Below, one piece after another: positions 1 to 64,000 of a DNA stretch of 64,000 bases. Below the pieces are notes generated by a model. The model saw nothing but the letters and a program-made list of their open reading frames with translations. It ran no database searches and was not told the DNA's origin. The stretch lies in the IMG/VR virus record IMGVR_UViG_3300042896_000283, positions 32,001 to 96,000 of that record; one strand, 5' to 3'. Position numbers and translations under genes: made by a program. The first letter of the stretch is position 1. Every line of letters begins with the position of its first letter. Source of the stretch: a virus.

Positions 1-186
1 GATGCAGCTAAGTATAAGAAATACACAGGCATATTTGCACATGTGTTTGAACTTAGTCATCCAGCATCTGCAGCTTATAAAGGAGCAGAATGGGATACAG
101 AAGGAGTGTTCAGTAAAGTGGATATATTATTAGAAGAAAACAATGGGTTCACAGTGCAATGGTTGCCTGTAGATATGCCCTTTTAA
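1..186 (+). CDS. ung: Uracil-DNA glycosylase, C-terminal part (gene starts upstream of window)
   Basis: Frame 1 reads ...FELSHPASAAYKGAEWDTEGVFSKVDILLEENNGFTVQWLPVDMPF*, resembling the family-1 UDG C-terminus (HPSPLS...FSK.N..L...G...I.W). Confidence 0.7.
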   Translation, partial: DAAKYKKYTGIFAHVFELSHPASAAYKGAEWDTEGVFSKVDILLEENNGFTVQWLPVDMPF

Positions 187-198
187 ACAATTAAAATT

Positions 199-456
199 AT
201 GGAAAATCAAATTATTAAAGTTGACAACCTACTTGTAGGTGATGAAGTTATTTATGGATGTGGTAGTGATCTTAGAAGAATAAGAATCATAAGACCTCTT
301 GTAGTAGCTAAAACTAGAAGTTGGGGTGGACACTATAGTAGTACTAAAGTGGAAGTCCTAAATGCACATGATTTAAATGACAATACAGTAGTAAGAACAA
401 TATACCTAGATCTTAATTATAGAGGTCTTTGGTTGATAAAAAGAACAGCAATTTAA
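199..456 (+). CDS. Hypothetical protein
   Basis: 85-aa ORF, A-rich start context, co-directional with neighbours. Confidence 0.6.
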   Translation: MENQIIKVDNLLVGDEVIYGCGSDLRRIRIIRPLVVAKTRSWGGHYSSTKVEVLNAHDLNDNTVVRTIYLDLNYRGLWLIKRTAI

Positions 457-467
457 AATTATAAAAA

Positions 468-2765
468 ATGATATTAGAAAAACAAAAAGAAGCAAATGTC
501 CTAGAAGAAGGACAATCACAAGAATCAATTGGAATGTCCCTAGACTTAGATTCTGCTCAGATATTGATGCAGATGTTAAGTAAGAATTTATATTCTGATG
601 ATATAGGCTCTGCTATCAGAGAATGTGCAAGTAATGCATTAGATAGCCATAGAAGAGCTGGAGTGGACACTCCTATAATTGTTTCATTTAAAGCATCTAC
701 TGCTAATAACTATGAGTTTTGTGTAGAAGATTTTGGTATAGGCTTAGATGCTGATGATGTGAGAAACATTATTAGTAAATATGGTAAATCTACCAAAAGA
801 AATTCTACAACAGAATTAGGTATGATGGGTCTTGGTTTCAAGGCTCCTCTAGCTTATAGTTCTAGTTTCTACTTTGTATGTAGAAAAGATGGAATGGAAC
901 GCAAGTACATGATGTATGAAGGAGAAGATACTAACACTATTGATCTTTTATATGAAAAGGAAACAACAGAATCTAATGGTGTAAAAATCATTATTCCTGT
1001 TAAGTATTCTGATAGATGGCAGTTCCAAAAGAAAATCAAAGAGCAACTTTGTTATTTCGAAAGTGTATATTTTGATGTACCAGAAGATTCTAAAATTACT
1101 AATGATTTTGTAATCTCTAGACATCCACACTTTCAATTCTCTGAAATGTCTACAGATACTAATTTACACATATGTTTAGACAATGTGTATTATCCTTTAG
1201 ACTTTGAGAAACTTGGTATTGATAGAATTCAATTTCCTATAGGTCTTAGATTTTCATTAAGTGATGGAATTTATCCAACACCAAATAGAGAATCTTTGAG
1301 ATATACACAAGAAGCTAAGCAGATTATTATGGCTAAGCTTGGTCAAGTGGGAGATTATTTTGTTACTAAGTATAATGATGCTGTCAATGATGGAAGTGAC
1401 ATTAAATCTATGGTTAATCACCTTGAGAAGAATGGACATTATGTTGAAATGGGTGATGGTACTAAATCTAGAATTGATGAGTTTATTAAATTCTCCACTA
1501 TAAAACCTACTGTTCCAGTATTAGAAGGAATAAATCTATTAAACTTTCCTTCTTTGTACAAAACATATAAGCAAAACATTCTTGTAGATCCATTTCCTGT
1601 TAGATATTCATTGAGATATAAAAGAATGTCTGATGCTGATAAAGGTTATGTGTGGGGATATAACTTAGAAAGTGTGTGTAATGGAAATGCTAATGTTTGG
1701 ATATATAATGATAGAATTCCTCAGATCAAGAAAGACTTCCTAAGAGCTACATGTAAAGAAAGTGAATATAACTTTCTTGTTAAAAGAGCTGCACCTATGA
1801 AACTAGGAATTCCTGCTAAATTTGATCTTAAAACTTATTATCACTTATTAAAACTTGATAGATTTCCAAAAGAACAATGGAGAGATGTTATAAAAGAATA
1901 TCAACACATCATGTCTATGGTTGAAGAAAACTTTATAGATCTTGATTCAATTGAGGTTCCACAAGATTTTATTGACAGTAAGAAAAAAGCAAAGATTAGT
2001 AAAGCTGGTATAGCTAGTGCTAAAAGACTAAAGCTGCAGGGAGAAATAGTTTGTAAGAAAGGTGTTGACTTAATGAGATGGAATGATGGAAGAAAGTGTA
2101 AGTTTGATTCTCAAATCTATAAGTTAGAAGATCTTCATAAGGGTAAAGGATTAAAGGTGTATACTCATCATGAGGACTTCTTGAAACTTGATCCTTTATA
2201 TGGAATGATGGGAAAACAAAAGATGGAAGTGATTACATTCTCTAGTAGAGAACTAAAGATTGTAGAACAATTAAACATACACAATTTAATATCTTACGAG
2301 AAATTTATGGAAGGTAAAACAGTACCATTCAAAAGAATGATTACATCAGTATTAATTCATGAGATGATGGCTCTTTATTCAAGTACTTTTAGTAAAATTG
2401 ATACTATAAGATTTGTATCTACTGATTTAGCTGATAAACTAGATAGATTAACTAAATATAAAAGAGATAACTATGTAGAGACAAATCATGAATTAAGAAA
2501 AGCAATGTTAGAAGTGGCTTTAGAGCACAGATTGTTTGATCCACAAATTCATGCAGAGTATTTAGAGATGCTAGACCTATTTGAAAAGCTTACATTCTTG
2601 AATCCTGTATGTGGAAGATTAGGTTACACTAATCCTGAAGATCCAATGATCCAAGTAATGATTGATTTGTTTAAGTATTACAAGCATAGAGTGGATTTAA
2701 AGCACTATAATATCAAAATCAATGATGAAGTGCTTACAGAAGAAACAATAGATCAATTAACATAA
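468..2765 (+). CDS. rIIA: rIIA-like protein (GHKL/HATPase N-terminus)
   Basis: LYSD...AIRECASNALDSH, DFGIGL, STKRNS...LGMMGLGFKAPLAY GHKL motifs; followed by an rIIB-like gene. Confidence 0.88.
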   Translation: MILEKQKEANVLEEGQSQESIGMSLDLDSAQILMQMLSKNLYSDDIGSAIRECASNALDSHRRAGVDTPIIVSFKASTANNYEFCVEDFGIGLDADDVRNIISKYGKSTKRNSTTELGMMGLGFKAPLAYSSSFYFVCRKDGMERKYMMYEGEDTNTIDLLYEKETTESNGVKIIIPVKYSDRWQFQKKIKEQLCYFESVYFDVPEDSKITNDFVISRHPHFQFSEMSTDTNLHICLDNVYYPLDFEKLGIDRIQFPIGLRFSLSDGIYPTPNRESLRYTQEAKQIIMAKLGQVGDYFVTKYNDAVNDGSDIKSMVNHLEKNGHYVEMGDGTKSRIDEFIKFSTIKPTVPVLEGINLLNFPSLYKTYKQNILVDPFPVRYSLRYKRMSDADKGYVWGYNLESVCNGNANVWIYNDRIPQIKKDFLRATCKESEYNFLVKRAAPMKLGIPAKFDLKTYYHLLKLDRFPKEQWRDVIKEYQHIMSMVEENFIDLDSIEVPQDFIDSKKKAKISKAGIASAKRLKLQGEIVCKKGVDLMRWNDGRKCKFDSQIYKLEDLHKGKGLKVYTHHEDFLKLDPLYGMMGKQKMEVITFSSRELKIVEQLNIHNLISYEKFMEGKTVPFKRMITSVLIHEMMALYSSTFSKIDTIRFVSTDLADKLDRLTKYKRDNYVETNHELRKAMLEVALEHRLFDPQIHAEYLEMLDLFEKLTFLNPVCGRLGYTNPEDPMIQVMIDLFKYYKHRVDLKHYNIKINDEVLTEETIDQLT

Positions 2766-2767
2766 TT

Positions 2768-2795
2768 AACAGAGGGACATTCGTGTCCCTCTGTT
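2768..2795 (+). terminator. 12-bp hairpin with TTCG loop between rIIA and rIIB (terminator or processing/stability hairpin)
   Basis: AACAGAGGGACA-TTCG-TGTCCCTCTGTT; only a short T tract follows. Confidence 0.6.
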
Positions 2796-2823
2796 TAACA
2801 ATTAACAATTAAATCAAATTAAA

Positions 2824-4356
2824 ATGGAACACAAATTTTTAAGTCTTGACTGGTTCAAGAACAGAGTAGAGAATTCAATTGACAGAGTGATTGCTAATAA
2901 GATAGAAAATCTTATAGAAGAACCAACTGTTAAAGAACAGAAGATATATGAAAAACCATATGTTGCTATCAAATTGGTAAATGACACACTTACAGTGGTG
3001 TTAGCAGATGGATCTATTATCAGTAAGCCTGGTGCTACAGAAGATGATTACTATGCTGTTCAATCAGCAAGAGATATATATGAGATACATGCTGTTATAA
3101 GTTCTAAAGAAGTGAAACAAGATGTAGAAGACATGAGAGCTGAAGCAACAAGAATACACGCTCTTCAACAAGGAATTGGACTACTTGGTAAACTTGATGA
3201 TTTTACTATAGATGGTAATTCTGTATATCTTGCAGGTACATCTAGAAGTATGCCTCAATTATTAGTGGAGAAATTCATTGAAATAGTTGATAGAGTGGGA
3301 GAACAAGTAGTTGATGATAAAACTTTTGAAGAAGCATTAAATGAAGATGATGATTATCTAGCTCATAAGAACTTCTTTATGTGGTGTTGTCTTAATCCTA
3401 GAGCTGAAGTGGCCAATGAGCTATATAGATTCTTAACAGACAATAGTTTCAAAATCACTAAACAAGGATTCTTTGTAGCTTTAAGAAATGTTGTAACTGT
3501 TCATGGATCTCCAGAACTAGTTCACTTCGTAAGTAATGCTTACAACAAGGTAAAAGCTGTATGGAAGAAGAATCCAGATAATTACACTATTTTCTTACAA
3601 GATGGTGAGTACAAACTTGTACATAATTCTGCATTAACAACTACTGAAACTCATACAACTACTACATGTCCAGGATGTCATGGTGATGGTGGATGGTATC
3701 ATGATGAATACATTAAAGATGAAGATGAATTTTATGACTGTGAAACATGTGATGGATCAGGAAAAGTAGAAGAATATAATACTACTGAGGAACAGTCTGT
3801 AGATCATGGAACTAAAATTGGTGGGTTAACAGAACTGTATTTAGATCTTCCTAATAGAGAAGAAAATAGATTCACTGATAACTGGACCAAAACATTTGAT
3901 ATCCGTGTAGGACAAGTGGTTAGTATGCCTAAAGAAGAATGTAACTGGAGTACACAAGATTGTGCTACAGCAGGTCTTCACTTTGCTGGTTATACAGCTC
4001 CTTATGTTCTTTGTGGTGATACCACTGTTATGACTCTTCATAATCCTATGAAAGTGGTTGGTATTGGTAGAGAGAAAGGTAGATGTTGGGAATATCTTCC
4101 ATTCATGTTGACCACTGTTAAAGAAGCAGATCAAATCATGAATGATAGAAGCTTTGATTTCTTACAATTAGATGAGCAATATGCTATCCGTGAATTAGAA
4201 TCTCTTGCAGAGAAAGCTAAAGAAGGATTTTCAGCTGAGTCTAGAAAGTATGAATTCAACATGCCAGGTATATCAGCTTCAGAGATTAACAATATTGTTA
4301 ATAGTCTTAGTGAAATGAAAGCCAAAATAACTAATCGTGTGATTACGATTAAATAA
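2824..4356 (+). CDS. rIIB: rIIB-like protein with inserted DnaJ-type Zn finger
   Basis: NP...ELYRFL...ITKQGFFVA, VGQVVSMP, CATAGLH, NPMKVV..KGRC motifs; downstream of rIIA; CPGCHGDG/CETCDGSG insert. Confidence 0.82.
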   Translation: MEHKFLSLDWFKNRVENSIDRVIANKIENLIEEPTVKEQKIYEKPYVAIKLVNDTLTVVLADGSIISKPGATEDDYYAVQSARDIYEIHAVISSKEVKQDVEDMRAEATRIHALQQGIGLLGKLDDFTIDGNSVYLAGTSRSMPQLLVEKFIEIVDRVGEQVVDDKTFEEALNEDDDYLAHKNFFMWCCLNPRAEVANELYRFLTDNSFKITKQGFFVALRNVVTVHGSPELVHFVSNAYNKVKAVWKKNPDNYTIFLQDGEYKLVHNSALTTTETHTTTTCPGCHGDGGWYHDEYIKDEDEFYDCETCDGSGKVEEYNTTEEQSVDHGTKIGGLTELYLDLPNREENRFTDNWTKTFDIRVGQVVSMPKEECNWSTQDCATAGLHFAGYTAPYVLCGDTTVMTLHNPMKVVGIGREKGRCWEYLPFMLTTVKEADQIMNDRSFDFLQLDEQYAIRELESLAEKAKEGFSAESRKYEFNMPGISASEINNIVNSLSEMKAKITNRVITIK

Positions 4357-4366
4357 TAATTAATAT

Positions 4367-4405
4367 AGTTATCCCATAAATATTTTATACATTTGTGGGA
4401 TAACT
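4367..4405 (+). promoter_or_regulatory. Bacteroidota-type -7 box TACATTTG (4388-4395) embedded in a 15-bp inverted repeat
   Basis: AGTTATCCCATAAAT...ATTTGTGGGATAACT; TAnnTTTG about 23 nt before the next ATG. Confidence 0.6.
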
Positions 4406-4418
4406 TAATTATAAACGT

Positions 4419-4808
4419 ATGGCAAAGAGAGTGTTAGTCCCAAAGACAAGATGTGCAGGTACCATGAGTGAAGCAGCCTTCTGGAGCTTCATAAGAAGTG
4501 CTTTGAGACAGAAGAGCAGATGGTGGAAACCTATATCAGTGTGTAAGTTAAATGCACGTAGAGATTACAAAGGAATTAGTAAAAGACAAAAATACGAATA
4601 CCAATGTAAGAAGTGCAAAACTTGGACTACTGAAAAGAATATTAACGTGGACCATATAATTGGTGCAGGAGCATTAAATTGTGCACAAGATCTTCCAGGA
4701 TTTGTAGAACGTTTGTTCTGTGAACAAGATAATCTGCAGGTGCTTTGTGTGAGCTGCCACGATAAGAAAACCTTAAAAGAGAAACAAGCTAAAAAGAAAA
4801 CATTATGA
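4419..4808 (+). CDS. HNH endonuclease-like protein
   Basis: CKKC, VDHI, NLQVLCVSCHDKKT. Confidence 0.8.
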   Translation: MAKRVLVPKTRCAGTMSEAAFWSFIRSALRQKSRWWKPISVCKLNARRDYKGISKRQKYEYQCKKCKTWTTEKNINVDHIIGAGALNCAQDLPGFVERLFCEQDNLQVLCVSCHDKKTLKEKQAKKKTL

Positions 4809-4963
4809 TAAAAGAACTTATAAGTAGACTCACTATGGTGAAAACAGATAAAGTGGGTACATATGACTTAATCAGTGGTAAAAGGCTTAGTTATTATCAA
4901 GACTATTATTTCCAAATATTCTTAGCAGAATCAAGATGGGGATACAGAATGAGAATCAAATGA
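4805..4963 (+). CDS. Small hypothetical protein (52 aa, not in ORF track)
   Basis: MIKELISRLTMVKTDKVG...RMRIK*; ATGA overlaps at both ends. Confidence 0.55.
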   Translation: MIKELISRLTMVKTDKVGTYDLISGKRLSYYQDYYFQIFLAESRWGYRMRIK

Positions 4964-5121
4964 GCAGGACTATCAAGAAAAAGAAAACTGGAGCTAAAGC
5001 TATTAGCCATAGCTGCAGAAACAATGGACCATGTGGTTGGTGCTTTGGTAATAGAATGTATAAACATTTAAAAAGAATGATCAATGGAAATACAAATAAT
5101 ACTGAACAGGATTCAGTGTAA
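4960..5121 (+). CDS. Small basic Cys-containing phage protein
   Basis: Likely start MSRTIKKKKTGAKA..SCRNNGPCGWC via ATGA overlap. Confidence 0.55.
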   Translation: MSRTIKKKKTGAKAISHSCRNNGPCGWCFGNRMYKHLKRMINGNTNNTEQDSV

Positions 5122-5491
5122 AAACTGTGGAGATGTACTTACATCATATAATAGACATGATTATAAAACATGTGGATGTGAGAATGAAACAATGGTAGAT
5201 GGTGGTACAGACTATCAACGCTATGGAGGAAAAGATCTTTCATTAGTAGATACAAGATCCACTGTATATCTATCAGATAATCATGAACTGAATAGAATTG
5301 CTGCACATTGGGGCAATAGAGGTAAAGATGGTAGAAGTCCTCTATCATATAAATCTATAGCTGATATGTCAAATACTCACATTATTAATATTCTTTTAGA
5401 CATGGGAGGTAAAATAATTCCTTGGATGGAAGATATTATGACTGAAGAATTATTATATCGTAAAACTAATAATATAACAATAGATGACTAA
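5084..5491 (+). CDS. Zn-ribbon phage protein
   Basis: NRIQCKNCGD...RHDYKTCGC...VDGG motif common in phages. Confidence 0.65.
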   Translation: MEIQIILNRIQCKNCGDVLTSYNRHDYKTCGCENETMVDGGTDYQRYGGKDLSLVDTRSTVYLSDNHELNRIAAHWGNRGKDGRSPLSYKSIADMSNTHIINILLDMGGKIIPWMEDIMTEELLYRKTNNITIDD

Positions 5492-5714
5492 CGCAATAAC
5501 AATCAATAAGACACCTGCATTTAATGAGGTGTGGCATGAAGGACACATAGAGCATGAAGGTAAATACCACTATTTCTGGTTAATACATCCTCAAGGATTA
5601 GATAATGGAGGAGAAGAATATGAACTAGAGGTGAGATGGTTCTTTGCTAGAGTACCAAGGGAGATACGAGCTTTGTATCCACAAATTATAGAAGCATTTA
5701 AACAAACGTTATGA
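5484..5714 (+). CDS. Hypothetical protein
   Basis: Overlap-coupled 76-aa ORF. Confidence 0.55.
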   Translation: MTNAITINKTPAFNEVWHEGHIEHEGKYHYFWLIHPQGLDNGGEEYELEVRWFFARVPREIRALYPQIIEAFKQTL

Positions 5715-6091
5715 ACATATTCAAAGTGATACCAATAGATGTGTATGGACATGATGTAGTTGTGTCTATAGGACAATCAGATGAAGATATATATGAACAT
5801 ATCAAAGAGAACATATCTAAGAAGAAGTTTGATAAGAAAATGACTAATCAAAAAAGTATAGCCACTACATTTAAACTAAAAACTGGATGTATTCTTATAA
5901 GATTTAAAGATGATATAGATAACCCAGGGATTGTAGCTCATGAAGCCTTTCATGCCATTGTATATCTATTTGAAAAGATAGGTATAGAGTTTGCATATGA
6001 ATCAGAAGAAGCTTATGCTTATTCATTAGAATATTTAACTAATCAAATTTTAAAAATCAAAGAAGATGCAAACATGGATATGGGAGAATGA
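5711..6091 (+). CDS. HExxH metallopeptidase-like protein
   Basis: IVAHEAFHAI...EEAYAY. Confidence 0.65.
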   Translation: MNIFKVIPIDVYGHDVVVSIGQSDEDIYEHIKENISKKKFDKKMTNQKSIATTFKLKTGCILIRFKDDIDNPGIVAHEAFHAIVYLFEKIGIEFAYESEEAYAYSLEYLTNQILKIKEDANMDMGE

Positions 6092-6230
6092 AAATCTCTT
6101 TATTATAAATAGAGAGTTACAACAATTAATAGATGATAAGATAGTGAAGACTGTTGTATCAATGTCTTTAGTACATGTACCTCATCCAAAAGAGATGTAC
6201 AAACATAGTGCAATATTAATATATAAGTAA
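6066..6230 (+). CDS. Small hypothetical protein (54 aa, not in ORF track)
   Basis: MQTWIWENENLF...AILIYK*; fills the gap in the operon. Confidence 0.45.
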   Translation: MQTWIWENENLFIINRELQQLIDDKIVKTVVSMSLVHVPHPKEMYKHSAILIYK

Positions 6231-6231
6231 T

Positions 6232-6387
6232 ATGATAAAATCACAATCTAAACCTGTAAAGTTTGTACCTTGTGATGAGAATTCACAAGTATATAGTTGG
6301 CAAAAGACCAATAAGAAATCTATGATGGTTCCTAAAAAGGAATTCCAAAGACAATTAAAACAATTTAAAATAAAAACATTCAGATGA
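6232..6387 (+). CDS. Small hypothetical protein (51 aa, not in ORF track)
   Basis: MIKSQSKPVKFVPCDE...KTFR*; ATGA overlap with the next gene. Confidence 0.45.
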   Translation: MIKSQSKPVKFVPCDENSQVYSWQKTNKKSMMVPKKEFQRQLKQFKIKTFR

Positions 6388-7436
6388 TAAAAGGAACAGC
6401 AAAAACAGAAGCTCAATATAGAGCAGTGCTTATGGATTCATCCAGTAGCCTAAAAGATTTCTCTCAAGACAGAAAGAAGTATTATAAGAAGTATTTCCTT
6501 GGAGAGAAAGTAGAAGATAAAGATAGCTCAGCAGCTAATATGGGACGCATTGTTGAAACCCTACTTATGGAACCACATCTATTTGATGATAAGTTCTATA
6601 TGTCATCTTGTATATCTACACCAACAGGACTTATGTTAGATTTTGTTGAAGCATTATATAGAGTGACAAGAGATGCTACAGATGAGAAAGGTAAGATTAC
6701 CAGAAACTTTTCAGATATATCATTAGAAGCTTATGAGAAATCAGGATTTAAGATTAAATATGAAGCTGTAATAGGTAAGTTTCAAGGAAGTGATGCAGAA
6801 CTATATTATAATGAAATTAGAATGGTTAGAAGTAAGAATCTAACTGTTGTGAATACATTAGAAATAACTATTGCTGAAAAGATTGTAGAACAACTTAAGA
6901 CTAATAGTGCAACAGCTCCAATTGTTAATCTTGTAAATAGCTCTAGATATGAAATCATAGATCAAATGCAAGTAGAAGGATATACAATTGATGGACATTT
7001 GTTCAAAAGTATGCTTGACAAAGTGATTATTGATCATGAGAAGAAGACTATCCAATCATATGATTTGAAATGTACATGGTCTGTAGAGAACTTCTATGAA
7101 GAGTATTACTTGTACAGAAGAGCGTACATCCAAGCGTACTTATATTATCATGCGATGCTACATCTAACTCTAGATCCAGAGAGTCCATATCATGAATATA
7201 AAGTGGAATATTTGAAGTTTATTGTATGTGACAGCACAAACTATTATCAACCTCTTATATATACATTAGATGTAGATGATATGTATTCTGCAAACAATGG
7301 ATTTGTACACAAAGGAAGAACTTATCCTGGTGTAAAAGAACTGATAGAAGCATTGAAATGGTGTAGAGAAACAAACACGTGGAACATAAGCCACAAAAAC
7401 TATTTATCTAATGGAATTGTAAATATCAAGGGATAA
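6384..7436 (+). CDS. PD-(D/E)XK exonuclease (RecE/DUF3799-like)
   Basis: SSSSLKDF, MGRIVETLLMEP, KSMLDKV...YDLK, YIQAYLY. Confidence 0.78.
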   Translation: MIKGTAKTEAQYRAVLMDSSSSLKDFSQDRKKYYKKYFLGEKVEDKDSSAANMGRIVETLLMEPHLFDDKFYMSSCISTPTGLMLDFVEALYRVTRDATDEKGKITRNFSDISLEAYEKSGFKIKYEAVIGKFQGSDAELYYNEIRMVRSKNLTVVNTLEITIAEKIVEQLKTNSATAPIVNLVNSSRYEIIDQMQVEGYTIDGHLFKSMLDKVIIDHEKKTIQSYDLKCTWSVENFYEEYYLYRRAYIQAYLYYHAMLHLTLDPESPYHEYKVEYLKFIVCDSTNYYQPLIYTLDVDDMYSANNGFVHKGRTYPGVKELIEALKWCRETNTWNISHKNYLSNGIVNIKG

Positions 7437-7438
7437 CA

Positions 7439-8005
7439 ATGGCAGTAAAGAAAACAATAACCAGCATCTTTATGGTGCCAACATTAAAATTTCCTAAAGA
7501 TTCTTTAAAGAATAATGGATTTATTAATGGATATATAAAAGATGATAGAAAAGATTCACAGTATGAAAATGCTGTGTATATTCTATTCAAACCTGATGAT
7601 CTAGATAAGTTCAGAGAGTTTTTAGATAATGAATATGAACGAACCAAAAACATAATAGAAGATTATGATTATGAAGATGGTTATGTTGTAGTGGTCTATA
7701 AACTTAATGAGAAATTCAAAAAAGATTATGAACTTGTTAGAGATGGTAAATATTCTCAGACATCAAAAATATTTCAAAATGAATTTCCAAAATCTGTTAA
7801 GATTATAAAATCAGGACTCAGTAAAGATGAATTAAGCTTACAAAGCAGAGTGTTTGCAAAGAGTAAAGATCTTATAGAATTCTGGGAAGAGAAGCTTGGG
7901 ATTACATTTCAAGATGATTATGAAGTGTGGGAAGGATTCGATGAATCAAAAGAAATTTTAGAACTTGATAAAATAAAAGAAATATGTGTAACAGAGAAAT
8001 CTTAG
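7439..8005 (+). CDS. Hypothetical protein
   Basis: 188-aa ORF tightly coupled to the exonuclease gene. Confidence 0.65.
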   Translation: MAVKKTITSIFMVPTLKFPKDSLKNNGFINGYIKDDRKDSQYENAVYILFKPDDLDKFREFLDNEYERTKNIIEDYDYEDGYVVVVYKLNEKFKKDYELVRDGKYSQTSKIFQNEFPKSVKIIKSGLSKDELSLQSRVFAKSKDLIEFWEEKLGITFQDDYEVWEGFDESKEILELDKIKEICVTEKS

Positions 8006-8187
8006 AAGCAATTATAGAAGAAGTAGGAACAGACAAAGCTGCAGAGTTTTGTCACTTAACTAGTTTAATGTATGATATTAAATATCAAGCATGTAAACAA
8101 AAAGAACCACTAACAGAATATGATTTTGAAAGAATCTGGTGGTTAGACGCAGGAATAGCATTAACTAAACAATTAACAATAGACTAA
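7984..8187 (+). CDS. Hypothetical protein
   Basis: 67-aa operonic ORF. Confidence 0.5.
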   Translation: MCNREILEAIIEEVGTDKAAEFCHLTSLMYDIKYQACKQKEPLTEYDFERIWWLDAGIALTKQLTID

Positions 8188-8188
8188 T

Positions 8189-8569
8189 ATGAAAGGATTA
8201 GAACTAATAGAAAAATATCCTCTAGCAGGTAAAGTAGTAAAAGAATGGTTCTTTAAATCAATGCTTGATTCATTTAAAGATGAAACAGTGCCAGATGAGT
8301 TTAAAGAATTCATGCTTGAGCAAGGAATAGAAGATGATAAGATAGGAATCTTAATAGATGTTAATCCTAGAATGTTATTTGATGTATTTGATGAAAATGA
8401 AATCTATTTAAACATATCTAGAATTGAAAATATATTTATGTGGTCATTAGCTCCAAATAAATTTTTAGATCCTAGAATATTTAACAGTAGAAAAGAAGCA
8501 GAATTAGCTTCTATAGGATCTGCATTTGAAATCTTAGAGAATAAACTCTCTGCAAAAGTAGAAGAATAA
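8189..8569 (+). CDS. Hypothetical protein
   Basis: 126-aa operonic ORF. Confidence 0.6.
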   Translation: MKGLELIEKYPLAGKVVKEWFFKSMLDSFKDETVPDEFKEFMLEQGIEDDKIGILIDVNPRMLFDVFDENEIYLNISRIENIFMWSLAPNKFLDPRIFNSRKEAELASIGSAFEILENKLSAKVEE

Positions 8570-8581
8570 TTAGGAATAACC

Positions 8582-8608
8582 AGGGAGATGATGTATATTT
8601 GTCTCCCT
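8582..8608 (+). promoter_or_regulatory. -7 box TATATTTG (8594-8601) embedded in an inverted repeat
   Basis: AGGGAGATGA-TGTATAT-TTGTCTCCCT; box about 22 nt before ATG 8624. Confidence 0.6.
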
Positions 8609-8623
8609 TAATTTAAAAAACAC

Positions 8624-8962
8624 ATGAGAACAAATAGAGAATTTAATGACAAGTATAAAGATTATTTAGAAGAAGGATATTATGGAATGGACATTAGTGA
8701 ACCTTCTGTAATTATATATGTAGATCAAATCTTTAATGATCTTACACAGATTCCTGGATTCAAATATGAGCAAATCAAAACTAAATATGGATTAGCTAAA
8801 GTGTATACAAATTTAGAAGAACTTCTTCCATTTGTAGGTAGAATTATAAACCAAGAACTTGAAGAGAAAATCAATTTTATTCTTAAAGTGGAATATGAGA
8901 TAGAGAACAGATTAAAAAGTTTAAACCTAGATAAAGATGGAAAAAATATTCAACCAGTATAA
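8624..8962 (+). CDS. Hypothetical protein
   Basis: 112 aa; QIKTKYG.AKVY motif resembles a common phage family. Confidence 0.6.
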   Translation: MRTNREFNDKYKDYLEEGYYGMDISEPSVIIYVDQIFNDLTQIPGFKYEQIKTKYGLAKVYTNLEELLPFVGRIINQELEEKINFILKVEYEIENRLKSLNLDKDGKNIQPV

Positions 8963-9176
8963 GAATATGTTAATCGTACATCCTAATTATCAAGGATATG
9001 TTTGCGGATATAATGACTCTCATATAATTTTAGCAATAGAAACTGATAGTAAGAATTTCTTTAGAAAACTACAGAATCCATACATTATGGAAGAATATAA
9101 AGATATTAAATATAGATATTCTTTTGAAGATGAAAGAGAACTTGTAAAACAATCTGCAAATGGAGATAGCAAATAA
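8937..9176 (+). CDS. Hypothetical protein
   Basis: 79-aa operonic ORF. Confidence 0.5.
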   Translation: MEKIFNQYKNMLIVHPNYQGYVCGYNDSHIILAIETDSKNFFRKLQNPYIMEEYKDIKYRYSFEDERELVKQSANGDSK

Positions 9177-9432
9177 AACTAAATATTATACCATTGAAGA
9201 AATATCAATCAAGTTAGGTATAAGTGATAAATCTACAATCAATAAAATATCAAAATTAGGTCTTAGGAAACATAGAACTATTGGTCCAAGAGGGAATGCT
9301 TTATATACAAAAGAACAATTTGATGTGATATGTGGGAATAGACAAATTCCTGATCTATTACATAATTATAATGAGGAACCGATAATAATTACTTATTATA
9401 TATATGAATCTAAAATGAATAGAGATGAATGA
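9160..9432 (+). CDS. Possible HTH DNA-binding protein
   Basis: YTIEEISIKLGISDKST HTH-like N-terminus. Confidence 0.5.
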   Translation: MEIANKTKYYTIEEISIKLGISDKSTINKISKLGLRKHRTIGPRGNALYTKEQFDVICGNRQIPDLLHNYNEEPIIITYYIYESKMNRDE

Positions 9433-9601
9433 AAAAGAATTTATTCAAGGAGTAGATTACTACTTAGAAGATGGAAGAATTCATTTCACTAAAGAGTATC
9501 TATTAAAGACTAAGAAACAATGCTGTGGAAATGTTTGTAGACATTGTTGCTACACAGAAAGAGTTAAAGGTAATACAGAATTAAGAAAAGATGCATCATA
9601 A
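9425..9601 (+). CDS. Small Cys-rich protein, DUF5522-like (58 aa, not in ORF track)
   Basis: MNEKEFIQGVDYYLEDGRIHFTKEYLLKTKKQCCGNVCRHCCY... Confidence 0.75.
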   Translation: MNEKEFIQGVDYYLEDGRIHFTKEYLLKTKKQCCGNVCRHCCYTERVKGNTELRKDAS

Positions 9602-10187
9602 TAGTAAAGATTTAACAAATAAAACATTCAGTGATTTAACTGCACTATATGTTGTAGATAAACCTTCTACAGTAAACACTAAAAATAGAGGTGTTTGGTG
9701 GATGTGTAAATGCACATGCGGTAAAGAAAAAATTGTTTGTTCTACAGAATTAACTAGAAAAGATACAAAATCTTGTGGATGCATGAAAAAGTATTATAAT
9801 AACAAACTTTACAAAGGCGTTGGATTATTACCACAATCTGTATATAGTCATATTCAATGGGGAGCTAAAAAAAGAAATATAGAATTTAATGTAAGTAAAG
9901 AATATCTTTGGGAAAAATATGAAAGTCAAAAAGGTAAATGCTACTACACAGATCTTGATATAGATTTAAATACTAGAAATAATAAAAAGACAGCTTCTAT
10001 TGATAGAGTAGACTCTTCAAAAGGATATATCGAAGGAAATATTGTATGGGTACATAAAAATATAAATATAATGAAAAATGTTTTTTCTGAAAAAGAGTTT
10101 ATAAATTATTGTAAACTAATAGTAGATAAACATTGTCCTTATGATAAGAATGAAAAAGGAAATACATCACTTAGAACAAGTGAATAA
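9591..10187 (+). mobile_element. Free-standing HNH-type homing endonuclease
   Basis: N-terminal DLTNKTFSDL...WMCKCTCG...KSCGC; C-terminal SIDRVDSSKGYIEGNIVWVHKNINIMK. Confidence 0.8.
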
Positions 10188-10219
10188 AAAGTTCTGTTCT
10201 GTTTTTTAATTGTTGAGAG

Positions 10220-10246
10220 AGCCCTGAAGAAATTTGGGGCTTTTTT
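10220..10246 (+). terminator. Rho-independent terminator
   Basis: AGCCCTGAA-GAAA-TTTGGGGCT followed by a T run. Confidence 0.75.
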
Positions 10247-10303
10247 ATCCTCAATTAACTAACATTTTAGTTAGGTAAATGATGGAAGAAACCTGACATT
10301 TTA

Positions 10304-10335
10304 CTTGGAAAAAACACAAAAAATCACTAACTTTA
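10304..10335 (+). promoter_or_regulatory. Probable Bacteroidota-type promoter for recA
   Basis: CTTG-N20-TAACTTTA, close to TTTG-N19-21-TAnnTTTG. Confidence 0.5.
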
Positions 10336-10356
10336 AACAATTAAAACAATTAAATA

Positions 10357-11451
10357 ATGGCAAAAAAAGCAGTAAGCAAAGAAACTAATAACAAGTTTCA
10401 AGAAGCAATGGACAAATTGAACAAGACTTATGGTGTTGGTTCAATATTAGCATTAGATTCTAAAGCAGGAGGAGATTATGATGTAATCAGTACAGGAAGT
10501 ATTGGTTTTGATCACATCACTCTTGGTGTAGGAGGATTTGTAAAGGGGAAACTCTATGAACTTATGGGCTGGGAGGGCACAGGTAAATCTACAATTTGTG
10601 GACATGCTGCAGCTGAATGTCAAAAAGCAGGTGGAACTGTTCTATATATAGATGGTGAGCATGCTGTTGATAAGAGCTATTTCAAGAAATTAGGTGTAGA
10701 TACAACTAAGATGTTGATTTCTCAACCATCATGTGGTGAGGAAGGTTTTAACATTGCAATGGAGATGATCAACACTGGAGAGATTGATCTTGTAATCATA
10801 GATAGTGATAGTTCACTTATACCTAAAAAGATGCTTGATGGTGATGTAGGAGACTCTACAATCGGTAGAAAAGCTTTATTGAATAGTAATGCTTATCCAA
10901 AGCTAAAAGGAGCTCTATCACAACATAATGTATGTGTAATAGTGATTAGTCAGTACAGAGAGAAGATTGGTGTTATGTTTGGTAATCCTACTACTACACA
11001 AGGTGGCCATGCTTTGAAATTCTACAGTGATGTAAGAATAGAAGTATCTAGAAGTTTAGCTAAAGATGGTGATGTAACTTATGGTAATATCACTAAGTTA
11101 AAAGCTATCAAGAATAAAATGTCTCCTCCATATAGAAAATCTGAATTTGAGATTGTTTATGGTAAAGGTATTGATAAACTTGATGAGATGATGGCTCTTC
11201 TTAATGAGTTTGAATTAGGACGTAAGTATGGTAAAACTATGACTGTAGATGGAGTTAAGTATGACTTAGAAGAATTCAAACAGTTGGTAGTTGATAATCC
11301 AGAGTTCTATGATGAACTAAGAGAAAAGATTATTGCCAAAATTAATGAAGCTGATCTTCCTATAGAAGAAGTAGAAGTTGAAGAAGACGTTGTTCTTCCT
11401 ACAGCTCCATGTTCTAATCATGGTTTATTTGATAATGATGAAGAGTTATGA
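10357..11451 (+). CDS. recA: RecA recombinase
   Basis: STGSIGFD, GWEGTGKST P-loop, IDGEHA, SQP..GEE, QYREKIGVMFGNP.TT.GGHALKFY, KNKMSPPY. Confidence 0.96.
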   Translation: MAKKAVSKETNNKFQEAMDKLNKTYGVGSILALDSKAGGDYDVISTGSIGFDHITLGVGGFVKGKLYELMGWEGTGKSTICGHAAAECQKAGGTVLYIDGEHAVDKSYFKKLGVDTTKMLISQPSCGEEGFNIAMEMINTGEIDLVIIDSDSSLIPKKMLDGDVGDSTIGRKALLNSNAYPKLKGALSQHNVCVIVISQYREKIGVMFGNPTTTQGGHALKFYSDVRIEVSRSLAKDGDVTYGNITKLKAIKNKMSPPYRKSEFEIVYGKGIDKLDEMMALLNEFELGRKYGKTMTVDGVKYDLEEFKQLVVDNPEFYDELREKIIAKINEADLPIEEVEVEEDVVLPTAPCSNHGLFDNDEEL

Positions 11452-11470
11452 TAAAATAATTTAGTTTTAA

Positions 11471-11502
11471 TTTGCATTTTTAAATTTTTATATTTATCTT
11501 TG
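11471..11502 (+). promoter_or_regulatory. Consensus Bacteroidota housekeeping promoter in front of the homing endonuclease
   Basis: TTTG(11471-74)-N20-TATCTTTG(11495-502). Confidence 0.75.
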
Positions 11503-11521
11503 AAACTTAAATATAAATATT

Positions 11522-12055
11522 ATGAAAGAAGAATGGAAAGACATAACTGGATATGAAGGATTATATCAAGTGTCTAGTTTAGGTAGAGTAAAAAGATTAA
11601 AAGGTAAATGTTTAGCAAAAGCGGGTAAGTATAGAAATATTTCTGAAAATATACTTACCGCTTTTCCTAATAAAACTAGGTATAATTATCTTTATATTAA
11701 TCTAAATAATAATGGTATAAAACAATTTAGAGTACATAGGTTAGTTGCTTTAGCTTTTATACCTAATTCTAATAATTTACCAGAAGTAAACCACATTGAT
11801 GGTAATAAAGAAAATAATTGTATAACAAATTTAGAATGGTGCACTAATCTAGAAAATATAAAACATTCTTATAAAATAGGAACTCATATAGTAAGAAAAA
11901 ATGATGATGCACCAAATACTAAATTAAATAGTAAACAAGTAATGGAAATAAGAAAAAAATTAAAAGAAGGTTCTTCAGGTAGAAGTTTATCTAAAGAATA
12001 TAACATGAGTGAAGGAATGATTTCATTAATAAAAAATAATAAATACTGGATATGA
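11522..12055 (+). mobile_element. NUMOD4-HNH homing endonuclease
   Basis: EEWKDITGYEGLYQVSSLGRVK (NUMOD4); VHRLVA.AF..N...EVNHIDGNKENN...NLEW. Confidence 0.9.
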
Positions 12056-12711
12056 TAATAGGGGTAGGAGGAAAAATGGGTTCGGGTAAAAATACTGTAT
12101 GTGAGATCATACAAGGATTGTGTGCAACTAACAATGGGCCAGCATTTGAACAAAAAGCTTTTGCAGGGAAGCTAAAAGAAACAGCTTCCCTTCTTACTGG
12201 GATTCCTGTAGAGAAGTTTGAAGATCAAGAATTTAAGAAAACTAGTTTAGGTTCTGAGTGGAATAGACTTCTTTATGCGACATTAGATGATGAAAACCCT
12301 TTACTTTCTGTAATGTCTGTTAGAGAACTTCTACAAAAACTTGGTACAGAAGCAATGCGTGATGGATTACATGTAAATGTATGGATTAATGCTTTGTTTG
12401 CTGATTATAAACCAACAGATTCTAATTGGAATGACAGTTTGTTAAAACATAAACCAGAAAACATGTTGTATCCAAACTGGATTATTACAGACATGAGATT
12501 TCCTAATGAGATGGAAGCTGTTGTAGAAAAAGGTGGGCTTACTATTAAAGTAACAAGACCAGTTGAAAAAAGAAAAACAACTGCTAGATTACACCCTTCA
12601 GAAACAGCTCTGGATGATGCTAAGTTTGATTATGAAATTATCAATGATGGAACTATTGAAGATCTTGTAGAAAAAGTAAGAGAGATTTTAACTAAAGAAG
12701 CAATCATATGA
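12052..12711 (+). CDS. Deoxynucleoside monophosphate kinase
   Basis: IIGVGGKMGSGKNT, FAGKLKE, RELLQKLGTE..R, ITDMRFPNE, HPSE. Confidence 0.88.
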   Translation: MIIGVGGKMGSGKNTVCEIIQGLCATNNGPAFEQKAFAGKLKETASLLTGIPVEKFEDQEFKKTSLGSEWNRLLYATLDDENPLLSVMSVRELLQKLGTEAMRDGLHVNVWINALFADYKPTDSNWNDSLLKHKPENMLYPNWIITDMRFPNEMEAVVEKGGLTIKVTRPVEKRKTTARLHPSETALDDAKFDYEIINDGTIEDLVEKVREILTKEAII

Positions 12712-13082
12712 ATCCAAGATTTGAACCAAAACATATATTAGCAATTGATTTTGATCTAACTATATGTATGAGTGATTATCCAGCCCTTGGTCCCATTAGA
12801 GATGGGGCTAAGGAGGCTATCACAAAACTATATGAAAAAGGATTTGGTATTGTTATCAATACATGTAGAGAAGGACATGCTTTATCTTATGCTATGCATT
12901 GGTTAAAAGAGAATCAAATTCCTTATCATTATGTTAATTGTAACTTTCCACATCTAATTGAATATTACAAAGCTGATTGTCGTAAGATTTCTGCAGACAT
13001 GTACATTGATGATAAAGGAGTTGAACCTCTTCCATCATGGAATAAAATTTATAAAATAATAAACAACAAATTTAAATTATGA
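12708..13082 (+). CDS. HAD-superfamily phosphatase
   Basis: AIDFDLTI, INTCR, RKISADMYIDDK. Confidence 0.8.
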   Translation: MNPRFEPKHILAIDFDLTICMSDYPALGPIRDGAKEAITKLYEKGFGIVINTCREGHALSYAMHWLKENQIPYHYVNCNFPHLIEYYKADCRKISADMYIDDKGVEPLPSWNKIYKIINNKFKL

Positions 13083-13387
13083 AAAGTTACAATGAATTAG
13101 AAGCTCTTGTTATAGCATGGGCAGAACAAAAAGGTATTCTACAAAATGGAACACCAAGAGCACAAGCAATGAAAACCTGGGAAGAAACAGATGAGTTAAT
13201 CACAGCTATCGAAAATGATGATAGAGAAGAAGTAATTGATGCTCTGGGTGATATACTAGTTACAATCATTATACAAGCAGAGATGCAAGGATTAAGCCTT
13301 ACAGAATGTTTGAATAGTGCTTACAATGTAATCTCTAAGCGTACAGGTAAGATGGTAGATGGTCAATTTGTAAAAGATGCAAAATAA
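13079..13387 (+). CDS. MazG-like NTP pyrophosphohydrolase
   Basis: KTWEETDEL...DALGDILVT...CLNSAYNVISKRTG. Confidence 0.85.
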   Translation: MKSYNELEALVIAWAEQKGILQNGTPRAQAMKTWEETDELITAIENDDREEVIDALGDILVTIIIQAEMQGLSLTECLNSAYNVISKRTGKMVDGQFVKDAK

Positions 13388-13571
13388 GCTATTCTTTACA
13401 TCAATAAATGATATATGTAAGAAATGTGGGGGGTATAAATTTGCCCCCTATAATTTTAATACATCAGCCACAATAAGACTATGTCATTGTACAAAGATCA
13501 CAAATTCTGAATTTACTGAATCACAAAAAAAGATTTTAGATGAAATGCAAAACATGCGGAAAAAATTGTGA
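13377..13571 (+). CDS. Small Cys-containing hypothetical protein
   Basis: CKKC...CHC; operonic. Confidence 0.45.
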   Translation: MQNKLFFTSINDICKKCGGYKFAPYNFNTSATIRLCHCTKITNSEFTESQKKILDEMQNMRKKL

Positions 13572-13935
13572 TGGAGAATATTGCTTTCAACATAAACAAA
13601 GAAAACCTTTAGCTCAAAGTAGGATGAAATCAACATTAACTCCTAAAAAAGGGATTAATGAACGAGTTATCATACAAAGAGAATTCTTTTTATCTATATG
13701 GAAGAAAAGAAAGCATTATTCAGAAGTAAGTGGTGACTATCTTGGATCTGAACCTATGAGTACATATTTTCATCATATACTAGCTAAAGAAAAATATCCT
13801 GAAGCTTGTTTAGATGAAGAAAATATTATACTTTTGACACTTGAAGAGCATTCTAATGTTGAAAATGATATGTATAGATATGACGAAGTTAATAAAAGAC
13901 GTGATAGTCTCAAAAATAAGTATTCTATACTTTGA
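13540..13935 (+). CDS. His-Me finger (HNH/NinG-like) nuclease-like protein
   Basis: CKTC..C...CFQH; SEVSG, FHHIL.K.KYP, NIILLT.EEH. Confidence 0.6.
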   Translation: MKCKTCGKNCDGEYCFQHKQRKPLAQSRMKSTLTPKKGINERVIIQREFFLSIWKKRKHYSEVSGDYLGSEPMSTYFHHILAKEKYPEACLDEENIILLTLEEHSNVENDMYRYDEVNKRRDSLKNKYSIL

Positions 13936-14021
13936 TGTACTTAATGGAGTTATAGAACAAAGTGTAAAAAATAATAGAAAAAATGCAATTAATAATGCAA
14001 CTAAAGTAAAATATAATAAAA

Positions 14022-14282
14022 ATGAAAGTAGAAGTGCTTAAATTTAGTGCCTCATGGTGTGGGCCTTGTAGAGTGTTAGCTCAAACACTAAAAGATGTTG
14101 ATGGAATAACCAACATTGACATAGAGAAAGATCAAGAAACAGCTAGAAAGTATGGAATCAGAAGTGTTCCAACTATGGTGTTTCTAAAGAATGGTAAAGA
14201 GGTACATAGACAATCTGGTAATATGCCATTGAAGATGTATGAAGATATTCTAAATGATCTAAAGTTCTCAAAAGAAATTTAA
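14022..14282 (+). CDS. trxA: Thioredoxin
   Basis: FSASWCGPC, YGIRSVPT. Confidence 0.92.
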   Translation: MKVEVLKFSASWCGPCRVLAQTLKDVDGITNIDIEKDQETARKYGIRSVPTMVFLKNGKEVHRQSGNMPLKMYEDILNDLKFSKEI

Positions 14283-14300
14283 TAATTAAAACCAACAAAT

Positions 14301-14576
14301 ATGAACAATCAATTTATTTACACAGCTACAATAGCTGACAAGGAGTTTAAAGCTTCTTTAAATGTTAACAAGGTTATTAGAACCTTAGCTAATGAAGATG
14401 GATCTCTAATTGTCATTCTAGATGATTTCAATGAGAGAGTAACACAACAACCAGATATCGACATCAAGACTAACAAGATGAAGGGATTTAAGAGTGTTAG
14501 AGAAACAGTTCAATCAGAAATCCTATTGAATGTATCAGATGCAGAAAGATTTTTTAACTTAATAGAATACAAATAA
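14301..14576 (+). CDS. Hypothetical protein
   Basis: 91-aa ORF with A-rich leader. Confidence 0.6.
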   Translation: MNNQFIYTATIADKEFKASLNVNKVIRTLANEDGSLIVILDDFNERVTQQPDIDIKTNKMKGFKSVRETVQSEILLNVSDAERFFNLIEYK

Positions 14577-14580
14577 AACC

Positions 14581-14871
14581 ATGGCAACATTATTAGGAAA
14601 TCGCGTTTATTTAGAAATGCCCAAAAAAGAAGAAAGCAAACTTGTAGTAGATGATAACACAAAAGAAGCTTTACAAAAAGAACTACTTAAAAAAATGAGT
14701 AGATTGAAAATTCACTCTGTAGGAGATGCAATCATGAATCCTAACTTAGTAGTAGGAGCTGAAGTGTTGGTGGATCCATCTGCACTTAGAGATAAAACTC
14801 TAATCATTCCTTTATCAGATGTAGAAGATGTATTGTTAGTTTCTCCATTTGATATTATTCAAGTCTGGTAG
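14581..14871 (+). CDS. GroES-like co-chaperonin
   Basis: LLGNRVYL, SVGD, VGAEVLV, terminal DII pattern and ~96-aa length. Confidence 0.55.
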   Translation: MATLLGNRVYLEMPKKEESKLVVDDNTKEALQKELLKKMSRLKIHSVGDAIMNPNLVVGAEVLVDPSALRDKTLIIPLSDVEDVLLVSPFDIIQVW

Positions 14872-15549
14872 ATGATATCAGTTCTTACCATAACTTACAA
14901 AAGACATCACCTTCTAGAAGAAGCTATTCAATCATTTTTGAATCAATCTTTTCTTTCAGAAGGTGAAATGGTAATTATTAATGATAACCCTGATGTAGAT
15001 TATATATATGATCACCCCAGGGTTAGAATTATTAATCATAAGGAAAGATTTCCATCTATAGCTGCTAAGCTTGAGTGGGGATATAGACAATGTAAATATG
15101 ATTACATCTATAGACTAGATGATGATGATCTTCTTACACCTTGGGCTCTTAATAATGCAAAGGCAGATATATTAGCTAATCCTGGATTTGAAATTTATAG
15201 AAGTGAAGGAATGTATTTCTTTATGAATAATAAGTTCGAGAAAGAAAGCTCTAATATAAACAATGGAAACATATATACCAAAGCTTATTTAGGTAGAATT
15301 ACATGGCCAGATAAGAGTGGTAATGAAGATGATGACATTACATTCCACCATGGTGGTACAATATATGAATCAAAGTTAAAACATACAATGATTTATAGAT
15401 GGGGAATGGGAACATTCCATATATCAGGATTAGGAATACAATCTAATCAAGTTATATTAGATCATGCAGATAAAGTGTTAGATGATACAAAAGGAGAAAT
15501 TATTCTTCATCCACATTTTAAACATGATTATTATAGTCAAATCAAATAA
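14872..15549 (+). CDS. Glycosyltransferase family 2
   Basis: ISVLTITYKRHHLLEEAIQSFLNQ, VIIND, YIYRLDDDD. Confidence 0.85.
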   Translation: MISVLTITYKRHHLLEEAIQSFLNQSFLSEGEMVIINDNPDVDYIYDHPRVRIINHKERFPSIAAKLEWGYRQCKYDYIYRLDDDDLLTPWALNNAKADILANPGFEIYRSEGMYFFMNNKFEKESSNINNGNIYTKAYLGRITWPDKSGNEDDDITFHHGGTIYESKLKHTMIYRWGMGTFHISGLGIQSNQVILDHADKVLDDTKGEIILHPHFKHDYYSQIK

Positions 15550-15606
15550 ATATTGTATATTTGCAATGTGAAAAACAAATAAATGTTTGGTTAATATTGT
15601 TACAAT

Positions 15607-15639
15607 AAAAAAGCCCCTCTTAATAGAAGGGCTTTTTTT
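15607..15639. terminator. Bidirectional terminator at the early/late convergence
   Basis: AAAAAAGCCC-CTCTTAATAGAA-GGGCTTTTTTT between convergent operons. Confidence 0.85.
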
Positions 15640-15796
15640 ATTTTGATAATTTCTTAGCTTTCATTGGTTGCTGAGCACTTTTTCTATTTCTAATCAGGTC
15701 AGCTTCTTTCATGTAGTTCCCACTAATAGGTTTAGGAGGAGCCACCTTTGGAGCCTTTCTTGGTGCTCCAGATTTCTTAGCTTTACCAGCTGTCAT
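15638..15796 (-). CDS. Small basic protein (52 aa, not in ORF track)
   Basis: MTAGKAKKSGAPRKAPKVAPPKP...KKLSK*. Confidence 0.6.
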   Translation of the reverse strand: MTAGKAKKSGAPRKAPKVAPPKPISGNYMKEADLIRNRKSAQQPMKAKKLSK

Positions 15797-15800
15797 AGAT

Positions 15801-16163
15801 TTACTTGCAGCCATACTTGCATTTCTTTACAGAAGTTCCTGATTTAGCTTTCATTGCACCACCATTTTTCTTATATCCCATTTTATTTCTAACAGGTGTA
15901 GATAATTTTCCAAGACCAACTTTATCAGAAGGAACAGATTTTAAAGAAACACCAGTTTTAGCTTTTTTTACAGGACCACCATTTTTTCTAGTTAGATATT
16001 TAAAATCTTCAGGATGTTTTTTCTCATCTTCTTTTGAGATGACTACACCTACAGCTTTACCTTTGTTAGCTTTTGCATCTTTTATATCTGTAGGAGTTTT
16101 TTTAAAACTAGTTGATGTAGTTTTCTTAGCAGTAATTCCTGCTTGTGCTTTTTTAATTGCCAT
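15801..16163 (-). CDS. Lys-rich protein with repeated xxG(G) motifs (possible core protein)
   Basis: KKAQAG, RKNGG, KAKTG, KKNGG, KAKSG. Confidence 0.65.
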   Translation of the reverse strand: MAIKKAQAGITAKKTTSTSFKKTPTDIKDAKANKGKAVGVVISKEDEKKHPEDFKYLTRKNGGPVKKAKTGVSLKSVPSDKVGLGKLSTPVRNKMGYKKNGGAMKAKSGTSVKKCKYGCK

Positions 16164-16230
16164 GATTACATTAATATATTGTTAGTATTAGTTGTTGGTA
16201 AATAACCAAAGAAGTTATTCAGTTTTTTTC

Positions 16231-16509
16231 TTAACAGTTCCATTTTCTCAAAGATTTATTGATTCTTGAATTAGGATCTTTTGCTGTCTTAGCACTTGTA
16301 AGCTTCTTCTTCATACCTGACATTCTACTACAAAATGACTTACGTCTTCCTGCAGCTTTACTTCCAGCTTTAAGTTTAGAAGGCTTAGTAGTTACAGCTG
16401 TCTTAAGTTTGCTTCCAGGATGTTGCTTTCTATATGAAGCCACTCCCTTAGCATTTAGACCACCAGAAGAATTCTTTCCTTCTTTCTTTTGCCATGCTGC
16501 TGTTGCCAT
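16231..16509 (-). CDS. Conserved basic phage protein (DUF6321-like)
   Basis: AWQKKEGKN.SGGLNAKG.ASY...RRKSFC.RM.GM...RINKSLRKWNC. Confidence 0.7.
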   Translation of the reverse strand: MATAAWQKKEGKNSSGGLNAKGVASYRKQHPGSKLKTAVTTKPSKLKAGSKAAGRRKSFCSRMSGMKKKLTSAKTAKDPNSRINKSLRKWNC

Positions 16510-16790
16510 TATTTCTTAGATTTAGCTTTAATCTTTTTCTCTTGAACTAACATTTGTTTAGTAGGTTTCTTTCCAGATCCTTTATTAGCTCTTATGTTAT
16601 CCCATAATCCACGTTTAGATGTACTACCATCTGCACGTTTAATCATACCACCAGATTTTAATGTGCTTCCTTTAAAGGGGCCTTTCTTCTTGATTAAAGG
16701 ACCATTAGGAACAGGTGTTATCTTACCACCTTTACGTAATACACCAGGGCCTACATAAGCTGTAGCATTCTGAGGATTAAGCTTAGACAT
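16509..16790 (-). CDS. Small basic phage protein
   Basis: LRKGG, LKSGG, KRGLWDNIRA. Confidence 0.6.
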   Translation of the reverse strand: MSKLNPQNATAYVGPGVLRKGGKITPVPNGPLIKKKGPFKGSTLKSGGMIKRADGSTSKRGLWDNIRANKGSGKKPTKQMLVQEKKIKAKSKK

Positions 16791-17110
16791 TATTTCTTCT
16801 TAGCTATTTTACGAAGTGTGTGAGCAAGAGCTTTTCTTCGAGGAGTACAAGTTGCTTTAGTTTCAGGTGTACAATATCCTTTATGAGCAGGATTTATTGC
16901 TCCTTGAATCCAGTTTTTTTTTACTTTACCACCAGCTTTCATCTTTGTAGCACCAAGTTGTTTATCTTTTACAAGATGAGCTTTACCTTTTGCACCAGCT
17001 AATGTTTTCTTTTGTACTTTTGTGAATGCTCCATTAGGATCTACAGGACCCACTCGTTTGTTTGATGCTTTAAGTCCAGTTAGACTTCCACCTTTTGTTT
17101 TAGTTGCCAT
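16790..17110 (-). CDS. Small basic phage protein
   Basis: MKAGG, KKNWIQGAI...RRKALAHTL. Confidence 0.6.
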   Translation of the reverse strand: MATKTKGGSLTGLKASNKRVGPVDPNGAFTKVQKKTLAGAKGKAHLVKDKQLGATKMKAGGKVKKNWIQGAINPAHKGYCTPETKATCTPRRKALAHTLRKIAKKK

Positions 17111-17300
17111 AGCGTTTAAATGTTATATTAGGTTTAATAATAAGATCCTTATGGGTATATTGCCATAATTCTCCTGTTTGATTAATTATTATTGTATAGA
17201 TGGTGTCTGTCTCATGACCATAATCAGTCACTAACCAAACAATCCCATCTCCCTTGGGTGTTATAACATCTATTCTATTCTTTGGTTCATATATTCTCAT
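17100..17300 (-). CDS. Hypothetical protein
   Basis: 66-aa operonic ORF. Confidence 0.55.
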   Translation of the reverse strand: MRIYEPKNRIDVITPKGDGIVWLVTDYGHETDTIYTIIINQTGELWQYTHKDLIIKPNITFKRYGN

Positions 17301-17356
17301 AGAGAAGTGCTTTTGTTCGAGAACACCTGTTTTTCGTCACCCAACAGGTATGTTAC

Positions 17357-17587
17357 TTATTCTGCTACTGGAGCTTCAACTTCTTTGATGATATCAGCTT
17401 CTACACCAGCTATCATTAATTTCTCAATCACTTCATTAGCTTTCATCATTAATTGGAAACGTGCTGCTTCTTCTGATGATAAATAAGCTCTAACTGTGTT
17501 AAGAATTAGACCAAAGTCTTGTCCTGAAATTTCAAATGTGTCTTCAGGAGTCCATGTGTACCTTTTAGCAGGATCATACTGTGCCAT
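17357..17587 (-). CDS. Hypothetical protein
   Basis: 76-aa ORF; weak -7-like TACTTTTA upstream (17618-17625). Confidence 0.6.
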   Translation of the reverse strand: MAQYDPAKRYTWTPEDTFEISGQDFGLILNTVRAYLSSEEAARFQLMMKANEVIEKLMIAGVEADIIKEVEAPVAE

Positions 17588-17633
17588 AATTTAATTGGTT
17601 TTATTGTTTATAATCAGTAAAAGTAAATAATGT

Positions 17634-17924
17634 TTATGAATTATCCAAATTTATTTCAAATGTTATTACTGAACTTGTTTTAATTGATTTACTCATATCA
17701 ACTCTTATTTTAAACATATTACAAAACTTAAGTATTTCTTCTATAACCATATTATTATACTTAGGAAGACTACAAGCTATTCTGAATCTATATGATTCTA
17801 AAGTTTTAGTTATCTCTAAGCTACATAATTCATCAACAGAAGATATAATACCCTCCAAATGAGCAAGAAATGTTTCATCATTATCTTGCATCAATTTTGG
17901 AAAGTATTTTCTGTTTATTTCCAT
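17634..17924 (-). CDS. Hypothetical protein
   Basis: 96-aa ORF coupled to the ferritin-like gene. Confidence 0.55.
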   Translation of the reverse strand: MEINRKYFPKLMQDNDETFLAHLEGIISSVDELCSLEITKTLESYRFRIACSLPKYNNMVIEEILKFCNMFKIRVDMSKSIKTSSVITFEINLDNS

Positions 17925-18349
17925 TATGACAATGTTAATCTGTATAATGTTTGAGCAGCTTCTCCACTTAGAGATTGCGCAATATTTTCAATGTCTGGCA
18001 TATTGTTAGCTTCTCCATATTCTTCAAGATCACTAGCAAATGTTACTAACTCTCTTACCACTTGATTAGGCATACCTGTAGAATAATCTTTTAAAGCATC
18101 AATTTTATATGCTCTAACTCTTTTTCCTGTATATCCCATAATCTTTTCTACAATCTCATCTTGTAAGTCTGCCACTTTATCATAAATGGTTCCTAAAGCT
18201 GAATGTTCAGCAAATGATGTAGTTTGAAAATGTAATAAGTGTAATTCTTCATGGAAGTATGAAAGCTTACCAGCTATTGTTTCTAATGTTAAACTAGAAC
18301 TTCCTTTTGATTCCATCATTTCTTCTGGAAATAGGGATTTTAATGCCAT
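17924..18349 (-). CDS. Ferritin/Dps-like four-helix protein (DUF5856-like)
   Basis: HLLHFQTTSFAEHSALG..YD.....DEIVEKIMG ... LYRLTL. Confidence 0.75.
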   Translation of the reverse strand: MALKSLFPEEMMESKGSSSLTLETIAGKLSYFHEELHLLHFQTTSFAEHSALGTIYDKVADLQDEIVEKIMGYTGKRVRAYKIDALKDYSTGMPNQVVRELVTFASDLEEYGEANNMPDIENIAQSLSGEAAQTLYRLTLS

Positions 18350-18365
18350 GTTTTTAGTTTTTAAA

Positions 18366-18548
18366 TTAAGGAGCTACTGTAGTAGTAGTGGTAGTTGTAT
18401 AATTACAACATTCTTTAGCATCTATTTCTTTCCAATTTCCAACCTTCGGTTTAAATGCTTGTACAATTAAACTACTTGATACTATACGCCCTGAACCATC
18501 AAAACGTACATAAGCTTTAAGCTTATTATTATTATTACTTCTAGCCAT
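18366..18548 (-). CDS. Small protein with C-terminal poly-Thr tail (paralog 1)
   Basis: KAYVRFDGSGRIV...KPKVG.W.EI.A.ECCNYTTTTTTTVAP. Confidence 0.75.
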   Translation of the reverse strand: MARSNNNNKLKAYVRFDGSGRIVSSSLIVQAFKPKVGNWKEIDAKECCNYTTTTTTTVAP

Positions 18549-18550
18549 GA

Positions 18551-18736
18551 TTATACAGGTAATGTAGTAGTGGTTGTAGTAGTAGGAACGTAGTTACAGC
18601 ATTCATATGCTAAAATCTCACGCCATTTACCAACTTTTGGCTTATTTTTTCTAAGGATTAAGCTTCCTGCAACTATTCGGCCAGATCCATCGAATCTGAC
18701 AAAAGCCTTTAAAGGTCTTGAATCAATGCTTCCCAT
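18551..18736 (-). CDS. Small protein with C-terminal poly-Thr tail (paralog 2)
   Basis: KAFVRFDGSGRIV...KPKVG.W.EI.A.ECCNYVPTTTTTTTLPV. Confidence 0.75.
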   Translation of the reverse strand: MGSIDSRPLKAFVRFDGSGRIVAGSLILRKNKPKVGKWREILAYECCNYVPTTTTTTTLPV

Positions 18737-18753
18737 TTGTTTTAAATTTAGGG

Positions 18754-19770
18754 TTAATAGTTTAGGTTATATTTTTGTTTTAGTTCATTAAGTTTAGTTG
18801 CATAGAACCAGGTGCAATATTTTTTTGATCTTTCATCATTAAGAATAACATTTAAGTTAGCATCTTTTGTTGGATCAGTTCCCATATGATATTTACCTTT
18901 GTAAAAGGCTGGGTAACCATTTCCTGTCTCAGAAACTATTCCTGCATTATGAAAGATTGTATGTGTATCTAATTTGATAATAGGATCTGTAGCCCAAGCA
19001 AATGCTAATTCAGGCACCACTCTTGTTTCTTGTTCTCTAAACCATAGGTTCCATAAAACTGCCCACATATCTGCACACCAACTTTGATATCCAGAATTCT
19101 CATCTTTAAAGAACTCTCTATTTATTTTTTGTAAATATGTTCTTATAAGGATACAATCATTCATCACCTTACTCCAGAAGTTTGCATCTACATTCTTTAA
19201 TAAATATTGTGCTCCTCCTGAATGATCATTATTAGCTTCAGCTATTTCTCTACTTATTCCTATAATACTAGCAAGTTCTCCAAGGATATCTCTACTCTTG
19301 TATTCTTCTAGCTTCTCTGGAATCACTTGATGTATCTTACTATCAAAATACTTAGCATTGATATAGCTATTTGTATCTGATAAGTAGTTAATATCATCCT
19401 CTAAGAATTTATCTAGATTGAAATCCTTCATAAATAGAATATCACTATCACAATAGAAGATAGCTTTTTCATTCAGTTCTGGATGTTTTTTAAAATGTTT
19501 CCAAAGAACATATGGTCTTAGTACAGGAATATAGATTCCTAATAACTGATTTAGATTATCTTCATCTGCATAGTAATGAAACTCTGCTTCTGGATATAGA
19601 TCTTCTATCTGTTTCCACTTATCTCTATTCTCTCTTCCTTTAGGAGTGAATATAACAGATATTGCTTTATCAGAATGTCCTATTTCCTTTAAGCTCTCAA
19701 GCCAAAGATTTACTTGCCATGTATAGTAAATATCACTAGGACACGCTTGTAAAAATTTTAAATCTTTCAT
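18754..19770 (-). CDS. GT-A glycosyltransferase resembling protein O-glycosyltransferases (HPAT/SERGT1-like)
   Basis: YYTWQ, YIPVLRPYVL, FYCDSDILF (DxD), GGAQY, SWCADMWA, IFHNAG. Confidence 0.65.
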   Translation of the reverse strand: MKDLKFLQACPSDIYYTWQVNLWLESLKEIGHSDKAISVIFTPKGRENRDKWKQIEDLYPEAEFHYYADEDNLNQLLGIYIPVLRPYVLWKHFKKHPELNEKAIFYCDSDILFMKDFNLDKFLEDDINYLSDTNSYINAKYFDSKIHQVIPEKLEEYKSRDILGELASIIGISREIAEANNDHSGGAQYLLKNVDANFWSKVMNDCILIRTYLQKINREFFKDENSGYQSWCADMWAVLWNLWFREQETRVVPELAFAWATDPIIKLDTHTIFHNAGIVSETGNGYPAFYKGKYHMGTDPTKDANLNVILNDERSKKYCTWFYATKLNELKQKYNLNY

Positions 19771-19798
19771 AATGTAGTTGGTTTTTTGTTTTTATTCT

Positions 19799-19936
19799 TT
19801 ATATAGGTGCAACTGTTGTAGTTGTAGTTGTCGTACATTTAGCTGTTACACATATTAATTTTTCTAATTCTTTAGATATTGTCCATAGGAGATTACTTTG
19901 TGTACTCCAACCTATTTGTCTTGATGGTATAGCCAT
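19799..19936 (-). CDS. 45-aa protein: fibre anchor A plus poly-Thr tail (not in ORF track)
   Basis: MAIPSRQIGWSTQSNLLWTISKELEKLICVTAKCTTTTTTVAPI*; N-terminus matches 19949..21424. Confidence 0.75.
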   Translation of the reverse strand: MAIPSRQIGWSTQSNLLWTISKELEKLICVTAKCTTTTTTTVAPI

Positions 19937-19948
19937 TTTTTATTTTTA

Positions 19949-21424
19949 TTAAACTATTGTTAATATTCCTAAATTTTTCCAAACAGCACCAGTTGGTAAA
20001 CCAGCTGGACTTGTTGGAATATTCATAATTGATAAGTTGTTTACAAATGTAGTGCCACCCATATTAGCAGTTATATTACTACCAACAATAAAAGTATTAG
20101 CATAACTACTTGATATAGTATTATATCCACCACCTAAAATTGCTGAAACATATCCAGAATTATTATTATTTTTACCTCCTCCAACAAATGTATAAAAACC
20201 AGCTGAAACATTATTAAATCCTCCACTTACTGTTCCGTAATTTCCAGAAGCAGTATTGGTACTACCTCCACTAACTGACGAAACCGCTCCAGAAGCAATA
20301 TTATTTTTACCGCCACTTACTACTGAACTATAATTTGAACTGGAATTTGCTTGTCCTCCACCAATAGAAGACCAACCGCCAGATGACACATTTCCAACTC
20401 CACCACTCACTGTGGCAAATCCAGCACTTACAGTATTAGATTTACCACCTCCAACAATAGAATATCCACTATAAGCGTGATTACCAACGCCTCCACCAAC
20501 TGTTGATCCAAAACCCGATGATAAATTACTTCTACCTCCACCAATTGTTCCAAAACTATAAGAAGCAGAGTTGCTACATCCACCTCCAATTGTAGATTTA
20601 TCTCCAGAAGAAGTGTTTCCATATCCACCACCTACTGTTGAAGCATAAGAAGAAGCTAAATTGTGATAACCTCCACCTACTGTTGAAAATGTACAAGAAG
20701 AAGTATTATTTTGACCACCCCCTATCATAGAATAATAACCAGAAGCATTATTAGAACTACCTCCAGAAATTACTGAACGAGTACCAGAAGCAATATTTGA
20801 AGCACCTCCACCAATAAAAGATTGATTACCAGAAGCAGTATTGAAAATACCACCACCAATTGTTGAATAATTATAAGAAGCAGTATTATTTTTACCTCCA
20901 GATATTGTTGAAAGAATACCAGAAGCAATATTGTATAAACCACCTCCTAAAAAAGAACCATACGCACTTGATAAATTTGCTCTCCCTCCTACAATTGTAG
21001 AAAGATAGCCAGTTGATTGATTGTTAGTTCCTCCAGAAATTATAGTTCCATAATTATAAGCAAGATTATTAAAACCACCACCTATTGTTGTACCCTGACT
21101 ACAAGCAATATTACCAGCACCCCCGCCAATTGTAGCATAATAATTAGAAGATATATTATTTTTACCTCCTCCAATTACTGAAAAATTTGAAGTAGCATTA
21201 TTATACGAACCTCCTCCAATAGTAGCATTTAACCCACTCGCATCATTAGTACCCAATACTGGTTGAATACCAGTAGCATTAGCATTATATTCAAATGGAC
21301 CTGATCCACCAGGAGTAGGAACAACAGAAGCTGTTACCTTTGTTAAATATTCTATTTGTTTAGCAATTTGCCATAATAGGTTTGATTCTGTTCCCCAACC
21401 TATTTGTTTACTTGGTATAGCCAT
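19949..21424 (-). CDS. Fibre/spike protein with 14-aa (S/A)T(I/V)GGGxxNxAS repeats
   Basis: Roughly 27 tandem 14-residue repeats (beta-roll adhesin-like); C-terminus AGLPTGAVW. Confidence 0.75.
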   Translation of the reverse strand: MAIPSKQIGWGTESNLLWQIAKQIEYLTKVTASVVPTPGGSGPFEYNANATGIQPVLGTNDASGLNATIGGGSYNNATSNFSVIGGGKNNISSNYYATIGGGAGNIACSQGTTIGGGFNNLAYNYGTIISGGTNNQSTGYLSTIVGGRANLSSAYGSFLGGGLYNIASGILSTISGGKNNTASYNYSTIGGGIFNTASGNQSFIGGGASNIASGTRSVISGGSSNNASGYYSMIGGGQNNTSSCTFSTVGGGYHNLASSYASTVGGGYGNTSSGDKSTIGGGCSNSASYSFGTIGGGRSNLSSGFGSTVGGGVGNHAYSGYSIVGGGKSNTVSAGFATVSGGVGNVSSGGWSSIGGGQANSSSNYSSVVSGGKNNIASGAVSSVSGGSTNTASGNYGTVSGGFNNVSAGFYTFVGGGKNNNNSGYVSAILGGGYNTISSSYANTFIVGSNITANMGGTTFVNNLSIMNIPTSPAGLPTGAVWKNLGILTIV

Positions 21425-21438
21425 TATATATGTTTTTA

Positions 21439-22479
21439 TTAATAAATTTTTGTTAATGTAAAGTTTCTTGAAAATATTGAATTACCAGCAACATTTGTAT
21501 CCCATTCTGCTGTAATTAAAAGTGTATTACTAACAGTTGTGTCAAATGTTGTAGTATTGATATTAGTTAATACATATCCTTCAAATTGAGTTCCTCCATT
21601 TCTTATATAAGAAAATAATCCTCCTGATGAAATTGATGCCACTGTAGGTCCTCCTGTTGTTCTAATTGTAAAATACAAATTCATTATCCAAGACTTACTA
21701 GTTGCAGCAGCCATATCAATTAATCCTGTATCAGCTAAAAGAATACCAGCCAATGTTCTCACTCTAATACGTAAGTTCGCAGAAGATCCACAAGTAACTA
21801 ATCCATCTAATGCACATATAAAACTATCTCCACTAGTAAAAGAATTTGCAGGAACAGTTAATGAACCTACACCTGTTCCTATTATTGTTGTTTCTACTGC
21901 TGTACCTGTTACAGGTGCTCCATCAGCTGTTTGAGCATATAAACCTGGTAATCCTGCAGGACCTTGAGCACCTGTATCACCTTTAACTCCTTGTATTCCC
22001 TGTGGACCTTGTTCTCCTTGAATACCTTGAGGACCAGCAGGTCCTTGATCTCCTTGAGGTCCTTTTATATCTCCAGCATCAAACCAGTTTGTTCCATTCC
22101 AACTCATTAATGATCCATCAGATAAAAGAATCCATGCATCACCAACATTAGCTCCAGGCATACTTCCTGCACCAGCTAAGAAAGCTGCATAATCTGCGTA
22201 GCTTCCTAATATAGTTACAGAGTTACCAGCAGTTCCTTGAGGACCCTGATCACCCTGTGTTCCTTGTATTCCTTGTATTCCTTGGTCTCCTTGCATACCT
22301 TGCATACCTTGCTCACCCTGAATTCCTTGTGGACCTTCAGGACCTATTGGACCCTGTGGACCAGGAACACCTGGACCAGCAATATCTGATATAAGTTTAT
22401 CAAGATTAAGCCACCCTTTGTATCCTGTACAAGGTTTGCAAAGTTGTTCCCAAAATCCTGCTTTAATAAATGTTGCCAT
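21439..22479 (-). CDS. Collagen-like fibre protein
   Basis: Two (Gly-X-Y)n tracts; likely start MATFIKAGFW at 22479. Confidence 0.8.
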   Translation of the reverse strand: MATFIKAGFWEQLCKPCTGYKGWLNLDKLISDIAGPGVPGPQGPIGPEGPQGIQGEQGMQGMQGDQGIQGIQGTQGDQGPQGTAGNSVTILGSYADYAAFLAGAGSMPGANVGDAWILLSDGSLMSWNGTNWFDAGDIKGPQGDQGPAGPQGIQGEQGPQGIQGVKGDTGAQGPAGLPGLYAQTADGAPVTGTAVETTIIGTGVGSLTVPANSFTSGDSFICALDGLVTCGSSANLRIRVRTLAGILLADTGLIDMAAATSKSWIMNLYFTIRTTGGPTVASISSGGLFSYIRNGGTQFEGYVLTNINTTTFDTTVSNTLLITAEWDTNVAGNSIFSRNFTLTKIY

Positions 22480-22559
22480 GATTAATGTTGTAAGTATCAA
22501 AGGTATAAGTTTTATACTTACATACAATGACTGTTGTTAAATTAAAATAACTAAAAAAA

Positions 22560-22784
22560 TTATCTTACATAATGTAAAATAATTGAAGGAGTTATTGTTG
22601 CTATTATATCTTTATAATCAAATCCTTTGTAATCTATTTGATCTTTAATTTCTTTACCTAAAGCAACTAGAAATACAATTCCTATGCTATATAAATCATT
22701 TAGAAAACATTGACTAATAATGAATATTACAAATCCATATATAAAATGGTTTGCTTTATCTAATGGTATCAAAGGTATTTTCAT
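22560..22784 (-). CDS. Small membrane protein (VanZ-like)
   Basis: DKANHF, hydrophobic helices, KE..D...FD..DI.AT. Confidence 0.55.
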   Translation of the reverse strand: MKIPLIPLDKANHFIYGFVIFIISQCFLNDLYSIGIVFLVALGKEIKDQIDYKGFDYKDIIATITPSIILHYVR

Positions 22785-22918
22785 TATCCTTGTCCATTAT
22801 AAATCTTCTTGTATTTCTTAGAAGATTTAAGTTTTGATGTTTGAGATTTAGCGTGCACACCTGGTCTGCTCACTTTAATCTTTACTGCTTTTTCTGATGT
22901 GTTGGTTGCTTTTGCCAT
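22784..22918 (-). CDS. Small basic phage protein (44 aa, not in ORF track)
   Basis: MAKAT...SRPGVHAKSQTSKLKSSKKYKKIYNGQG*; TAATG overlap with the next gene. Confidence 0.65.
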   Translation of the reverse strand: MAKATNTSEKAVKIKVSRPGVHAKSQTSKLKSSKKYKKIYNGQG

Positions 22919-22919
22919 G

Positions 22920-23399
22920 TTAAAATAAATTATATTCTAAAACTATACCATATCCACTAGGATTGTTTGGTTGTACGTAATAATTAATACCTGTACTAAA
23001 CTTAGTAAACTCAATCATTAAGTTTGTATATATAACAGGTTCTTTTAATGTAAATTTTATAGATTGTATACCAGCATATCCATGTATCTCAAATGATTTC
23101 TTGCTTTTGATAATCTCTTTATTGATATCAATTACACTTTTTTGATAGAATATGATTGAATCTTTTATACCTAATTGATTCTTAAACTCAATTTCTTTAT
23201 TCTGATAATTTTTGATTCTTACTTCTTGTTCCTTGATGATGTTCTTAGCAAAATCATAACGTACAAGATCAGTAGCAACCTTCCTAGCAACATTTTCACT
23301 AAGGGTGACAATAGAATCATTTTTCTGGGTATTTTGTCCAAATATACTATTTGTTAGTAACAATATAGTAATTACTATTATTAAATTTTTAAGATACAT
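22920..23399 (-). CDS. Secreted coiled-coil protein, probable spanin-like lysis component
   Basis: Signal-peptide-like N-terminus, coiled coil, beta-strand C-terminus ending in F; in the lysis cassette. Confidence 0.5.
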   Translation of the reverse strand: MYLKNLIIVITILLLTNSIFGQNTQKNDSIVTLSENVARKVATDLVRYDFAKNIIKEQEVRIKNYQNKEIEFKNQLGIKDSIIFYQKSVIDINKEIIKSKKSFEIHGYAGIQSIKFTLKEPVIYTNLMIEFTKFSTGINYYVQPNNPSGYGIVLEYNLF

Positions 23400-23905
23400 C
23401 TTGCTTCTGTTATATTACGATTACCACTTATTTCTTTTAACTTAGAAGAAACACCTCCATTAGAAAGTTTATATTTTCTTTTTAAATAAATAATACTCTT
23501 ATTACTTAATACATCTAATCTAAATTCATTTAAATCAATAACCTTGTATGTAGGATTTAAATTTCCTTTTTTAGAATTTGCTATTTTTAATAATGCATAT
23601 TCAGTATGTTTATATCCAGTTGTATCAGGACCTCTGTTACCACCAATAGATACATTATAGTTATCTTTTTTAGATATCCATTTTTTATCAACTATAAATG
23701 ATTCTTCTTCATAAGCTTCTTTTAAAGAATCAAAAAAACAAAGTATTTCAATTTTAAAATTTAACTTTCCATATTTTAAAATAGCTTTTTTTAATTTATC
23801 TCCAGATCCTAAATATCCATCATTCAAGTTTTTAGTAGAATGTACTCCTATATAAGTTTTATCATTTACTAAATTTTTAGTTTGATATGTAAAATGATGA
23901 ATCAT
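23381..23905 (-). mobile_element. GIY-YIG (Seg-like) homing endonuclease
   Basis: FTYQTKNLVNDKTYIGVHST...GYLGSG...E...YN; NUMOD3-like GYKHTE. Confidence 0.85.
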
Positions 23906-24222
23906 TGTGAATATCTATCTGTGAAGTACTTTTGAAGCCCACTAACAGGCAAGCTATCAATAATCCTAATTTGTACATATTCTTTTTGTTTAATGATTTT
24001 GATTCTATTAACAATCACTGTATCCACTTTTGATAAACTATCAATAATCTTACTAGATTCATGATCTTTCTCTTCAAGAATAAGAATTTTATTCTCTAGC
24101 TTTTTAGTTTGTTCTATTAGAATAGTATTTTTATCTTGGTTATATAGTGTAAAGAATATCCATATAATGATAATAATCACTGCCAAGTACTGATCTTTTA
24201 AATAATCTAATACCTTATTCAT
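23902..24222 (-). CDS. Membrane-anchored coiled-coil protein, probable i-spanin-like
   Basis: N-terminal TM helix plus coiled coil, directly after the endolysin. Confidence 0.5.
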   Translation of the reverse strand: MNKVLDYLKDQYLAVIIIIIWIFFTLYNQDKNTILIEQTKKLENKILILEEKDHESSKIIDSLSKVDTVIVNRIKIIKQKEYVQIRIIDSLPVSGLQKYFTDRYSQ

Positions 24223-24617
24223 TAGTTAGTAATGTTTATAAAGATCTTTTCTATCTTTGATGTTGCTTTTAATTTTGTAAACAATGTTTTATATGTAGCT
24301 CTAGAGTTACCAATAAAGTTTAATGATTTACTACTACCTACAAGAATACATCCTTCTGTGTCAGTTGATTTGTTTCCACTGTGGATTCTTACGCCTTCAT
24401 ATCCAGGTACTGAAAGTAACAAAGGCATATATTGCTGAAAGTGATTAGAGAATGTAATTGCTATCTCATATTTTCCATAAGGAATAGCTGTAACATTTTG
24501 AATCTTCTTATCTCTAACTTTATCCTCTAACGTATAACACACAAATTTCCCATCAATAGAAAGTTCTCCTATTGTAGAATCATCTGTAAATATCTTTCTT
24601 TTAAGTTCTAGTATCAT
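24222..24617 (-). CDS. DUF5675-family putative endolysin
   Basis: STIGEL...CYTLED, AIPYGKY, GVRIHSGN...DTEGCILVG; between holin and spanin-like genes. Confidence 0.78.
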   Translation of the reverse strand: MILELKRKIFTDDSTIGELSIDGKFVCYTLEDKVRDKKIQNVTAIPYGKYEIAITFSNHFQQYMPLLLSVPGYEGVRIHSGNKSTDTEGCILVGSSKSLNFIGNSRATYKTLFTKLKATSKIEKIFINITN

Positions 24618-24625
24618 AGTTTATA

Positions 24626-24799
24626 TTAATTACCTGTTACATCATGATCTTTGGCAAAGTATCCAAATATTGCAATAGCGATAGCTAAACCAAATTTAGG
24701 CCAATCTTTTTTTAAATCTATTTCATCTGAAGCCAATGGTTGTACAGCTAACATACATGCTAGTATAATACCCATTGAGGTTGTTTTCCAGTTTTTCAT
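24626..24799 (-). CDS. Holin, 57 aa with two TM segments (not in ORF track)
   Basis: MKNWKTTSMGIILACMLAV...FGLAIAIAIFGYFAKD; upstream of the endolysin. Confidence 0.7.
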   Translation of the reverse strand: MKNWKTTSMGIILACMLAVQPLASDEIDLKKDWPKFGLAIAIAIFGYFAKDHDVTGN

Positions 24800-25119
24800 T
24801 ATGGTTTAAGATTTTTATATACAATAGACAAATATTGAATAAGTGCACCAAGAGATAATACAATTGCTATTGTCCAAGTGAACCTTTTCTTAAATTCTTC
24901 TTGTTTCTGTATCTTATCTTCTAATTGTTTAATTTTTTCTTTAAGGTCATGTATATCAGCAACAAATCCCCCTGTTTTTGTTAATGCATTTCCTAATATT
25001 GCGTCTACAACTTGTGTTAATTTTGTATCTATAGAAGTCATTTTCTCCTCTAGATCGTACAGGCGAGTATCCATGCTTTTAAGTTCTTTTTCTACGTGTT
25101 TTTCAAATGCGTTTTCCAT
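24799..25119 (-). CDS. Coiled-coil protein with C-terminal TM (holin/antiholin-like)
   Basis: Heptad repeats followed by FTWTIAIVLSLGALIQY. Confidence 0.55.
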   Translation of the reverse strand: MENAFEKHVEKELKSMDTRLYDLEEKMTSIDTKLTQVVDAILGNALTKTGGFVADIHDLKEKIKQLEDKIQKQEEFKKRFTWTIAIVLSLGALIQYLSIVYKNLKP

Positions 25120-25207
25120 AAGGGGAGAGAGTGGGTGTTATTATAACATATATACGATTTATGAGTGTGTTCGTAATATTGCAATGATTGTACCAATTTA
25201 TATACAA

Positions 25208-25276
25208 CAAATATAAATCTTAATTCTCATATAATAAAATGGTTATGCTATATATTCTGCATAATATAGCATAACC
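25208..25276 (-). promoter_or_regulatory. 13-bp hairpin plus -7 box TATATTTG ahead of the lysis cassette
   Basis: GGTTATGCTATAT/ATATAGCATAACC (25241-25276); CAAATATA at 25208-25215. Confidence 0.55.
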
Positions 25277-25282
25277 TAAAAC

Positions 25283-25489
25283 TTATTTTAATCCATATTT
25301 AATCCACCTATACCAAACTCTTTCATGGATGTAGTATTGTATAGGTTTGTAAAGTAATTCTGCTATTCCAAATGCTGCTCCTATCTTAACAGATCCTGTT
25401 ATAACCAGCATTATTGTAAAGCCAATTAGTGTACTTAGAAGTCTATAACTAATTGTTTTTGCTATGTGTCTTTTCTTTTCAACATTCAT
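25283..25489 (-). CDS. DUF2061 small membrane protein
   Basis: RHIAKTISYR...ITGS...E...K...YYIHERVW. Confidence 0.85.
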   Translation of the reverse strand: MNVEKKRHIAKTISYRLLSTLIGFTIMLVITGSVKIGAAFGIAELLYKPIQYYIHERVWYRWIKYGLK

Positions 25490-25722
25490 TAGTCTAAGAT
25501 TACAACATCACCTTTCCAACTAATCTTATTTGGGTTACATGTTAAGTGATGTTTATTTACAAGTTCTTGTCTTGAGCTATCCCATACATCATCTCTTGTT
25601 GTATGAGTTGGAACATTAATAACTATATTAGCACATATATGTTCTACACCATCAATTAATATTCTCCAGAATGTATGATTATCATCACACAATGTATTAT
25701 ATCTAATTTGTACTAAACTCAT
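25489..25722 (-). CDS. Hypothetical protein
   Basis: 77-aa ORF, translationally coupled within the cassette. Confidence 0.6.
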   Translation of the reverse strand: MSLVQIRYNTLCDDNHTFWRILIDGVEHICANIVINVPTHTTRDDVWDSSRQELVNKHHLTCNPNKISWKGDVVILD

Positions 25723-26120
25723 AGCTTTCCATCTTTACGCATTTGTTCTCTGATCTTTGTAGCAGATATATCTCCTATCTCTGTAGGTGGAATATGTTCT
25801 ATAATATCATAACCAACACCTCTTCCAAACTCTACAGAACATATATCTGGAACTATCATGATTTTGATTCTTCCTTCTTCTATAAGAGAATGATAATGTG
25901 CATTTATGTTATCATATACTTCTTCTGCTGTAAAAGGATTCTTTTCATTCACTTGTCCATCACGAATGCATATAAGCACATTCTTTCCTTCATCTAGAGC
26001 TCCTTTAAACAAAGCTTGGTGCCCAAGGTGCAATGGTTGCCATCTTCCAATAAACATTGCAAACTGTCCTTCTTTAGAAGGAATTGATGATTCTACGTGT
26101 ATCTTTTTAGTCCAACTCAT
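25719..26120 (-). CDS. Minimal HIGH-class nucleotidyltransferase (candidate ATP sulfurylase)
   Basis: FIGRWQPLHLGH, NPF, ISATKIRE; adjacent to APS kinase. The sulfurylase role is inferred. Confidence 0.7.
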   Translation of the reverse strand: MSWTKKIHVESSIPSKEGQFAMFIGRWQPLHLGHQALFKGALDEGKNVLICIRDGQVNEKNPFTAEEVYDNINAHYHSLIEEGRIKIMIVPDICSVEFGRGVGYDIIEHIPPTEIGDISATKIREQMRKDGKL

Positions 26121-26560
26121 TTTATTAGTTTTAAAATTTTAGCAATTGATTCTTCTGGTGTATCATCTGTAGTATCTACATCAATAAAGTTCTCTAATGG
26201 AGCTTCATAATTTGCTACTCTGAAATGATCTCTTTCTCTAGGTGAGTCTGTATGAACATATAGTTCTATAAGATCTGCACCAAGCATAGATTTAAGTTCT
26301 TCTCTTTGCCATCTGTAAGGAGCAATAAGAGAAACCACCACTGTGTAATCTTGGTTATATAAATAGTGTGCTATCTTCTGTGCACCTTTAACATTATCTA
26401 TTCTTCCTTGTTCAGAGAAATCTACATTTAATGTAAGGGCTCTTAGATCATCACCATCTATATGAAATACTTTTCCATATTTTTCTAGTTCTTCTTTTAG
26501 TAATTTAGCCAACACTGTTTTACCATGTGAAGGCTGTCCTGTAAACCAATATACTGCCAT
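26117..26560 (-). CDS. cysC: Adenylylsulfate (APS) kinase
   Basis: WFTGQPSHGKT, IDGDDLR, FSEQGRIDN, SLIAPY...RE, YEAP. Confidence 0.85.
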   Translation of the reverse strand: MAVYWFTGQPSHGKTVLAKLLKEELEKYGKVFHIDGDDLRALTLNVDFSEQGRIDNVKGAQKIAHYLYNQDYTVVVSLIAPYRWQREELKSMLGADLIELYVHTDSPRERDHFRVANYEAPLENFIDVDTTDDTPEESIAKILKLIK

Positions 26561-27429
26561 TATTTCAATGCTTTAATTATATCCTCACTATTAAATATAT
26601 TTCCTAGCTCTGTGTATGGACATCTAGAGATATCTTCGAATAATGGAAGTTTCTGTAAATATGCATTATCAAAGTTTAATTCTTTATCTGGAGTGTTAGC
26701 ATCTAAATTAGCATGCATATCATAACCAAACACTTTAGAACTTGTTCCTATCCAACATACAAGACTTGGTAATCCTAGAGCTGCAGCAATATGCATAGCA
26801 GATGAATCAATAAGAAGTCTTCTTTGTGCTAATGATAATAAAACAGCTATACTTCTGAATGAATCAAGAGCTCCTACTGTATCTGCATACATTGGTTGAT
26901 CCTCACGTTTGATATGTACAATTGTATAATCTTTTTTGTAATGTTGTATTACATCATTAATTACTGGAGCTGGAATATCTCTAACCCAACTATAGTTCAA
27001 TGGTTGATCTATTGGCCCACCATTAGGCTGTATAGCCATAATAGGTTTTTCTAATTGGTAGAATGGAGCAAAGTATTCCACTTCTGCTTTAGAGATAAAC
27101 AATTCAGGTAGTTCATTATTATATGGTACCTCACATAACTTACACCAGATTTCAATTAAATGTTTTGATTCTGTTAAGTAGTCTGATGTTGTATAAGGAT
27201 CTGTAATAAATACCTTTGCATCCTTACCTCCTATGTAATCTTTATATAATCCTAATGTAGTTCCATGAACTATCACCTTATTTACATTTGGATTACCAAT
27301 AAATACATCTGGGTAAGATGTAAGAACAATTACATTTGCTTTAGGGTGTTCAGTTCTAATAGCTTTTAATACAGCTGTAGATAAGATATTCTTACCTAAG
27401 CCTCCTGATATATCAAATATTATATTCAT
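26560..27429 (-). CDS. Glycosyltransferase family 9 (heptosyltransferase-like, GT-B)
   Basis: GGLGKNILST..LKAIR...P, IDSSAMHIAAALGLP; likely start MNIIF at 27429. Confidence 0.78.
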   Translation of the reverse strand: MNIIFDISGGLGKNILSTAVLKAIRTEHPKANVIVLTSYPDVFIGNPNVNKVIVHGTTLGLYKDYIGGKDAKVFITDPYTTSDYLTESKHLIEIWCKLCEVPYNNELPELFISKAEVEYFAPFYQLEKPIMAIQPNGGPIDQPLNYSWVRDIPAPVINDVIQHYKKDYTIVHIKREDQPMYADTVGALDSFRSIAVLLSLAQRRLLIDSSAMHIAAALGLPSLVCWIGTSSKVFGYDMHANLDANTPDKELNFDNAYLQKLPLFEDISRCPYTELGNIFNSEDIIKALK

Positions 27430-27439
27430 AGTTGTTGGT

Positions 27440-28261
27440 TTATACGTATCCAAATTTCTTAAAGAACCAAGGATATGTGTTTTTAATTGATTGACAGTTT
27501 TCATATCCTAAGATTTCTTCAAAATCATCAGGCTTTCTTTCAAACTTAGATCTTAGTTTATGATCTCCATAGATACCATGTATAGCATCATTCTCATGTG
27601 TATGCTGTGTAACAGTTTCAAAATTGTGACCTTCATAATATGGAAGTTCCATATACTCATAAAAACGTCTCATTTCTTGTTCAGGGAAATCCATTAAGTC
27701 TTCATAACGAATAAATAATACATTCTTATCTATTCCTTGATCAAACATATCTTTTAGTCTATCCATAGATATACCAACTGGTGGTCCATCTGCCCATAGA
27801 TTAATTCTTTTTTGAAGAGTGGTACCTACTAATTGATTAGCATTTTGAATATGATTTTCTTGTGTAGGATTTTTACGAAAGTTTTTCTCCATAGAAGCAT
27901 AGACAGCACGTACATCTCTAATCATACATACCACTTTAGGAGCTATCATAAACTCACTAGCAAGATTAAAATGTATTCCCCATCCTCTATTCTTATCTAA
28001 TACATAAGGTTTATCTGTAAGGGCATTAAAATATCCATGCATTGCATTATGACAAAATCCTATAAATGCATTTTTCATTAGTTCAGCATCTTGTGCTTTA
28101 ACTTCTGATGAATGGTTATAGTTTGCTTTTGCTCCTAGAAGTAAATCTAAGAAACCTGATGTAGGTGTACAATGGAAATCTGGATTATCTGCTACAATAT
28201 TTTGCAGAAGAGTAGATCCTGCTCTAGGAAGAGAGGAGTTAAAAAAGATTCTTTTCTTCAT
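27440..28261 (-). CDS. PAPS-dependent sulfotransferase
   Basis: 5'-PSB SLPRAGSTLL, DKNR, 3'-PB MIRDVRAVYAS, IRYEDL. Confidence 0.88.
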   Translation of the reverse strand: MKKRIFFNSSLPRAGSTLLQNIVADNPDFHCTPTSGFLDLLLGAKANYNHSSEVKAQDAELMKNAFIGFCHNAMHGYFNALTDKPYVLDKNRGWGIHFNLASEFMIAPKVVCMIRDVRAVYASMEKNFRKNPTQENHIQNANQLVGTTLQKRINLWADGPPVGISMDRLKDMFDQGIDKNVLFIRYEDLMDFPEQEMRRFYEYMELPYYEGHNFETVTQHTHENDAIHGIYGDHKLRSKFERKPDDFEEILGYENCQSIKNTYPWFFKKFGYV

Positions 28262-28280
28262 AATTAATTGATTTTAGTTA

Positions 28281-28328
28281 CAAAGATAAATAAAAAAAGG
28301 ATAAGATTACTTAAAACCTTATCCTTTT
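28281..28328 (-). promoter_or_regulatory. Terminator-like hairpin immediately followed by -7 box TATCTTTG in front of the sulfation cassette
   Basis: AAAAGGATAAG/CTTATCCTTTT (28295-28328); CAAAGATA at 28281-28288. Confidence 0.6.
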
Positions 28329-28350
28329 AATAAATTTATTGAAAAAATAC

Positions 28351-28674
28351 TTATGCTACAGTAGTTGTAGTAGTTGTAGTATCTTTTGCAATTTGCAATT
28401 CAGCAATCAAAGCATCAATAAGAGGTTTTAAAGCTTCATCATCTTTTACAGTGAATGAATCTTTATTTACCCATCTTACATCCTTATAACCAAAAAGGTT
28501 AATAGCATGAAAAGGAGAAATTAATGCAGGATTTTCTGCAGGTTTTTTAGCAAAGATTGCCTCTACTAAAGGAGTAACAGTAGTTAATGTATCTGTAGAT
28601 ACTTTTACTGATAACTCTTTTGAATTGATTTGGGTTTCGCCATATCCAAAGATATGAATTGTGAAATTTTCCAT
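28351..28674 (-). CDS. Hypothetical protein with C-terminal poly-Thr tail
   Basis: Ends AKDTTTTTTVA. Confidence 0.65.
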   Translation of the reverse strand: MENFTIHIFGYGETQINSKELSVKVSTDTLTTVTPLVEAIFAKKPAENPALISPFHAINLFGYKDVRWVNKDSFTVKDDEALKPLIDALIAELQIAKDTTTTTTTVA

Positions 28675-28716
28675 TGTTATAAATATTTATTGAAGTTAAA
28701 AAAAAAATTATTATTA

Positions 28717-29952
28717 TTAAGGAACTATTGTTAATGTAGTTCCATTTCTCCAAACTGAACCAGAGGGTAAACCAGCACTTGATGTTGGAATGTTTTTAAT
28801 TGATAGATTATTTACAAATGTAGCACAATGTCTATCGGCAGTTATATAAGAACCAGAAATTACAACAAGTTCAAAAGAAGAAGTAGAATTATTACGACCT
28901 CCTACAATAGATGAATGACTTGTAGAAACAGAGTTGTAATAACCTCCCCCAATAAATGAGCATTGACCAGAAGCGATATTACATTGACCACCTCCTACTG
29001 TTGCGTGATATGTAGAAGCAATGTTAGATTGACCACCTCCTACTGTTGTTGCAGTACAAGAAGCAGTATTAAGAAAACCACCCCCAACTGTTGAAAATTG
29101 ATAAGAAGAAATATTATCAGAACCGCCACCTACTGTTGATTTGTTTCCAGAAGCAGTATTATATACACCGCCACTAATTGTTGCTCTACTATAACTTGCA
29201 CTGTTATAACCACCGCCCCCAACTGTTGAAGAACTATCACAAGTAGTATTTTTATAACCACCACTAATTGTTGAGAATTTACCAGAAGCAAAATTTTGAC
29301 TTCCACCACCTACTGTTGATAAATTAGAAGAAGCAGTATTTAGACAACCTCCAGATACTGTTGATAAACAACCAAGTGAAGTGTTAGATTGACCACCGCC
29401 TACCGTAGATAGACAACCAAATGTAGCGTTATTTTGACCACCACCTACTATAGAAGCATATCCAGAAGCTGTATTGCTTCCACCGCCACCTACAAAAGCT
29501 ATTCTATTAGATGCAGTATTACCTTCTCCTCCAACAATTGCCGAGTTAATACCAGAAGCTGTATTACCAACACCTCCACTTACAGTTGAAGCTTCATTAG
29601 AAGCAATATTAAAAATTCCACCTCCAATTGTTCCATAATTACCAGAACTTTCATTACAACAACCTCCTCCAATTACTGAATTAAGACCACAAGAAGTATT
29701 GCAACTTCCACCACCAATTGTAGAATAGTTACCATTTGCTTCATTAATAATACCACCACTAATTACAGCATTTAATCCACTTGCGTCATTACCACCTAAT
29801 ACAGGTTCTATACCTGTACCATTAGCATTATATTTTAATGGACTAGATGCAGCTGGAGGAGATAATGATGTTATTAATTCATCAAGATTTAACCAATGAT
29901 CATATCCTTTTTGTTTCTTTTCCCAGAATCCTGGTTTAATAAATGTAGGCAT
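28717..29952 (-). CDS. Fibre/spike protein with 14-aa GGG repeats (paralog of 19949..21424)
   Basis: Same repeat and C-terminus (TFVNNLSI.NIPTS.AGLP.G.VW); likely start MPTFIKPGFW at 29952. Confidence 0.78.
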   Translation of the reverse strand: MPTFIKPGFWEKKQKGYDHWLNLDELITSLSPPAASSPLKYNANGTGIEPVLGGNDASGLNAVISGGIINEANGNYSTIGGGSCNTSCGLNSVIGGGCCNESSGNYGTIGGGIFNIASNEASTVSGGVGNTASGINSAIVGGEGNTASNRIAFVGGGGSNTASGYASIVGGGQNNATFGCLSTVGGGQSNTSLGCLSTVSGGCLNTASSNLSTVGGGSQNFASGKFSTISGGYKNTTCDSSSTVGGGGYNSASYSRATISGGVYNTASGNKSTVGGGSDNISSYQFSTVGGGFLNTASCTATTVGGGQSNIASTYHATVGGGQCNIASGQCSFIGGGYYNSVSTSHSSIVGGRNNSTSSFELVVISGSYITADRHCATFVNNLSIKNIPTSSAGLPSGSVWRNGTTLTIVP

Positions 29953-29991
29953 AATGTTTATATTTTTATTGAATAGCTTAACTAATGTAAG

Positions 29992-29999
29992 CAAAGTTA
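29992..29999 (-). promoter_or_regulatory. -7 box TAACTTTG upstream of the fibre gene
   Basis: CAAAGTTA on the + strand, intergenic. Confidence 0.5.
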
Positions 30000-30060
30000 A
30001 TTATTAATTATTTAGTATGAAAGCATGTATATTAAATATCTGGTATAATATAGCTATTGA

Positions 30061-33000
30061 CTATCTTAGCCCATAATTAGATTGAACCTTTATACCAAGA
30101 TCTTTAGCAAGTGCTGGATAGAACATTGGTAAATATCCTTGCATTTGATTTGTAAAAGGAAATGTTTTCATTAGATATTTGATAACATGTGTTTTCTCAG
30201 CAGCTTCATCATCTCCTGTAAGCAATGCCCAATTCTCTTTACGGAAGTTATCCATTAATCTAGCAAAATTAGTTATTAATGCAGCCGATGGAAAGAACCC
30301 CTGAGATATAAGATCTAATCCACTAGTAGGATCATAGAAGTACATAAGCTCTCCTTTAAATTTATCTGTGGCTTTCATCATAAACTTATATTGATTTATA
30401 ACAAGTGGGTCTTCATCTTTATCTGGTGCAGCAGCTTTTAATGCAGCAATTGCTGTAAATACTATTGCTAAGAATACAACATCTACTAATTGAGATTTAA
30501 TATTTTGTCTAGCAAGATCTATGAATTCAGATTCTGTCATTTCAAGTGTCTTACCTGTTTCATTTTCATATTCATTTCTTTTCTTTTCAAACATATCTTT
30601 CATATATTCTACTCCCTTCTCATTACCAGTTAATGAATTATATAGTTTACCTAACCCTGATACAGGATTTGTAAGACTAAATTCATCTGTTAGCACTTTC
30701 ATCACCATTCTAGTTCTTCCCCATTCATAAGCATCAGAAGCAGAGTTGAATTTTAAACCACCTAAACGTACATCTACAAGTCTAGGAATCCAGTTCTTGA
30801 ACACCATGAATGATTTTCCAACTACACTCATGTTAATCATTCTAAGATCATCTTCAGATAGATTACCTAATGCATCTTTAGATACTTGTTGTACCTTTCT
30901 TCTAAGTTCTATTACAGAATCAGATTTTTGATCTATACCAGGAATAACAAACTTGTTATCAATAATCTCTCCAAGTTTTAACACTCCTTTTTCTTCAATA
31001 AGTCTTTTTACTTCTGCATCAAATTTTTCTTCATAAGCTTTTCTATCTGCTACAGATCCTTTATATTTATCTTGATACTCAGGTTGAGTTCTTAAATAAT
31101 CTCTAACATTTATTACTTTACCATCTTCTACAATTGAATTATTAAGAAAGGCATAGAAGTTTGATGTCTGTACATTTAAATCTGTTTGCTTCATTAATAT
31201 CAATAAGAAATCTTGTATACCTTCTTGTGATAGTGTATTCAAAGATAACTTTTTAGCAATTTCTCTATTATAGTTTTCTGTTAATGGTAAGAAATATTCT
31301 AATGCACCAAGCATTTTCTTTTGATCTGTACCACCAAACTTATTTGAGAAAATCATCATTTCTGCAGCTAGATAATCTTTCTTAGTAAAATATTTACCAG
31401 AGTTGATTAATGATTGAGCATTACCTCCAAAGAAGTTAGAAGAAGCAGAAAGAACATTAAATCCTAATGTTGTAATTTGAAATGTATTATTTAATTGATT
31501 AATTAATTTATTTACACTTAATTGTCTATTAGATATATCTTTTGGAAATACATCTACACCAAGTTTATTGTTTAGTGTTTCTCCCCATGTTCCCATTTTA
31601 GATAAAAGTTGATCAAATGCTTGACTATCTACAAACTTCTGTCCATAGATAATTGCTTTCATCATATCCTCTACAAGTTGAGAGTTTGCTCCTTTAGTTT
31701 CAGTATATTGTACTACACCATCTTTAATGTCAGTTTTACCAAACATAGATGTAGCTATAGACTTTTTATTTTTTTCAACAGCAACAATAGCCATCACTTG
31801 ATCTTCTATTTCACTTAAGTATTTATATCTAAGTGCAGCTTCATTATAAAATGCCATAGTTCTAAATAAATCAGTAGAAGTTTCTTGCTCTAAAGGTCTA
31901 GTAAAATATTTAGGTATCTTGTTTACAGGTTTTCCTGTATTAGGATCAATTTGTCCATATCCTATATCACCTTCATCTACAGATATATCAGTAAAGAATT
32001 GTTGACCAAGTTTAACTTGTCCACCAGTGATTAACTTCTCTACTAAGTTCTTTCTTATAAATGGAAGGAATGTTCTAGCAAATCTTTTATTAATATATCC
32101 AAGATCAGCATATTCATTATTCTTTTCAATTATATAATTATAAAATTCCTTAGCTGGAGCATTCTCTGGTTTATTTAATTCTATCCATTCTTTAGATGTC
32201 CATTTATCTTTCTTTGGAAACTTTCTAGTTTCATTATATATAAACCATCCAGAAGATGTAGTAGTAGAAGTATCATATAAATTTCTAGCTTTATATATTT
32301 CCATCACCACTTCATTAGGAAGTTTACCAGTATTAGCTAATGCATCAGATTCTTCTGATGTTAATAGTCTAGGTTTACTTTTAATCCTTTCTATTTCCTC
32401 AGCAAGCTTTTCTTTTAAATGTTCATTGTATGCAGTAACATCTATATTTTCTCTAATCCATGAACTATCTCTATCGTCTGATACACTTTCTAATTCTTTT
32501 TTAGTTTTAGCTTTTAAATCAGTATAGAATTCTGGATTGTATTCATCTATAAGTTCATTAGAATCTTTCTTCTTAAGAATATCAAAATAGTTTTTATATG
32601 ATAATCCTTTTCCTTTTGCCCAATTTTCAAAATTAGTTTTTAAGTCCTCAAGTTTTTTACTTTCTGCTAATGTATCCATAGAAGAATAAGCAAATGCTCT
32701 ATTTGCTTTCTTATATAATAACTGAATAGCTTTACTTTGTAATGTAGCTGTAGAAGCAAATAGTTTTGTAAATCCTTTAATTATCTTTTCTGGAGCAAGA
32801 AAGTTATCTACTTCTTCTCTTTGAGCAATTATATTTGCTGTAAACTCTTCTAGAATTACTTCTAAGTCATCTTCTAATTCTTTTGCATTTTCTGATGTTC
32901 TTCTTAAATCTTTTTTAAGATCTTCATCTTCTTTACTATCTCCTAGCAATCCTTTTAGTTCTGAATAAAGATCTGTATAAATACCAATTGCATATTGTGC

Positions 33001-34785
33001 ATCTGAAATCTCTTTAACAAAATCATTAACTTCTTTTTCACTAAATGACTTAGCATCTTTATCTACAAATTTATCATTATATCTTTCTATAAGTTTATCA
33101 ATAGTCTTATTTAATAACTGAGCTTGTCTAACTAATGGTTGAATATTTTCTTTAACTTGTAATTGTCTTATAGAATGAAATAATGAATTAAGCAATTCAT
33201 CTTTATTCAACTTCTCAGATTCAGGAACTGATTTATCAGAAATCTTTGTGTACAATTTATTAAGTTCTCCCAATAACTCATCTATTTTTCTCTTACCAGT
33301 TTTTTCATTCTTAATTGGAACAGGAAGTAAATAATCATCTTTAATGTTTTTAACATTAACATCTCCAATTTTAATACTTAGTAATGCTGGAAGAATATTT
33401 TCTTTTGGATTTGCTTTTGAATATAAAGCCTTTATAGGAATCATTCTTGTTTGTTTGAACTTCTCACCTTTTACGCCATAAGCATTTTGTAAAATAGCTC
33501 TATATTGCTCCATTTGTAGATTCCATGCAGTGTTCTTATACCAAGGAATATCTGTATACTTATCTACATCAAGATCCATAAACTTCCAGTCAAGAATACT
33601 TACATCACCTTCTTTAGTAACAGCTAAGAAATCTACAGTTCCTGCACGATTTGCTTTAGGATTATAGATAGTAACCTCAGCCATGAATCTTGTACCTTTA
33701 GGAAAAGACTTAAGACGTGCTTCAAGATTTTCCTTTAATTTAGTATACATGTCTCTATTATTAGGATTGATTCTAGATATATATCCAGTATCATCTAATT
33801 GTGTATCTCTTAAATATCCATCATCATCTACAAATAAAGTTTGTATATATTCAAGATCAGCATGTCCTGCTGTACCTTTCTCAGCTTTTAAATCATTAAC
33901 AGCATTTTGGAATTCTGTTTTATTTATATCACCATTTCTAAAAGTTCTTTCATACCATTCATCTACTAATGCAGAAACTCTAGGAATTACTTTACCATTA
34001 ATTTTATAACCACCTTCAGTAGGTTTCTCTATACTATTAGATACTTCTTTGATTCTATTAATGATAGCTTCTTGAGGATCTAATTGAAGAAAAGCTTTAC
34101 CTTCTTCTTCTCTAATATCTTCTGCAGTACCAATAATCTTACCTGTCATAACATCCATAGACAATTGATCAAATCCTGATGTAGAGATTAGATTCTTAAA
34201 CCAATCAACTATTTTATCCCATAAGCTTTGCATTTTAGCAATGTTCTCTGGTTTCTCTAAAGATCCTTCATTGTTCTTAATAATAATTTCAGCTAGCACC
34301 TTTGCAATAGCTTCTTCTTTAAGCATAATTACATCAGGCTTTCCATCTAATTGATACATAGGATTTTGTCCGTATGTAGCAAACACTTCTTTTAACATAG
34401 CATAACCATTAATCTCACTCATCAACTTCTTGTATAAAGCTGGATTAGTTTGTTTAATGATAGCAACAGCAAAGTGCATAGCTTCTTCAGGAAGAGACTG
34501 TGCTTCTTTACCTTCTACTACTTGTATAAGTTTCTGTGTAAGTAGAGCAGCACCAGCAGCATCTTGTTTGACACCATCAACAATAACATTTTTCATGGCT
34601 TTTGTATCTACACCAATACGTGTAAGAAAGTCATTAACCATTGCTATTGTTTTAGGAGAAGCTGTAGATGATATAACATCACTAATGTTATTTTGTTTAT
34701 CAAATTCAATTTCAGCTAGAATAGGATTACCTACTCTAGCTAATATTTCTTGGTATGCTGGATCATTTGGATTTATACAAGCCAT
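30061..34785 (-). CDS. Large virion cargo (ejected) protein with PD-(D/E)XK nuclease domain
   Basis: MACINPN N-terminus, LPEEAMHF, KGTAGH...AGTVDFL...ILDWK...QMEQY; directly downstream of the vRNAP gene as in crAss-like phages. Confidence 0.72.
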   Translation of the reverse strand: MACINPNDPAYQEILARVGNPILAEIEFDKQNNISDVISSTASPKTIAMVNDFLTRIGVDTKAMKNVIVDGVKQDAAGAALLTQKLIQVVEGKEAQSLPEEAMHFAVAIIKQTNPALYKKLMSEINGYAMLKEVFATYGQNPMYQLDGKPDVIMLKEEAIAKVLAEIIIKNNEGSLEKPENIAKMQSLWDKIVDWFKNLISTSGFDQLSMDVMTGKIIGTAEDIREEEGKAFLQLDPQEAIINRIKEVSNSIEKPTEGGYKINGKVIPRVSALVDEWYERTFRNGDINKTEFQNAVNDLKAEKGTAGHADLEYIQTLFVDDDGYLRDTQLDDTGYISRINPNNRDMYTKLKENLEARLKSFPKGTRFMAEVTIYNPKANRAGTVDFLAVTKEGDVSILDWKFMDLDVDKYTDIPWYKNTAWNLQMEQYRAILQNAYGVKGEKFKQTRMIPIKALYSKANPKENILPALLSIKIGDVNVKNIKDDYLLPVPIKNEKTGKRKIDELLGELNKLYTKISDKSVPESEKLNKDELLNSLFHSIRQLQVKENIQPLVRQAQLLNKTIDKLIERYNDKFVDKDAKSFSEKEVNDFVKEISDAQYAIGIYTDLYSELKGLLGDSKEDEDLKKDLRRTSENAKELEDDLEVILEEFTANIIAQREEVDNFLAPEKIIKGFTKLFASTATLQSKAIQLLYKKANRAFAYSSMDTLAESKKLEDLKTNFENWAKGKGLSYKNYFDILKKKDSNELIDEYNPEFYTDLKAKTKKELESVSDDRDSSWIRENIDVTAYNEHLKEKLAEEIERIKSKPRLLTSEESDALANTGKLPNEVVMEIYKARNLYDTSTTTSSGWFIYNETRKFPKKDKWTSKEWIELNKPENAPAKEFYNYIIEKNNEYADLGYINKRFARTFLPFIRKNLVEKLITGGQVKLGQQFFTDISVDEGDIGYGQIDPNTGKPVNKIPKYFTRPLEQETSTDLFRTMAFYNEAALRYKYLSEIEDQVMAIVAVEKNKKSIATSMFGKTDIKDGVVQYTETKGANSQLVEDMMKAIIYGQKFVDSQAFDQLLSKMGTWGETLNNKLGVDVFPKDISNRQLSVNKLINQLNNTFQITTLGFNVLSASSNFFGGNAQSLINSGKYFTKKDYLAAEMMIFSNKFGGTDQKKMLGALEYFLPLTENYNREIAKKLSLNTLSQEGIQDFLLILMKQTDLNVQTSNFYAFLNNSIVEDGKVINVRDYLRTQPEYQDKYKGSVADRKAYEEKFDAEVKRLIEEKGVLKLGEIIDNKFVIPGIDQKSDSVIELRRKVQQVSKDALGNLSEDDLRMINMSVVGKSFMVFKNWIPRLVDVRLGGLKFNSASDAYEWGRTRMVMKVLTDEFSLTNPVSGLGKLYNSLTGNEKGVEYMKDMFEKKRNEYENETGKTLEMTESEFIDLARQNIKSQLVDVVFLAIVFTAIAALKAAAPDKDEDPLVINQYKFMMKATDKFKGELMYFYDPTSGLDLISQGFFPSAALITNFARLMDNFRKENWALLTGDDEAAEKTHVIKYLMKTFPFTNQMQGYLPMFYPALAKDLGIKVQSNYGLR

Positions 34786-37700
34786 TAGTAACAGTCTTTT
34801 AGTTTATTAATTACTTCTTCTTTGTTTTCAGCTATAGCTTTATTAATATAATCTTTAGCTTCTTCAGTAGTCATTTTATGCTTGTCAGCAAAATTCTGTA
34901 ATATCTCTTCTTTTCTTTCAGGAGTGAAATCTTCTATCGTATCAAAAGTTTCAGTAGTTCTAAACAAATCTAATTGTTCTCCTGGTTTTATTTGTTCAAC
35001 TTTAGTTTGTGTAGATGTAATAGCTGGTTTACTAGGCATACCTGGTTCAAGAGGCATCACTCTTCTCATTGTAACTGTTACTCTATATGAACCTGGTTCA
35101 TAAGCTTTACCATCTAACTTAGTTGTTAATTCTGGCAAGAAACTATCTTGAGGTTTAGCAAAAGTTCTATGATAAACTTCTCTGTTTACACCATCAACAC
35201 CAAATACATATCCTGCACCTGCTTTAAGATTTAATTGTTTAGGAGCACCATCTCTTGATTCAATAGAGAAGTTTCCTGTACCACCAATGTTAATTCCTAT
35301 TACAGGATAACCAATTGCAGATCTACTTTCATCTACATCATTATGAGAACTAATAAAACTATTAGGTTCATAAAGATTAATAATGGCACCATCATAGTTA
35401 GTCATATCTACACCTGTAGCCTTTTGCATTAACTCTCTAAAACGAGCAGTGATAGGTGCTAAAGGTTGATTATTAATAGAATTATCATAGTATCCATATT
35501 TAGTTTTGTTTCCTGGATTGATAACATCTGGAATATTCATAGCTTGTTTTCCAGGATTGTTTGACTTATAATCCCATCTCAATCCTAATCCAATCATTTT
35601 ACTAGCAGCTTCTCCTTTATTAGTTTTAGCAGCTTGTTCTTCTAAGAATGGTTTTAGATAATCAAATAGTTCAAGTTGTTCATCTTTAGATAAAGCTTCT
35701 TGGTTTACATATATTCCTTCTTTAATTTCTACTCCTTTCGGTTTTCCAATCATTTGTGTAGGTGCAACTATTTCTTCTTCTGTTTGTAAAGATACAATTT
35801 CTTCTGTAATATCACCACCAAAATAATCAATAATAACTGAATCAGGAATCTCATTCTCAATCTTCACTGTACCATTATTAAGAACAGATTTTCTTCCATC
35901 TAAATAGTATTCAGAAACTAGGTTACCATCACCAAGTAAGTTAACTAGTTTGTACACATAATCACCTTTAATAGTTGTTACAGGAGTACCATTTGAGTAT
36001 TTCACTTTTTGATATCCAAATACATCTGTTAATGATGTATCTCCACCTAATCTTACAGCTCTCATTGCTTGTGAACTAATAGTTTGTCCAGTAACAATAT
36101 TGATGTTTTCACCTATTTTATTTGTAATCACTTTAGGCACTTTTACAAAATCACTATTAGCACCATTACGAGCATCATATATTGGACTCAATGTTAACAC
36201 TAGTCTTCTCTCTTGCATAGTTGGTCCATCAAATCCTTCTAAGAATGGTGATACTTTATATTTATATACATCATTACCATATGGATCTTCTCCAACATAT
36301 TCTACTATTGGATCAAAGTTTTCATCTCTTTCAAAATAGAATCTAGGAGTGGTAGTAGGAACTATTGTTTCATCTTTCCAATTGTTCTTTTGAAACATTC
36401 CTTTAGTGAAATATTCTACATCTGCATCATCTACTAATGTATCTATAATAGGTTTGATCTTTTTAGCATAATCTTCTATTGGAACAATGTTATTAATAGA
36501 TATAGAAGATTGATAAGTTCCTTGTAAAAGAGCCACCTTAACAATGTTATTGTACAACTCAGGATCTAACTCTCTTAGTTCTCTCATCATCTCTACATAT
36601 AAGTTCTCATCATATGCTTCTTTTAAATTCACTTTAAGTTTGATAGTTTGTGTACCATCATTCTTTTTAGATGCTTCAGGAACAAGATCTTGTAGCAATC
36701 TCATATTAGGATATTTCACCTTAGCTTTTGCTAATTGCTCAGCAATAGAATTATCTCCTGTAGTTAATGCTAATATCTCTGTATTAAGTCCAGATTTAAT
36801 TTGTACAATAAAGTCAAGGAATGAAGCCTTAGCTTTACTAGCAACTTTAGAGAAATCATCATCTTTCATAAACTCTTGTTCTTCAAATGATCTTAACACT
36901 TCATTAGTGATATCTACAAATTGCTCTTGTTCAAGTTTAATAAATGAACCAACACTTTTCATTGCAAAGTCTATCAATCTTTTTTGATTACCAATTGAAC
37001 TTGAATCCAAAAGTTTATCTACAGAAGAGAATATGTTTTTATTTCTTGCTATATCTGTTCTAGTTGTTTTCTTATGGAAAGTATCAGAGTTTTTAAACTT
37101 AGTTGTATCATAATTTGTAGCTTGTGTAAACTTGAAACTATATTCAGCCATTTTAGAATACTTTAAGAATTCTTTAAGAATAGCTCCTTGTTGTTCATTT
37201 TCTTGTTTAGTTGACATCTTATTCTTATTATTAGCATAAGTTTCAATATTAGCTTCTAAACTATCTACATCAAATGATTCTTTTTCTGTACCTCTAGCTC
37301 CTACTTTAAGAAGACCAAACTTAGCTCTCACCTCATTTATATTTGATGGATTGTATAAGAATGAAGTTCCTTTATTTTCAAGCATGTCTAAGTATTCAGA
37401 AATAATTGGTTGGTTCATGAACCATATTGTATTTTGACCAACACCAATTCTTTCTAAGAACATAAATGTTCCAATAGCAGCATCAGATTTAATAATCTTC
37501 ATAATGAATGGATCTTTTGCAATATCTACTACAGCAGTAGCATATCCAGAAAGTCTATTGGATATCTTTTCTAATGACCCTTTAGCATTTGGTATAGCTG
37601 TATTAGTTCCAGAAAGACTCACCTCACCATCAATTTCATTATGTGGAAGTTTAACTTTACGATCTCCTAATATTGCTCTTTCATCATAAGTTAATTTATC

Positions 37701-40700
37701 TGCTACAGCATCAATGTCCATAACTAGTTTCATTCTTTGTGCAAGAGCATGTCCTGTAATATTTACAGCAACAATACCTACCCATCTTTTACCAGTAAGG
37801 AATGCATGTCTTAGAGTTGTAAGATAGTTTCTATTAACCATTCTATTTTTAATAGATGTCTCATCATCTTTTCTTATATCATCTAGTTCTTTAGATATAT
37901 CTTTTAATCCAGCATCTCCAATAGGAGTAATTAAGTTTTCATAGTTACCTTCTAACGTAATAAGTTTTTCAAATGCATCAAAATATCTATTTTCAAGAGC
38001 TTTCTTATACATGTTATTAACATATTTATCTCTCATCTCTTTGTTCAATAACTTAGAGTCAAGTTTTTTTGTTTTTTCAGAAAGAGATTCTATTTGAGAA
38101 GTCATATATTCTGAAGGTAACATTTCTAAATCATCAGCTTGATAAGTTATTTCATTAATTAAATCTTCATTTCTATTATAGAAATCTTGTTGCTGTAAAG
38201 CTACTGCTTTTGAAATAGGTTTTGTATTTTCAAAAAAGTCAAGTAAGTCTTTTCTAAATTGATCACTATTAGCTATTTTCTCAATACTATTTTTAATTGT
38301 ATTATCATACACTCCACCATAAAATTCTTTTGTAGCTTTTTCAGATTCTTTATAATCAACTGCATGAAGTCTTCCACTCTCATCTACATATACAGATTTA
38401 AGATACATATTTAATTTATCAATATCAAAATCTGATCCAGCTTGAGATGTAATCTCTGAAGGAACAATAACAGTTTTACCCATGAAGTCTGGTAAAAAAC
38501 CTGCCACTCTAATAGCAGCCATAGAAGACATAGCTTGAGCAGGAATACGAAAAGCAATACCTTTTAGAATTCCTTGGTTCTCAGGTTTGTTTAATTCTCT
38601 AATAAGATCTGCATCATTAGCAAATTTACCTTTAAGAGATTTCTTAAACCAATTAGGAATTAATACTTCCATGTAAGGATCTTCTTTTGTAGGAAAATGT
38701 AGTCTATCACTAGTAAGTACCACTTTACTTTTTTGATCTGCTGGTAACGCTTCATATTCAGCTATAGATAGTTTTCTATATCCATCTTTCTCTTTAATTG
38801 CAATACCTCTACCTTGTTTAGAATTCTCCCATCCTGTAACAGGAGCTTGTACATATCCTCCTCCACTCATTTTTGGAGAAACTAATGATTTATTAACCAT
38901 TGAATATACAACATCTTTAATCTGTTTATATGCAGGAGATGCTTCAAATGGAATTCTGAACTCACCATTCTCATCTAATAGAATAGTATCTTTAGCATTA
39001 TTAGAAAGTTGTCTTCTAAATAATTCATGTTCAAGAGTTTTTGAAATGATTGATGGATCTATTAATTCAAATTGACCCATACCAAGATCTTCTACACCAA
39101 AGCTAGAAAGAAGTTGTGTATATGCATTATCATCAAGATCTTTAAGAGCTTGGTTATAATTATCAAATGCTTCTTTTGCTCCTTCAATAGTTTCTTCACC
39201 ATTGTCAAACATATCTAATGTAACAATTTTGGTAGGTTGAGAACCTCTTGTTTGTTCTCCTCCACCTTCATATGAAGTTTCTAATTGAATACCATTTATA
39301 CTCCATGGTACTAGTACTTTAGTATATCTATCAAATGGAGTATCATTAAATGTTCCATCTTGATTATAAAGACTATGAGTTTTCTCTATACCAAGTTTTC
39401 TACCTGATTCAAATATTGCATAATCAATTCTTTCTTTAAACATTTTAATATATAACTTCTCAAGATTAGTTCCTACAACTGCACTATAATATATAGGCAT
39501 TTGAGAAGTTTTATCTAATACAAGTTTTATCTCATTTTCACCAAACTGACTACCTGATACAATTGGTTTAATTATATCAATTACATGTTTAGGTTGTGGT
39601 TCTGTTAATGTTTTTTCATCATTAAGTTTTAATTCTTTACTAGAATATTTATATTCTCCTTTATCAGATAATGATTTTCTAGTGAAAGCCATTTCATATT
39701 GATGCCAAGCTTCAGCTTCTTCAGGCCACTGTCCATTTTTATTTTTAACTTCTCTATAAGCTACATCAGTTATTAAAGAAAAAGCATCTGCTTCATTTAT
39801 ACCTTCATATCTAATTGTATCTAACTCAACATCTTTTAATGTTACTGTAGAAGCATATTCTTTATTACCATGATACCCATAATCATCTGGAGTTAGTTCT
39901 ATATCACCAACTTTGTTTTGACTATCTAAAAATGCATTAAACTCAGGACTATCAAATGTTGTTCTTCTTGGAGATAAGAAAGATTTAACACGTTTAGGTT
40001 CATCTAATATACCATCTTTAATTTTAAATTGATATGGATCTCCAAATAGTATTTTATGAAACTCTATATTATTGATAAAGTTATTTGCATTTACAAATGT
40101 TATTACATTATCAAGTTGTGTTTCAGTCATTTTTAATTTATTGATACCTGACTTCATAGCAAAGTTACTATCAAGACCAACATATTTATACATGTTCTCA
40201 GAATCAGTCTTAGTCTTAACAGCTGATACCACTTCACCTTGTTTAAGTAAAATATCTTTTGTACCTTTTGCAATATCTTGTATAGATTTAGCTACAGCGT
40301 CATTGATAGCTTTACTATTCTTAGCAATATAATCTTTAAACTCATCAGCTGATGTAGCTTCATCATCGATCATTATATTAAGTTCTTTCAATTGATCTGG
40401 AGCATAGTCTTCTAATATCTCTTTAAAGAAACGTAACTCTTTAGCTTTTGAACCAACGCTTTTAAGAGTTTCTCTATTTTTCCAATCACGAGCTAATGCA
40501 ATATCATCATTTAAATATCCTTTAAATATATCAAATATTTCATCCCAAGCTCTACCACCTACTATTTCTTCATATGATATATGATTACCAAGATTCATCA
40601 TCCATTCTGTAGCTCCATCTGCAGGAATAAGAATGTAATAATCTCCATTGATATTTTGGTTAATCTCTTGTGTAAATCTTTGACCTTTAGTTAGTTTACT

Positions 40701-43700
40701 TGTAGAAGTTCCTTTGTTTGTATCAATTGATTTTTTACCATCAATATAAGAAACTTTAATCATCTTAAATCTATTTCCTTCTTCATTGAAAAATAACCCA
40801 CCTTCTTTAAATGTAATAGCATTTTTAGAAAATACATCATTAAGTTCTGGTCTTGATATTTTTAATTCTTCTAATGTTTCTGAATCATTAAATGAATTTT
40901 CAAAAAATGAAGGAGCATTATTATCAGAGTAAGATTGTTTCTTACTTCCTTCAACTCCCATTAATGTATTCTCCTGATTAGGATTAGTCACTTTAACTTG
41001 TAATTCTGCAAGCTTAGCTATTTGTTTATTAATCTTTAATGTCTTACCATCTAATGTACCTATATCTTTAGCTTGTGGAAGATAAGCATATATCTCACCA
41101 ACAGTATCACCAAAATCATCTCGTTGAGTTGATTTTAGTTTCAGGTAATCATCCATATTAAATGTTACACCTAAGTTCTTTAAGAAATTAATCATCTCTT
41201 CAGGATCTTTAGGAAGCTTCTCAGGCCATAACTCTGAGCTTGTATTAACTTGATATGTTTTAGTTTCACTATTGAATCTAACTAACCCATTACGAGTTTT
41301 AGCTAGTGCTCTCATTTGACTAAACCAATCTTGTTCTACTTGTTTAGTTATTGTAAATTGATTAGCAGGAGCAGTGTACACTTCATTTCCTATAACATAT
41401 TGTATAACTGCATTTGGTTTTTGTTTTGTAAATGTTTGATAGAAGTTAATAAACAATCTCCAGTCTTCAGTTTTAAATTTACCAAAGTCTATATTTCTTG
41501 AAAGACCACCATTTGTATCAACAGAATAAGATCCACCAATACGTTGAAAGAATCTAACATACGTAGCATCATATCCAGCTAAATCAACTAACTTATCAAT
41601 AACTTTATCAATACTTGTTGTATTAGATATCTTATCTAATAATGTAGCAAACACTCTACTAAAATTCACTAACTTAAATCCTCCAACAGAAGACTTTTCT
41701 CTTATAGGTAATTTTAAACTAGTAGAGTTTTGTTGATTAGTAGGAACTACTTGTGGTAATGTAGCAGCAACAAGTTTAATAGCAAATGGAGAAGTTTTTT
41801 TATGATCAACTGTAAATGCTTCTTGAGAATAACCAACACTAGTTACATTCTCATCATTAATATCTACAAGATCTTCTTCATTAAAGTTTACACCTATTGT
41901 ACGTAATAATTGTTTACCTTGTGTAAATAAAGCATTGAAACGTTCTTCTCCTAATTGTTGATATACATTACCAGTGATATATGCTTGTTTAATATAATTA
42001 TATATTTCAGCTCCTGTAATTTGTTGTAAATCAAATATAGATTCTTTATTATCACCAAATATATAATTTGCTGCACGAGAAAATATATCCTCTGCATATT
42101 CAGCAGCTTGTGTTTCTGTTATACCAGGAATTCTACTGTAAGCAGGTGCTCCTTTCTTTTGTGATTCAGAGATGATAAATTCTTTATACTTACCAGCATC
42201 AATAGCTTTAAAAAGATCTTTAGCTAATGAAGGTTTAGCAGATTTAAAGAAGTTAATAATTCTTCTAAAGAATCTAAGTACTAATTCACTTAATGATCTA
42301 GCAGGAAGTTTACCCACTTTGAATTCACCAAAATCATCAGCTATTTTTTCTTCTATTTGTTTATCTGTAGCACTAGCATAATCTATTTTCTTACCAGAAG
42401 CTCTATCTGTAAATTGTCCAGGTTTGTTTCTAAACTCATTATTAATATCAATTCTTTCATCAGCTGTTAAGAAATGTTGATACACAGGATGGAACAGTTC
42501 ATGGTAACCTACTGTTCTTGGTCCAGCTTTGTAAAACTTAGCTACACCATCAACAAATACACCAAAAGCTTTTTCTCCATCATATGTATCTACAAGATCT
42601 TCTAACACTTCTAATGGTACACCAGAAAGTTTTTCAGCTTGGAAGTCTTTTAATATTTGAATATCATTCTCAGACATTACATCTTCTTGAGCTGTAACTC
42701 CCACTCTCATGTAGTTATCATCAGGTAGGTCAGTATCATTTATATCAATAGGATCTATTTTCTCTTCAGGAGTAATCTCTGGACTAACTTCTTCTACAGT
42801 GGTAGTAGGAGCTTCATCTGCAACTACAGGAGCTTCTTCTACTTGTTGTGTACTTTGTATTTGTTTTAATTCATAAATAAGTTTATCACCAACAAATCTT
42901 ACAACACGTTGATCATCACTATCTTCTTCATTAAATTTATTTTCATTTACTAAATAAGGATCTATAGTATTTTTTAACAATTCTTTATTTGCTGCAGCTT
43001 TTGATATTGTATCATTCACTTTAACATCTACACTTTCTACATTACCATCAGCATCTACAGTTCCTGTAAACTCAACTGGACCATTTGCAAATGGATATAT
43101 ATTAGATGTTGTTCCATCCATTGTATATTCTCCTATCTTACCAGGAGTTGTTGGTGCAATAGGAGCAGTTTTAGCAGCCTGTACAACAGGAGCAGGTTTT
43201 ATAATAGGAAGATCAAAATCAATTAATGTAGCATACTTTTGAGAGAATGAATAAGGAACAGTTGGTGTAGGAGCAGCCACTTTAGTTGTAAGTGGTGTAT
43301 TTACACTAGAACGAGATGTTGTACCATCAGGAAGTTTACTTGATAATAAATAAGATTGATAGTTTTTCCAATATCTAGCTACAAGTTGTCCTTCAGCATT
43401 CTTCTCTCCTGTATATTCATAGAACTTACTAGTAAGATCTTTGATAGTTTTACTATTAATATTATGATGCGTATCTGTAAGTTGTTTTACAATCTCAGCT
43501 TCTTTGTTTTCAATATCTATAATAGGATATTTTACACCGCCTAAATAGATACTTCTACTATTAGTATCAATATAGAATTGATTACCTGATGTAGATGCAC
43601 CTTTACGTAAATACAATACATTCTGTAAGTATGCTAAATAGTTTACATCTATATCTAATGGTTTACCAGATGTAGATTTCTCTCTTATATCAAGAGCCAA

Positions 43701-46700
43701 TGCTTTAATTACTTGATATACAGCATTAGCTTTCTCTTTACCTAATATACTATTGTTCAAGATTTCTAATACATCTTCATATTGAAGAACAACTACACCC
43801 TTTTCTTTAAATGTAATATTTCTTCCTTTATGAGATATAAATCCTGCAGTGTTTATTTGAAGAAGTTTTGGTTGAGAAGATATTTTATTCTCAGGTATTA
43901 ATATACCTCCAATTTGATTTCTCTCGTATTTACCATCTGAAAGTTTATTAATAATAGCTATACCTCTAGATACATCAATATCATATACTTTATGTTCTAC
44001 TGTATTGTTTGCAAATAATCCAGCTCTCACTTGTCTCCAACCATTAGCTGCAGATGCAAGATTTTCTTTTTCACCTTGTCTATATCTAGGAACTCTTTGC
44101 CCAGTTTTAGGATCTGTATATGTATAATACAATTCTGTTGTAGGCATAGCTTGGAATATAGCTTGACTTACATCAATTGGTTGTCCAACTTCTCCTAAAC
44201 GTTTTCCTGTTTTATCTACAAAATAAGATTTACTTTTATCTTTTTCAACAAATACTTGTGCAACAAATCCTAAATCAATATCATTCACTTTATCAACTTC
44301 AGTGATTGGTCTACCAAACTGAAGTTCTGTAAGCCCTTTAAGTCCTAAAGCTTCTTCATTATTAGTTGTAACTAACATTGCACCTATTTTAGATGCGTTC
44401 TTGAAGTTCTTTATGTTGTTTAAGAACTCTCTAGAGTTTTTAACATGCTGAGGTGCATTAACACGATTCTGAACATTCTCAGATTCACTAGTACCAGATA
44501 TAAAGAAGTTTCTCCATGTCTTTAAGAAACTCTCATCTTCTTTTACAACAGCTTCTGATGTTGTAGTTTCTGTAGGAATAGGTGTAGCAATTTCTCCAGA
44601 ATTAAGCTCTGCTTTATCCTGTTGTCTATCCACCTCATTTTTAGTCACAAGCATTGCTTGCTCTTCTTTTTCTAGAGCAGCATTCTTTTCTTTTACAGCT
44701 TTGTATGTTTCATCTATATTATTTGTTATAACAGCAATAGCTTCATTTAATAAGTTTTCATTAGTTGTACCAAATAATCTTCTAAAGAATGTTTTTAATG
44801 AATTAACAAATGCTTCCCATGTAGAAGCTTGTGTATTCTTATATGGAATAGTTTGTAAATATCTTTGAAACTCTCTATTAGATAATGCTTCTGTTGCAAA
44901 CTCATATATATTTTTGAATGCATAGTATTCACCATTCTTAATCAATCCTGCTTCAGCATACTTATTAGGATCATTCTTAAATGTTTCTTGTACAAACTTG
45001 AATAATGGATCTAACTCTTTAAAGAATTGTCCATTAGTATCTGATAAAGCATATGTGGTTAAGTCATGTCCTATCTCATGTAATAATATAAATTCTACAG
45101 GAATACTTCCACTCTCATAATCATCAGCAGTATCTTCATAGTTAATTCTACTCAATGCTGAATTTGCATCTACACCTCTAGTAGATGTTCCAGGAGTACT
45201 TAGTGTTCTATCACCTAATATGATTTTACTATCTCTTGTAGTGTATTTTAAGAAACCTAATGCTAATTGTTTTTCAAGTGTAGTGGCATATGGTGATTCA
45301 GCAATCTTCTCTAACACTTCATATTTACTCTTCTCTCCTTCACCATATTGATTTACAATATCAGCATATTTTCTTTTATCTGATTTAAATTTATTTCTAC
45401 TTTTACCAAAATATTGTGAATCATCTGTTTTAGGAGCAGCAGTTCTTGTCTTCTTTCCTTCTGGTGTAACTTCTGCTTTCTCTCCAGTAAATGAATAGTT
45501 TTGTGGGTTATCTTTTAAATCATTATATTCATTAACAAATTGTTGTCTTCTTTTAGAAAGTTCAACTACATCTTTTAATTCTTGTTTAACAAGATCTGTA
45601 TCAATTCTATCTGACTTTTGTTGATCTACATTATATAACACCTTAGCAAGGCTTACTGATGTATCACTACTTAATTCATCATTTATAACATCCTGTACAG
45701 GAATATCTGCTCTTAGAAGTCTTGCAGATACTTGAGGAATACGTATATCATAATCAGCTATCTTAGCAGCTGCATACACCATCTTATCAATAATTAATGG
45801 AGAATACTTTCTAATTTGATTACCTGCTTCATTAACTAATGGTTCACCTTCTGCATTTTGCATTACTGTACCACTATACCTAAGATTTAAAGATTTATAT
45901 AATTCTTCTGTATTCTTTGCTGTATTTTCAAATGAGTTTAATCTTTTTTGAAATGATTCAACTGTATCATTAATATTAGCTAGTCCTTCTTCTTTTAAAT
46001 CACTAAGTCCTTCTTTAGACATTCCAGCTTGTCTAAGATCTTTGACATCATCCATAATCATATCAAATCTTCCAAACTTAATACGTGGAGCAAGATATGT
46101 ATGTAACATATCTGTATTAAGATCTCTAGCTTCTAATTCATCTCCTTGAATAGTTGCATCTCTTTGTTGTTCTTGTAGAGTAGTAAATCTATCTACAGCT
46201 TCAAGTTTTTCTTTAAATGCAGCTTGAAATGTAGGAGCATTGTTAAGTTCACCAATAAATCTTTCTGTATTAGATTTTGCAGCTTTACCTTTAGCAATTT
46301 CTCCTTGAGGTCCAAATGTTTGCATTAATCCTCCAGTAATACCACCAAGTATTCCACTTTCAATACCTCCTTTAGATACTAATGCACCAACATCTTTTCC
46401 AGCTTCATCTTTACCAACCATTCCATATAAGAACCCATCAGTCCAAGCACTTGCTTCTTTACCATTACGTCCTTTATTAAAATAGTTTTCTGTACCTATT
46501 TGTAAAGCATACTGACCAATCTCTTGTCCAGCTTCTTTAGGATCAAATGCATACTTACTTACTTTAGCAGCTCTTTCATAAAGTTTACCAAATTTAGTAG
46601 CTGCACCTTCTGCTGCTACATATTTACCTTCTTTTAATAATACATCATCAGCATGTCCTAATAAACTATTAGCAGCTTGTTTCTCAGCAGCATATGAACT

Positions 46701-47816
46701 TCCCATTAATTTAGGAAGCTGAGCATATTCTGTCACTCCTAATAATGCTAAATTTCCGAAGAAAGAAGTTTTACCTACACTTTCTGAAATTGTATTTATA
46801 TTATCTAATTCAGCACCTTCAGGACCATTACCAAAATGATCATCTTTATATTTTTGAATTAGATTATTTCTATATTCATTTGATGTTTGTAATGCTTCAA
46901 AAGAAGCTTCACCTGCAGATGAATATGCAGCTATTACTGTTCTTCTGAACTTATCTTGTAATCCAGCTATTTTGTTTGTTGTTTTTGCTATATCTAAAAT
47001 AGCAGATTCTCTAGCTGTAAGATCAGCAATAGATGAAATATTCTTTTCAAGAATTGCTGCAGCTTCAATATTTTTACCAGCAGAGAAAGCTCTTGCTGTA
47101 TTTTTTAATAGAGGAGTGAATAATTTAAATGATTGAGATGCTTCAGCAGCTATTGCACCTTCTGCTGCAAATCCACCTAATGCTGCACCTGTAGCACTTA
47201 ATGCACCTTCAGCTATATTACCAGATACCATTGCTCCAACAGCAAATCCAGAATTCTTAATTAATTTATCAAATAAGAAATTTGTTTTCCACCAGTTGTC
47301 AGGAGAATACCAAGATGCATTTGTTTCTTTATCTGTATAATAGTTTGGTAGATAGTTTTGATCCACTTCATTATTATACTGATCTAGTTTTTGCATTACA
47401 GGATTATCCCATATATCTGCAAGTCTTCCAGAGAATGGAGATTTTGCTAAACCATATAACATACCGAAACTTCCTGCAACAGTAGTAGCTGCAAGATTAA
47501 CTCCTTTTAATATACCATTAGTAGCTTGTGATAGTGCAGACTGTGCATTAGCATTTTGATCTTCTATATCAATTGTATTACTAGAATACATATTGTATCT
47601 TCTATTCTCATACAATTCATTTGCACTAACAGTAGGAAGTAACCCTTTACCTACCATTGGACCTTTGCCAAATATTGGATCTCCATTATCTCTTCCTGAT
47701 AAATCTGTATTCAAAGATGTATAATTATCTGGAGCAGGAGTTGATGGACTAGGCAGATTAGGAAGTTTCTGATCTGGGTTTATAAGAATTGGATTAAGGT
47801 TTTTAAAATCTGGCAT
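34785..47816 (-). CDS. Virion RNA polymerase polyprotein (two zincin-like domains, two-barrel RNAP, C-terminal AlkB-like 2OG-Fe(II) dioxygenase)
   Basis: GSDFDIDK (DFDIDK at 38415-38432), FRIPAQ, HEIGH, HELFH, INLY...SHNDVDE...YHRT...RVTVTMR. Confidence 0.88.
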   Translation of the reverse strand: MPDFKNLNPILINPDQKLPNLPSPSTPAPDNYTSLNTDLSGRDNGDPIFGKGPMVGKGLLPTVSANELYENRRYNMYSSNTIDIEDQNANAQSALSQATNGILKGVNLAATTVAGSFGMLYGLAKSPFSGRLADIWDNPVMQKLDQYNNEVDQNYLPNYYTDKETNASWYSPDNWWKTNFLFDKLIKNSGFAVGAMVSGNIAEGALSATGAALGGFAAEGAIAAEASQSFKLFTPLLKNTARAFSAGKNIEAAAILEKNISSIADLTARESAILDIAKTTNKIAGLQDKFRRTVIAAYSSAGEASFEALQTSNEYRNNLIQKYKDDHFGNGPEGAELDNINTISESVGKTSFFGNLALLGVTEYAQLPKLMGSSYAAEKQAANSLLGHADDVLLKEGKYVAAEGAATKFGKLYERAAKVSKYAFDPKEAGQEIGQYALQIGTENYFNKGRNGKEASAWTDGFLYGMVGKDEAGKDVGALVSKGGIESGILGGITGGLMQTFGPQGEIAKGKAAKSNTERFIGELNNAPTFQAAFKEKLEAVDRFTTLQEQQRDATIQGDELEARDLNTDMLHTYLAPRIKFGRFDMIMDDVKDLRQAGMSKEGLSDLKEEGLANINDTVESFQKRLNSFENTAKNTEELYKSLNLRYSGTVMQNAEGEPLVNEAGNQIRKYSPLIIDKMVYAAAKIADYDIRIPQVSARLLRADIPVQDVINDELSSDTSVSLAKVLYNVDQQKSDRIDTDLVKQELKDVVELSKRRQQFVNEYNDLKDNPQNYSFTGEKAEVTPEGKKTRTAAPKTDDSQYFGKSRNKFKSDKRKYADIVNQYGEGEKSKYEVLEKIAESPYATTLEKQLALGFLKYTTRDSKIILGDRTLSTPGTSTRGVDANSALSRINYEDTADDYESGSIPVEFILLHEIGHDLTTYALSDTNGQFFKELDPLFKFVQETFKNDPNKYAEAGLIKNGEYYAFKNIYEFATEALSNREFQRYLQTIPYKNTQASTWEAFVNSLKTFFRRLFGTTNENLLNEAIAVITNNIDETYKAVKEKNAALEKEEQAMLVTKNEVDRQQDKAELNSGEIATPIPTETTTSEAVVKEDESFLKTWRNFFISGTSESENVQNRVNAPQHVKNSREFLNNIKNFKNASKIGAMLVTTNNEEALGLKGLTELQFGRPITEVDKVNDIDLGFVAQVFVEKDKSKSYFVDKTGKRLGEVGQPIDVSQAIFQAMPTTELYYTYTDPKTGQRVPRYRQGEKENLASAANGWRQVRAGLFANNTVEHKVYDIDVSRGIAIINKLSDGKYERNQIGGILIPENKISSQPKLLQINTAGFISHKGRNITFKEKGVVVLQYEDVLEILNNSILGKEKANAVYQVIKALALDIREKSTSGKPLDIDVNYLAYLQNVLYLRKGASTSGNQFYIDTNSRSIYLGGVKYPIIDIENKEAEIVKQLTDTHHNINSKTIKDLTSKFYEYTGEKNAEGQLVARYWKNYQSYLLSSKLPDGTTSRSSVNTPLTTKVAAPTPTVPYSFSQKYATLIDFDLPIIKPAPVVQAAKTAPIAPTTPGKIGEYTMDGTTSNIYPFANGPVEFTGTVDADGNVESVDVKVNDTISKAAANKELLKNTIDPYLVNENKFNEEDSDDQRVVRFVGDKLIYELKQIQSTQQVEEAPVVADEAPTTTVEEVSPEITPEEKIDPIDINDTDLPDDNYMRVGVTAQEDVMSENDIQILKDFQAEKLSGVPLEVLEDLVDTYDGEKAFGVFVDGVAKFYKAGPRTVGYHELFHPVYQHFLTADERIDINNEFRNKPGQFTDRASGKKIDYASATDKQIEEKIADDFGEFKVGKLPARSLSELVLRFFRRIINFFKSAKPSLAKDLFKAIDAGKYKEFIISESQKKGAPAYSRIPGITETQAAEYAEDIFSRAANYIFGDNKESIFDLQQITGAEIYNYIKQAYITGNVYQQLGEERFNALFTQGKQLLRTIGVNFNEEDLVDINDENVTSVGYSQEAFTVDHKKTSPFAIKLVAATLPQVVPTNQQNSTSLKLPIREKSSVGGFKLVNFSRVFATLLDKISNTTSIDKVIDKLVDLAGYDATYVRFFQRIGGSYSVDTNGGLSRNIDFGKFKTEDWRLFINFYQTFTKQKPNAVIQYVIGNEVYTAPANQFTITKQVEQDWFSQMRALAKTRNGLVRFNSETKTYQVNTSSELWPEKLPKDPEEMINFLKNLGVTFNMDDYLKLKSTQRDDFGDTVGEIYAYLPQAKDIGTLDGKTLKINKQIAKLAELQVKVTNPNQENTLMGVEGSKKQSYSDNNAPSFFENSFNDSETLEELKISRPELNDVFSKNAITFKEGGLFFNEEGNRFKMIKVSYIDGKKSIDTNKGTSTSKLTKGQRFTQEINQNINGDYYILIPADGATEWMMNLGNHISYEEIVGGRAWDEIFDIFKGYLNDDIALARDWKNRETLKSVGSKAKELRFFKEILEDYAPDQLKELNIMIDDEATSADEFKDYIAKNSKAINDAVAKSIQDIAKGTKDILLKQGEVVSAVKTKTDSENMYKYVGLDSNFAMKSGINKLKMTETQLDNVITFVNANNFINNIEFHKILFGDPYQFKIKDGILDEPKRVKSFLSPRRTTFDSPEFNAFLDSQNKVGDIELTPDDYGYHGNKEYASTVTLKDVELDTIRYEGINEADAFSLITDVAYREVKNKNGQWPEEAEAWHQYEMAFTRKSLSDKGEYKYSSKELKLNDEKTLTEPQPKHVIDIIKPIVSGSQFGENEIKLVLDKTSQMPIYYSAVVGTNLEKLYIKMFKERIDYAIFESGRKLGIEKTHSLYNQDGTFNDTPFDRYTKVLVPWSINGIQLETSYEGGGEQTRGSQPTKIVTLDMFDNGEETIEGAKEAFDNYNQALKDLDDNAYTQLLSSFGVEDLGMGQFELIDPSIISKTLEHELFRRQLSNNAKDTILLDENGEFRIPFEASPAYKQIKDVVYSMVNKSLVSPKMSGGGYVQAPVTGWENSKQGRGIAIKEKDGYRKLSIAEYEALPADQKSKVVLTSDRLHFPTKEDPYMEVLIPNWFKKSLKGKFANDADLIRELNKPENQGILKGIAFRIPAQAMSSMAAIRVAGFLPDFMGKTVIVPSEITSQAGSDFDIDKLNMYLKSVYVDESGRLHAVDYKESEKATKEFYGGVYDNTIKNSIEKIANSDQFRKDLLDFFENTKPISKAVALQQQDFYNRNEDLINEITYQADDLEMLPSEYMTSQIESLSEKTKKLDSKLLNKEMRDKYVNNMYKKALENRYFDAFEKLITLEGNYENLITPIGDAGLKDISKELDDIRKDDETSIKNRMVNRNYLTTLRHAFLTGKRWVGIVAVNITGHALAQRMKLVMDIDAVADKLTYDERAILGDRKVKLPHNEIDGEVSLSGTNTAIPNAKGSLEKISNRLSGYATAVVDIAKDPFIMKIIKSDAAIGTFMFLERIGVGQNTIWFMNQPIISEYLDMLENKGTSFLYNPSNINEVRAKFGLLKVGARGTEKESFDVDSLEANIETYANNKNKMSTKQENEQQGAILKEFLKYSKMAEYSFKFTQATNYDTTKFKNSDTFHKKTTRTDIARNKNIFSSVDKLLDSSSIGNQKRLIDFAMKSVGSFIKLEQEQFVDITNEVLRSFEEQEFMKDDDFSKVASKAKASFLDFIVQIKSGLNTEILALTTGDNSIAEQLAKAKVKYPNMRLLQDLVPEASKKNDGTQTIKLKVNLKEAYDENLYVEMMRELRELDPELYNNIVKVALLQGTYQSSISINNIVPIEDYAKKIKPIIDTLVDDADVEYFTKGMFQKNNWKDETIVPTTTPRFYFERDENFDPIVEYVGEDPYGNDVYKYKVSPFLEGFDGPTMQERRLVLTLSPIYDARNGANSDFVKVPKVITNKIGENINIVTGQTISSQAMRAVRLGGDTSLTDVFGYQKVKYSNGTPVTTIKGDYVYKLVNLLGDGNLVSEYYLDGRKSVLNNGTVKIENEIPDSVIIDYFGGDITEEIVSLQTEEEIVAPTQMIGKPKGVEIKEGIYVNQEALSKDEQLELFDYLKPFLEEQAAKTNKGEAASKMIGLGLRWDYKSNNPGKQAMNIPDVINPGNKTKYGYYDNSINNQPLAPITARFRELMQKATGVDMTNYDGAIINLYEPNSFISSHNDVDESRSAIGYPVIGINIGGTGNFSIESRDGAPKQLNLKAGAGYVFGVDGVNREVYHRTFAKPQDSFLPELTTKLDGKAYEPGSYRVTVTMRRVMPLEPGMPSKPAITSTQTKVEQIKPGEQLDLFRTTETFDTIEDFTPERKEEILQNFADKHKMTTEEAKDYINKAIAENKEEVINKLKDCY

Positions 47817-47831
47817 AATTATTTATTATAA

Positions 47832-50426
47832 TTAGTAGTCTAATGTAGAGAAATCAAATTTTGGGTAAGCTTGTTTAAGTGCTGTAAGTAACACTTGATC
47901 ATTTAAAGCATTTAAGTTTTGAACTCCTTGCTCATATCCAACTCTAGAAAGTTTATTACTTCCTGAAAGTTCGAAAGAAGTATACTTACCTTGTTTATTT
48001 TTAACAAATACTGTTGGAATATATAAATCAGGATTAGATCTATCTTGTTTTAAATTAGCAGTAACTTGTAAATGTTGTATTCCAGGAAAATCTCCAAACT
48101 GTTTTTGCATCACTGCTTCTTGAGCAACGTTACCTTTTGTTATATCAGTATTACCTCTTCCTATTGCTACTCTAGCAGATGCTTGAGCATTAGTATTTAC
48201 ATATTTATCTCCTAAGTATCCAGCAACTTGAGCACCACTAACTTTTAATCTTTGTGGTTCACTTGGATTAGCTGAATTTCTTATTTCTATTTCATAACTA
48301 TCTCCATCTTGCTTAACAAGTACATTTGTATTCTTCATAAGTTTTTCATCTGTAACATAACTGGATGCTGTTTCAAAATCCCAATTTGAATCAGTCTTAA
48401 GTCCTTGTTCTTGTTCTGCAATAATTAATGCACTAAGTCCTTTCATTGCAATTGGTGGAACTTCTCCTTTAGAGTTAGCTACAGCTTTTATACGTGGAAC
48501 AAATGCATTTGCAGATTTTCCTAACTTTTGCATATATATTTCATCTGCTTTACTGTAAGCTTCTTTTACTTTATTTGCAGCAGGTTTAAAACTAGTTAAA
48601 AATCCTCGTATTGTCTCTCTAGTTGCATTATCAGTTTTAGATAAATGACTCATTGCTTCACGAACAAATCTTCTTTGATTTTGATTTAATGATTTTTCAT
48701 CAACATAAGATTGCTCTGTAGTTAATTCTCCTGATGGAACAGTTTGCGTTTTAATTGCATTATTTATTCCAACCATCTCTCTAGGAGTCAATGTTATTCT
48801 TTCTCCAGCTTTTGTTGAAAAAGATATATTACCTCTTCCTTTTGTAGCTGCATTAATTACTTCTTCTACACCTGCTTCTTTTTCTGAATCAGCTCTTGTT
48901 TTTGTTTCAAACCTATGTAGTTGATTAATATAGTTTTGATTCTTTGCAATGTTCATTACTGAATTAATGGCATCTGCAGGTATATTAGCTTTTGATGGTA
49001 CACCTTGTGCATTTTTCCAACTAGATAACATTCCATTAATTTCTTGTTCAGTATAACCTCCTGCAACTAATGTTGATCTATCTGATTTAATTGCATTATC
49101 AACAGATGTAACATGATTAGAAAATAATTCAGCACCTCTATTTTCATTATCTGTTGGGTTTCCTAAATCAGTCCAAGGAGCATCTACACCATAAAGCTCA
49201 GCTTTCTTCATTGCATTCTCTTCAGCTTTTAATTGGATCTCTTGTTTCTTAAGTCCTAATTCAGTTTGTTTGAATTGTGTGTTAACACCGAACTCATATT
49301 TATCTTGTTGAAACTTAGCTTGATTAAGTTTCATAGTAGCTACCCAATTCTCTTGTTCTTTATATGGATTAGTAACTGCTTCTTCTTCTTTAGAACTCCA
49401 TTTAAAAGCATTTGCAAACTCTTTAACAAATCCATCTTTATATATGTTATACTTCACCTCATCAGGATTAGTCCTAGCTTGTTTAACATTATTATAAAAG
49501 TTTTCATCAAGTTTACCCACTTTACCATCAACACCTAATAATTCTTTATATTGATCAATTTCATTTTCAATATCATTTAATTTAGTAGGATCTGTAGTGA
49601 TAGCTTTTTGAACTTGTAATTTATCTAATTCACCAATTGCTTGTTGTCTATGTACATCATAATCTTGCTTAGCTTTTTGCGCAAGTTGTTCAGGTCCTGC
49701 TCCTCTAAATTCATATTTAGAATCAATTCTTAATTGATTTAAATCATCTGGAGTCATTGTTGCAGCTAAAGCTTCAGCAATTTTTGTTTCACTAACTCCT
49801 TCAATTTTATATCTCTTCATTGCATCTGCATAAAATCTAGCATCCATTTTACCATTAGCATCCACTTTAAAAGGAATATCATATTTTTGAAGATCTGGAT
49901 GTAAAGCTTTGATTGTATCCATAGCTTTTTTCTTTACATCTGTATATGGTGTATATCTATCTCTGAAAGAATCCTCTAGCTTATTTGAGTTTAACCATCT
50001 AGATGCTTTCTCATTAAAATCATATATATTAGATTGAGATGACTTTCCATCAGCTATAGACTTTTCCATCTCTGCAGCTTGTTTTCTATACCAAGCAGCA
50101 GATGATACAGCATTCTGCACATTAGGATCTCCTACAATTTGTTTAGTCATTCCATTAACAGAGTTAGTCAATTGGAAATCTGAAAAATCTCCAGCTGCTA
50201 CAAATGTTAAGTCATCACCTAACGCATTAAGTTTAGATTGTAAATAGTTTTTATCTACCCCTCGCATAACATCAAGACCAGCAACATTATCAATACTTGC
50301 TTGTATCTTTTTGACACCTTCATCATACTGTTGTTGCTTTTGCATACCTACTTTAACCATTGCCTCTACAGGTAATTGTTGTACGTAAGGATTAAAAGTT
50401 GGGGTTTTATCTGTCCATGAGGCCAT
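47832..50426 (-). CDS. Virion cargo/ejection protein
   Basis: Helical protein with FNPYVQQLP..AM..VG..KQQQYD N-terminus, directly upstream of vRNAP. Confidence 0.6.
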   Translation of the reverse strand: MASWTDKTPTFNPYVQQLPVEAMVKVGMQKQQQYDEGVKKIQASIDNVAGLDVMRGVDKNYLQSKLNALGDDLTFVAAGDFSDFQLTNSVNGMTKQIVGDPNVQNAVSSAAWYRKQAAEMEKSIADGKSSQSNIYDFNEKASRWLNSNKLEDSFRDRYTPYTDVKKKAMDTIKALHPDLQKYDIPFKVDANGKMDARFYADAMKRYKIEGVSETKIAEALAATMTPDDLNQLRIDSKYEFRGAGPEQLAQKAKQDYDVHRQQAIGELDKLQVQKAITTDPTKLNDIENEIDQYKELLGVDGKVGKLDENFYNNVKQARTNPDEVKYNIYKDGFVKEFANAFKWSSKEEEAVTNPYKEQENWVATMKLNQAKFQQDKYEFGVNTQFKQTELGLKKQEIQLKAEENAMKKAELYGVDAPWTDLGNPTDNENRGAELFSNHVTSVDNAIKSDRSTLVAGGYTEQEINGMLSSWKNAQGVPSKANIPADAINSVMNIAKNQNYINQLHRFETKTRADSEKEAGVEEVINAATKGRGNISFSTKAGERITLTPREMVGINNAIKTQTVPSGELTTEQSYVDEKSLNQNQRRFVREAMSHLSKTDNATRETIRGFLTSFKPAANKVKEAYSKADEIYMQKLGKSANAFVPRIKAVANSKGEVPPIAMKGLSALIIAEQEQGLKTDSNWDFETASSYVTDEKLMKNTNVLVKQDGDSYEIEIRNSANPSEPQRLKVSGAQVAGYLGDKYVNTNAQASARVAIGRGNTDITKGNVAQEAVMQKQFGDFPGIQHLQVTANLKQDRSNPDLYIPTVFVKNKQGKYTSFELSGSNKLSRVGYEQGVQNLNALNDQVLLTALKQAYPKFDFSTLDY

Positions 50427-50466
50427 AGTCTTTATTTTTATTTATGTACAGTGTACATAGGATTAA

Positions 50467-50474
50467 CAAATGTA
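50467..50474 (-). promoter_or_regulatory. -7 box TACATTTG upstream of the cargo/vRNAP genes
   Basis: CAAATGTA on the + strand, intergenic. Confidence 0.5.
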
Positions 50475-50538
50475 ATATGAATTATTAGAACTACCAAAAT
50501 TAATAATCAATTCTGGTAATTCTTTATAATTAAATTAG

Positions 50539-53500
50539 TTATAAATTTTTAAATTCTTTAACTATTCCACCATTTCTTTCTACTGGAACATTTTTAATAT
50601 CTTTTTTAACTTTTGATTCATAAGCATTTGAAATAGCTTTTGCTTTTTCATACTCAGATAGATCTGTAGACTTACCTGTAGGAGATCCAGCTCCTGTTAC
50701 TGTTGTATCAAACTGTGCAAGAGGATTTTCATTAATAGCTTTGAAATCTTTATTGAATCTGTAGTTATACATATTCTCATATGTTTGTAATGTTCTATTC
50801 TCTAATTTGTTTTTAGCAAACTTATCTGATATAGAACTTAATGCAGCTTGTGTTGTAGCTTTAGTATTTGACTTAGCTTGTGCTTGTCTTTCATATTGCT
50901 TATCATAGATTGCTAAGTTTTGAAGTTTAGCTTGATTAAGGAGTTGTCTATTCTGATCATACACTTTATCTTTCTCAGCTTGGTTTAATCTAAACTGTTC
51001 TCCTAGCACTTTTGAGTTAGCAGCATATTTCTGTGCAGCTAAGTTAGCTTGAGCAGCAGGATTGTATCCAGTCATTTTTTGTATAGATCTAAAGTCAGCT
51101 TGGTTAGCATTCAATTGATCCTGTAATGATATATCATATGGTGTACCAAGTTCAGGTTGAAATCCTTGTGCTTGTACAGGTTCTAATTGATTATTAGCTA
51201 AAGCATAATATTCACCAGTTAATTGATTAGGATCTAGTTGTTCAGTATCCTTTGTTCTAAGATAAGGAATAGCTTGATTGACTATATCCATCCATAATTT
51301 TCTTTTGTTTGGTTCTACAGGAGTTAATGGTGTAGCAGTAGTTGATATACCTGTTGTTGTATCAGCAGGAATTTCTGCAGCTTTTGGTAATAATAATTCA
51401 TTTGCTGCCCAACCATAACCAAAATGTTCTGGATCAATGAAAGGATCTTTACCATATAAGTTTTGATGTCTAGCTTTAATTAAAGGTGCACTCTCTTTAT
51501 TCTGTAAAAGAAACTCTTGAAACTCTTTATTTCCTTTTCCTTTAAATCCTAATTTATCTGCAACCTCATCCCATTGTTTTGTGGAAAATCCAGAAGCAGT
51601 AGCTTTACCATATTTATTTCCTTTTTGTACATTACCTTGCCAAGGAGTGATACCATATTTACTTGAATAACCATCTTGTGCAATTGGAATCTTTGTTCCA
51701 TTTTTAGCTTGCATAATACTTGCTCCTAGTCTTGCTTTTCTAGAACCATCTTTCTTAAGAGGTTTAACTTCACCTTTTTTAGCTAAGTGATCAGCATCTA
51801 CACCTTGTTCTTCAGCTGTTTCATTTATAGTACTTTGTAATGCTACTAAGTTTTCTTTTTCTCCAGCATAATTTTTTAACTTATCAATACCTGATTGTTT
51901 CATTAAGTTAAATGAATTGTCTTTAATTTTATCTATTTGTGTTTTTGGTTTAGATGTGTTTATATTTTTTATAGCACTCTCAACAACATTAGTTGCTTTA
52001 ACTTCACCTTTAGATATTTTCTTAGCAATATTTTTAAACTTCTGTCCATTGTATTTATTTATAAGATCTGAAACTTCTTCATCCTCTATATGACCAATAC
52101 TATTTTTATTAAGTTCAAGATTACCTAGAATATTCAAATGTTTTTGTCCAGTTTTACGGTCAATTGATTCCCATCCTGGTTCACCTTGTTCTACTTCAAC
52201 ATCTGTACTTCCAATATCTGCACCTTCTTCTGCATATTGATTTGCTTGACCACCATCACCATATTTAACACCAATTCCACTATTACCTTTACCATCAGTT
52301 TCACTATGTTTTTGTCCATAGAAGTTTACTGTTTCTCCTGTACCATCCATAAATGGATTATATGAAATAGGTTTAGCTACTCCACCCCATGTTGTTTTCA
52401 ATGAACCACCTAATGCCATTGTCTCTAAAGCTCTTGGACTTGGTTGTTCATAATCACCTACAAGATGGCCACCAGATCTAAACTCATCTTTATGTGCATA
52501 GTCAGCAAAGTCTTGTGCATTATGATCACCAAACATAGCAATTAATTGTGGATTATATTCTGGATTTAAATAACCACCCTCTTCATAAGAATATACATCT
52601 CCACCATTTTTTCTATTACCACCATACATTTGCCCTAATGATTTACCCATTATATTAGCTTGTATACCTGCCATTTTTTGTTGATTAGCTCTATCATAAT
52701 CTCTTCCAATTGATGTAGTCATGTCAAGTCCTGCTCCAATACCTGCACCAAGTATTGATCCAATTCCTGATTTATCACCTAATGCTTCACCAGTAAAACT
52801 TCCAATTCCAGCTCCAATTTTACCACCACCACTACTTGCACCACCACTTGCTATACCTTCTCCAGCACTAGTAAGATCAAATCCAAATTGTGCTCTAGAA
52901 ACAAATCCTCCTGATCTATATTGTTTAACTATATCTTCGTCACTTATATCAGAGTCACCTAATGGTTCATATCCAAGATCATCATATAAAGAATTACCAT
53001 TACCATAAGTATTTTGAATCTCTGTAGCATTACCACCAATAGATGTTCCATTTTTAGCAGCAAGTACATTTGACCCAACACCTTGAGTTGGAAAACGAGT
53101 ATTAGCATCAGTTACATTTGCCCAAGGAGTATCATATTTATGTTCTTCTAAATTAGGTCTTTGTGTAAGTGCTATATTTTCTAAATCAAGAAGTCGTCCT
53201 GTTTGTTTTTTATATCTATTAGCTTCTGTAGCTGCATTAATATCTGCTATTCCCCCAATAACACTTCCTAATAAAGGAATACCTTTAACAGGATTCATTT
53301 GAGGTGTAACATTTTTTTGTTGATTTGTACTATCTTGAATTCTTTGTAACTCACCTTCACCACTAATCTGTTTTTGATTAGCATATTCTTGTGTAGGAAT
53401 ACCAGGAGTTTTAAACATACTACCATTCCATGTAGGAGCTTGAGTAGTAGTAGGTGCAGTAGTCTTACCAAGTGTTTGTGGATTAATACCAAATTTATTA

Positions 53501-53736
53501 ATATCAAATGCTATTGGTGAAAGTGTTGTTGTATCTGTAGTAGTAGCTATAGCATCTTGATACCAATCAGGTGTATCTAATCCTTGTAAACTTTGTTCAA
53601 AAGGAATAGCTGCACCAATTTGAGCTTTTTTAAAAGCTTTGCGATGTTTACTCATAAATGCTTCCTCTGAAGGATATTTTTTATAAAACTCCTTTTCAGA
53701 TTTTACTCCTGCTATTTTTAAAATTTGTGCTTTCAT
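50539..53736 (-). CDS. Virion cargo/ejection protein with Gly-rich hydrophobic segments
   Basis: Gly/Ala-rich membrane-like stretches, repeated xxGG motifs, Gln/Ala-rich C-terminus. Confidence 0.62.
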   Translation of the reverse strand: MKAQILKIAGVKSEKEFYKKYPSEEAFMSKHRKAFKKAQIGAAIPFEQSLQGLDTPDWYQDAIATTTDTTTLSPIAFDINKFGINPQTLGKTTAPTTTQAPTWNGSMFKTPGIPTQEYANQKQISGEGELQRIQDSTNQQKNVTPQMNPVKGIPLLGSVIGGIADINAATEANRYKKQTGRLLDLENIALTQRPNLEEHKYDTPWANVTDANTRFPTQGVGSNVLAAKNGTSIGGNATEIQNTYGNGNSLYDDLGYEPLGDSDISDEDIVKQYRSGGFVSRAQFGFDLTSAGEGIASGGASSGGGKIGAGIGSFTGEALGDKSGIGSILGAGIGAGLDMTTSIGRDYDRANQQKMAGIQANIMGKSLGQMYGGNRKNGGDVYSYEEGGYLNPEYNPQLIAMFGDHNAQDFADYAHKDEFRSGGHLVGDYEQPSPRALETMALGGSLKTTWGGVAKPISYNPFMDGTGETVNFYGQKHSETDGKGNSGIGVKYGDGGQANQYAEEGADIGSTDVEVEQGEPGWESIDRKTGQKHLNILGNLELNKNSIGHIEDEEVSDLINKYNGQKFKNIAKKISKGEVKATNVVESAIKNINTSKPKTQIDKIKDNSFNLMKQSGIDKLKNYAGEKENLVALQSTINETAEEQGVDADHLAKKGEVKPLKKDGSRKARLGASIMQAKNGTKIPIAQDGYSSKYGITPWQGNVQKGNKYGKATASGFSTKQWDEVADKLGFKGKGNKEFQEFLLQNKESAPLIKARHQNLYGKDPFIDPEHFGYGWAANELLLPKAAEIPADTTTGISTTATPLTPVEPNKRKLWMDIVNQAIPYLRTKDTEQLDPNQLTGEYYALANNQLEPVQAQGFQPELGTPYDISLQDQLNANQADFRSIQKMTGYNPAAQANLAAQKYAANSKVLGEQFRLNQAEKDKVYDQNRQLLNQAKLQNLAIYDKQYERQAQAKSNTKATTQAALSSISDKFAKNKLENRTLQTYENMYNYRFNKDFKAINENPLAQFDTTVTGAGSPTGKSTDLSEYEKAKAISNAYESKVKKDIKNVPVERNGGIVKEFKNL

Positions 53737-53737
53737 A

Positions 53738-54535
53738 TTAATTGTATTTGTTTAGCCAGCCTCCTGGTTGTGGTTTATTGTAATTGGTAAAGTTAGTTAG
53801 ATTATCTAGATTCTGCAAACTCTTCTGTTCTTGTCTTATTCCATTCTGAGCCATAGGATATTCAGTAAATTTTGTTGCTCCTGGAAATTCATGATTTCCT
53901 GTATTAGCATAAACTACTCTAGGTTCTCCTACATCTGGAACTACATACAATGTATCTTTATATCCATCAGTACCCATAGTACTTCCTTTTATTTCTACAA
54001 CTTTACCTCTATTATCAGGATTTCTATATCCATCTTGATCACCTTTAACTATTTCTCCATCTTCATATTTAGATAACCAAGATCCATTCTTACTAATACT
54101 CTTAGGTTGATAATCTAATCCATTCTGATAGTATTGCATCTCTTTACCATTCTGTGCACTAGCCATTGTTTTCTTTGCATACTTCCCATTACTAGGAGCA
54201 GCTCCTTGTGTACGTGCATATGAAAAACCTACAGCTCCTGGAATAGAACTACCCATCTGTGCTTGAGGAACATAATTAACTGGATAAACAGATCCACCCA
54301 TTTGAAACTGTCCTCCCCATGCAGGAGAATAGTTTCTACCTACATTAGAGAATCCATCTCCTTCAAATCCTTCAGGAGCAGAAGCTTGTGAATCATTATA
54401 ATTATCTAACCAACCACCATTCTTCATGTTGTTGCTATTGTCTCTACCACACTCATGACATATGTACATATCCTTCTTACTAGAATCAGATTTGTCCCAT
54501 GACCATCCACATGTGCATTTTACTTTACTATTCAT
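53738..54535 (-). CDS. Virion-associated protein with N-terminal Zn ribbon and repeated xxG(G) motifs
   Basis: CTCGWSW...CHECG; MKNGG, FQMGG, AQNG. Confidence 0.6.
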   Translation of the reverse strand: MNSKVKCTCGWSWDKSDSSKKDMYICHECGRDNSNNMKNGGWLDNYNDSQASAPEGFEGDGFSNVGRNYSPAWGGQFQMGGSVYPVNYVPQAQMGSSIPGAVGFSYARTQGAAPSNGKYAKKTMASAQNGKEMQYYQNGLDYQPKSISKNGSWLSKYEDGEIVKGDQDGYRNPDNRGKVVEIKGSTMGTDGYKDTLYVVPDVGEPRVVYANTGNHEFPGATKFTEYPMAQNGIRQEQKSLQNLDNLTNFTNYNKPQPGGWLNKYN

Positions 54536-55401
54536 TACTTATAAGATATTTGTGCAGGAGCAATTAAGAATTGACTCACTAGATGTGTTGTTGAGCTATT
54601 ATCAAGTATATGTCTAATCTTTAATTCTTTTGCTCTTAGAGTGGCTTTATTGAAGCTTCTAGAACCATAGTCCATGTTAGCTTGATTCACCACTTTATCA
54701 ATAGATAAAGATTTACAAGATGTATTGAATAATGGAATCTGAGAACTTATCTCTGCAGCCCAGAATGTATTATACTGATAGAAGTTATCACTCTTAGTAT
54801 ATATGATAGTCTTACTTTCAGTATTAAGAATAGGATATTGCATATAAGCTTTTAAGTTATTTAAAGGCTTAGCTACAAGTTCTAGTATTCCTGAACTTTG
54901 TTGTCCATTATATAGAATAGCTTTATTGAACCATTTATTATTTGTTTCTATTTTTGTATTATAATTAAATACACCATCTGGTATAGGAAGATATTCATAT
55001 GCTTTTGTATAGTCTTTTACATTCTGAAGAATTTCATCTTGGAATTGATATGCAAAAGGATACTCAATAATATATGGTTCTATATTTCCATAGAACTCAT
55101 TATATAATTGTATATTAGTCAAGTGTCTCCATAAACAAGCAGTTATAGATTGTGTATATACTGATTCAACATATTCTGTAGTAGTAAAACTATTTAAAGA
55201 AAATGTTTTTTTTATTTTACATTTTCCTGTAGATTCAATAGTCAACATATTAACTGCAGTATCTACTGGATAACTAACTCCTCTAATAAGAATTCTTTTA
55301 GGTACATCATTTGCTATAACATTACCAAGTTCATCAGTAATATTAAAAGGACCAGTTCCTGATCCTGATTGTGTTAACTTTATGGTTATAACTTTTGACA
55401 T
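54535..55401 (-). CDS. Tail protein, probably the split C-terminal part of the muzzle/stabilisation protein
   Basis: CLWRH...FYG...PYIIEY, WFNKAILYN.QQSSG. Confidence 0.55.
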   Translation of the reverse strand: MSKVITIKLTQSGSGTGPFNITDELGNVIANDVPKRILIRGVSYPVDTAVNMLTIESTGKCKIKKTFSLNSFTTTEYVESVYTQSITACLWRHLTNIQLYNEFYGNIEPYIIEYPFAYQFQDEILQNVKDYTKAYEYLPIPDGVFNYNTKIETNNKWFNKAILYNGQQSSGILELVAKPLNNLKAYMQYPILNTESKTIIYTKSDNFYQYNTFWAAEISSQIPLFNTSCKSLSIDKVVNQANMDYGSRSFNKATLRAKELKIRHILDNSSTTHLVSQFLIAPAQISYK

Positions 55402-55402
55402 A

Positions 55403-58400
55403 TTAAGGAGTGGTTGTTGTAGTGGTTGTTGTATTTTCTAACATAGAAACTGTTACACAACTACCTACTTGCGTTGATGAACTAACTGAAGAAATATCTA
55501 AACTATCTATTTCAACTATCTCATAAGGATTTGCTTTATTTATTAAAAATATATTTCCTGTTGTATTTACAGCATATAAACTACAATCACATTCATATAA
55601 AGAAACTAATTTACCAAGTGTAGGAATTGTAACATTAATATCTAATTCAAGTGTAGATGTAGAATAGTCATATTGTGTAATATAATAATCAGGAGTTATT
55701 GTATCTTGATTAATAATAATAAGTTTACCTTCTGTTGTATATAACATATTACCTTGTGCATTTCTATTTACCGGTAATGTAATGATACTTGTTGCAACTC
55801 CTGTAAGAGTTGTAATATCCATTTCAATAACTTCTTGTGGAGAAACAGAATCATCTATAGTTATAAGTGTTGTATCATTTAAAGCAACTATTCCTGATGA
55901 TGTAATAAATCCACCTGGAAAAGAAATTGTTCTATTAAATGTAGCACTAAATGGACTTAAGTTAATGTCCCATTCTTTTATATTTGTATCAATAGACCAA
56001 AACTTTGTTGATGTCATAGCTATTCCTAGAGATGATACATATCCAGGTACTGTTAATTGACTAGTCATGTTATCACTTATATGTTTAAGATAGATTAAAT
56101 TGTCTGAACTAAATAATATTCCACAACATTCTGGTACATCTGGTACTGCAGTGGTGGTAGTAGTGGTAGTTCCACAATCACAATATGCTACTTCTTCAAC
56201 AATTCCATCTATAATATGATAAGCTGCATTATATGCATAGGTAGTACTTTCTGAAATACTTTGTCCAGTAAAATACCAACCATCAGGAACTAATGTACAA
56301 TCATTTGAATAATAATTATAATATACAAATTCTCCAACATTAAGTATATTTCCTCCAGGTATAGGAGTTAATACACTTCCAGTAAATTTAGTTGTTGTAA
56401 TAGAAGGACTATCAGATTTAGTAAATGCTATTGCATTACATACATCTTCTAGACTTCCAGTTGAATCAACTGCAGGATCAGCATCAACTTGATATCCTGT
56501 ATATAAAGAAACAATGTAATCAAAATCAGATGATCTTGCACATATAGTTGTTGTTGGTACTGGAGGAATTGTAATTACTGCATCACCTATTAAATCACAT
56601 GATGTACTAATTGCTAAACCTTCTAATGTACAATCTAAAGCTTCTGTTGTAGTAGTAGTAGTTGTAAATAAAGGAGGTGACATAGTTGTTGATGAGGTTG
56701 TTGTTATTGGTGATGATCTTTGTAGTTCTCCTACAAGTGCTGTAAAATCAGTAATGTTGAAATCATCACAACATCCATTTATTCCTGAATAGAAAAAGTT
56801 ATTTTCTGCTATATACCAATTAGGTATATAACTATGAAAAGAAACCCAACTTTTAGTATTCATATTAAAAGAAAGTGTCCATGACTTATTGCAAAAATAT
56901 TCAGGTTCAGTTACATAAACTTCTGTTTTGAATATAACATCATTAATTACATCTTCTATATAAAATGTTTTTGTTAAATAATCATATTTTATATTAGGAT
57001 CTAATGGTATATAATCAAGTTTACTAATTATAACTCTATCAAATTTACTATCATAGACACCATGTAATCCAATACCATTAAAATTATTATCTGTATCAAC
57101 TCCTGGTATAGTAATTAGTTCTCCATTTACTAAAATTTGTTTAGTTGGGAAATATCTAAGTATTTCAAAAGCCAAATGGTCTGTAAAGAATCTATTCATA
57201 CCAGAACCAAATGCAGATAAATCTACAGCTTGAGTACCAGAAATTAAGAATACTTGTCCTCTTTTAGCATCTACAGTAATTTGTCCTTGTGGGATTTTTA
57301 ATAAAAACTTATTTTGACTTCCTACATATCCAAGATCTGTTTCAGCAAAATCAATAGGAGGTGCTCCTGCAAATAAATTAGGATTACCTAAATATGCAGC
57401 TTGTGGATTACTTGTATTAACTGTAAGCAAATTATTATACATTAAAGATTTGTTTTCAAATCTAGCAAGTACAGCCTTATTCTGAATACCATCTAATGAT
57501 ACAAGTGCTCCATAATTTTGAGGAAAATCATATGACGATAAAGCTTTATAACTTAACCAGTTATTAACTCTATTGTCAGCATTGATTTCTTGAACATCTG
57601 AATAAATAGCTCTAAATGGATAATGTGTAAAACAAAACTGAGACTTCCAATCTGGAGGAAGATGAGAAAATGAATTCTCTTTATTTTGTTTTGAATATGT
57701 TACATTATAATTATATGTATTATCTTGAGCAATAGTTACAAAACTTTCTTGAAACCAATCATCAGGAATACCTGTAGATACATGTGGCCAGAAATCTCCT
57801 TCTCTATTATTAAATGCTTGTCTAAGATCTACATTATATGAACTTTCACAATAAAAGTTAGGAATCCCATATGCAAACAAATAGAAATATCCATCATAGA
57901 AAGTTCTTAAAGATGATGCATTTGCTGAAACTTGACCTAATGGATCTGGTACAGGTGCAGGAATTAAAGAAGGGTCATTAGGACAATCAAAGTTATGAGC
58001 TTTGAATGAAATAATGTTTGCCATTAATGTGGTTCCTGCTAAATAATTTTCTAGTATAGATCTTGCAGAATGCCAGTATTTAGGATAACCTACATTACCA
58101 ATCTCATCATAAAAGATATCACTATCATCAGGAGCTCCTACTCTATTATCAAAGAAGAAAGGTAGTTTTGTTTTAAATGCAAATTTAGAAATAAATGTAT
58201 CACCACCAAATACAACATCATGATATGAAGTGGTAGCACTTAGATCTACTTGATATCCTGTATCAATAGTTTCATATGAATACATTTGTCCCCATTGATT
58301 AATAAATATATTTTTCAATGAAGCATAATATGACACAACACTAATATCTTGTTCTTTTGCAGGTGTATCACATACATTACTTCCACCAATAGTAAGTCTT

Positions 58401-61400
58401 GATTTATCTGTAACAATACTATTACCATTAACATCTAAAAGACTATTTGTCTTACTAGGATAAGGAAGTGGAATTAATGGATTATCAAAATTTGTTTCTT
58501 TTGTTTTTATGTATACAGAAGATTCTCTTTGATAATTATTAATACTAATTCCTCCAGCTTCTCCTACAGATTGTACAACAGGAATTAAATAATTAACTAA
58601 ATCAATAGGTCGTTGTTTAATACCAAGTCCATTTTCTATTTCAGCACCATAATCATAATTAGCTCTTGAATTAAATGATTGAGCATAATTTTTTCTTGTA
58701 ATACCATTAATATAAATAGATAGATATGCCTGGTATGCTGTAAACATAGCAGTGGCATTAAATGAAGATGTTATACCAGCTATATTGGCTGAACTATTTA
58801 AAGCATCTATTTGGGCTTCTTTAGAAAGAAGTCTATACTTAGCATTCTTTTTTACTTCAACAAAATGTGCCTTACCTCTACCAAACATAACATTTTCTAA
58901 CTTAAGAACTTGTCCTAAGAAAGGTTGTGCAAAAGATGTTTCAGGAGAATTAAAAACTTGTCTATATTGAGAAGCTTCTGTATCCATTCCTTTTAAAGGA
59001 AAAGATTGTCCACATGTTAATGTAGATCTTCTACCTTTATAGAAATTTATTCCAAATGCTAATTGACCATTTGCATCATGCTGATACCCACTTGAATCTT
59101 TTACTAAACAATATTGTACTGTATTAAGTGCTTGAACAGGAGACTCCATTCTTTCAGTATCAGGAAATAATGTTGGAAAGTGATCTGCTAAATAAACATC
59201 TGTTCCAGTATTAACTGTAGCATAAGTATTAGCTCCTCCATTTTGATAATCTGTACGTCCTTGAATCCATTGTGGAATTGTAGCTTCTACTACATCATTA
59301 CGATTATATAATAAACCTGTTACCCATTCTGCCATAAGTCCTCTAGCATTTGAATCTTGCCACCAAGGAATTCGAATAACATCAAAATTAGCAGGACCTA
59401 TTGCTGCAGTACCAGTAATAGTATAAGGTTTACCAATAGCACAAAATTCATACCAACGTAAACCACAAACTGTAGTATTACTAATATTTGGTTCAATAGT
59501 TAATCTAACTTTTTTAAATGTATTACAGTCTGTATATTCTATTTCTCCTGCTTTATAACATCCAACTAACCATGCTGTGCATTCTTGATTATATGAATTA
59601 TTATCTCCATTTATAAAAGGATCTTCTTCAAGGTCATTATATGGATAATTTGGATAATAAAAGTCTTGATCTTCTCTTTTATATTTTCCAACATTTCTTA
59701 ATATACCTTTTCCTACAATAGATTTATTTGTACTTCTATTACCTCTTACAATTTTAAATCCAACAATTTCAGATTTCTGTTCTTTAGTAAGATCAGAATA
59801 ATCAATTAATCCTTGAATTTGTTCTAAATCTAATTTAACTCCTATAGGAAAAACAGAATCATTCTGCATAACCATTGAAGCTGAATCAACAAACATTGCT
59901 GATTCATAATGTGGAGAAACTAATACATCAGGAAATTTATGATGTCTAATTGGTGTATTTGCAAGATCACCCCATACATCAACATTACAAGGATAAAGTT
60001 CTGTAGACTCCCAATAAGCAAACTCACCATACTCATGTGGTGTAGCATTACCAATTGCATTTCCTGTAGCTTGTCCTATTACAGAAGCTGTATTATATAT
60101 TTTCCAATAAGGACTATATGTAGTACCTGGTTCAGGTTCACCAATAAAGTCTGGATCAGTTATTTGAATATTTGGTTGAGAAAGTTCATTAGAACTTAAT
60201 GTTCTTCCAGGAATATGAAAACCATCTGTTTGTTTTCCATTTTTTAATAAAAATACAATCTCAAATGCATACACCTCATCACGTAAATATCCACGTAAGT
60301 TTGTAGCATTTAATTCATCTGCATAGTTTTCATCTGCAGGCATTTTATATGTTTCCCATAATAACTTTATACCTGAAGCTATTTTTTGGTAATTTAATCT
60401 ATCTATAGATGTAAGATTATCCCATACAAGAATATCTTGAACAGCTGTTAAATCTTGTGCAATATCATAATATGGATATTTTTCAAATATATCAGCTACA
60501 ACTAATCGTTCTTGTTCAACATTTTGACCTGTATAAGTTATTTGCATTACTCCATTATTAATAAAGTAAGTTCCTACTAATTCTACAGAAGTAATATCAT
60601 TAATTGTTTTAATTACAGCAAGATTATAATATTGGAATTGACCAGATATATCCAAATTACTAATATTAACTACAATAGATTTTCCAACTGGATAATTAAA
60701 ATTAACAGTCGTAAGATGTATATCTGCAATAGGTGTAGGATTAGTAACAGAGTAATAAGAAGTATAAGCATTTCCAGCTGGATCAGCATATTGAATAGCA
60801 AATTGATATGTACCTGCAATTAATTCTCCTCCTGTTGTAACATCTATAATACTTAATTCAGGAATATTAAAATTAGGTTGCATCTTTAACTGATTACAAT
60901 CAATTTCATTTGTATATGTAGGAGAACAAACTTCAGATAGTGGAGCTAAAATAAATGGAATATTATTAAGATCTAAATATCTTCTTGGATTAAATCCATC
61001 TGTCCAATATATTTCTGTACTACAATTTGTAATCTTATGTACAACTTTATGTATAGGATGTTGAATATTAAAATTAAGACAAGGAGCTTCTATGTATATA
61101 TTATATATACAATCATTATTATCCATATATCCTATTTGACTATTTCCAAGTTCAGGATTAGTTATAAAAAATATATGTTTATTTTGTTCAGCAATAAAGT
61201 GTGTTCCTATTAAATGATATCCTGAAGGAAACTGTACACAGAACTCATTACCTTGTTCATTCTGATAATTAACAGAACTAGCATCAAAGTTTTCTAAAGC
61301 AGCGTTTAGTGCATAGGTCAATGTACCTGGTTTAATCTGGTTCAAAGTTTGATCCATATTTAAACCAATATTGGCACTATTGTATTCTGGTCTAATGTTA

Positions 61401-61423
61401 CCTTGTTGTTGTTCTTCTGCCAT
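55403..61423 (-). CDS. Tail stabilisation (muzzle) protein with Thr-rich C-terminal extension
   Basis: GLNMD...ALNA, YWTDGFNPRR, GTYQFAIQY, GYLRDEVY, IRHHKFP, GGDTFI, WTLSF...WVSFHSY.P. Confidence 0.72.
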   Translation of the reverse strand: MAEEQQQGNIRPEYNSANIGLNMDQTLNQIKPGTLTYALNAALENFDASSVNYQNEQGNEFCVQFPSGYHLIGTHFIAEQNKHIFFITNPELGNSQIGYMDNNDCIYNIYIEAPCLNFNIQHPIHKVVHKITNCSTEIYWTDGFNPRRYLDLNNIPFILAPLSEVCSPTYTNEIDCNQLKMQPNFNIPELSIIDVTTGGELIAGTYQFAIQYADPAGNAYTSYYSVTNPTPIADIHLTTVNFNYPVGKSIVVNISNLDISGQFQYYNLAVIKTINDITSVELVGTYFINNGVMQITYTGQNVEQERLVVADIFEKYPYYDIAQDLTAVQDILVWDNLTSIDRLNYQKIASGIKLLWETYKMPADENYADELNATNLRGYLRDEVYAFEIVFLLKNGKQTDGFHIPGRTLSSNELSQPNIQITDPDFIGEPEPGTTYSPYWKIYNTASVIGQATGNAIGNATPHEYGEFAYWESTELYPCNVDVWGDLANTPIRHHKFPDVLVSPHYESAMFVDSASMVMQNDSVFPIGVKLDLEQIQGLIDYSDLTKEQKSEIVGFKIVRGNRSTNKSIVGKGILRNVGKYKREDQDFYYPNYPYNDLEEDPFINGDNNSYNQECTAWLVGCYKAGEIEYTDCNTFKKVRLTIEPNISNTTVCGLRWYEFCAIGKPYTITGTAAIGPANFDVIRIPWWQDSNARGLMAEWVTGLLYNRNDVVEATIPQWIQGRTDYQNGGANTYATVNTGTDVYLADHFPTLFPDTERMESPVQALNTVQYCLVKDSSGYQHDANGQLAFGINFYKGRRSTLTCGQSFPLKGMDTEASQYRQVFNSPETSFAQPFLGQVLKLENVMFGRGKAHFVEVKKNAKYRLLSKEAQIDALNSSANIAGITSSFNATAMFTAYQAYLSIYINGITRKNYAQSFNSRANYDYGAEIENGLGIKQRPIDLVNYLIPVVQSVGEAGGISINNYQRESSVYIKTKETNFDNPLIPLPYPSKTNSLLDVNGNSIVTDKSRLTIGGSNVCDTPAKEQDISVVSYYASLKNIFINQWGQMYSYETIDTGYQVDLSATTSYHDVVFGGDTFISKFAFKTKLPFFFDNRVGAPDDSDIFYDEIGNVGYPKYWHSARSILENYLAGTTLMANIISFKAHNFDCPNDPSLIPAPVPDPLGQVSANASSLRTFYDGYFYLFAYGIPNFYCESSYNVDLRQAFNNREGDFWPHVSTGIPDDWFQESFVTIAQDNTYNYNVTYSKQNKENSFSHLPPDWKSQFCFTHYPFRAIYSDVQEINADNRVNNWLSYKALSSYDFPQNYGALVSLDGIQNKAVLARFENKSLMYNNLLTVNTSNPQAAYLGNPNLFAGAPPIDFAETDLGYVGSQNKFLLKIPQGQITVDAKRGQVFLISGTQAVDLSAFGSGMNRFFTDHLAFEILRYFPTKQILVNGELITIPGVDTDNNFNGIGLHGVYDSKFDRVIISKLDYIPLDPNIKYDYLTKTFYIEDVINDVIFKTEVYVTEPEYFCNKSWTLSFNMNTKSWVSFHSYIPNWYIAENNFFYSGINGCCDDFNITDFTALVGELQRSSPITTTSSTTMSPPLFTTTTTTTEALDCTLEGLAISTSCDLIGDAVITIPPVPTTTICARSSDFDYIVSLYTGYQVDADPAVDSTGSLEDVCNAIAFTKSDSPSITTTKFTGSVLTPIPGGNILNVGEFVYYNYYSNDCTLVPDGWYFTGQSISESTTYAYNAAYHIIDGIVEEVAYCDCGTTTTTTTAVPDVPECCGILFSSDNLIYLKHISDNMTSQLTVPGYVSSLGIAMTSTKFWSIDTNIKEWDINLSPFSATFNRTISFPGGFITSSGIVALNDTTLITIDDSVSPQEVIEMDITTLTGVATSIITLPVNRNAQGNMLYTTEGKLIIINQDTITPDYYITQYDYSTSTLELDINVTIPTLGKLVSLYECDCSLYAVNTTGNIFLINKANPYEIVEIDSLDISSVSSSTQVGSCVTVSMLENTTTTTTTTP

Positions 61424-61428
61424 AATTA

Positions 61429-62403
61429 TTAATTGTTACGTCTTCTTCCAGCTCTATTAGTTCTGTTAGGAAGTTCATACATATTAAATCTATTAAGATC
61501 ATTTTTGATTCTTCTCTGTTTCTCCCAAGGAGTTTGTTTCTTAATTTCAATACTAGCCATGATGAAAGCTTCTTCATAAGCTTGTTTATGATAAACTAAC
61601 TTTTGCTGTAACTGATTAAATGTTTCATCATTAGTTTGGTTAGTAAGCATCTCAAATATTTTGAACTTAAGGAATGCCTCTACATACTCTCTAATACGAT
61701 AGTTATCAGGAATCAATTGATTTCCTATTTCATCATACTCTGTAGCATAAAATATTAAATGTACTACACCATTTCTGAAGTTAGTTACAAATTTATTATC
61801 TCGTATATCAAAACTATCATAACTTGCAGATCCAGGAGTGAACTCATGAATAGGAGGAGCTTCAGAATAGAATTCCCAATTGTTTGTATATTCTACTCCA
61901 CAGTTTTGTCTTGCAGAGATGTTTCCAGGCTTAAGTAAGTAGTCATGAGTAAATCCTCTAGCTACACTATTATTTGTCTTATATACAGCTTGTACAAGTA
62001 CAGGCATACATGTACCATCACATTGTGGAACTTGACATCCAGGTTTATTGCAAGGAGTTCCTCCAATAGTTAATGGTGCCACTTGTATAGTAGTTGCAGA
62101 AGCTGCTTGTGAATAGAATGAATTAGCTGATTGATATGGATATCCAGCTACTTCTGTAGTCATCCAAGCTTCTCTAACAGCATAAAAGTTATCAGGGAGT
62201 CTAGCTTGAAAGTCTTCAATAAATAAAACTTCATCAGTAATTACATAAGTAGTTCTTCCTAACTTCTTTAGAGCTTTGTCTAAGTAAGTAGGAAATAAAA
62301 GATCATCCACAGCACCTGTATCAAAATAAGATTTTAATTCTTCTTTAACAGTTGAGTAGACAGGTTCTGGGCTTATGAAAGCATATTTATAGTAGTACGA
62401 CAT
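61429..62403 (-). CDS. Tail ring/tubular structural protein
   Basis: Position between the IHF-like and muzzle genes as in crAss-like phages; IPDN...EYVEAF. Confidence 0.55.
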   Translation of the reverse strand: MSYYYKYAFISPEPVYSTVKEELKSYFDTGAVDDLLFPTYLDKALKKLGRTTYVITDEVLFIEDFQARLPDNFYAVREAWMTTEVAGYPYQSANSFYSQAASATTIQVAPLTIGGTPCNKPGCQVPQCDGTCMPVLVQAVYKTNNSVARGFTHDYLLKPGNISARQNCGVEYTNNWEFYSEAPPIHEFTPGSASYDSFDIRDNKFVTNFRNGVVHLIFYATEYDEIGNQLIPDNYRIREYVEAFLKFKIFEMLTNQTNDETFNQLQQKLVYHKQAYEEAFIMASIEIKKQTPWEKQRRIKNDLNRFNMYELPNRTNRAGRRRNN

Positions 62404-62905
62404 AATTTATTTTTTCTATTTTATTTGATTTCATCAAATTATCTTTACACCACAATGGTTGTAAATTTGTATAATGACAAAGTTTAATTATTTCTTCCTC
62501 TGTTTTTGCAGATGATAGAGGTATAATGTGATCTATGTGATATTCATACATATTAAAGTTTTCTAAAGTTGTTCCTTCTGGACATTTACTAATAATATAG
62601 TTTTGAAATTCTTTAATAGAACAACCTAATATCTGTTCTGTTTTAATAGGTTTTTTACAACCTCTTCTTCTAAAAGAACCTCCTATTAATGATCTCACAT
62701 CACATGAAAACTTAAATAATAAATCTGATTTTCTTTTATTAATTCTATATTGATTACTTGTTTTTCTAATATTTTCTTTATTATCAATAATCCAATTTTT
62801 AACATAATCAGGATTTATTTTTCTATATTTTTCCTGATATTTTCTTTTAGAAACTTTTATTGCTTCTAATCTTTCTTCTTCTGTATGATGTTTTTTACTT
62901 GCCAT
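62387..62905 (-). mobile_element. Free-standing HNH homing endonuclease
   Basis: YHIDHIIPLS...LCHYTNLQPLW..DN..K; likely start MASKKH at 62905. Confidence 0.82.
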
Positions 62906-62906
62906 A

Positions 62907-63386
62907 TTACTTTTTCCACTCATTGTAAATGTGTTGATACTTGTCGTTGGTCTTTAAGTAGTGTGATAGAAGTCTTGATGTTAACCTAGAAGGTTTGAAA
63001 TACCAAAAGTCAGAATTTTTAAAACGTGCTGTGGGTTTAAACCACATCCAACCAAAAAAATAACCTTCCGTATGATAATTAAAGTTATAAATAACTTTTC
63101 CTTTCTCTTTAGTCTTTTGCCAATCGATTGGTAGGTTGACAAATTCTTTACCATCTATATTATTTTTTAATCTTTTTCTTTTCTTTTTGTTGATAGAGAA
63201 TTCTCCAAATCCATATGGAAGTTTTGCTTTCTCACCAGTCTCTAAAATATATTCTTTGAATGATTCATTATAAGTATATAATATATTTCTCCATTCATCA
63301 AAGGTTAATTTTATAGCTTGATGTTTTTTGCAAAACTGATTATAGTTATCTTTGCTAGAGCTTCTCCAATCAACCTTTGTCCTCAT
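62907..63386 (-). CDS. IHF/HU-like DNA-binding protein
   Basis: KLPYGFGEFSINKKK HU-like strand motif; crAss-like structural-module position. Confidence 0.55.
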   Translation of the reverse strand: MRTKVDWRSSSKDNYNQFCKKHQAIKLTFDEWRNILYTYNESFKEYILETGEKAKLPYGFGEFSINKKKRKRLKNNIDGKEFVNLPIDWQKTKEKGKVIYNFNYHTEGYFFGWMWFKPTARFKNSDFWYFKPSRLTSRLLSHYLKTNDKYQHIYNEWKK

Positions 63387-64000
63387 TAATTAGTTGGTTT
63401 TGAATTAGGTGCTTGACCATCTATTCCTTCTTCACTTGTATCTGTCTTAATATTAAAATAAGTAGACAATAGTTTTTGAGATGTAAGTTGTAGTACTTGT
63501 TGTTCTAAGTATCCAGGAAGAGCAAATTCTTTATCTAAAGGATTCTTACATATCTCATCAGTAGTGTATTCTGGAGTTCCGCATCCACATTCAGGATACA
63601 TAATATCATTAGTTACATCTTCTTCAAAGAATGCTACAAATCTAATTGCTTTAAGTAAAGGATTGTTTACATATAAATATCCATTAGATATCCAGAAGTA
63701 TTCTTCTTTCTTAATTACAGGAAGTTTTAGTAAATTTATATATCTATTAATAGATATTTCTTTTAACTTCTTTCCTTGGCCACTCATAGCATTAATAGAA
63801 TAAACTCCTTGAATAACATATTGGTAATTACCTTCTGATATACGTGGGAGTTTAAATTTAGTTCTAGCTATAGAGCAAGGATCAACATAGTTACAACATT
63901 CAGAAATAGATACTTCTATCATCTCTAAACAAGGAATAGTAGTAAATAAAGTATCAGTAGCCCAAAGCTTTCTAAGATTTGTTTCTCTCTTAATTAATAA
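63386..64000 (-). CDS. Structural (ring) protein, 5'-truncated by the window
   Basis: Frame stays open to the window edge (LLIKRETNLRKLW...MIEV); Y.WI.NGYLY, FEED, CKNPLD.EFALP. Confidence 0.6.
   Translation of the reverse strand, partial: LLIKRETNLRKLWATDTLFTTIPCLEMIEVSISECCNYVDPCSIARTKFKLPRISEGNYQYVIQGVYSINAMSGQGKKLKEISINRYINLLKLPVIKKEEYFWISNGYLYVNNPLLKAIRFVAFFEEDVTNDIMYPECGCGTPEYTTDEICKNPLDKEFALPGYLEQQVLQLTSQKLLSTYFNIKTDTSEEGIDGQAPNSKPTN

What the first reader, a model, noticed from the sequence alone, without database searches (positions are those of the whole stretch)
35058..35745. AlkB-like dioxygenase fused to the C-terminus of the virion RNA polymerase
Seen: YDGAIINLY...SHNDVDE (HxD)...YHRT (distal H)...RVTVTMRR, the complete AlkB-type 2OG-Fe(II) signature, in frame within the 4343-aa protein. 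Known: crAss-like vRNAPs are ejected with the DNA, and AlkB enzymes oxidatively demethylate nucleic acids. Inference: an injected repair or base-editing enzyme that acts on the incoming genome or first transcripts before any phage gene expression.
Basis: partly seen in the sequence, partly recalled or inferred. Interest (0 to 1): 0.7.

Follow-up and report, generated by a model that had tools for sequence, protein, structure and literature searches.

The report
Swappable AlkB cassette on injected phage polymerase
A complete crAss-like phage genome carries an intact AlkB-type nucleic-acid demethylase near the end of the giant RNA polymerase that such phages inject with their DNA, and this enzyme is a swappable, horizontally exchanged cassette, most likely a pre-loaded tool that clears methyl lesions from the incoming template.

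Summary
The 4343-aa ORF at 34785-47816 (-) is a crAss-type virion RNA polymerase: it matches PDB 6VR4 at E 5e-24 and has DFDID at residue 3129. Residues ~4024-4273 form an intact AlkB domain. It passes Pfam PF13532 (48 bits against a cut-off of 31). The AF2 model has pLDDT 94.5 and its best structural match is E. coli AlkB. N4147, Y4149, H4158, D4160, H4216, R4245 and R4251 are invariant in 120 relatives. dN/dS is 0.07-0.16.

The fusion is not an artefact. G000 is a complete 113-kb genome with terminal repeats. At least 175 giant proteins carry this AlkB, and 115 of the 120 examined also carry the polymerase core.

The AlkB is an optional, mobile cassette. 35 of the 38 closest polymerases (core at least 70% identical) lack it, and some have a clean empty site. 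Polymerases only 21-50% identical in the core carry a 75-98% identical cassette with sharp borders (dS 0.10 against saturated flanks). In relatives the neighbouring modules include NADAR, an SF1 helicase, DUF7831, RNase H and an ADP-ribosyltransferase.

The function is inferred, not shown: injected and tethered to the polymerase, it removes 1mA/3mC-type lesions from the single-stranded template or the first transcripts.

The scan has already noted this fusion in at least 10 other genomes. I found no paper that describes it.

The parts
34785..47816 (-). Giant 4343-aa ORF: zincin-like N-terminal part, crAss-type virion RNA polymerase, AlkB cassette and C-terminal tail
   Evidence: A single uninterrupted ORF. 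It is collinear with independent assemblies P0003 (4350 aa, 90% identical) and P0004 (4471 aa). The genome is a complete 113,094-bp record with direct terminal repeats.
45066..45080 (-). HEIGH (residues 913-917), a zincin-like HExxH motif in the N-terminal third
   Evidence: Found by motif search. Residues 100-811 match separate 'RNA-polymerase subunit' genes of gut crAss phages. phi14:2 gp65 is described as a zincin-like virion protein that is fused to the RNAP in some phages. The motif alone is weak evidence.
42762..42854 (-). Acidic and proline-rich linker (residues ~1655-1685), a first variable slot or fusion junction
   Evidence: Close relatives have 80-300 aa insertions here, or begin a separate gene here (P0262 and P0294).
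37230..40295 (-). Virion RNA polymerase core (residues 2508-3529), homologous to phi14:2 gp66
   Evidence: phmmer against PDB 6VR4 gives E 4.2e-21 and 5.1e-24.
38418..38432 (-). DFDID catalytic metal-binding motif (residues 3129-3133)
   Evidence: It aligns with gp66 1361-DFDID-1365. The aspartates of this motif are required for gp66 activity.
34998..35747 (-). AlkB cassette (residues ~4024-4273), running from GKPKGVEIKEGIYVNQ to RRVMPLEPGMPSKPAITSTQTKV
   Evidence: The borders come from an alignment of empty and filled sites. The same borders recur in unrelated flanking contexts. Pfam PF13532 covers residues 4040-4251. The AF2 model has pLDDT 94.5, and Foldseek's best match is E. coli AlkB.
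35337..35345 (-). H4158-N-D4160, the HxD iron ligands. D4162 and E4163 follow, giving HxDxDE as in E. coli AlkB H131/D133/D135/E136.
   Evidence: Aligned to E. coli AlkB LHQDKDE. H, D and E4163 are invariant in 120 relatives, and D4162 is 70-90% conserved.
35370..35378 (-). N4147-L-Y4149, the 2-oxoglutarate-contacting N and Y (E. coli AlkB N120 and Y122)
   Evidence: Aligned to AlkB INRY and invariant in 120 relatives.
35169..35171 (-). H4216, the distal iron ligand
   Evidence: Aligned to AlkB H187 and invariant.
35064..35084 (-). R4245-VTVTM-R4251, the RxxxxxR 2-oxoglutarate-binding motif
   Evidence: Both arginines are invariant in 120 relatives. The profile alignment to OsALKBH1 ends on the same motif.
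34962..34976 (-). QLDLF (residues 4281-4285) within KPGEQLDLF, a short conserved motif right after the cassette
   Evidence: It is retained in alleles that lack AlkB. 61 QLxLF motifs lie in the last 100 aa of 276 giant proteins. Its function was not tested. It resembles the beta-clamp-binding consensus (my own knowledge).
34788..34961 (-). C-terminal tail (residues 4286-4343), ending in KDCY
   Evidence: In P0262, P0265 and P0266 the tail is 67-69% identical and follows the polymerase body directly, with no AlkB.

Best explanation
Shown: the 4343-aa gene encodes a crAss-type virion RNA polymerase. It has a zincin-like part at the N-terminus, a polymerase core with DFDID, and a C-terminal payload slot that holds one complete AlkB-family Fe(II)/2-oxoglutarate dioxygenase domain, joined by flexible acidic and proline-rich linkers. 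The AlkB is a discrete cassette of about 250 aa with constant borders. It is under purifying selection, it is absent from most of the closest polymerases, and it has been exchanged recently between polymerase genes that are otherwise very divergent.

Inferred: like phi14:2 gp66, the protein is packed in the capsid and ejected with the DNA. Once in the oxic host cytoplasm the domain takes up Fe(II), 2-oxoglutarate and O2. Because it is tethered to a polymerase that reads single-stranded DNA, it acts in cis. It oxidatively removes N1-methyladenine/N3-methylcytosine-type alkyl lesions from the exposed template strand, and possibly from nascent early RNA, before any phage gene has been expressed. 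These lesions would otherwise stall the very few injected polymerase molecules.

The domain is one item of an exchangeable kit of nucleic-acid adduct-reversal and remodelling enzymes that rides on this polymerase. Relatives also carry NADAR, an SF1 helicase, RNase H, DUF7831 and an ADP-ribosyltransferase.
For: AlkB identity:
- Pfam PF13532 at E 1.8e-12, above the cut-off.
- The AF2 model has pLDDT 94.5 and pTM 0.91.
- The top 23 Foldseek PDB hits are E. coli AlkB, with TM 0.65/0.76 and E 2.5e-12.
- The family profile hits OsALKBH1 at 8e-10 and E. coli AlkB at 4e-4.
- HNDVDE aligns with AlkB HQDKDE, which includes the D135/E136 positions that read the 1mA/3mC exocyclic amine (the role of those residues is from my own knowledge of AlkB structures).

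Intactness and selection:
- N4147, Y4149, H4158, D4160, H4216, R4245 and R4251 are invariant in 120 relatives.
- dN/dS is 0.07-0.16 in 15 pairwise comparisons.

Polymerase:
- 6VR4 match at E 5e-24, with DFDID aligned.
- 115 of the 120 AlkB-bearing giant proteins contain the polymerase core by iterated profile search.

Mobility:
- 35 of the 38 polymerases with a core at least 70% identical lack AlkB. 26 of 102 at 40-70% core identity have it.
- The AlkB is 75-98% identical in proteins whose core is only 21-50% identical.
- In L001 the cassette is 97% identical at nucleotide level (dS 0.10), while its flanks are 20-68% identical at protein level.
- A clean empty site is seen in P0262, P0265 and P0266.

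Payload slot: relatives carry NADAR, ART-PolyVal, DUF7831, RNase H, an SF1 helicase and HATPase next to the AlkB.

Ejection and single-stranded template: gp66 is a virion protein, is translocated into the cell, transcribes early genes, and transcribes ssDNA or denatured DNA but not dsDNA.
Against: - No virion proteomics or activity data exist for this protein or for any AlkB-bearing relative.
- The polyprotein may be cleaved, as suggested for fused gp65-66-67 forms. That would free the AlkB from the polymerase.
- 1mA and 3mC arise mainly in single-stranded nucleic acid, so a packaged double-stranded genome should carry few of them.
- Most close relatives do without the domain, so it is not needed for basic infection.
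- Its company (NADAR, ART) fits counter-defence as well as repair.
- The habitat, and so the availability of O2, could not be checked.
Confidence: 0.5

Rival explanations
1. Counter-defence or epigenetic eraser. The injected AlkB strips base marks rather than accidental damage. For example, it could remove methyl groups that a host defence, or the previous host's methyltransferases, put on phage DNA (m6A, m4C or others). That would let the phage escape modification-dependent restriction or undo a defence-inflicted modification. It would belong to the same swappable kit as NADAR, which reverses ADP-ribosylation of DNA.
For: - Rapid gain, loss and horizontal exchange of the cassette are typical of arms-race genes.
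- Neighbouring modules in relatives are NADAR and ART-PolyVal, which are linked to conflict systems.
- E. coli AlkB has been crystallised on m6A DNA (PDB 4NID, among the hits).
- Iyer et al. proposed resetting of methyl marks for jumbo-phage AlkBs (PMC7824862).
Against: - The HxDxDE motif and the closest fold match point to canonical AlkB repair enzymes, not to m6A erasers such as ALKBH5 or FTO, which rank far lower.
- A few injected molecules could not demethylate a 113-kb genome quickly.
- I know of no defence system that methylates N1-A or N3-C of phage DNA.
Confidence: 0.25
2. RNA-directed enzyme. The domain demethylates RNA, either the first phage transcripts (repair, as proposed for the AlkB domains in plant RNA-virus replicases) or host tRNA/rRNA, to tilt translation.
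For: - AlkB domains sit in replicase polyproteins of Closteroviridae, Betaflexiviridae and picorna-like viruses, and these appear among the structural matches.
- The domain is tethered to an RNA-synthesising enzyme.
- Some relatives add RNase H next to the AlkB.
Against: - The RNA-virus AlkBs are only 13-17% identical and score below E. coli AlkB.
- Early transcripts are newly made and short-lived, so they gather little damage.
- Too few enzyme molecules are delivered to alter the host tRNA pool.
Confidence: 0.15
3. The domain is a passenger with no role in nucleic-acid chemistry. It could be a structural or packaging spacer, a protein hydroxylase, or a selfish in-frame mobile cassette that is merely tolerated in a permissive linker.
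For: - It is dispensable in most close relatives.
- It sits in a flexible linker where other inserts are tolerated.
- It moves horizontally.
Against: - All iron and 2OG ligands are invariant across 120 diverged copies.
- dN/dS is about 0.1.
- The residues corresponding to the AlkB base-recognition D/E pair are kept.
- The cassette encodes no recognisable mobility function.
Confidence: 0.07
4. The fusion is an assembly or gene-calling artefact.
For: None found.
Against: - The ORF runs uninterrupted for 13 kb in a complete genome with terminal repeats.
- The same architecture is found in at least 175 giant proteins from JGI, ENA, NCBI, Logan and Tara assemblies.
Confidence: 0.01

Closest known systems
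E. coli AlkB (PDB 2FD8, 3I3M, 3KHC, 3BI3)
   Same: - Same double-stranded beta-helix fold with a nucleotide-recognition lid (TM 0.65/0.76).
- Same HxD...H iron triad.
- Same N/Y and RxxxxxR 2OG contacts.
- Same HxDxDE spacing.
   Different: - Only 18-20% identical.
- About 22 extra residues in the lid between the RWDY and GYY segments (seen by eye in the alignment).
- Never free-standing in the loci examined. It is embedded in a protein of more than 4000 aa.
- It belongs to a narrow clade: only 208 cluster representatives among 1.84 billion reach E 1e-3, and ordinary bacterial AlkBs do not reach that level.
Cellulophaga phage phi14:2 gp66 virion RNA polymerase (PDB 6VR4), with neighbours gp65 and gp67
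   Same: - Homologous polymerase core with the DFDID motif.
- Gene set in a block of giant virion-protein genes.
- A zincin-like HExxH partner, here fused.
   Different: - gp66 is 2180 aa and the match ends at its residue 1730.
- No AlkB is reported for it.
- The window's protein is twice as long, is fused to the N-terminal partner, and carries the AlkB cassette plus a QLDLF tail.
AlkB domains in replicase polyproteins of plant and other RNA viruses (Closteroviridae, Betaflexiviridae, picorna-like)
   Same: An AlkB domain embedded as an optional, sporadically distributed module in a viral polymerase polyprotein. These are structural matches in BFVD.
   Different: - RNA viruses of eukaryotes, where the AlkB sits in a replicase made after entry rather than in a pre-packaged, injected DNA-dependent RNAP.
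- 13-17% identity.
Polyvalent proteins of phages and conjugative elements (Iyer et al. 2017, PMC5512222)
   Same: Giant multidomain proteins thought to be delivered with the DNA, built from shuffled enzymatic modules used in phage-host conflict. ART-PolyVal occurs next to the AlkB in relative P0073.
   Different: That paper does not mention AlkB, 2OG dioxygenases, NADAR or crAss-like polymerases (0 occurrences). Here the scaffold is a two-barrel RNAP.
Human ALKBH3-ASCC3 helicase coupling and the ALKBH2-PCNA interaction
   Same: - An AlkB enzyme coupled to a helicase that supplies single-stranded substrate. Dango et al. 2011 is cited in PMC8616854. Relatives P0015 and P0006 place an SF1 helicase right after the AlkB.
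- A possible sliding-clamp motif follows the cassette. The ALKBH2-PCNA link is from my own knowledge.
   Different: Those are separate eukaryotic proteins that interact non-covalently. Here the parts are fused in one phage protein, and clamp binding is only a motif resemblance.

Membership tests
AlkB family of Fe(II)/2-oxoglutarate dioxygenases (Pfam PF13532) | Profile match above the curated threshold | tested here: met
   48.3 bits against a cut-off of 31.2, E 1.8e-12, profile positions 7-194 of 194. 54.5 bits in the genome search.
AlkB family of Fe(II)/2-oxoglutarate dioxygenases (Pfam PF13532) | Double-stranded beta-helix fold with an N-terminal nucleotide-recognition lid | tested here: met
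   AF2 model with pLDDT 94.5. The top Foldseek PDB hits are all E. coli AlkB, followed by OsALKBH1 and ALKBH2/3/5/6/8.
AlkB family of Fe(II)/2-oxoglutarate dioxygenases (Pfam PF13532) | HxD...H iron-binding triad | tested here: met
   H4158, D4160 and H4216 align with AlkB H131, D133 and H187 and are invariant in 120 relatives.
AlkB family of Fe(II)/2-oxoglutarate dioxygenases (Pfam PF13532) | 2-oxoglutarate contacts (N/Y upstream of HxD, and the C-terminal RxxxxxR) | tested here: met
   N4147, Y4149, R4245 and R4251 are invariant.
AlkB family of Fe(II)/2-oxoglutarate dioxygenases (Pfam PF13532) | Oxidative dealkylation of nucleic-acid bases | not testable with these tools
   Needs an enzyme assay. 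Only the conserved HxDxDE substrate-side motif supports it.
crAss-type virion RNA polymerase (phi14:2 gp66-like two-barrel RNAP) | Sequence homology to gp66 across the catalytic region | tested here: met
   6VR4 at E 5.1e-24, query residues 2508-3529 against gp66 residues 813-1730.
crAss-type virion RNA polymerase (phi14:2 gp66-like two-barrel RNAP) | DFDxD catalytic motif | tested here: met
   DFDID at residues 3129-3133, aligned to gp66 residues 1361-1365.
crAss-type virion RNA polymerase (phi14:2 gp66-like two-barrel RNAP) | Packaged in the virion and ejected into the host | not testable with these tools
   Shown only for phi14:2 gp66. Here the only support is the gene's position among giant genes, one of which hits virion structural PHROGs.
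Polyvalent proteins (Iyer et al. 2017) | A very large phage or conjugative-element protein that combines several unrelated enzymatic domains, with shuffling between relatives | tested here: met
   Zincin-like motif, RNAP and AlkB here. Relatives add NADAR, ART-PolyVal, helicase, RNase H, DUF7831 and HATPase in varying order.
Polyvalent proteins (Iyer et al. 2017) | One of the signature domains listed in that study (MuF, ART-PolyVal, SNF2 helicase, etc.) in this protein itself | tested here: not met
   Pfam finds only PF13532 in the window's protein. ART-PolyVal is found only in relatives, in P0073 just below the cut-off at 30.3 against 31.2 bits, and in P0349 by precomputed annotation.

The most novel reading that the evidence does not exclude
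The AlkB is a domain-sized, in-frame mobile cassette that recombines at constant linker peptides (..PKG.. and ..PLEPGMPSKP..) between injected polymerases of very different crAss-like phages. It works as a polymerase-tethered, transcription-coupled direct-reversal repair enzyme, which would be the first case of an RNA polymerase carrying its own lesion-removing domain. The conserved C-terminal QLxLF motif would dock the ejected complex onto the host sliding clamp.
Probability: 0.2. Interest if true: 0.8.

Novelty: new variant of a known kind. Interest (0 to 1): 0.6.

Why it matters
Injected phage proteins act before any phage gene is expressed, so they decide whether an infection starts at all.

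If this reading is right, environmental crAss-like phages pre-load their first-minute polymerase with exchangeable enzymes that reverse chemical adducts on nucleic acids: AlkB for alkyl groups and NADAR for ADP-ribose.

It would give a natural example of a repair enzyme physically coupled to a single-subunit RNA polymerase. It would also define a module system with fixed linker junctions that could be used to map what threatens phage DNA on entry. And it would add an AlkB clade that appears to live almost only inside these giant proteins.

All of this is easy to test with a 250-aa recombinant domain.

Tried and rejected
- PHROGs gave no family for the giant protein.
- tblastn of the last 519 aa against 50,697 deposited phage genomes found nothing at E 1e-5. 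No cultured or deposited phage in that set has this AlkB clade. Gut crAss phages match only the polymerase parts, at under 25% identity.
- Literature searches turned up no paper that describes the fusion: crAss-like + AlkB, polyvalent proteins + AlkB, Crassvirales + 2OG-Fe, Crassvirales + alkylat, and vRNAP + marine. The library lacks most subscription journals. Yutin 2018 and the Nature version of Drobysheva 2021 could not be read, so I used the preprint.
Sample origin and habitat of the relatives, and the context of the short 'stand-alone' homologues, could therefore not be checked.
- Relatives of the 240-aa stand-alone-looking P0176 in viral contigs again lie inside ORFs of more than 2000 aa.
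- Single-linkage clustering of the alternative C-terminal modules chained into one cluster and was not informative.
By eye the two junctions share only a weak aaaacc..aggag similarity, so I make no claim of a target-site duplication.
- Base composition does not mark the cassette as foreign: GC 0.33 against 0.31 +/- 0.016 for the ORF.
- An internal Met just before the cassette (QMIGKPKG) is not conserved in P0004, so I dropped the idea of separate translation.
Full report
**What is there**

The window holds a 4343-aa ORF on the minus strand at 34785-47816. Pfam finds one family in the whole protein: PF13532 (2OG-FeII_Oxy_2, the AlkB family) at residues 4040-4251, with E 1.8e-12 and 48.3 bits against a cut-off of 31.2.

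**The carrier is a crAss-type virion RNA polymerase**

- phmmer against PDB chains matches residues 2508-3529 to phi14:2 gp66 (6VR4) at E 4e-21 to 5e-24.
[quoted passage not shown] Here the motif is at residues 3129-3133.
- The preprint of Drobysheva et al. shows four things about gp66: it is a virion protein; it is translocated with the DNA; it transcribes early genes; and it transcribes ssDNA or denatured DNA efficiently but not dsDNA. The preprint also notes that in some phages gp65 (zincin-like), gp66 and gp67 are fused into one polyprotein.
- Here the N-terminal third has an HEIGH motif at residue 913. It also matches the separate 'RNA-polymerase subunit' genes of gut crAss phages. The protein therefore looks like such a fusion.
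- The flanking genes are also giant. One of them hits virion-structural PHROGs.
- The record is a complete 113,094-bp genome with direct terminal repeats and a single AlkB.

**The AlkB domain is intact and under selection**

- An AF2 model of residues 4025-4260, built from a 40-row alignment, has pLDDT 94.5 and pTM 0.91.
- Foldseek against the PDB puts E. coli AlkB first (ranks 1-23, TM 0.65/0.76, E 2.5e-12). OsALKBH1, ALKBH2, ALKBH3 and others follow. ALKBH5 ranks much lower.
- A profile of the clade hits OsALKBH1 at 8e-10 and E. coli AlkB at 4e-4.
- In the pairwise alignment, HNDVDE pairs with AlkB HQDKDE, INLY with INRY, and YH with YH. The iron triad is therefore H4158, D4160 and H4216. 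The 2OG contacts are N4147, Y4149, R4245 and R4251. The acidic pair that reads the substrate's exocyclic amine in AlkB (D135/E136, from my own knowledge) is also present.
- In an alignment of 120 giant relatives, the seven metal and 2OG residues and E4163 are invariant.
- Nei-Gojobori dN/dS against 15 related loci is 0.07-0.16.

**The fusion is real and widespread**

- A search with residues 3990-4343, restricted to proteins of 2388-7601 aa, found 175 giant proteins with this domain in JGI, ENA, NCBI, Logan and Tara data.
- An iterated profile of the polymerase core recognises 115 of the 120 listed.
- A full HMMER scan of 1.84 billion cluster representatives with the 225-aa domain found only 208 hits at E 1e-3. 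Nearly all are giant proteins or contig-end fragments of them.
- Ordinary bacterial AlkBs are not reached, so this is a narrow AlkB clade that lives almost entirely inside these polymerases.
- A few hits of 240-300 aa look like free-standing genes with the same borders (P0176, P0197, P0239 and P0257).

**It is an optional, mobile cassette**

- Searching with the polymerase core (residues 2500-3530) found 711 giant homologues.
- Of the 38 with a core at least 70% identical, only 3 have AlkB: the window's protein, P0003 and P0004. Of the 102 at 40-70% core identity, 26 have it.
- The close relatives are collinear with the query from residue 1 to ~4010-4060 and then diverge.
- In P0262, P0265 and P0266 the polymerase body (..EEVVSLPEEEIVAPVETIS) runs straight into the query's own C-terminal tail (EEVKPGEQLTLF..KDCY). 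That is a clean empty site.
- Conversely, proteins whose core is only 21-50% identical carry an AlkB that is 75-98% identical. Examples are P0005 (98% against 45%) and P0022 (87% against 21%).
- In L001 the cassette is 97% identical at nucleotide level (dS 0.10) and 98-100% at protein level. The 600 residues upstream are 22-68% identical, and the downstream sequence is 20-30% identical.
- The cassette borders are constant whatever lies beside them..PKG(V/E)(K/E)VK(E/D)GIYVNQ at the start, and RRVMPL(E/Q)PGMP(S/T)KPAI at the end.
- In a few proteins the cassette lies N-terminal of the core (P0028, P0043 and P0102).
- More distant AlkB lineages, about 55% and about 30-35% identical, also sit in such polymerases, including P0298, P0299 and P0374. 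The association is therefore old and recurrent.
- Composition does not flag the cassette as foreign.

**What relatives carry in the same slot**

Pfam scans place these modules directly after the AlkB:

- NADAR in P0012.
- ART-PolyVal in P0073, just under the cut-off.
- DUF7831 in P0008, and before the AlkB in P0051.
- RNase H in P0087.
- A RecD/Pif1-like SF1 helicase in P0015.
- HATPase_c in P0051.

By eye, SLOG-like (GGQTGVD) and ASCH-like modules also occur. Many polymerases have NADAR, helicase or DUF7831 without AlkB. The C-terminus of this polymerase family is therefore a payload slot.

**How it most likely works**

Shown: an intact AlkB sits on a flexible linker at the end of a homologue of a polymerase known to be injected and to read single-stranded DNA.

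Inferred: the few injected molecules must transcribe early genes from DNA that has sat in a virion outside a cell. 1mA/3mC-type lesions block polymerases, and AlkB removes them best from single strands. Tethering would place the enzyme at the only single-stranded DNA that matters. Fe(II), 2OG and O2 would come from the host.

The O2 requirement fits two observations: the clade has no close homologue (tblastn, E 1e-5) among deposited phage genomes, which include the gut crAss phages that match the polymerase, and it is present in Tara and other environmental data. I could not check habitats.

The company of NADAR, another remover of base adducts, and of helicases that create single strands fits the same theme. 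It fits a counter-defence reading equally well. I put that rival at 0.25, the RNA-directed rival at 0.15, and the main reading at 0.5.

**Comparison with what is known**

- The domain passes every testable AlkB criterion.
- The carrier passes the two testable criteria for a crAss-type virion polymerase.
- The closest concepts are the polyvalent proteins of Iyer et al. 2017 and the AlkB domains in RNA-virus replicases. The Iyer paper does not mention AlkB, NADAR or crAss polymerases. The RNA-virus AlkB domains are structural matches at 13-17% identity.
- JGI's pipeline already labels several of these giant proteins 'alkylated DNA repair dioxygenase AlkB'.
- I found no paper that describes the fusion.
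- Earlier notes of this scan report the same fusion, and the 'swappable cassette' reading, in at least 10 other genomes. My tests here were made independently on this window and agree with them.

**Verdict**

It is a new variant of a known kind, of moderate to high interest, and directly testable.

Noticed in passing
window 34962-34976 (-), residues 4281-4285: KPGEQLDLF sits right after the AlkB cassette. The (K/Q)PGEQL[DGTN]LF motif is kept in relatives with or without AlkB. 61 QLxLF motifs lie in the last 100 aa of 276 giant proteins, against about 14 expected over their whole lengths. It matches the bacterial beta-sliding-clamp-binding consensus QL[SD]LF (my own knowledge), so the injected polymerase may dock on the host clamp.
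   Followed up: partly
window 34788-34800 (-), and the C-termini of P0005, P0008, P0012, P0261, P0270, L001, L003 and L022: All the different C-terminal tail variants of these polymerases end with a cysteine 1-5 residues from the end (KDCY, KSIC, SCVPF, PCNS, NEC, NETC). Unexplained.
   Followed up: no
window 42762-42854 (-), residues ~1655-1685: A second variable slot lies in an acidic and proline-rich linker. Close relatives have 80-300 aa insertions here, or start a separate polymerase gene here (P0262 and P0294). It probably marks the junction of the fused gp65/67-like and gp66-like parts.
   Followed up: partly
window 45066-45080 (-), residue 913: An HEIGH zincin-like motif lies in the N-terminal third, which matches separate 'RNA-polymerase subunit' genes of gut crAss phages. 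A second HExxH (HELFH) is at residue 1772.
   Followed up: no
P0012, P0008, P0015, P0087, P0073 and P0051; L002, L004: The payload slot of related polymerases holds NADAR, DUF7831, an SF1 helicase, RNase H, ART-PolyVal, HATPase_c, a SLOG-like GGQTGVD module and an ASCH-like module, in varying orders around the AlkB.
   Followed up: partly
window 30061-34787 (-): The stop codon of the giant ORF overlaps the start of the next 1574-aa ORF (TAATG). That ORF has only a weak exonuclease PHROG hit at residues 298-442. The same arrangement of two giant genes is seen in L031 and L032.
   Followed up: no
window 21439-22527 (-) and 55403-61423 (-): A collagen-like tail-fibre protein hits many tail-fibre PHROGs. 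A 2006-aa protein hits virion structural PHROGs at E 8e-104. These hits place the giant gene in a late, structural gene block.
   Followed up: no
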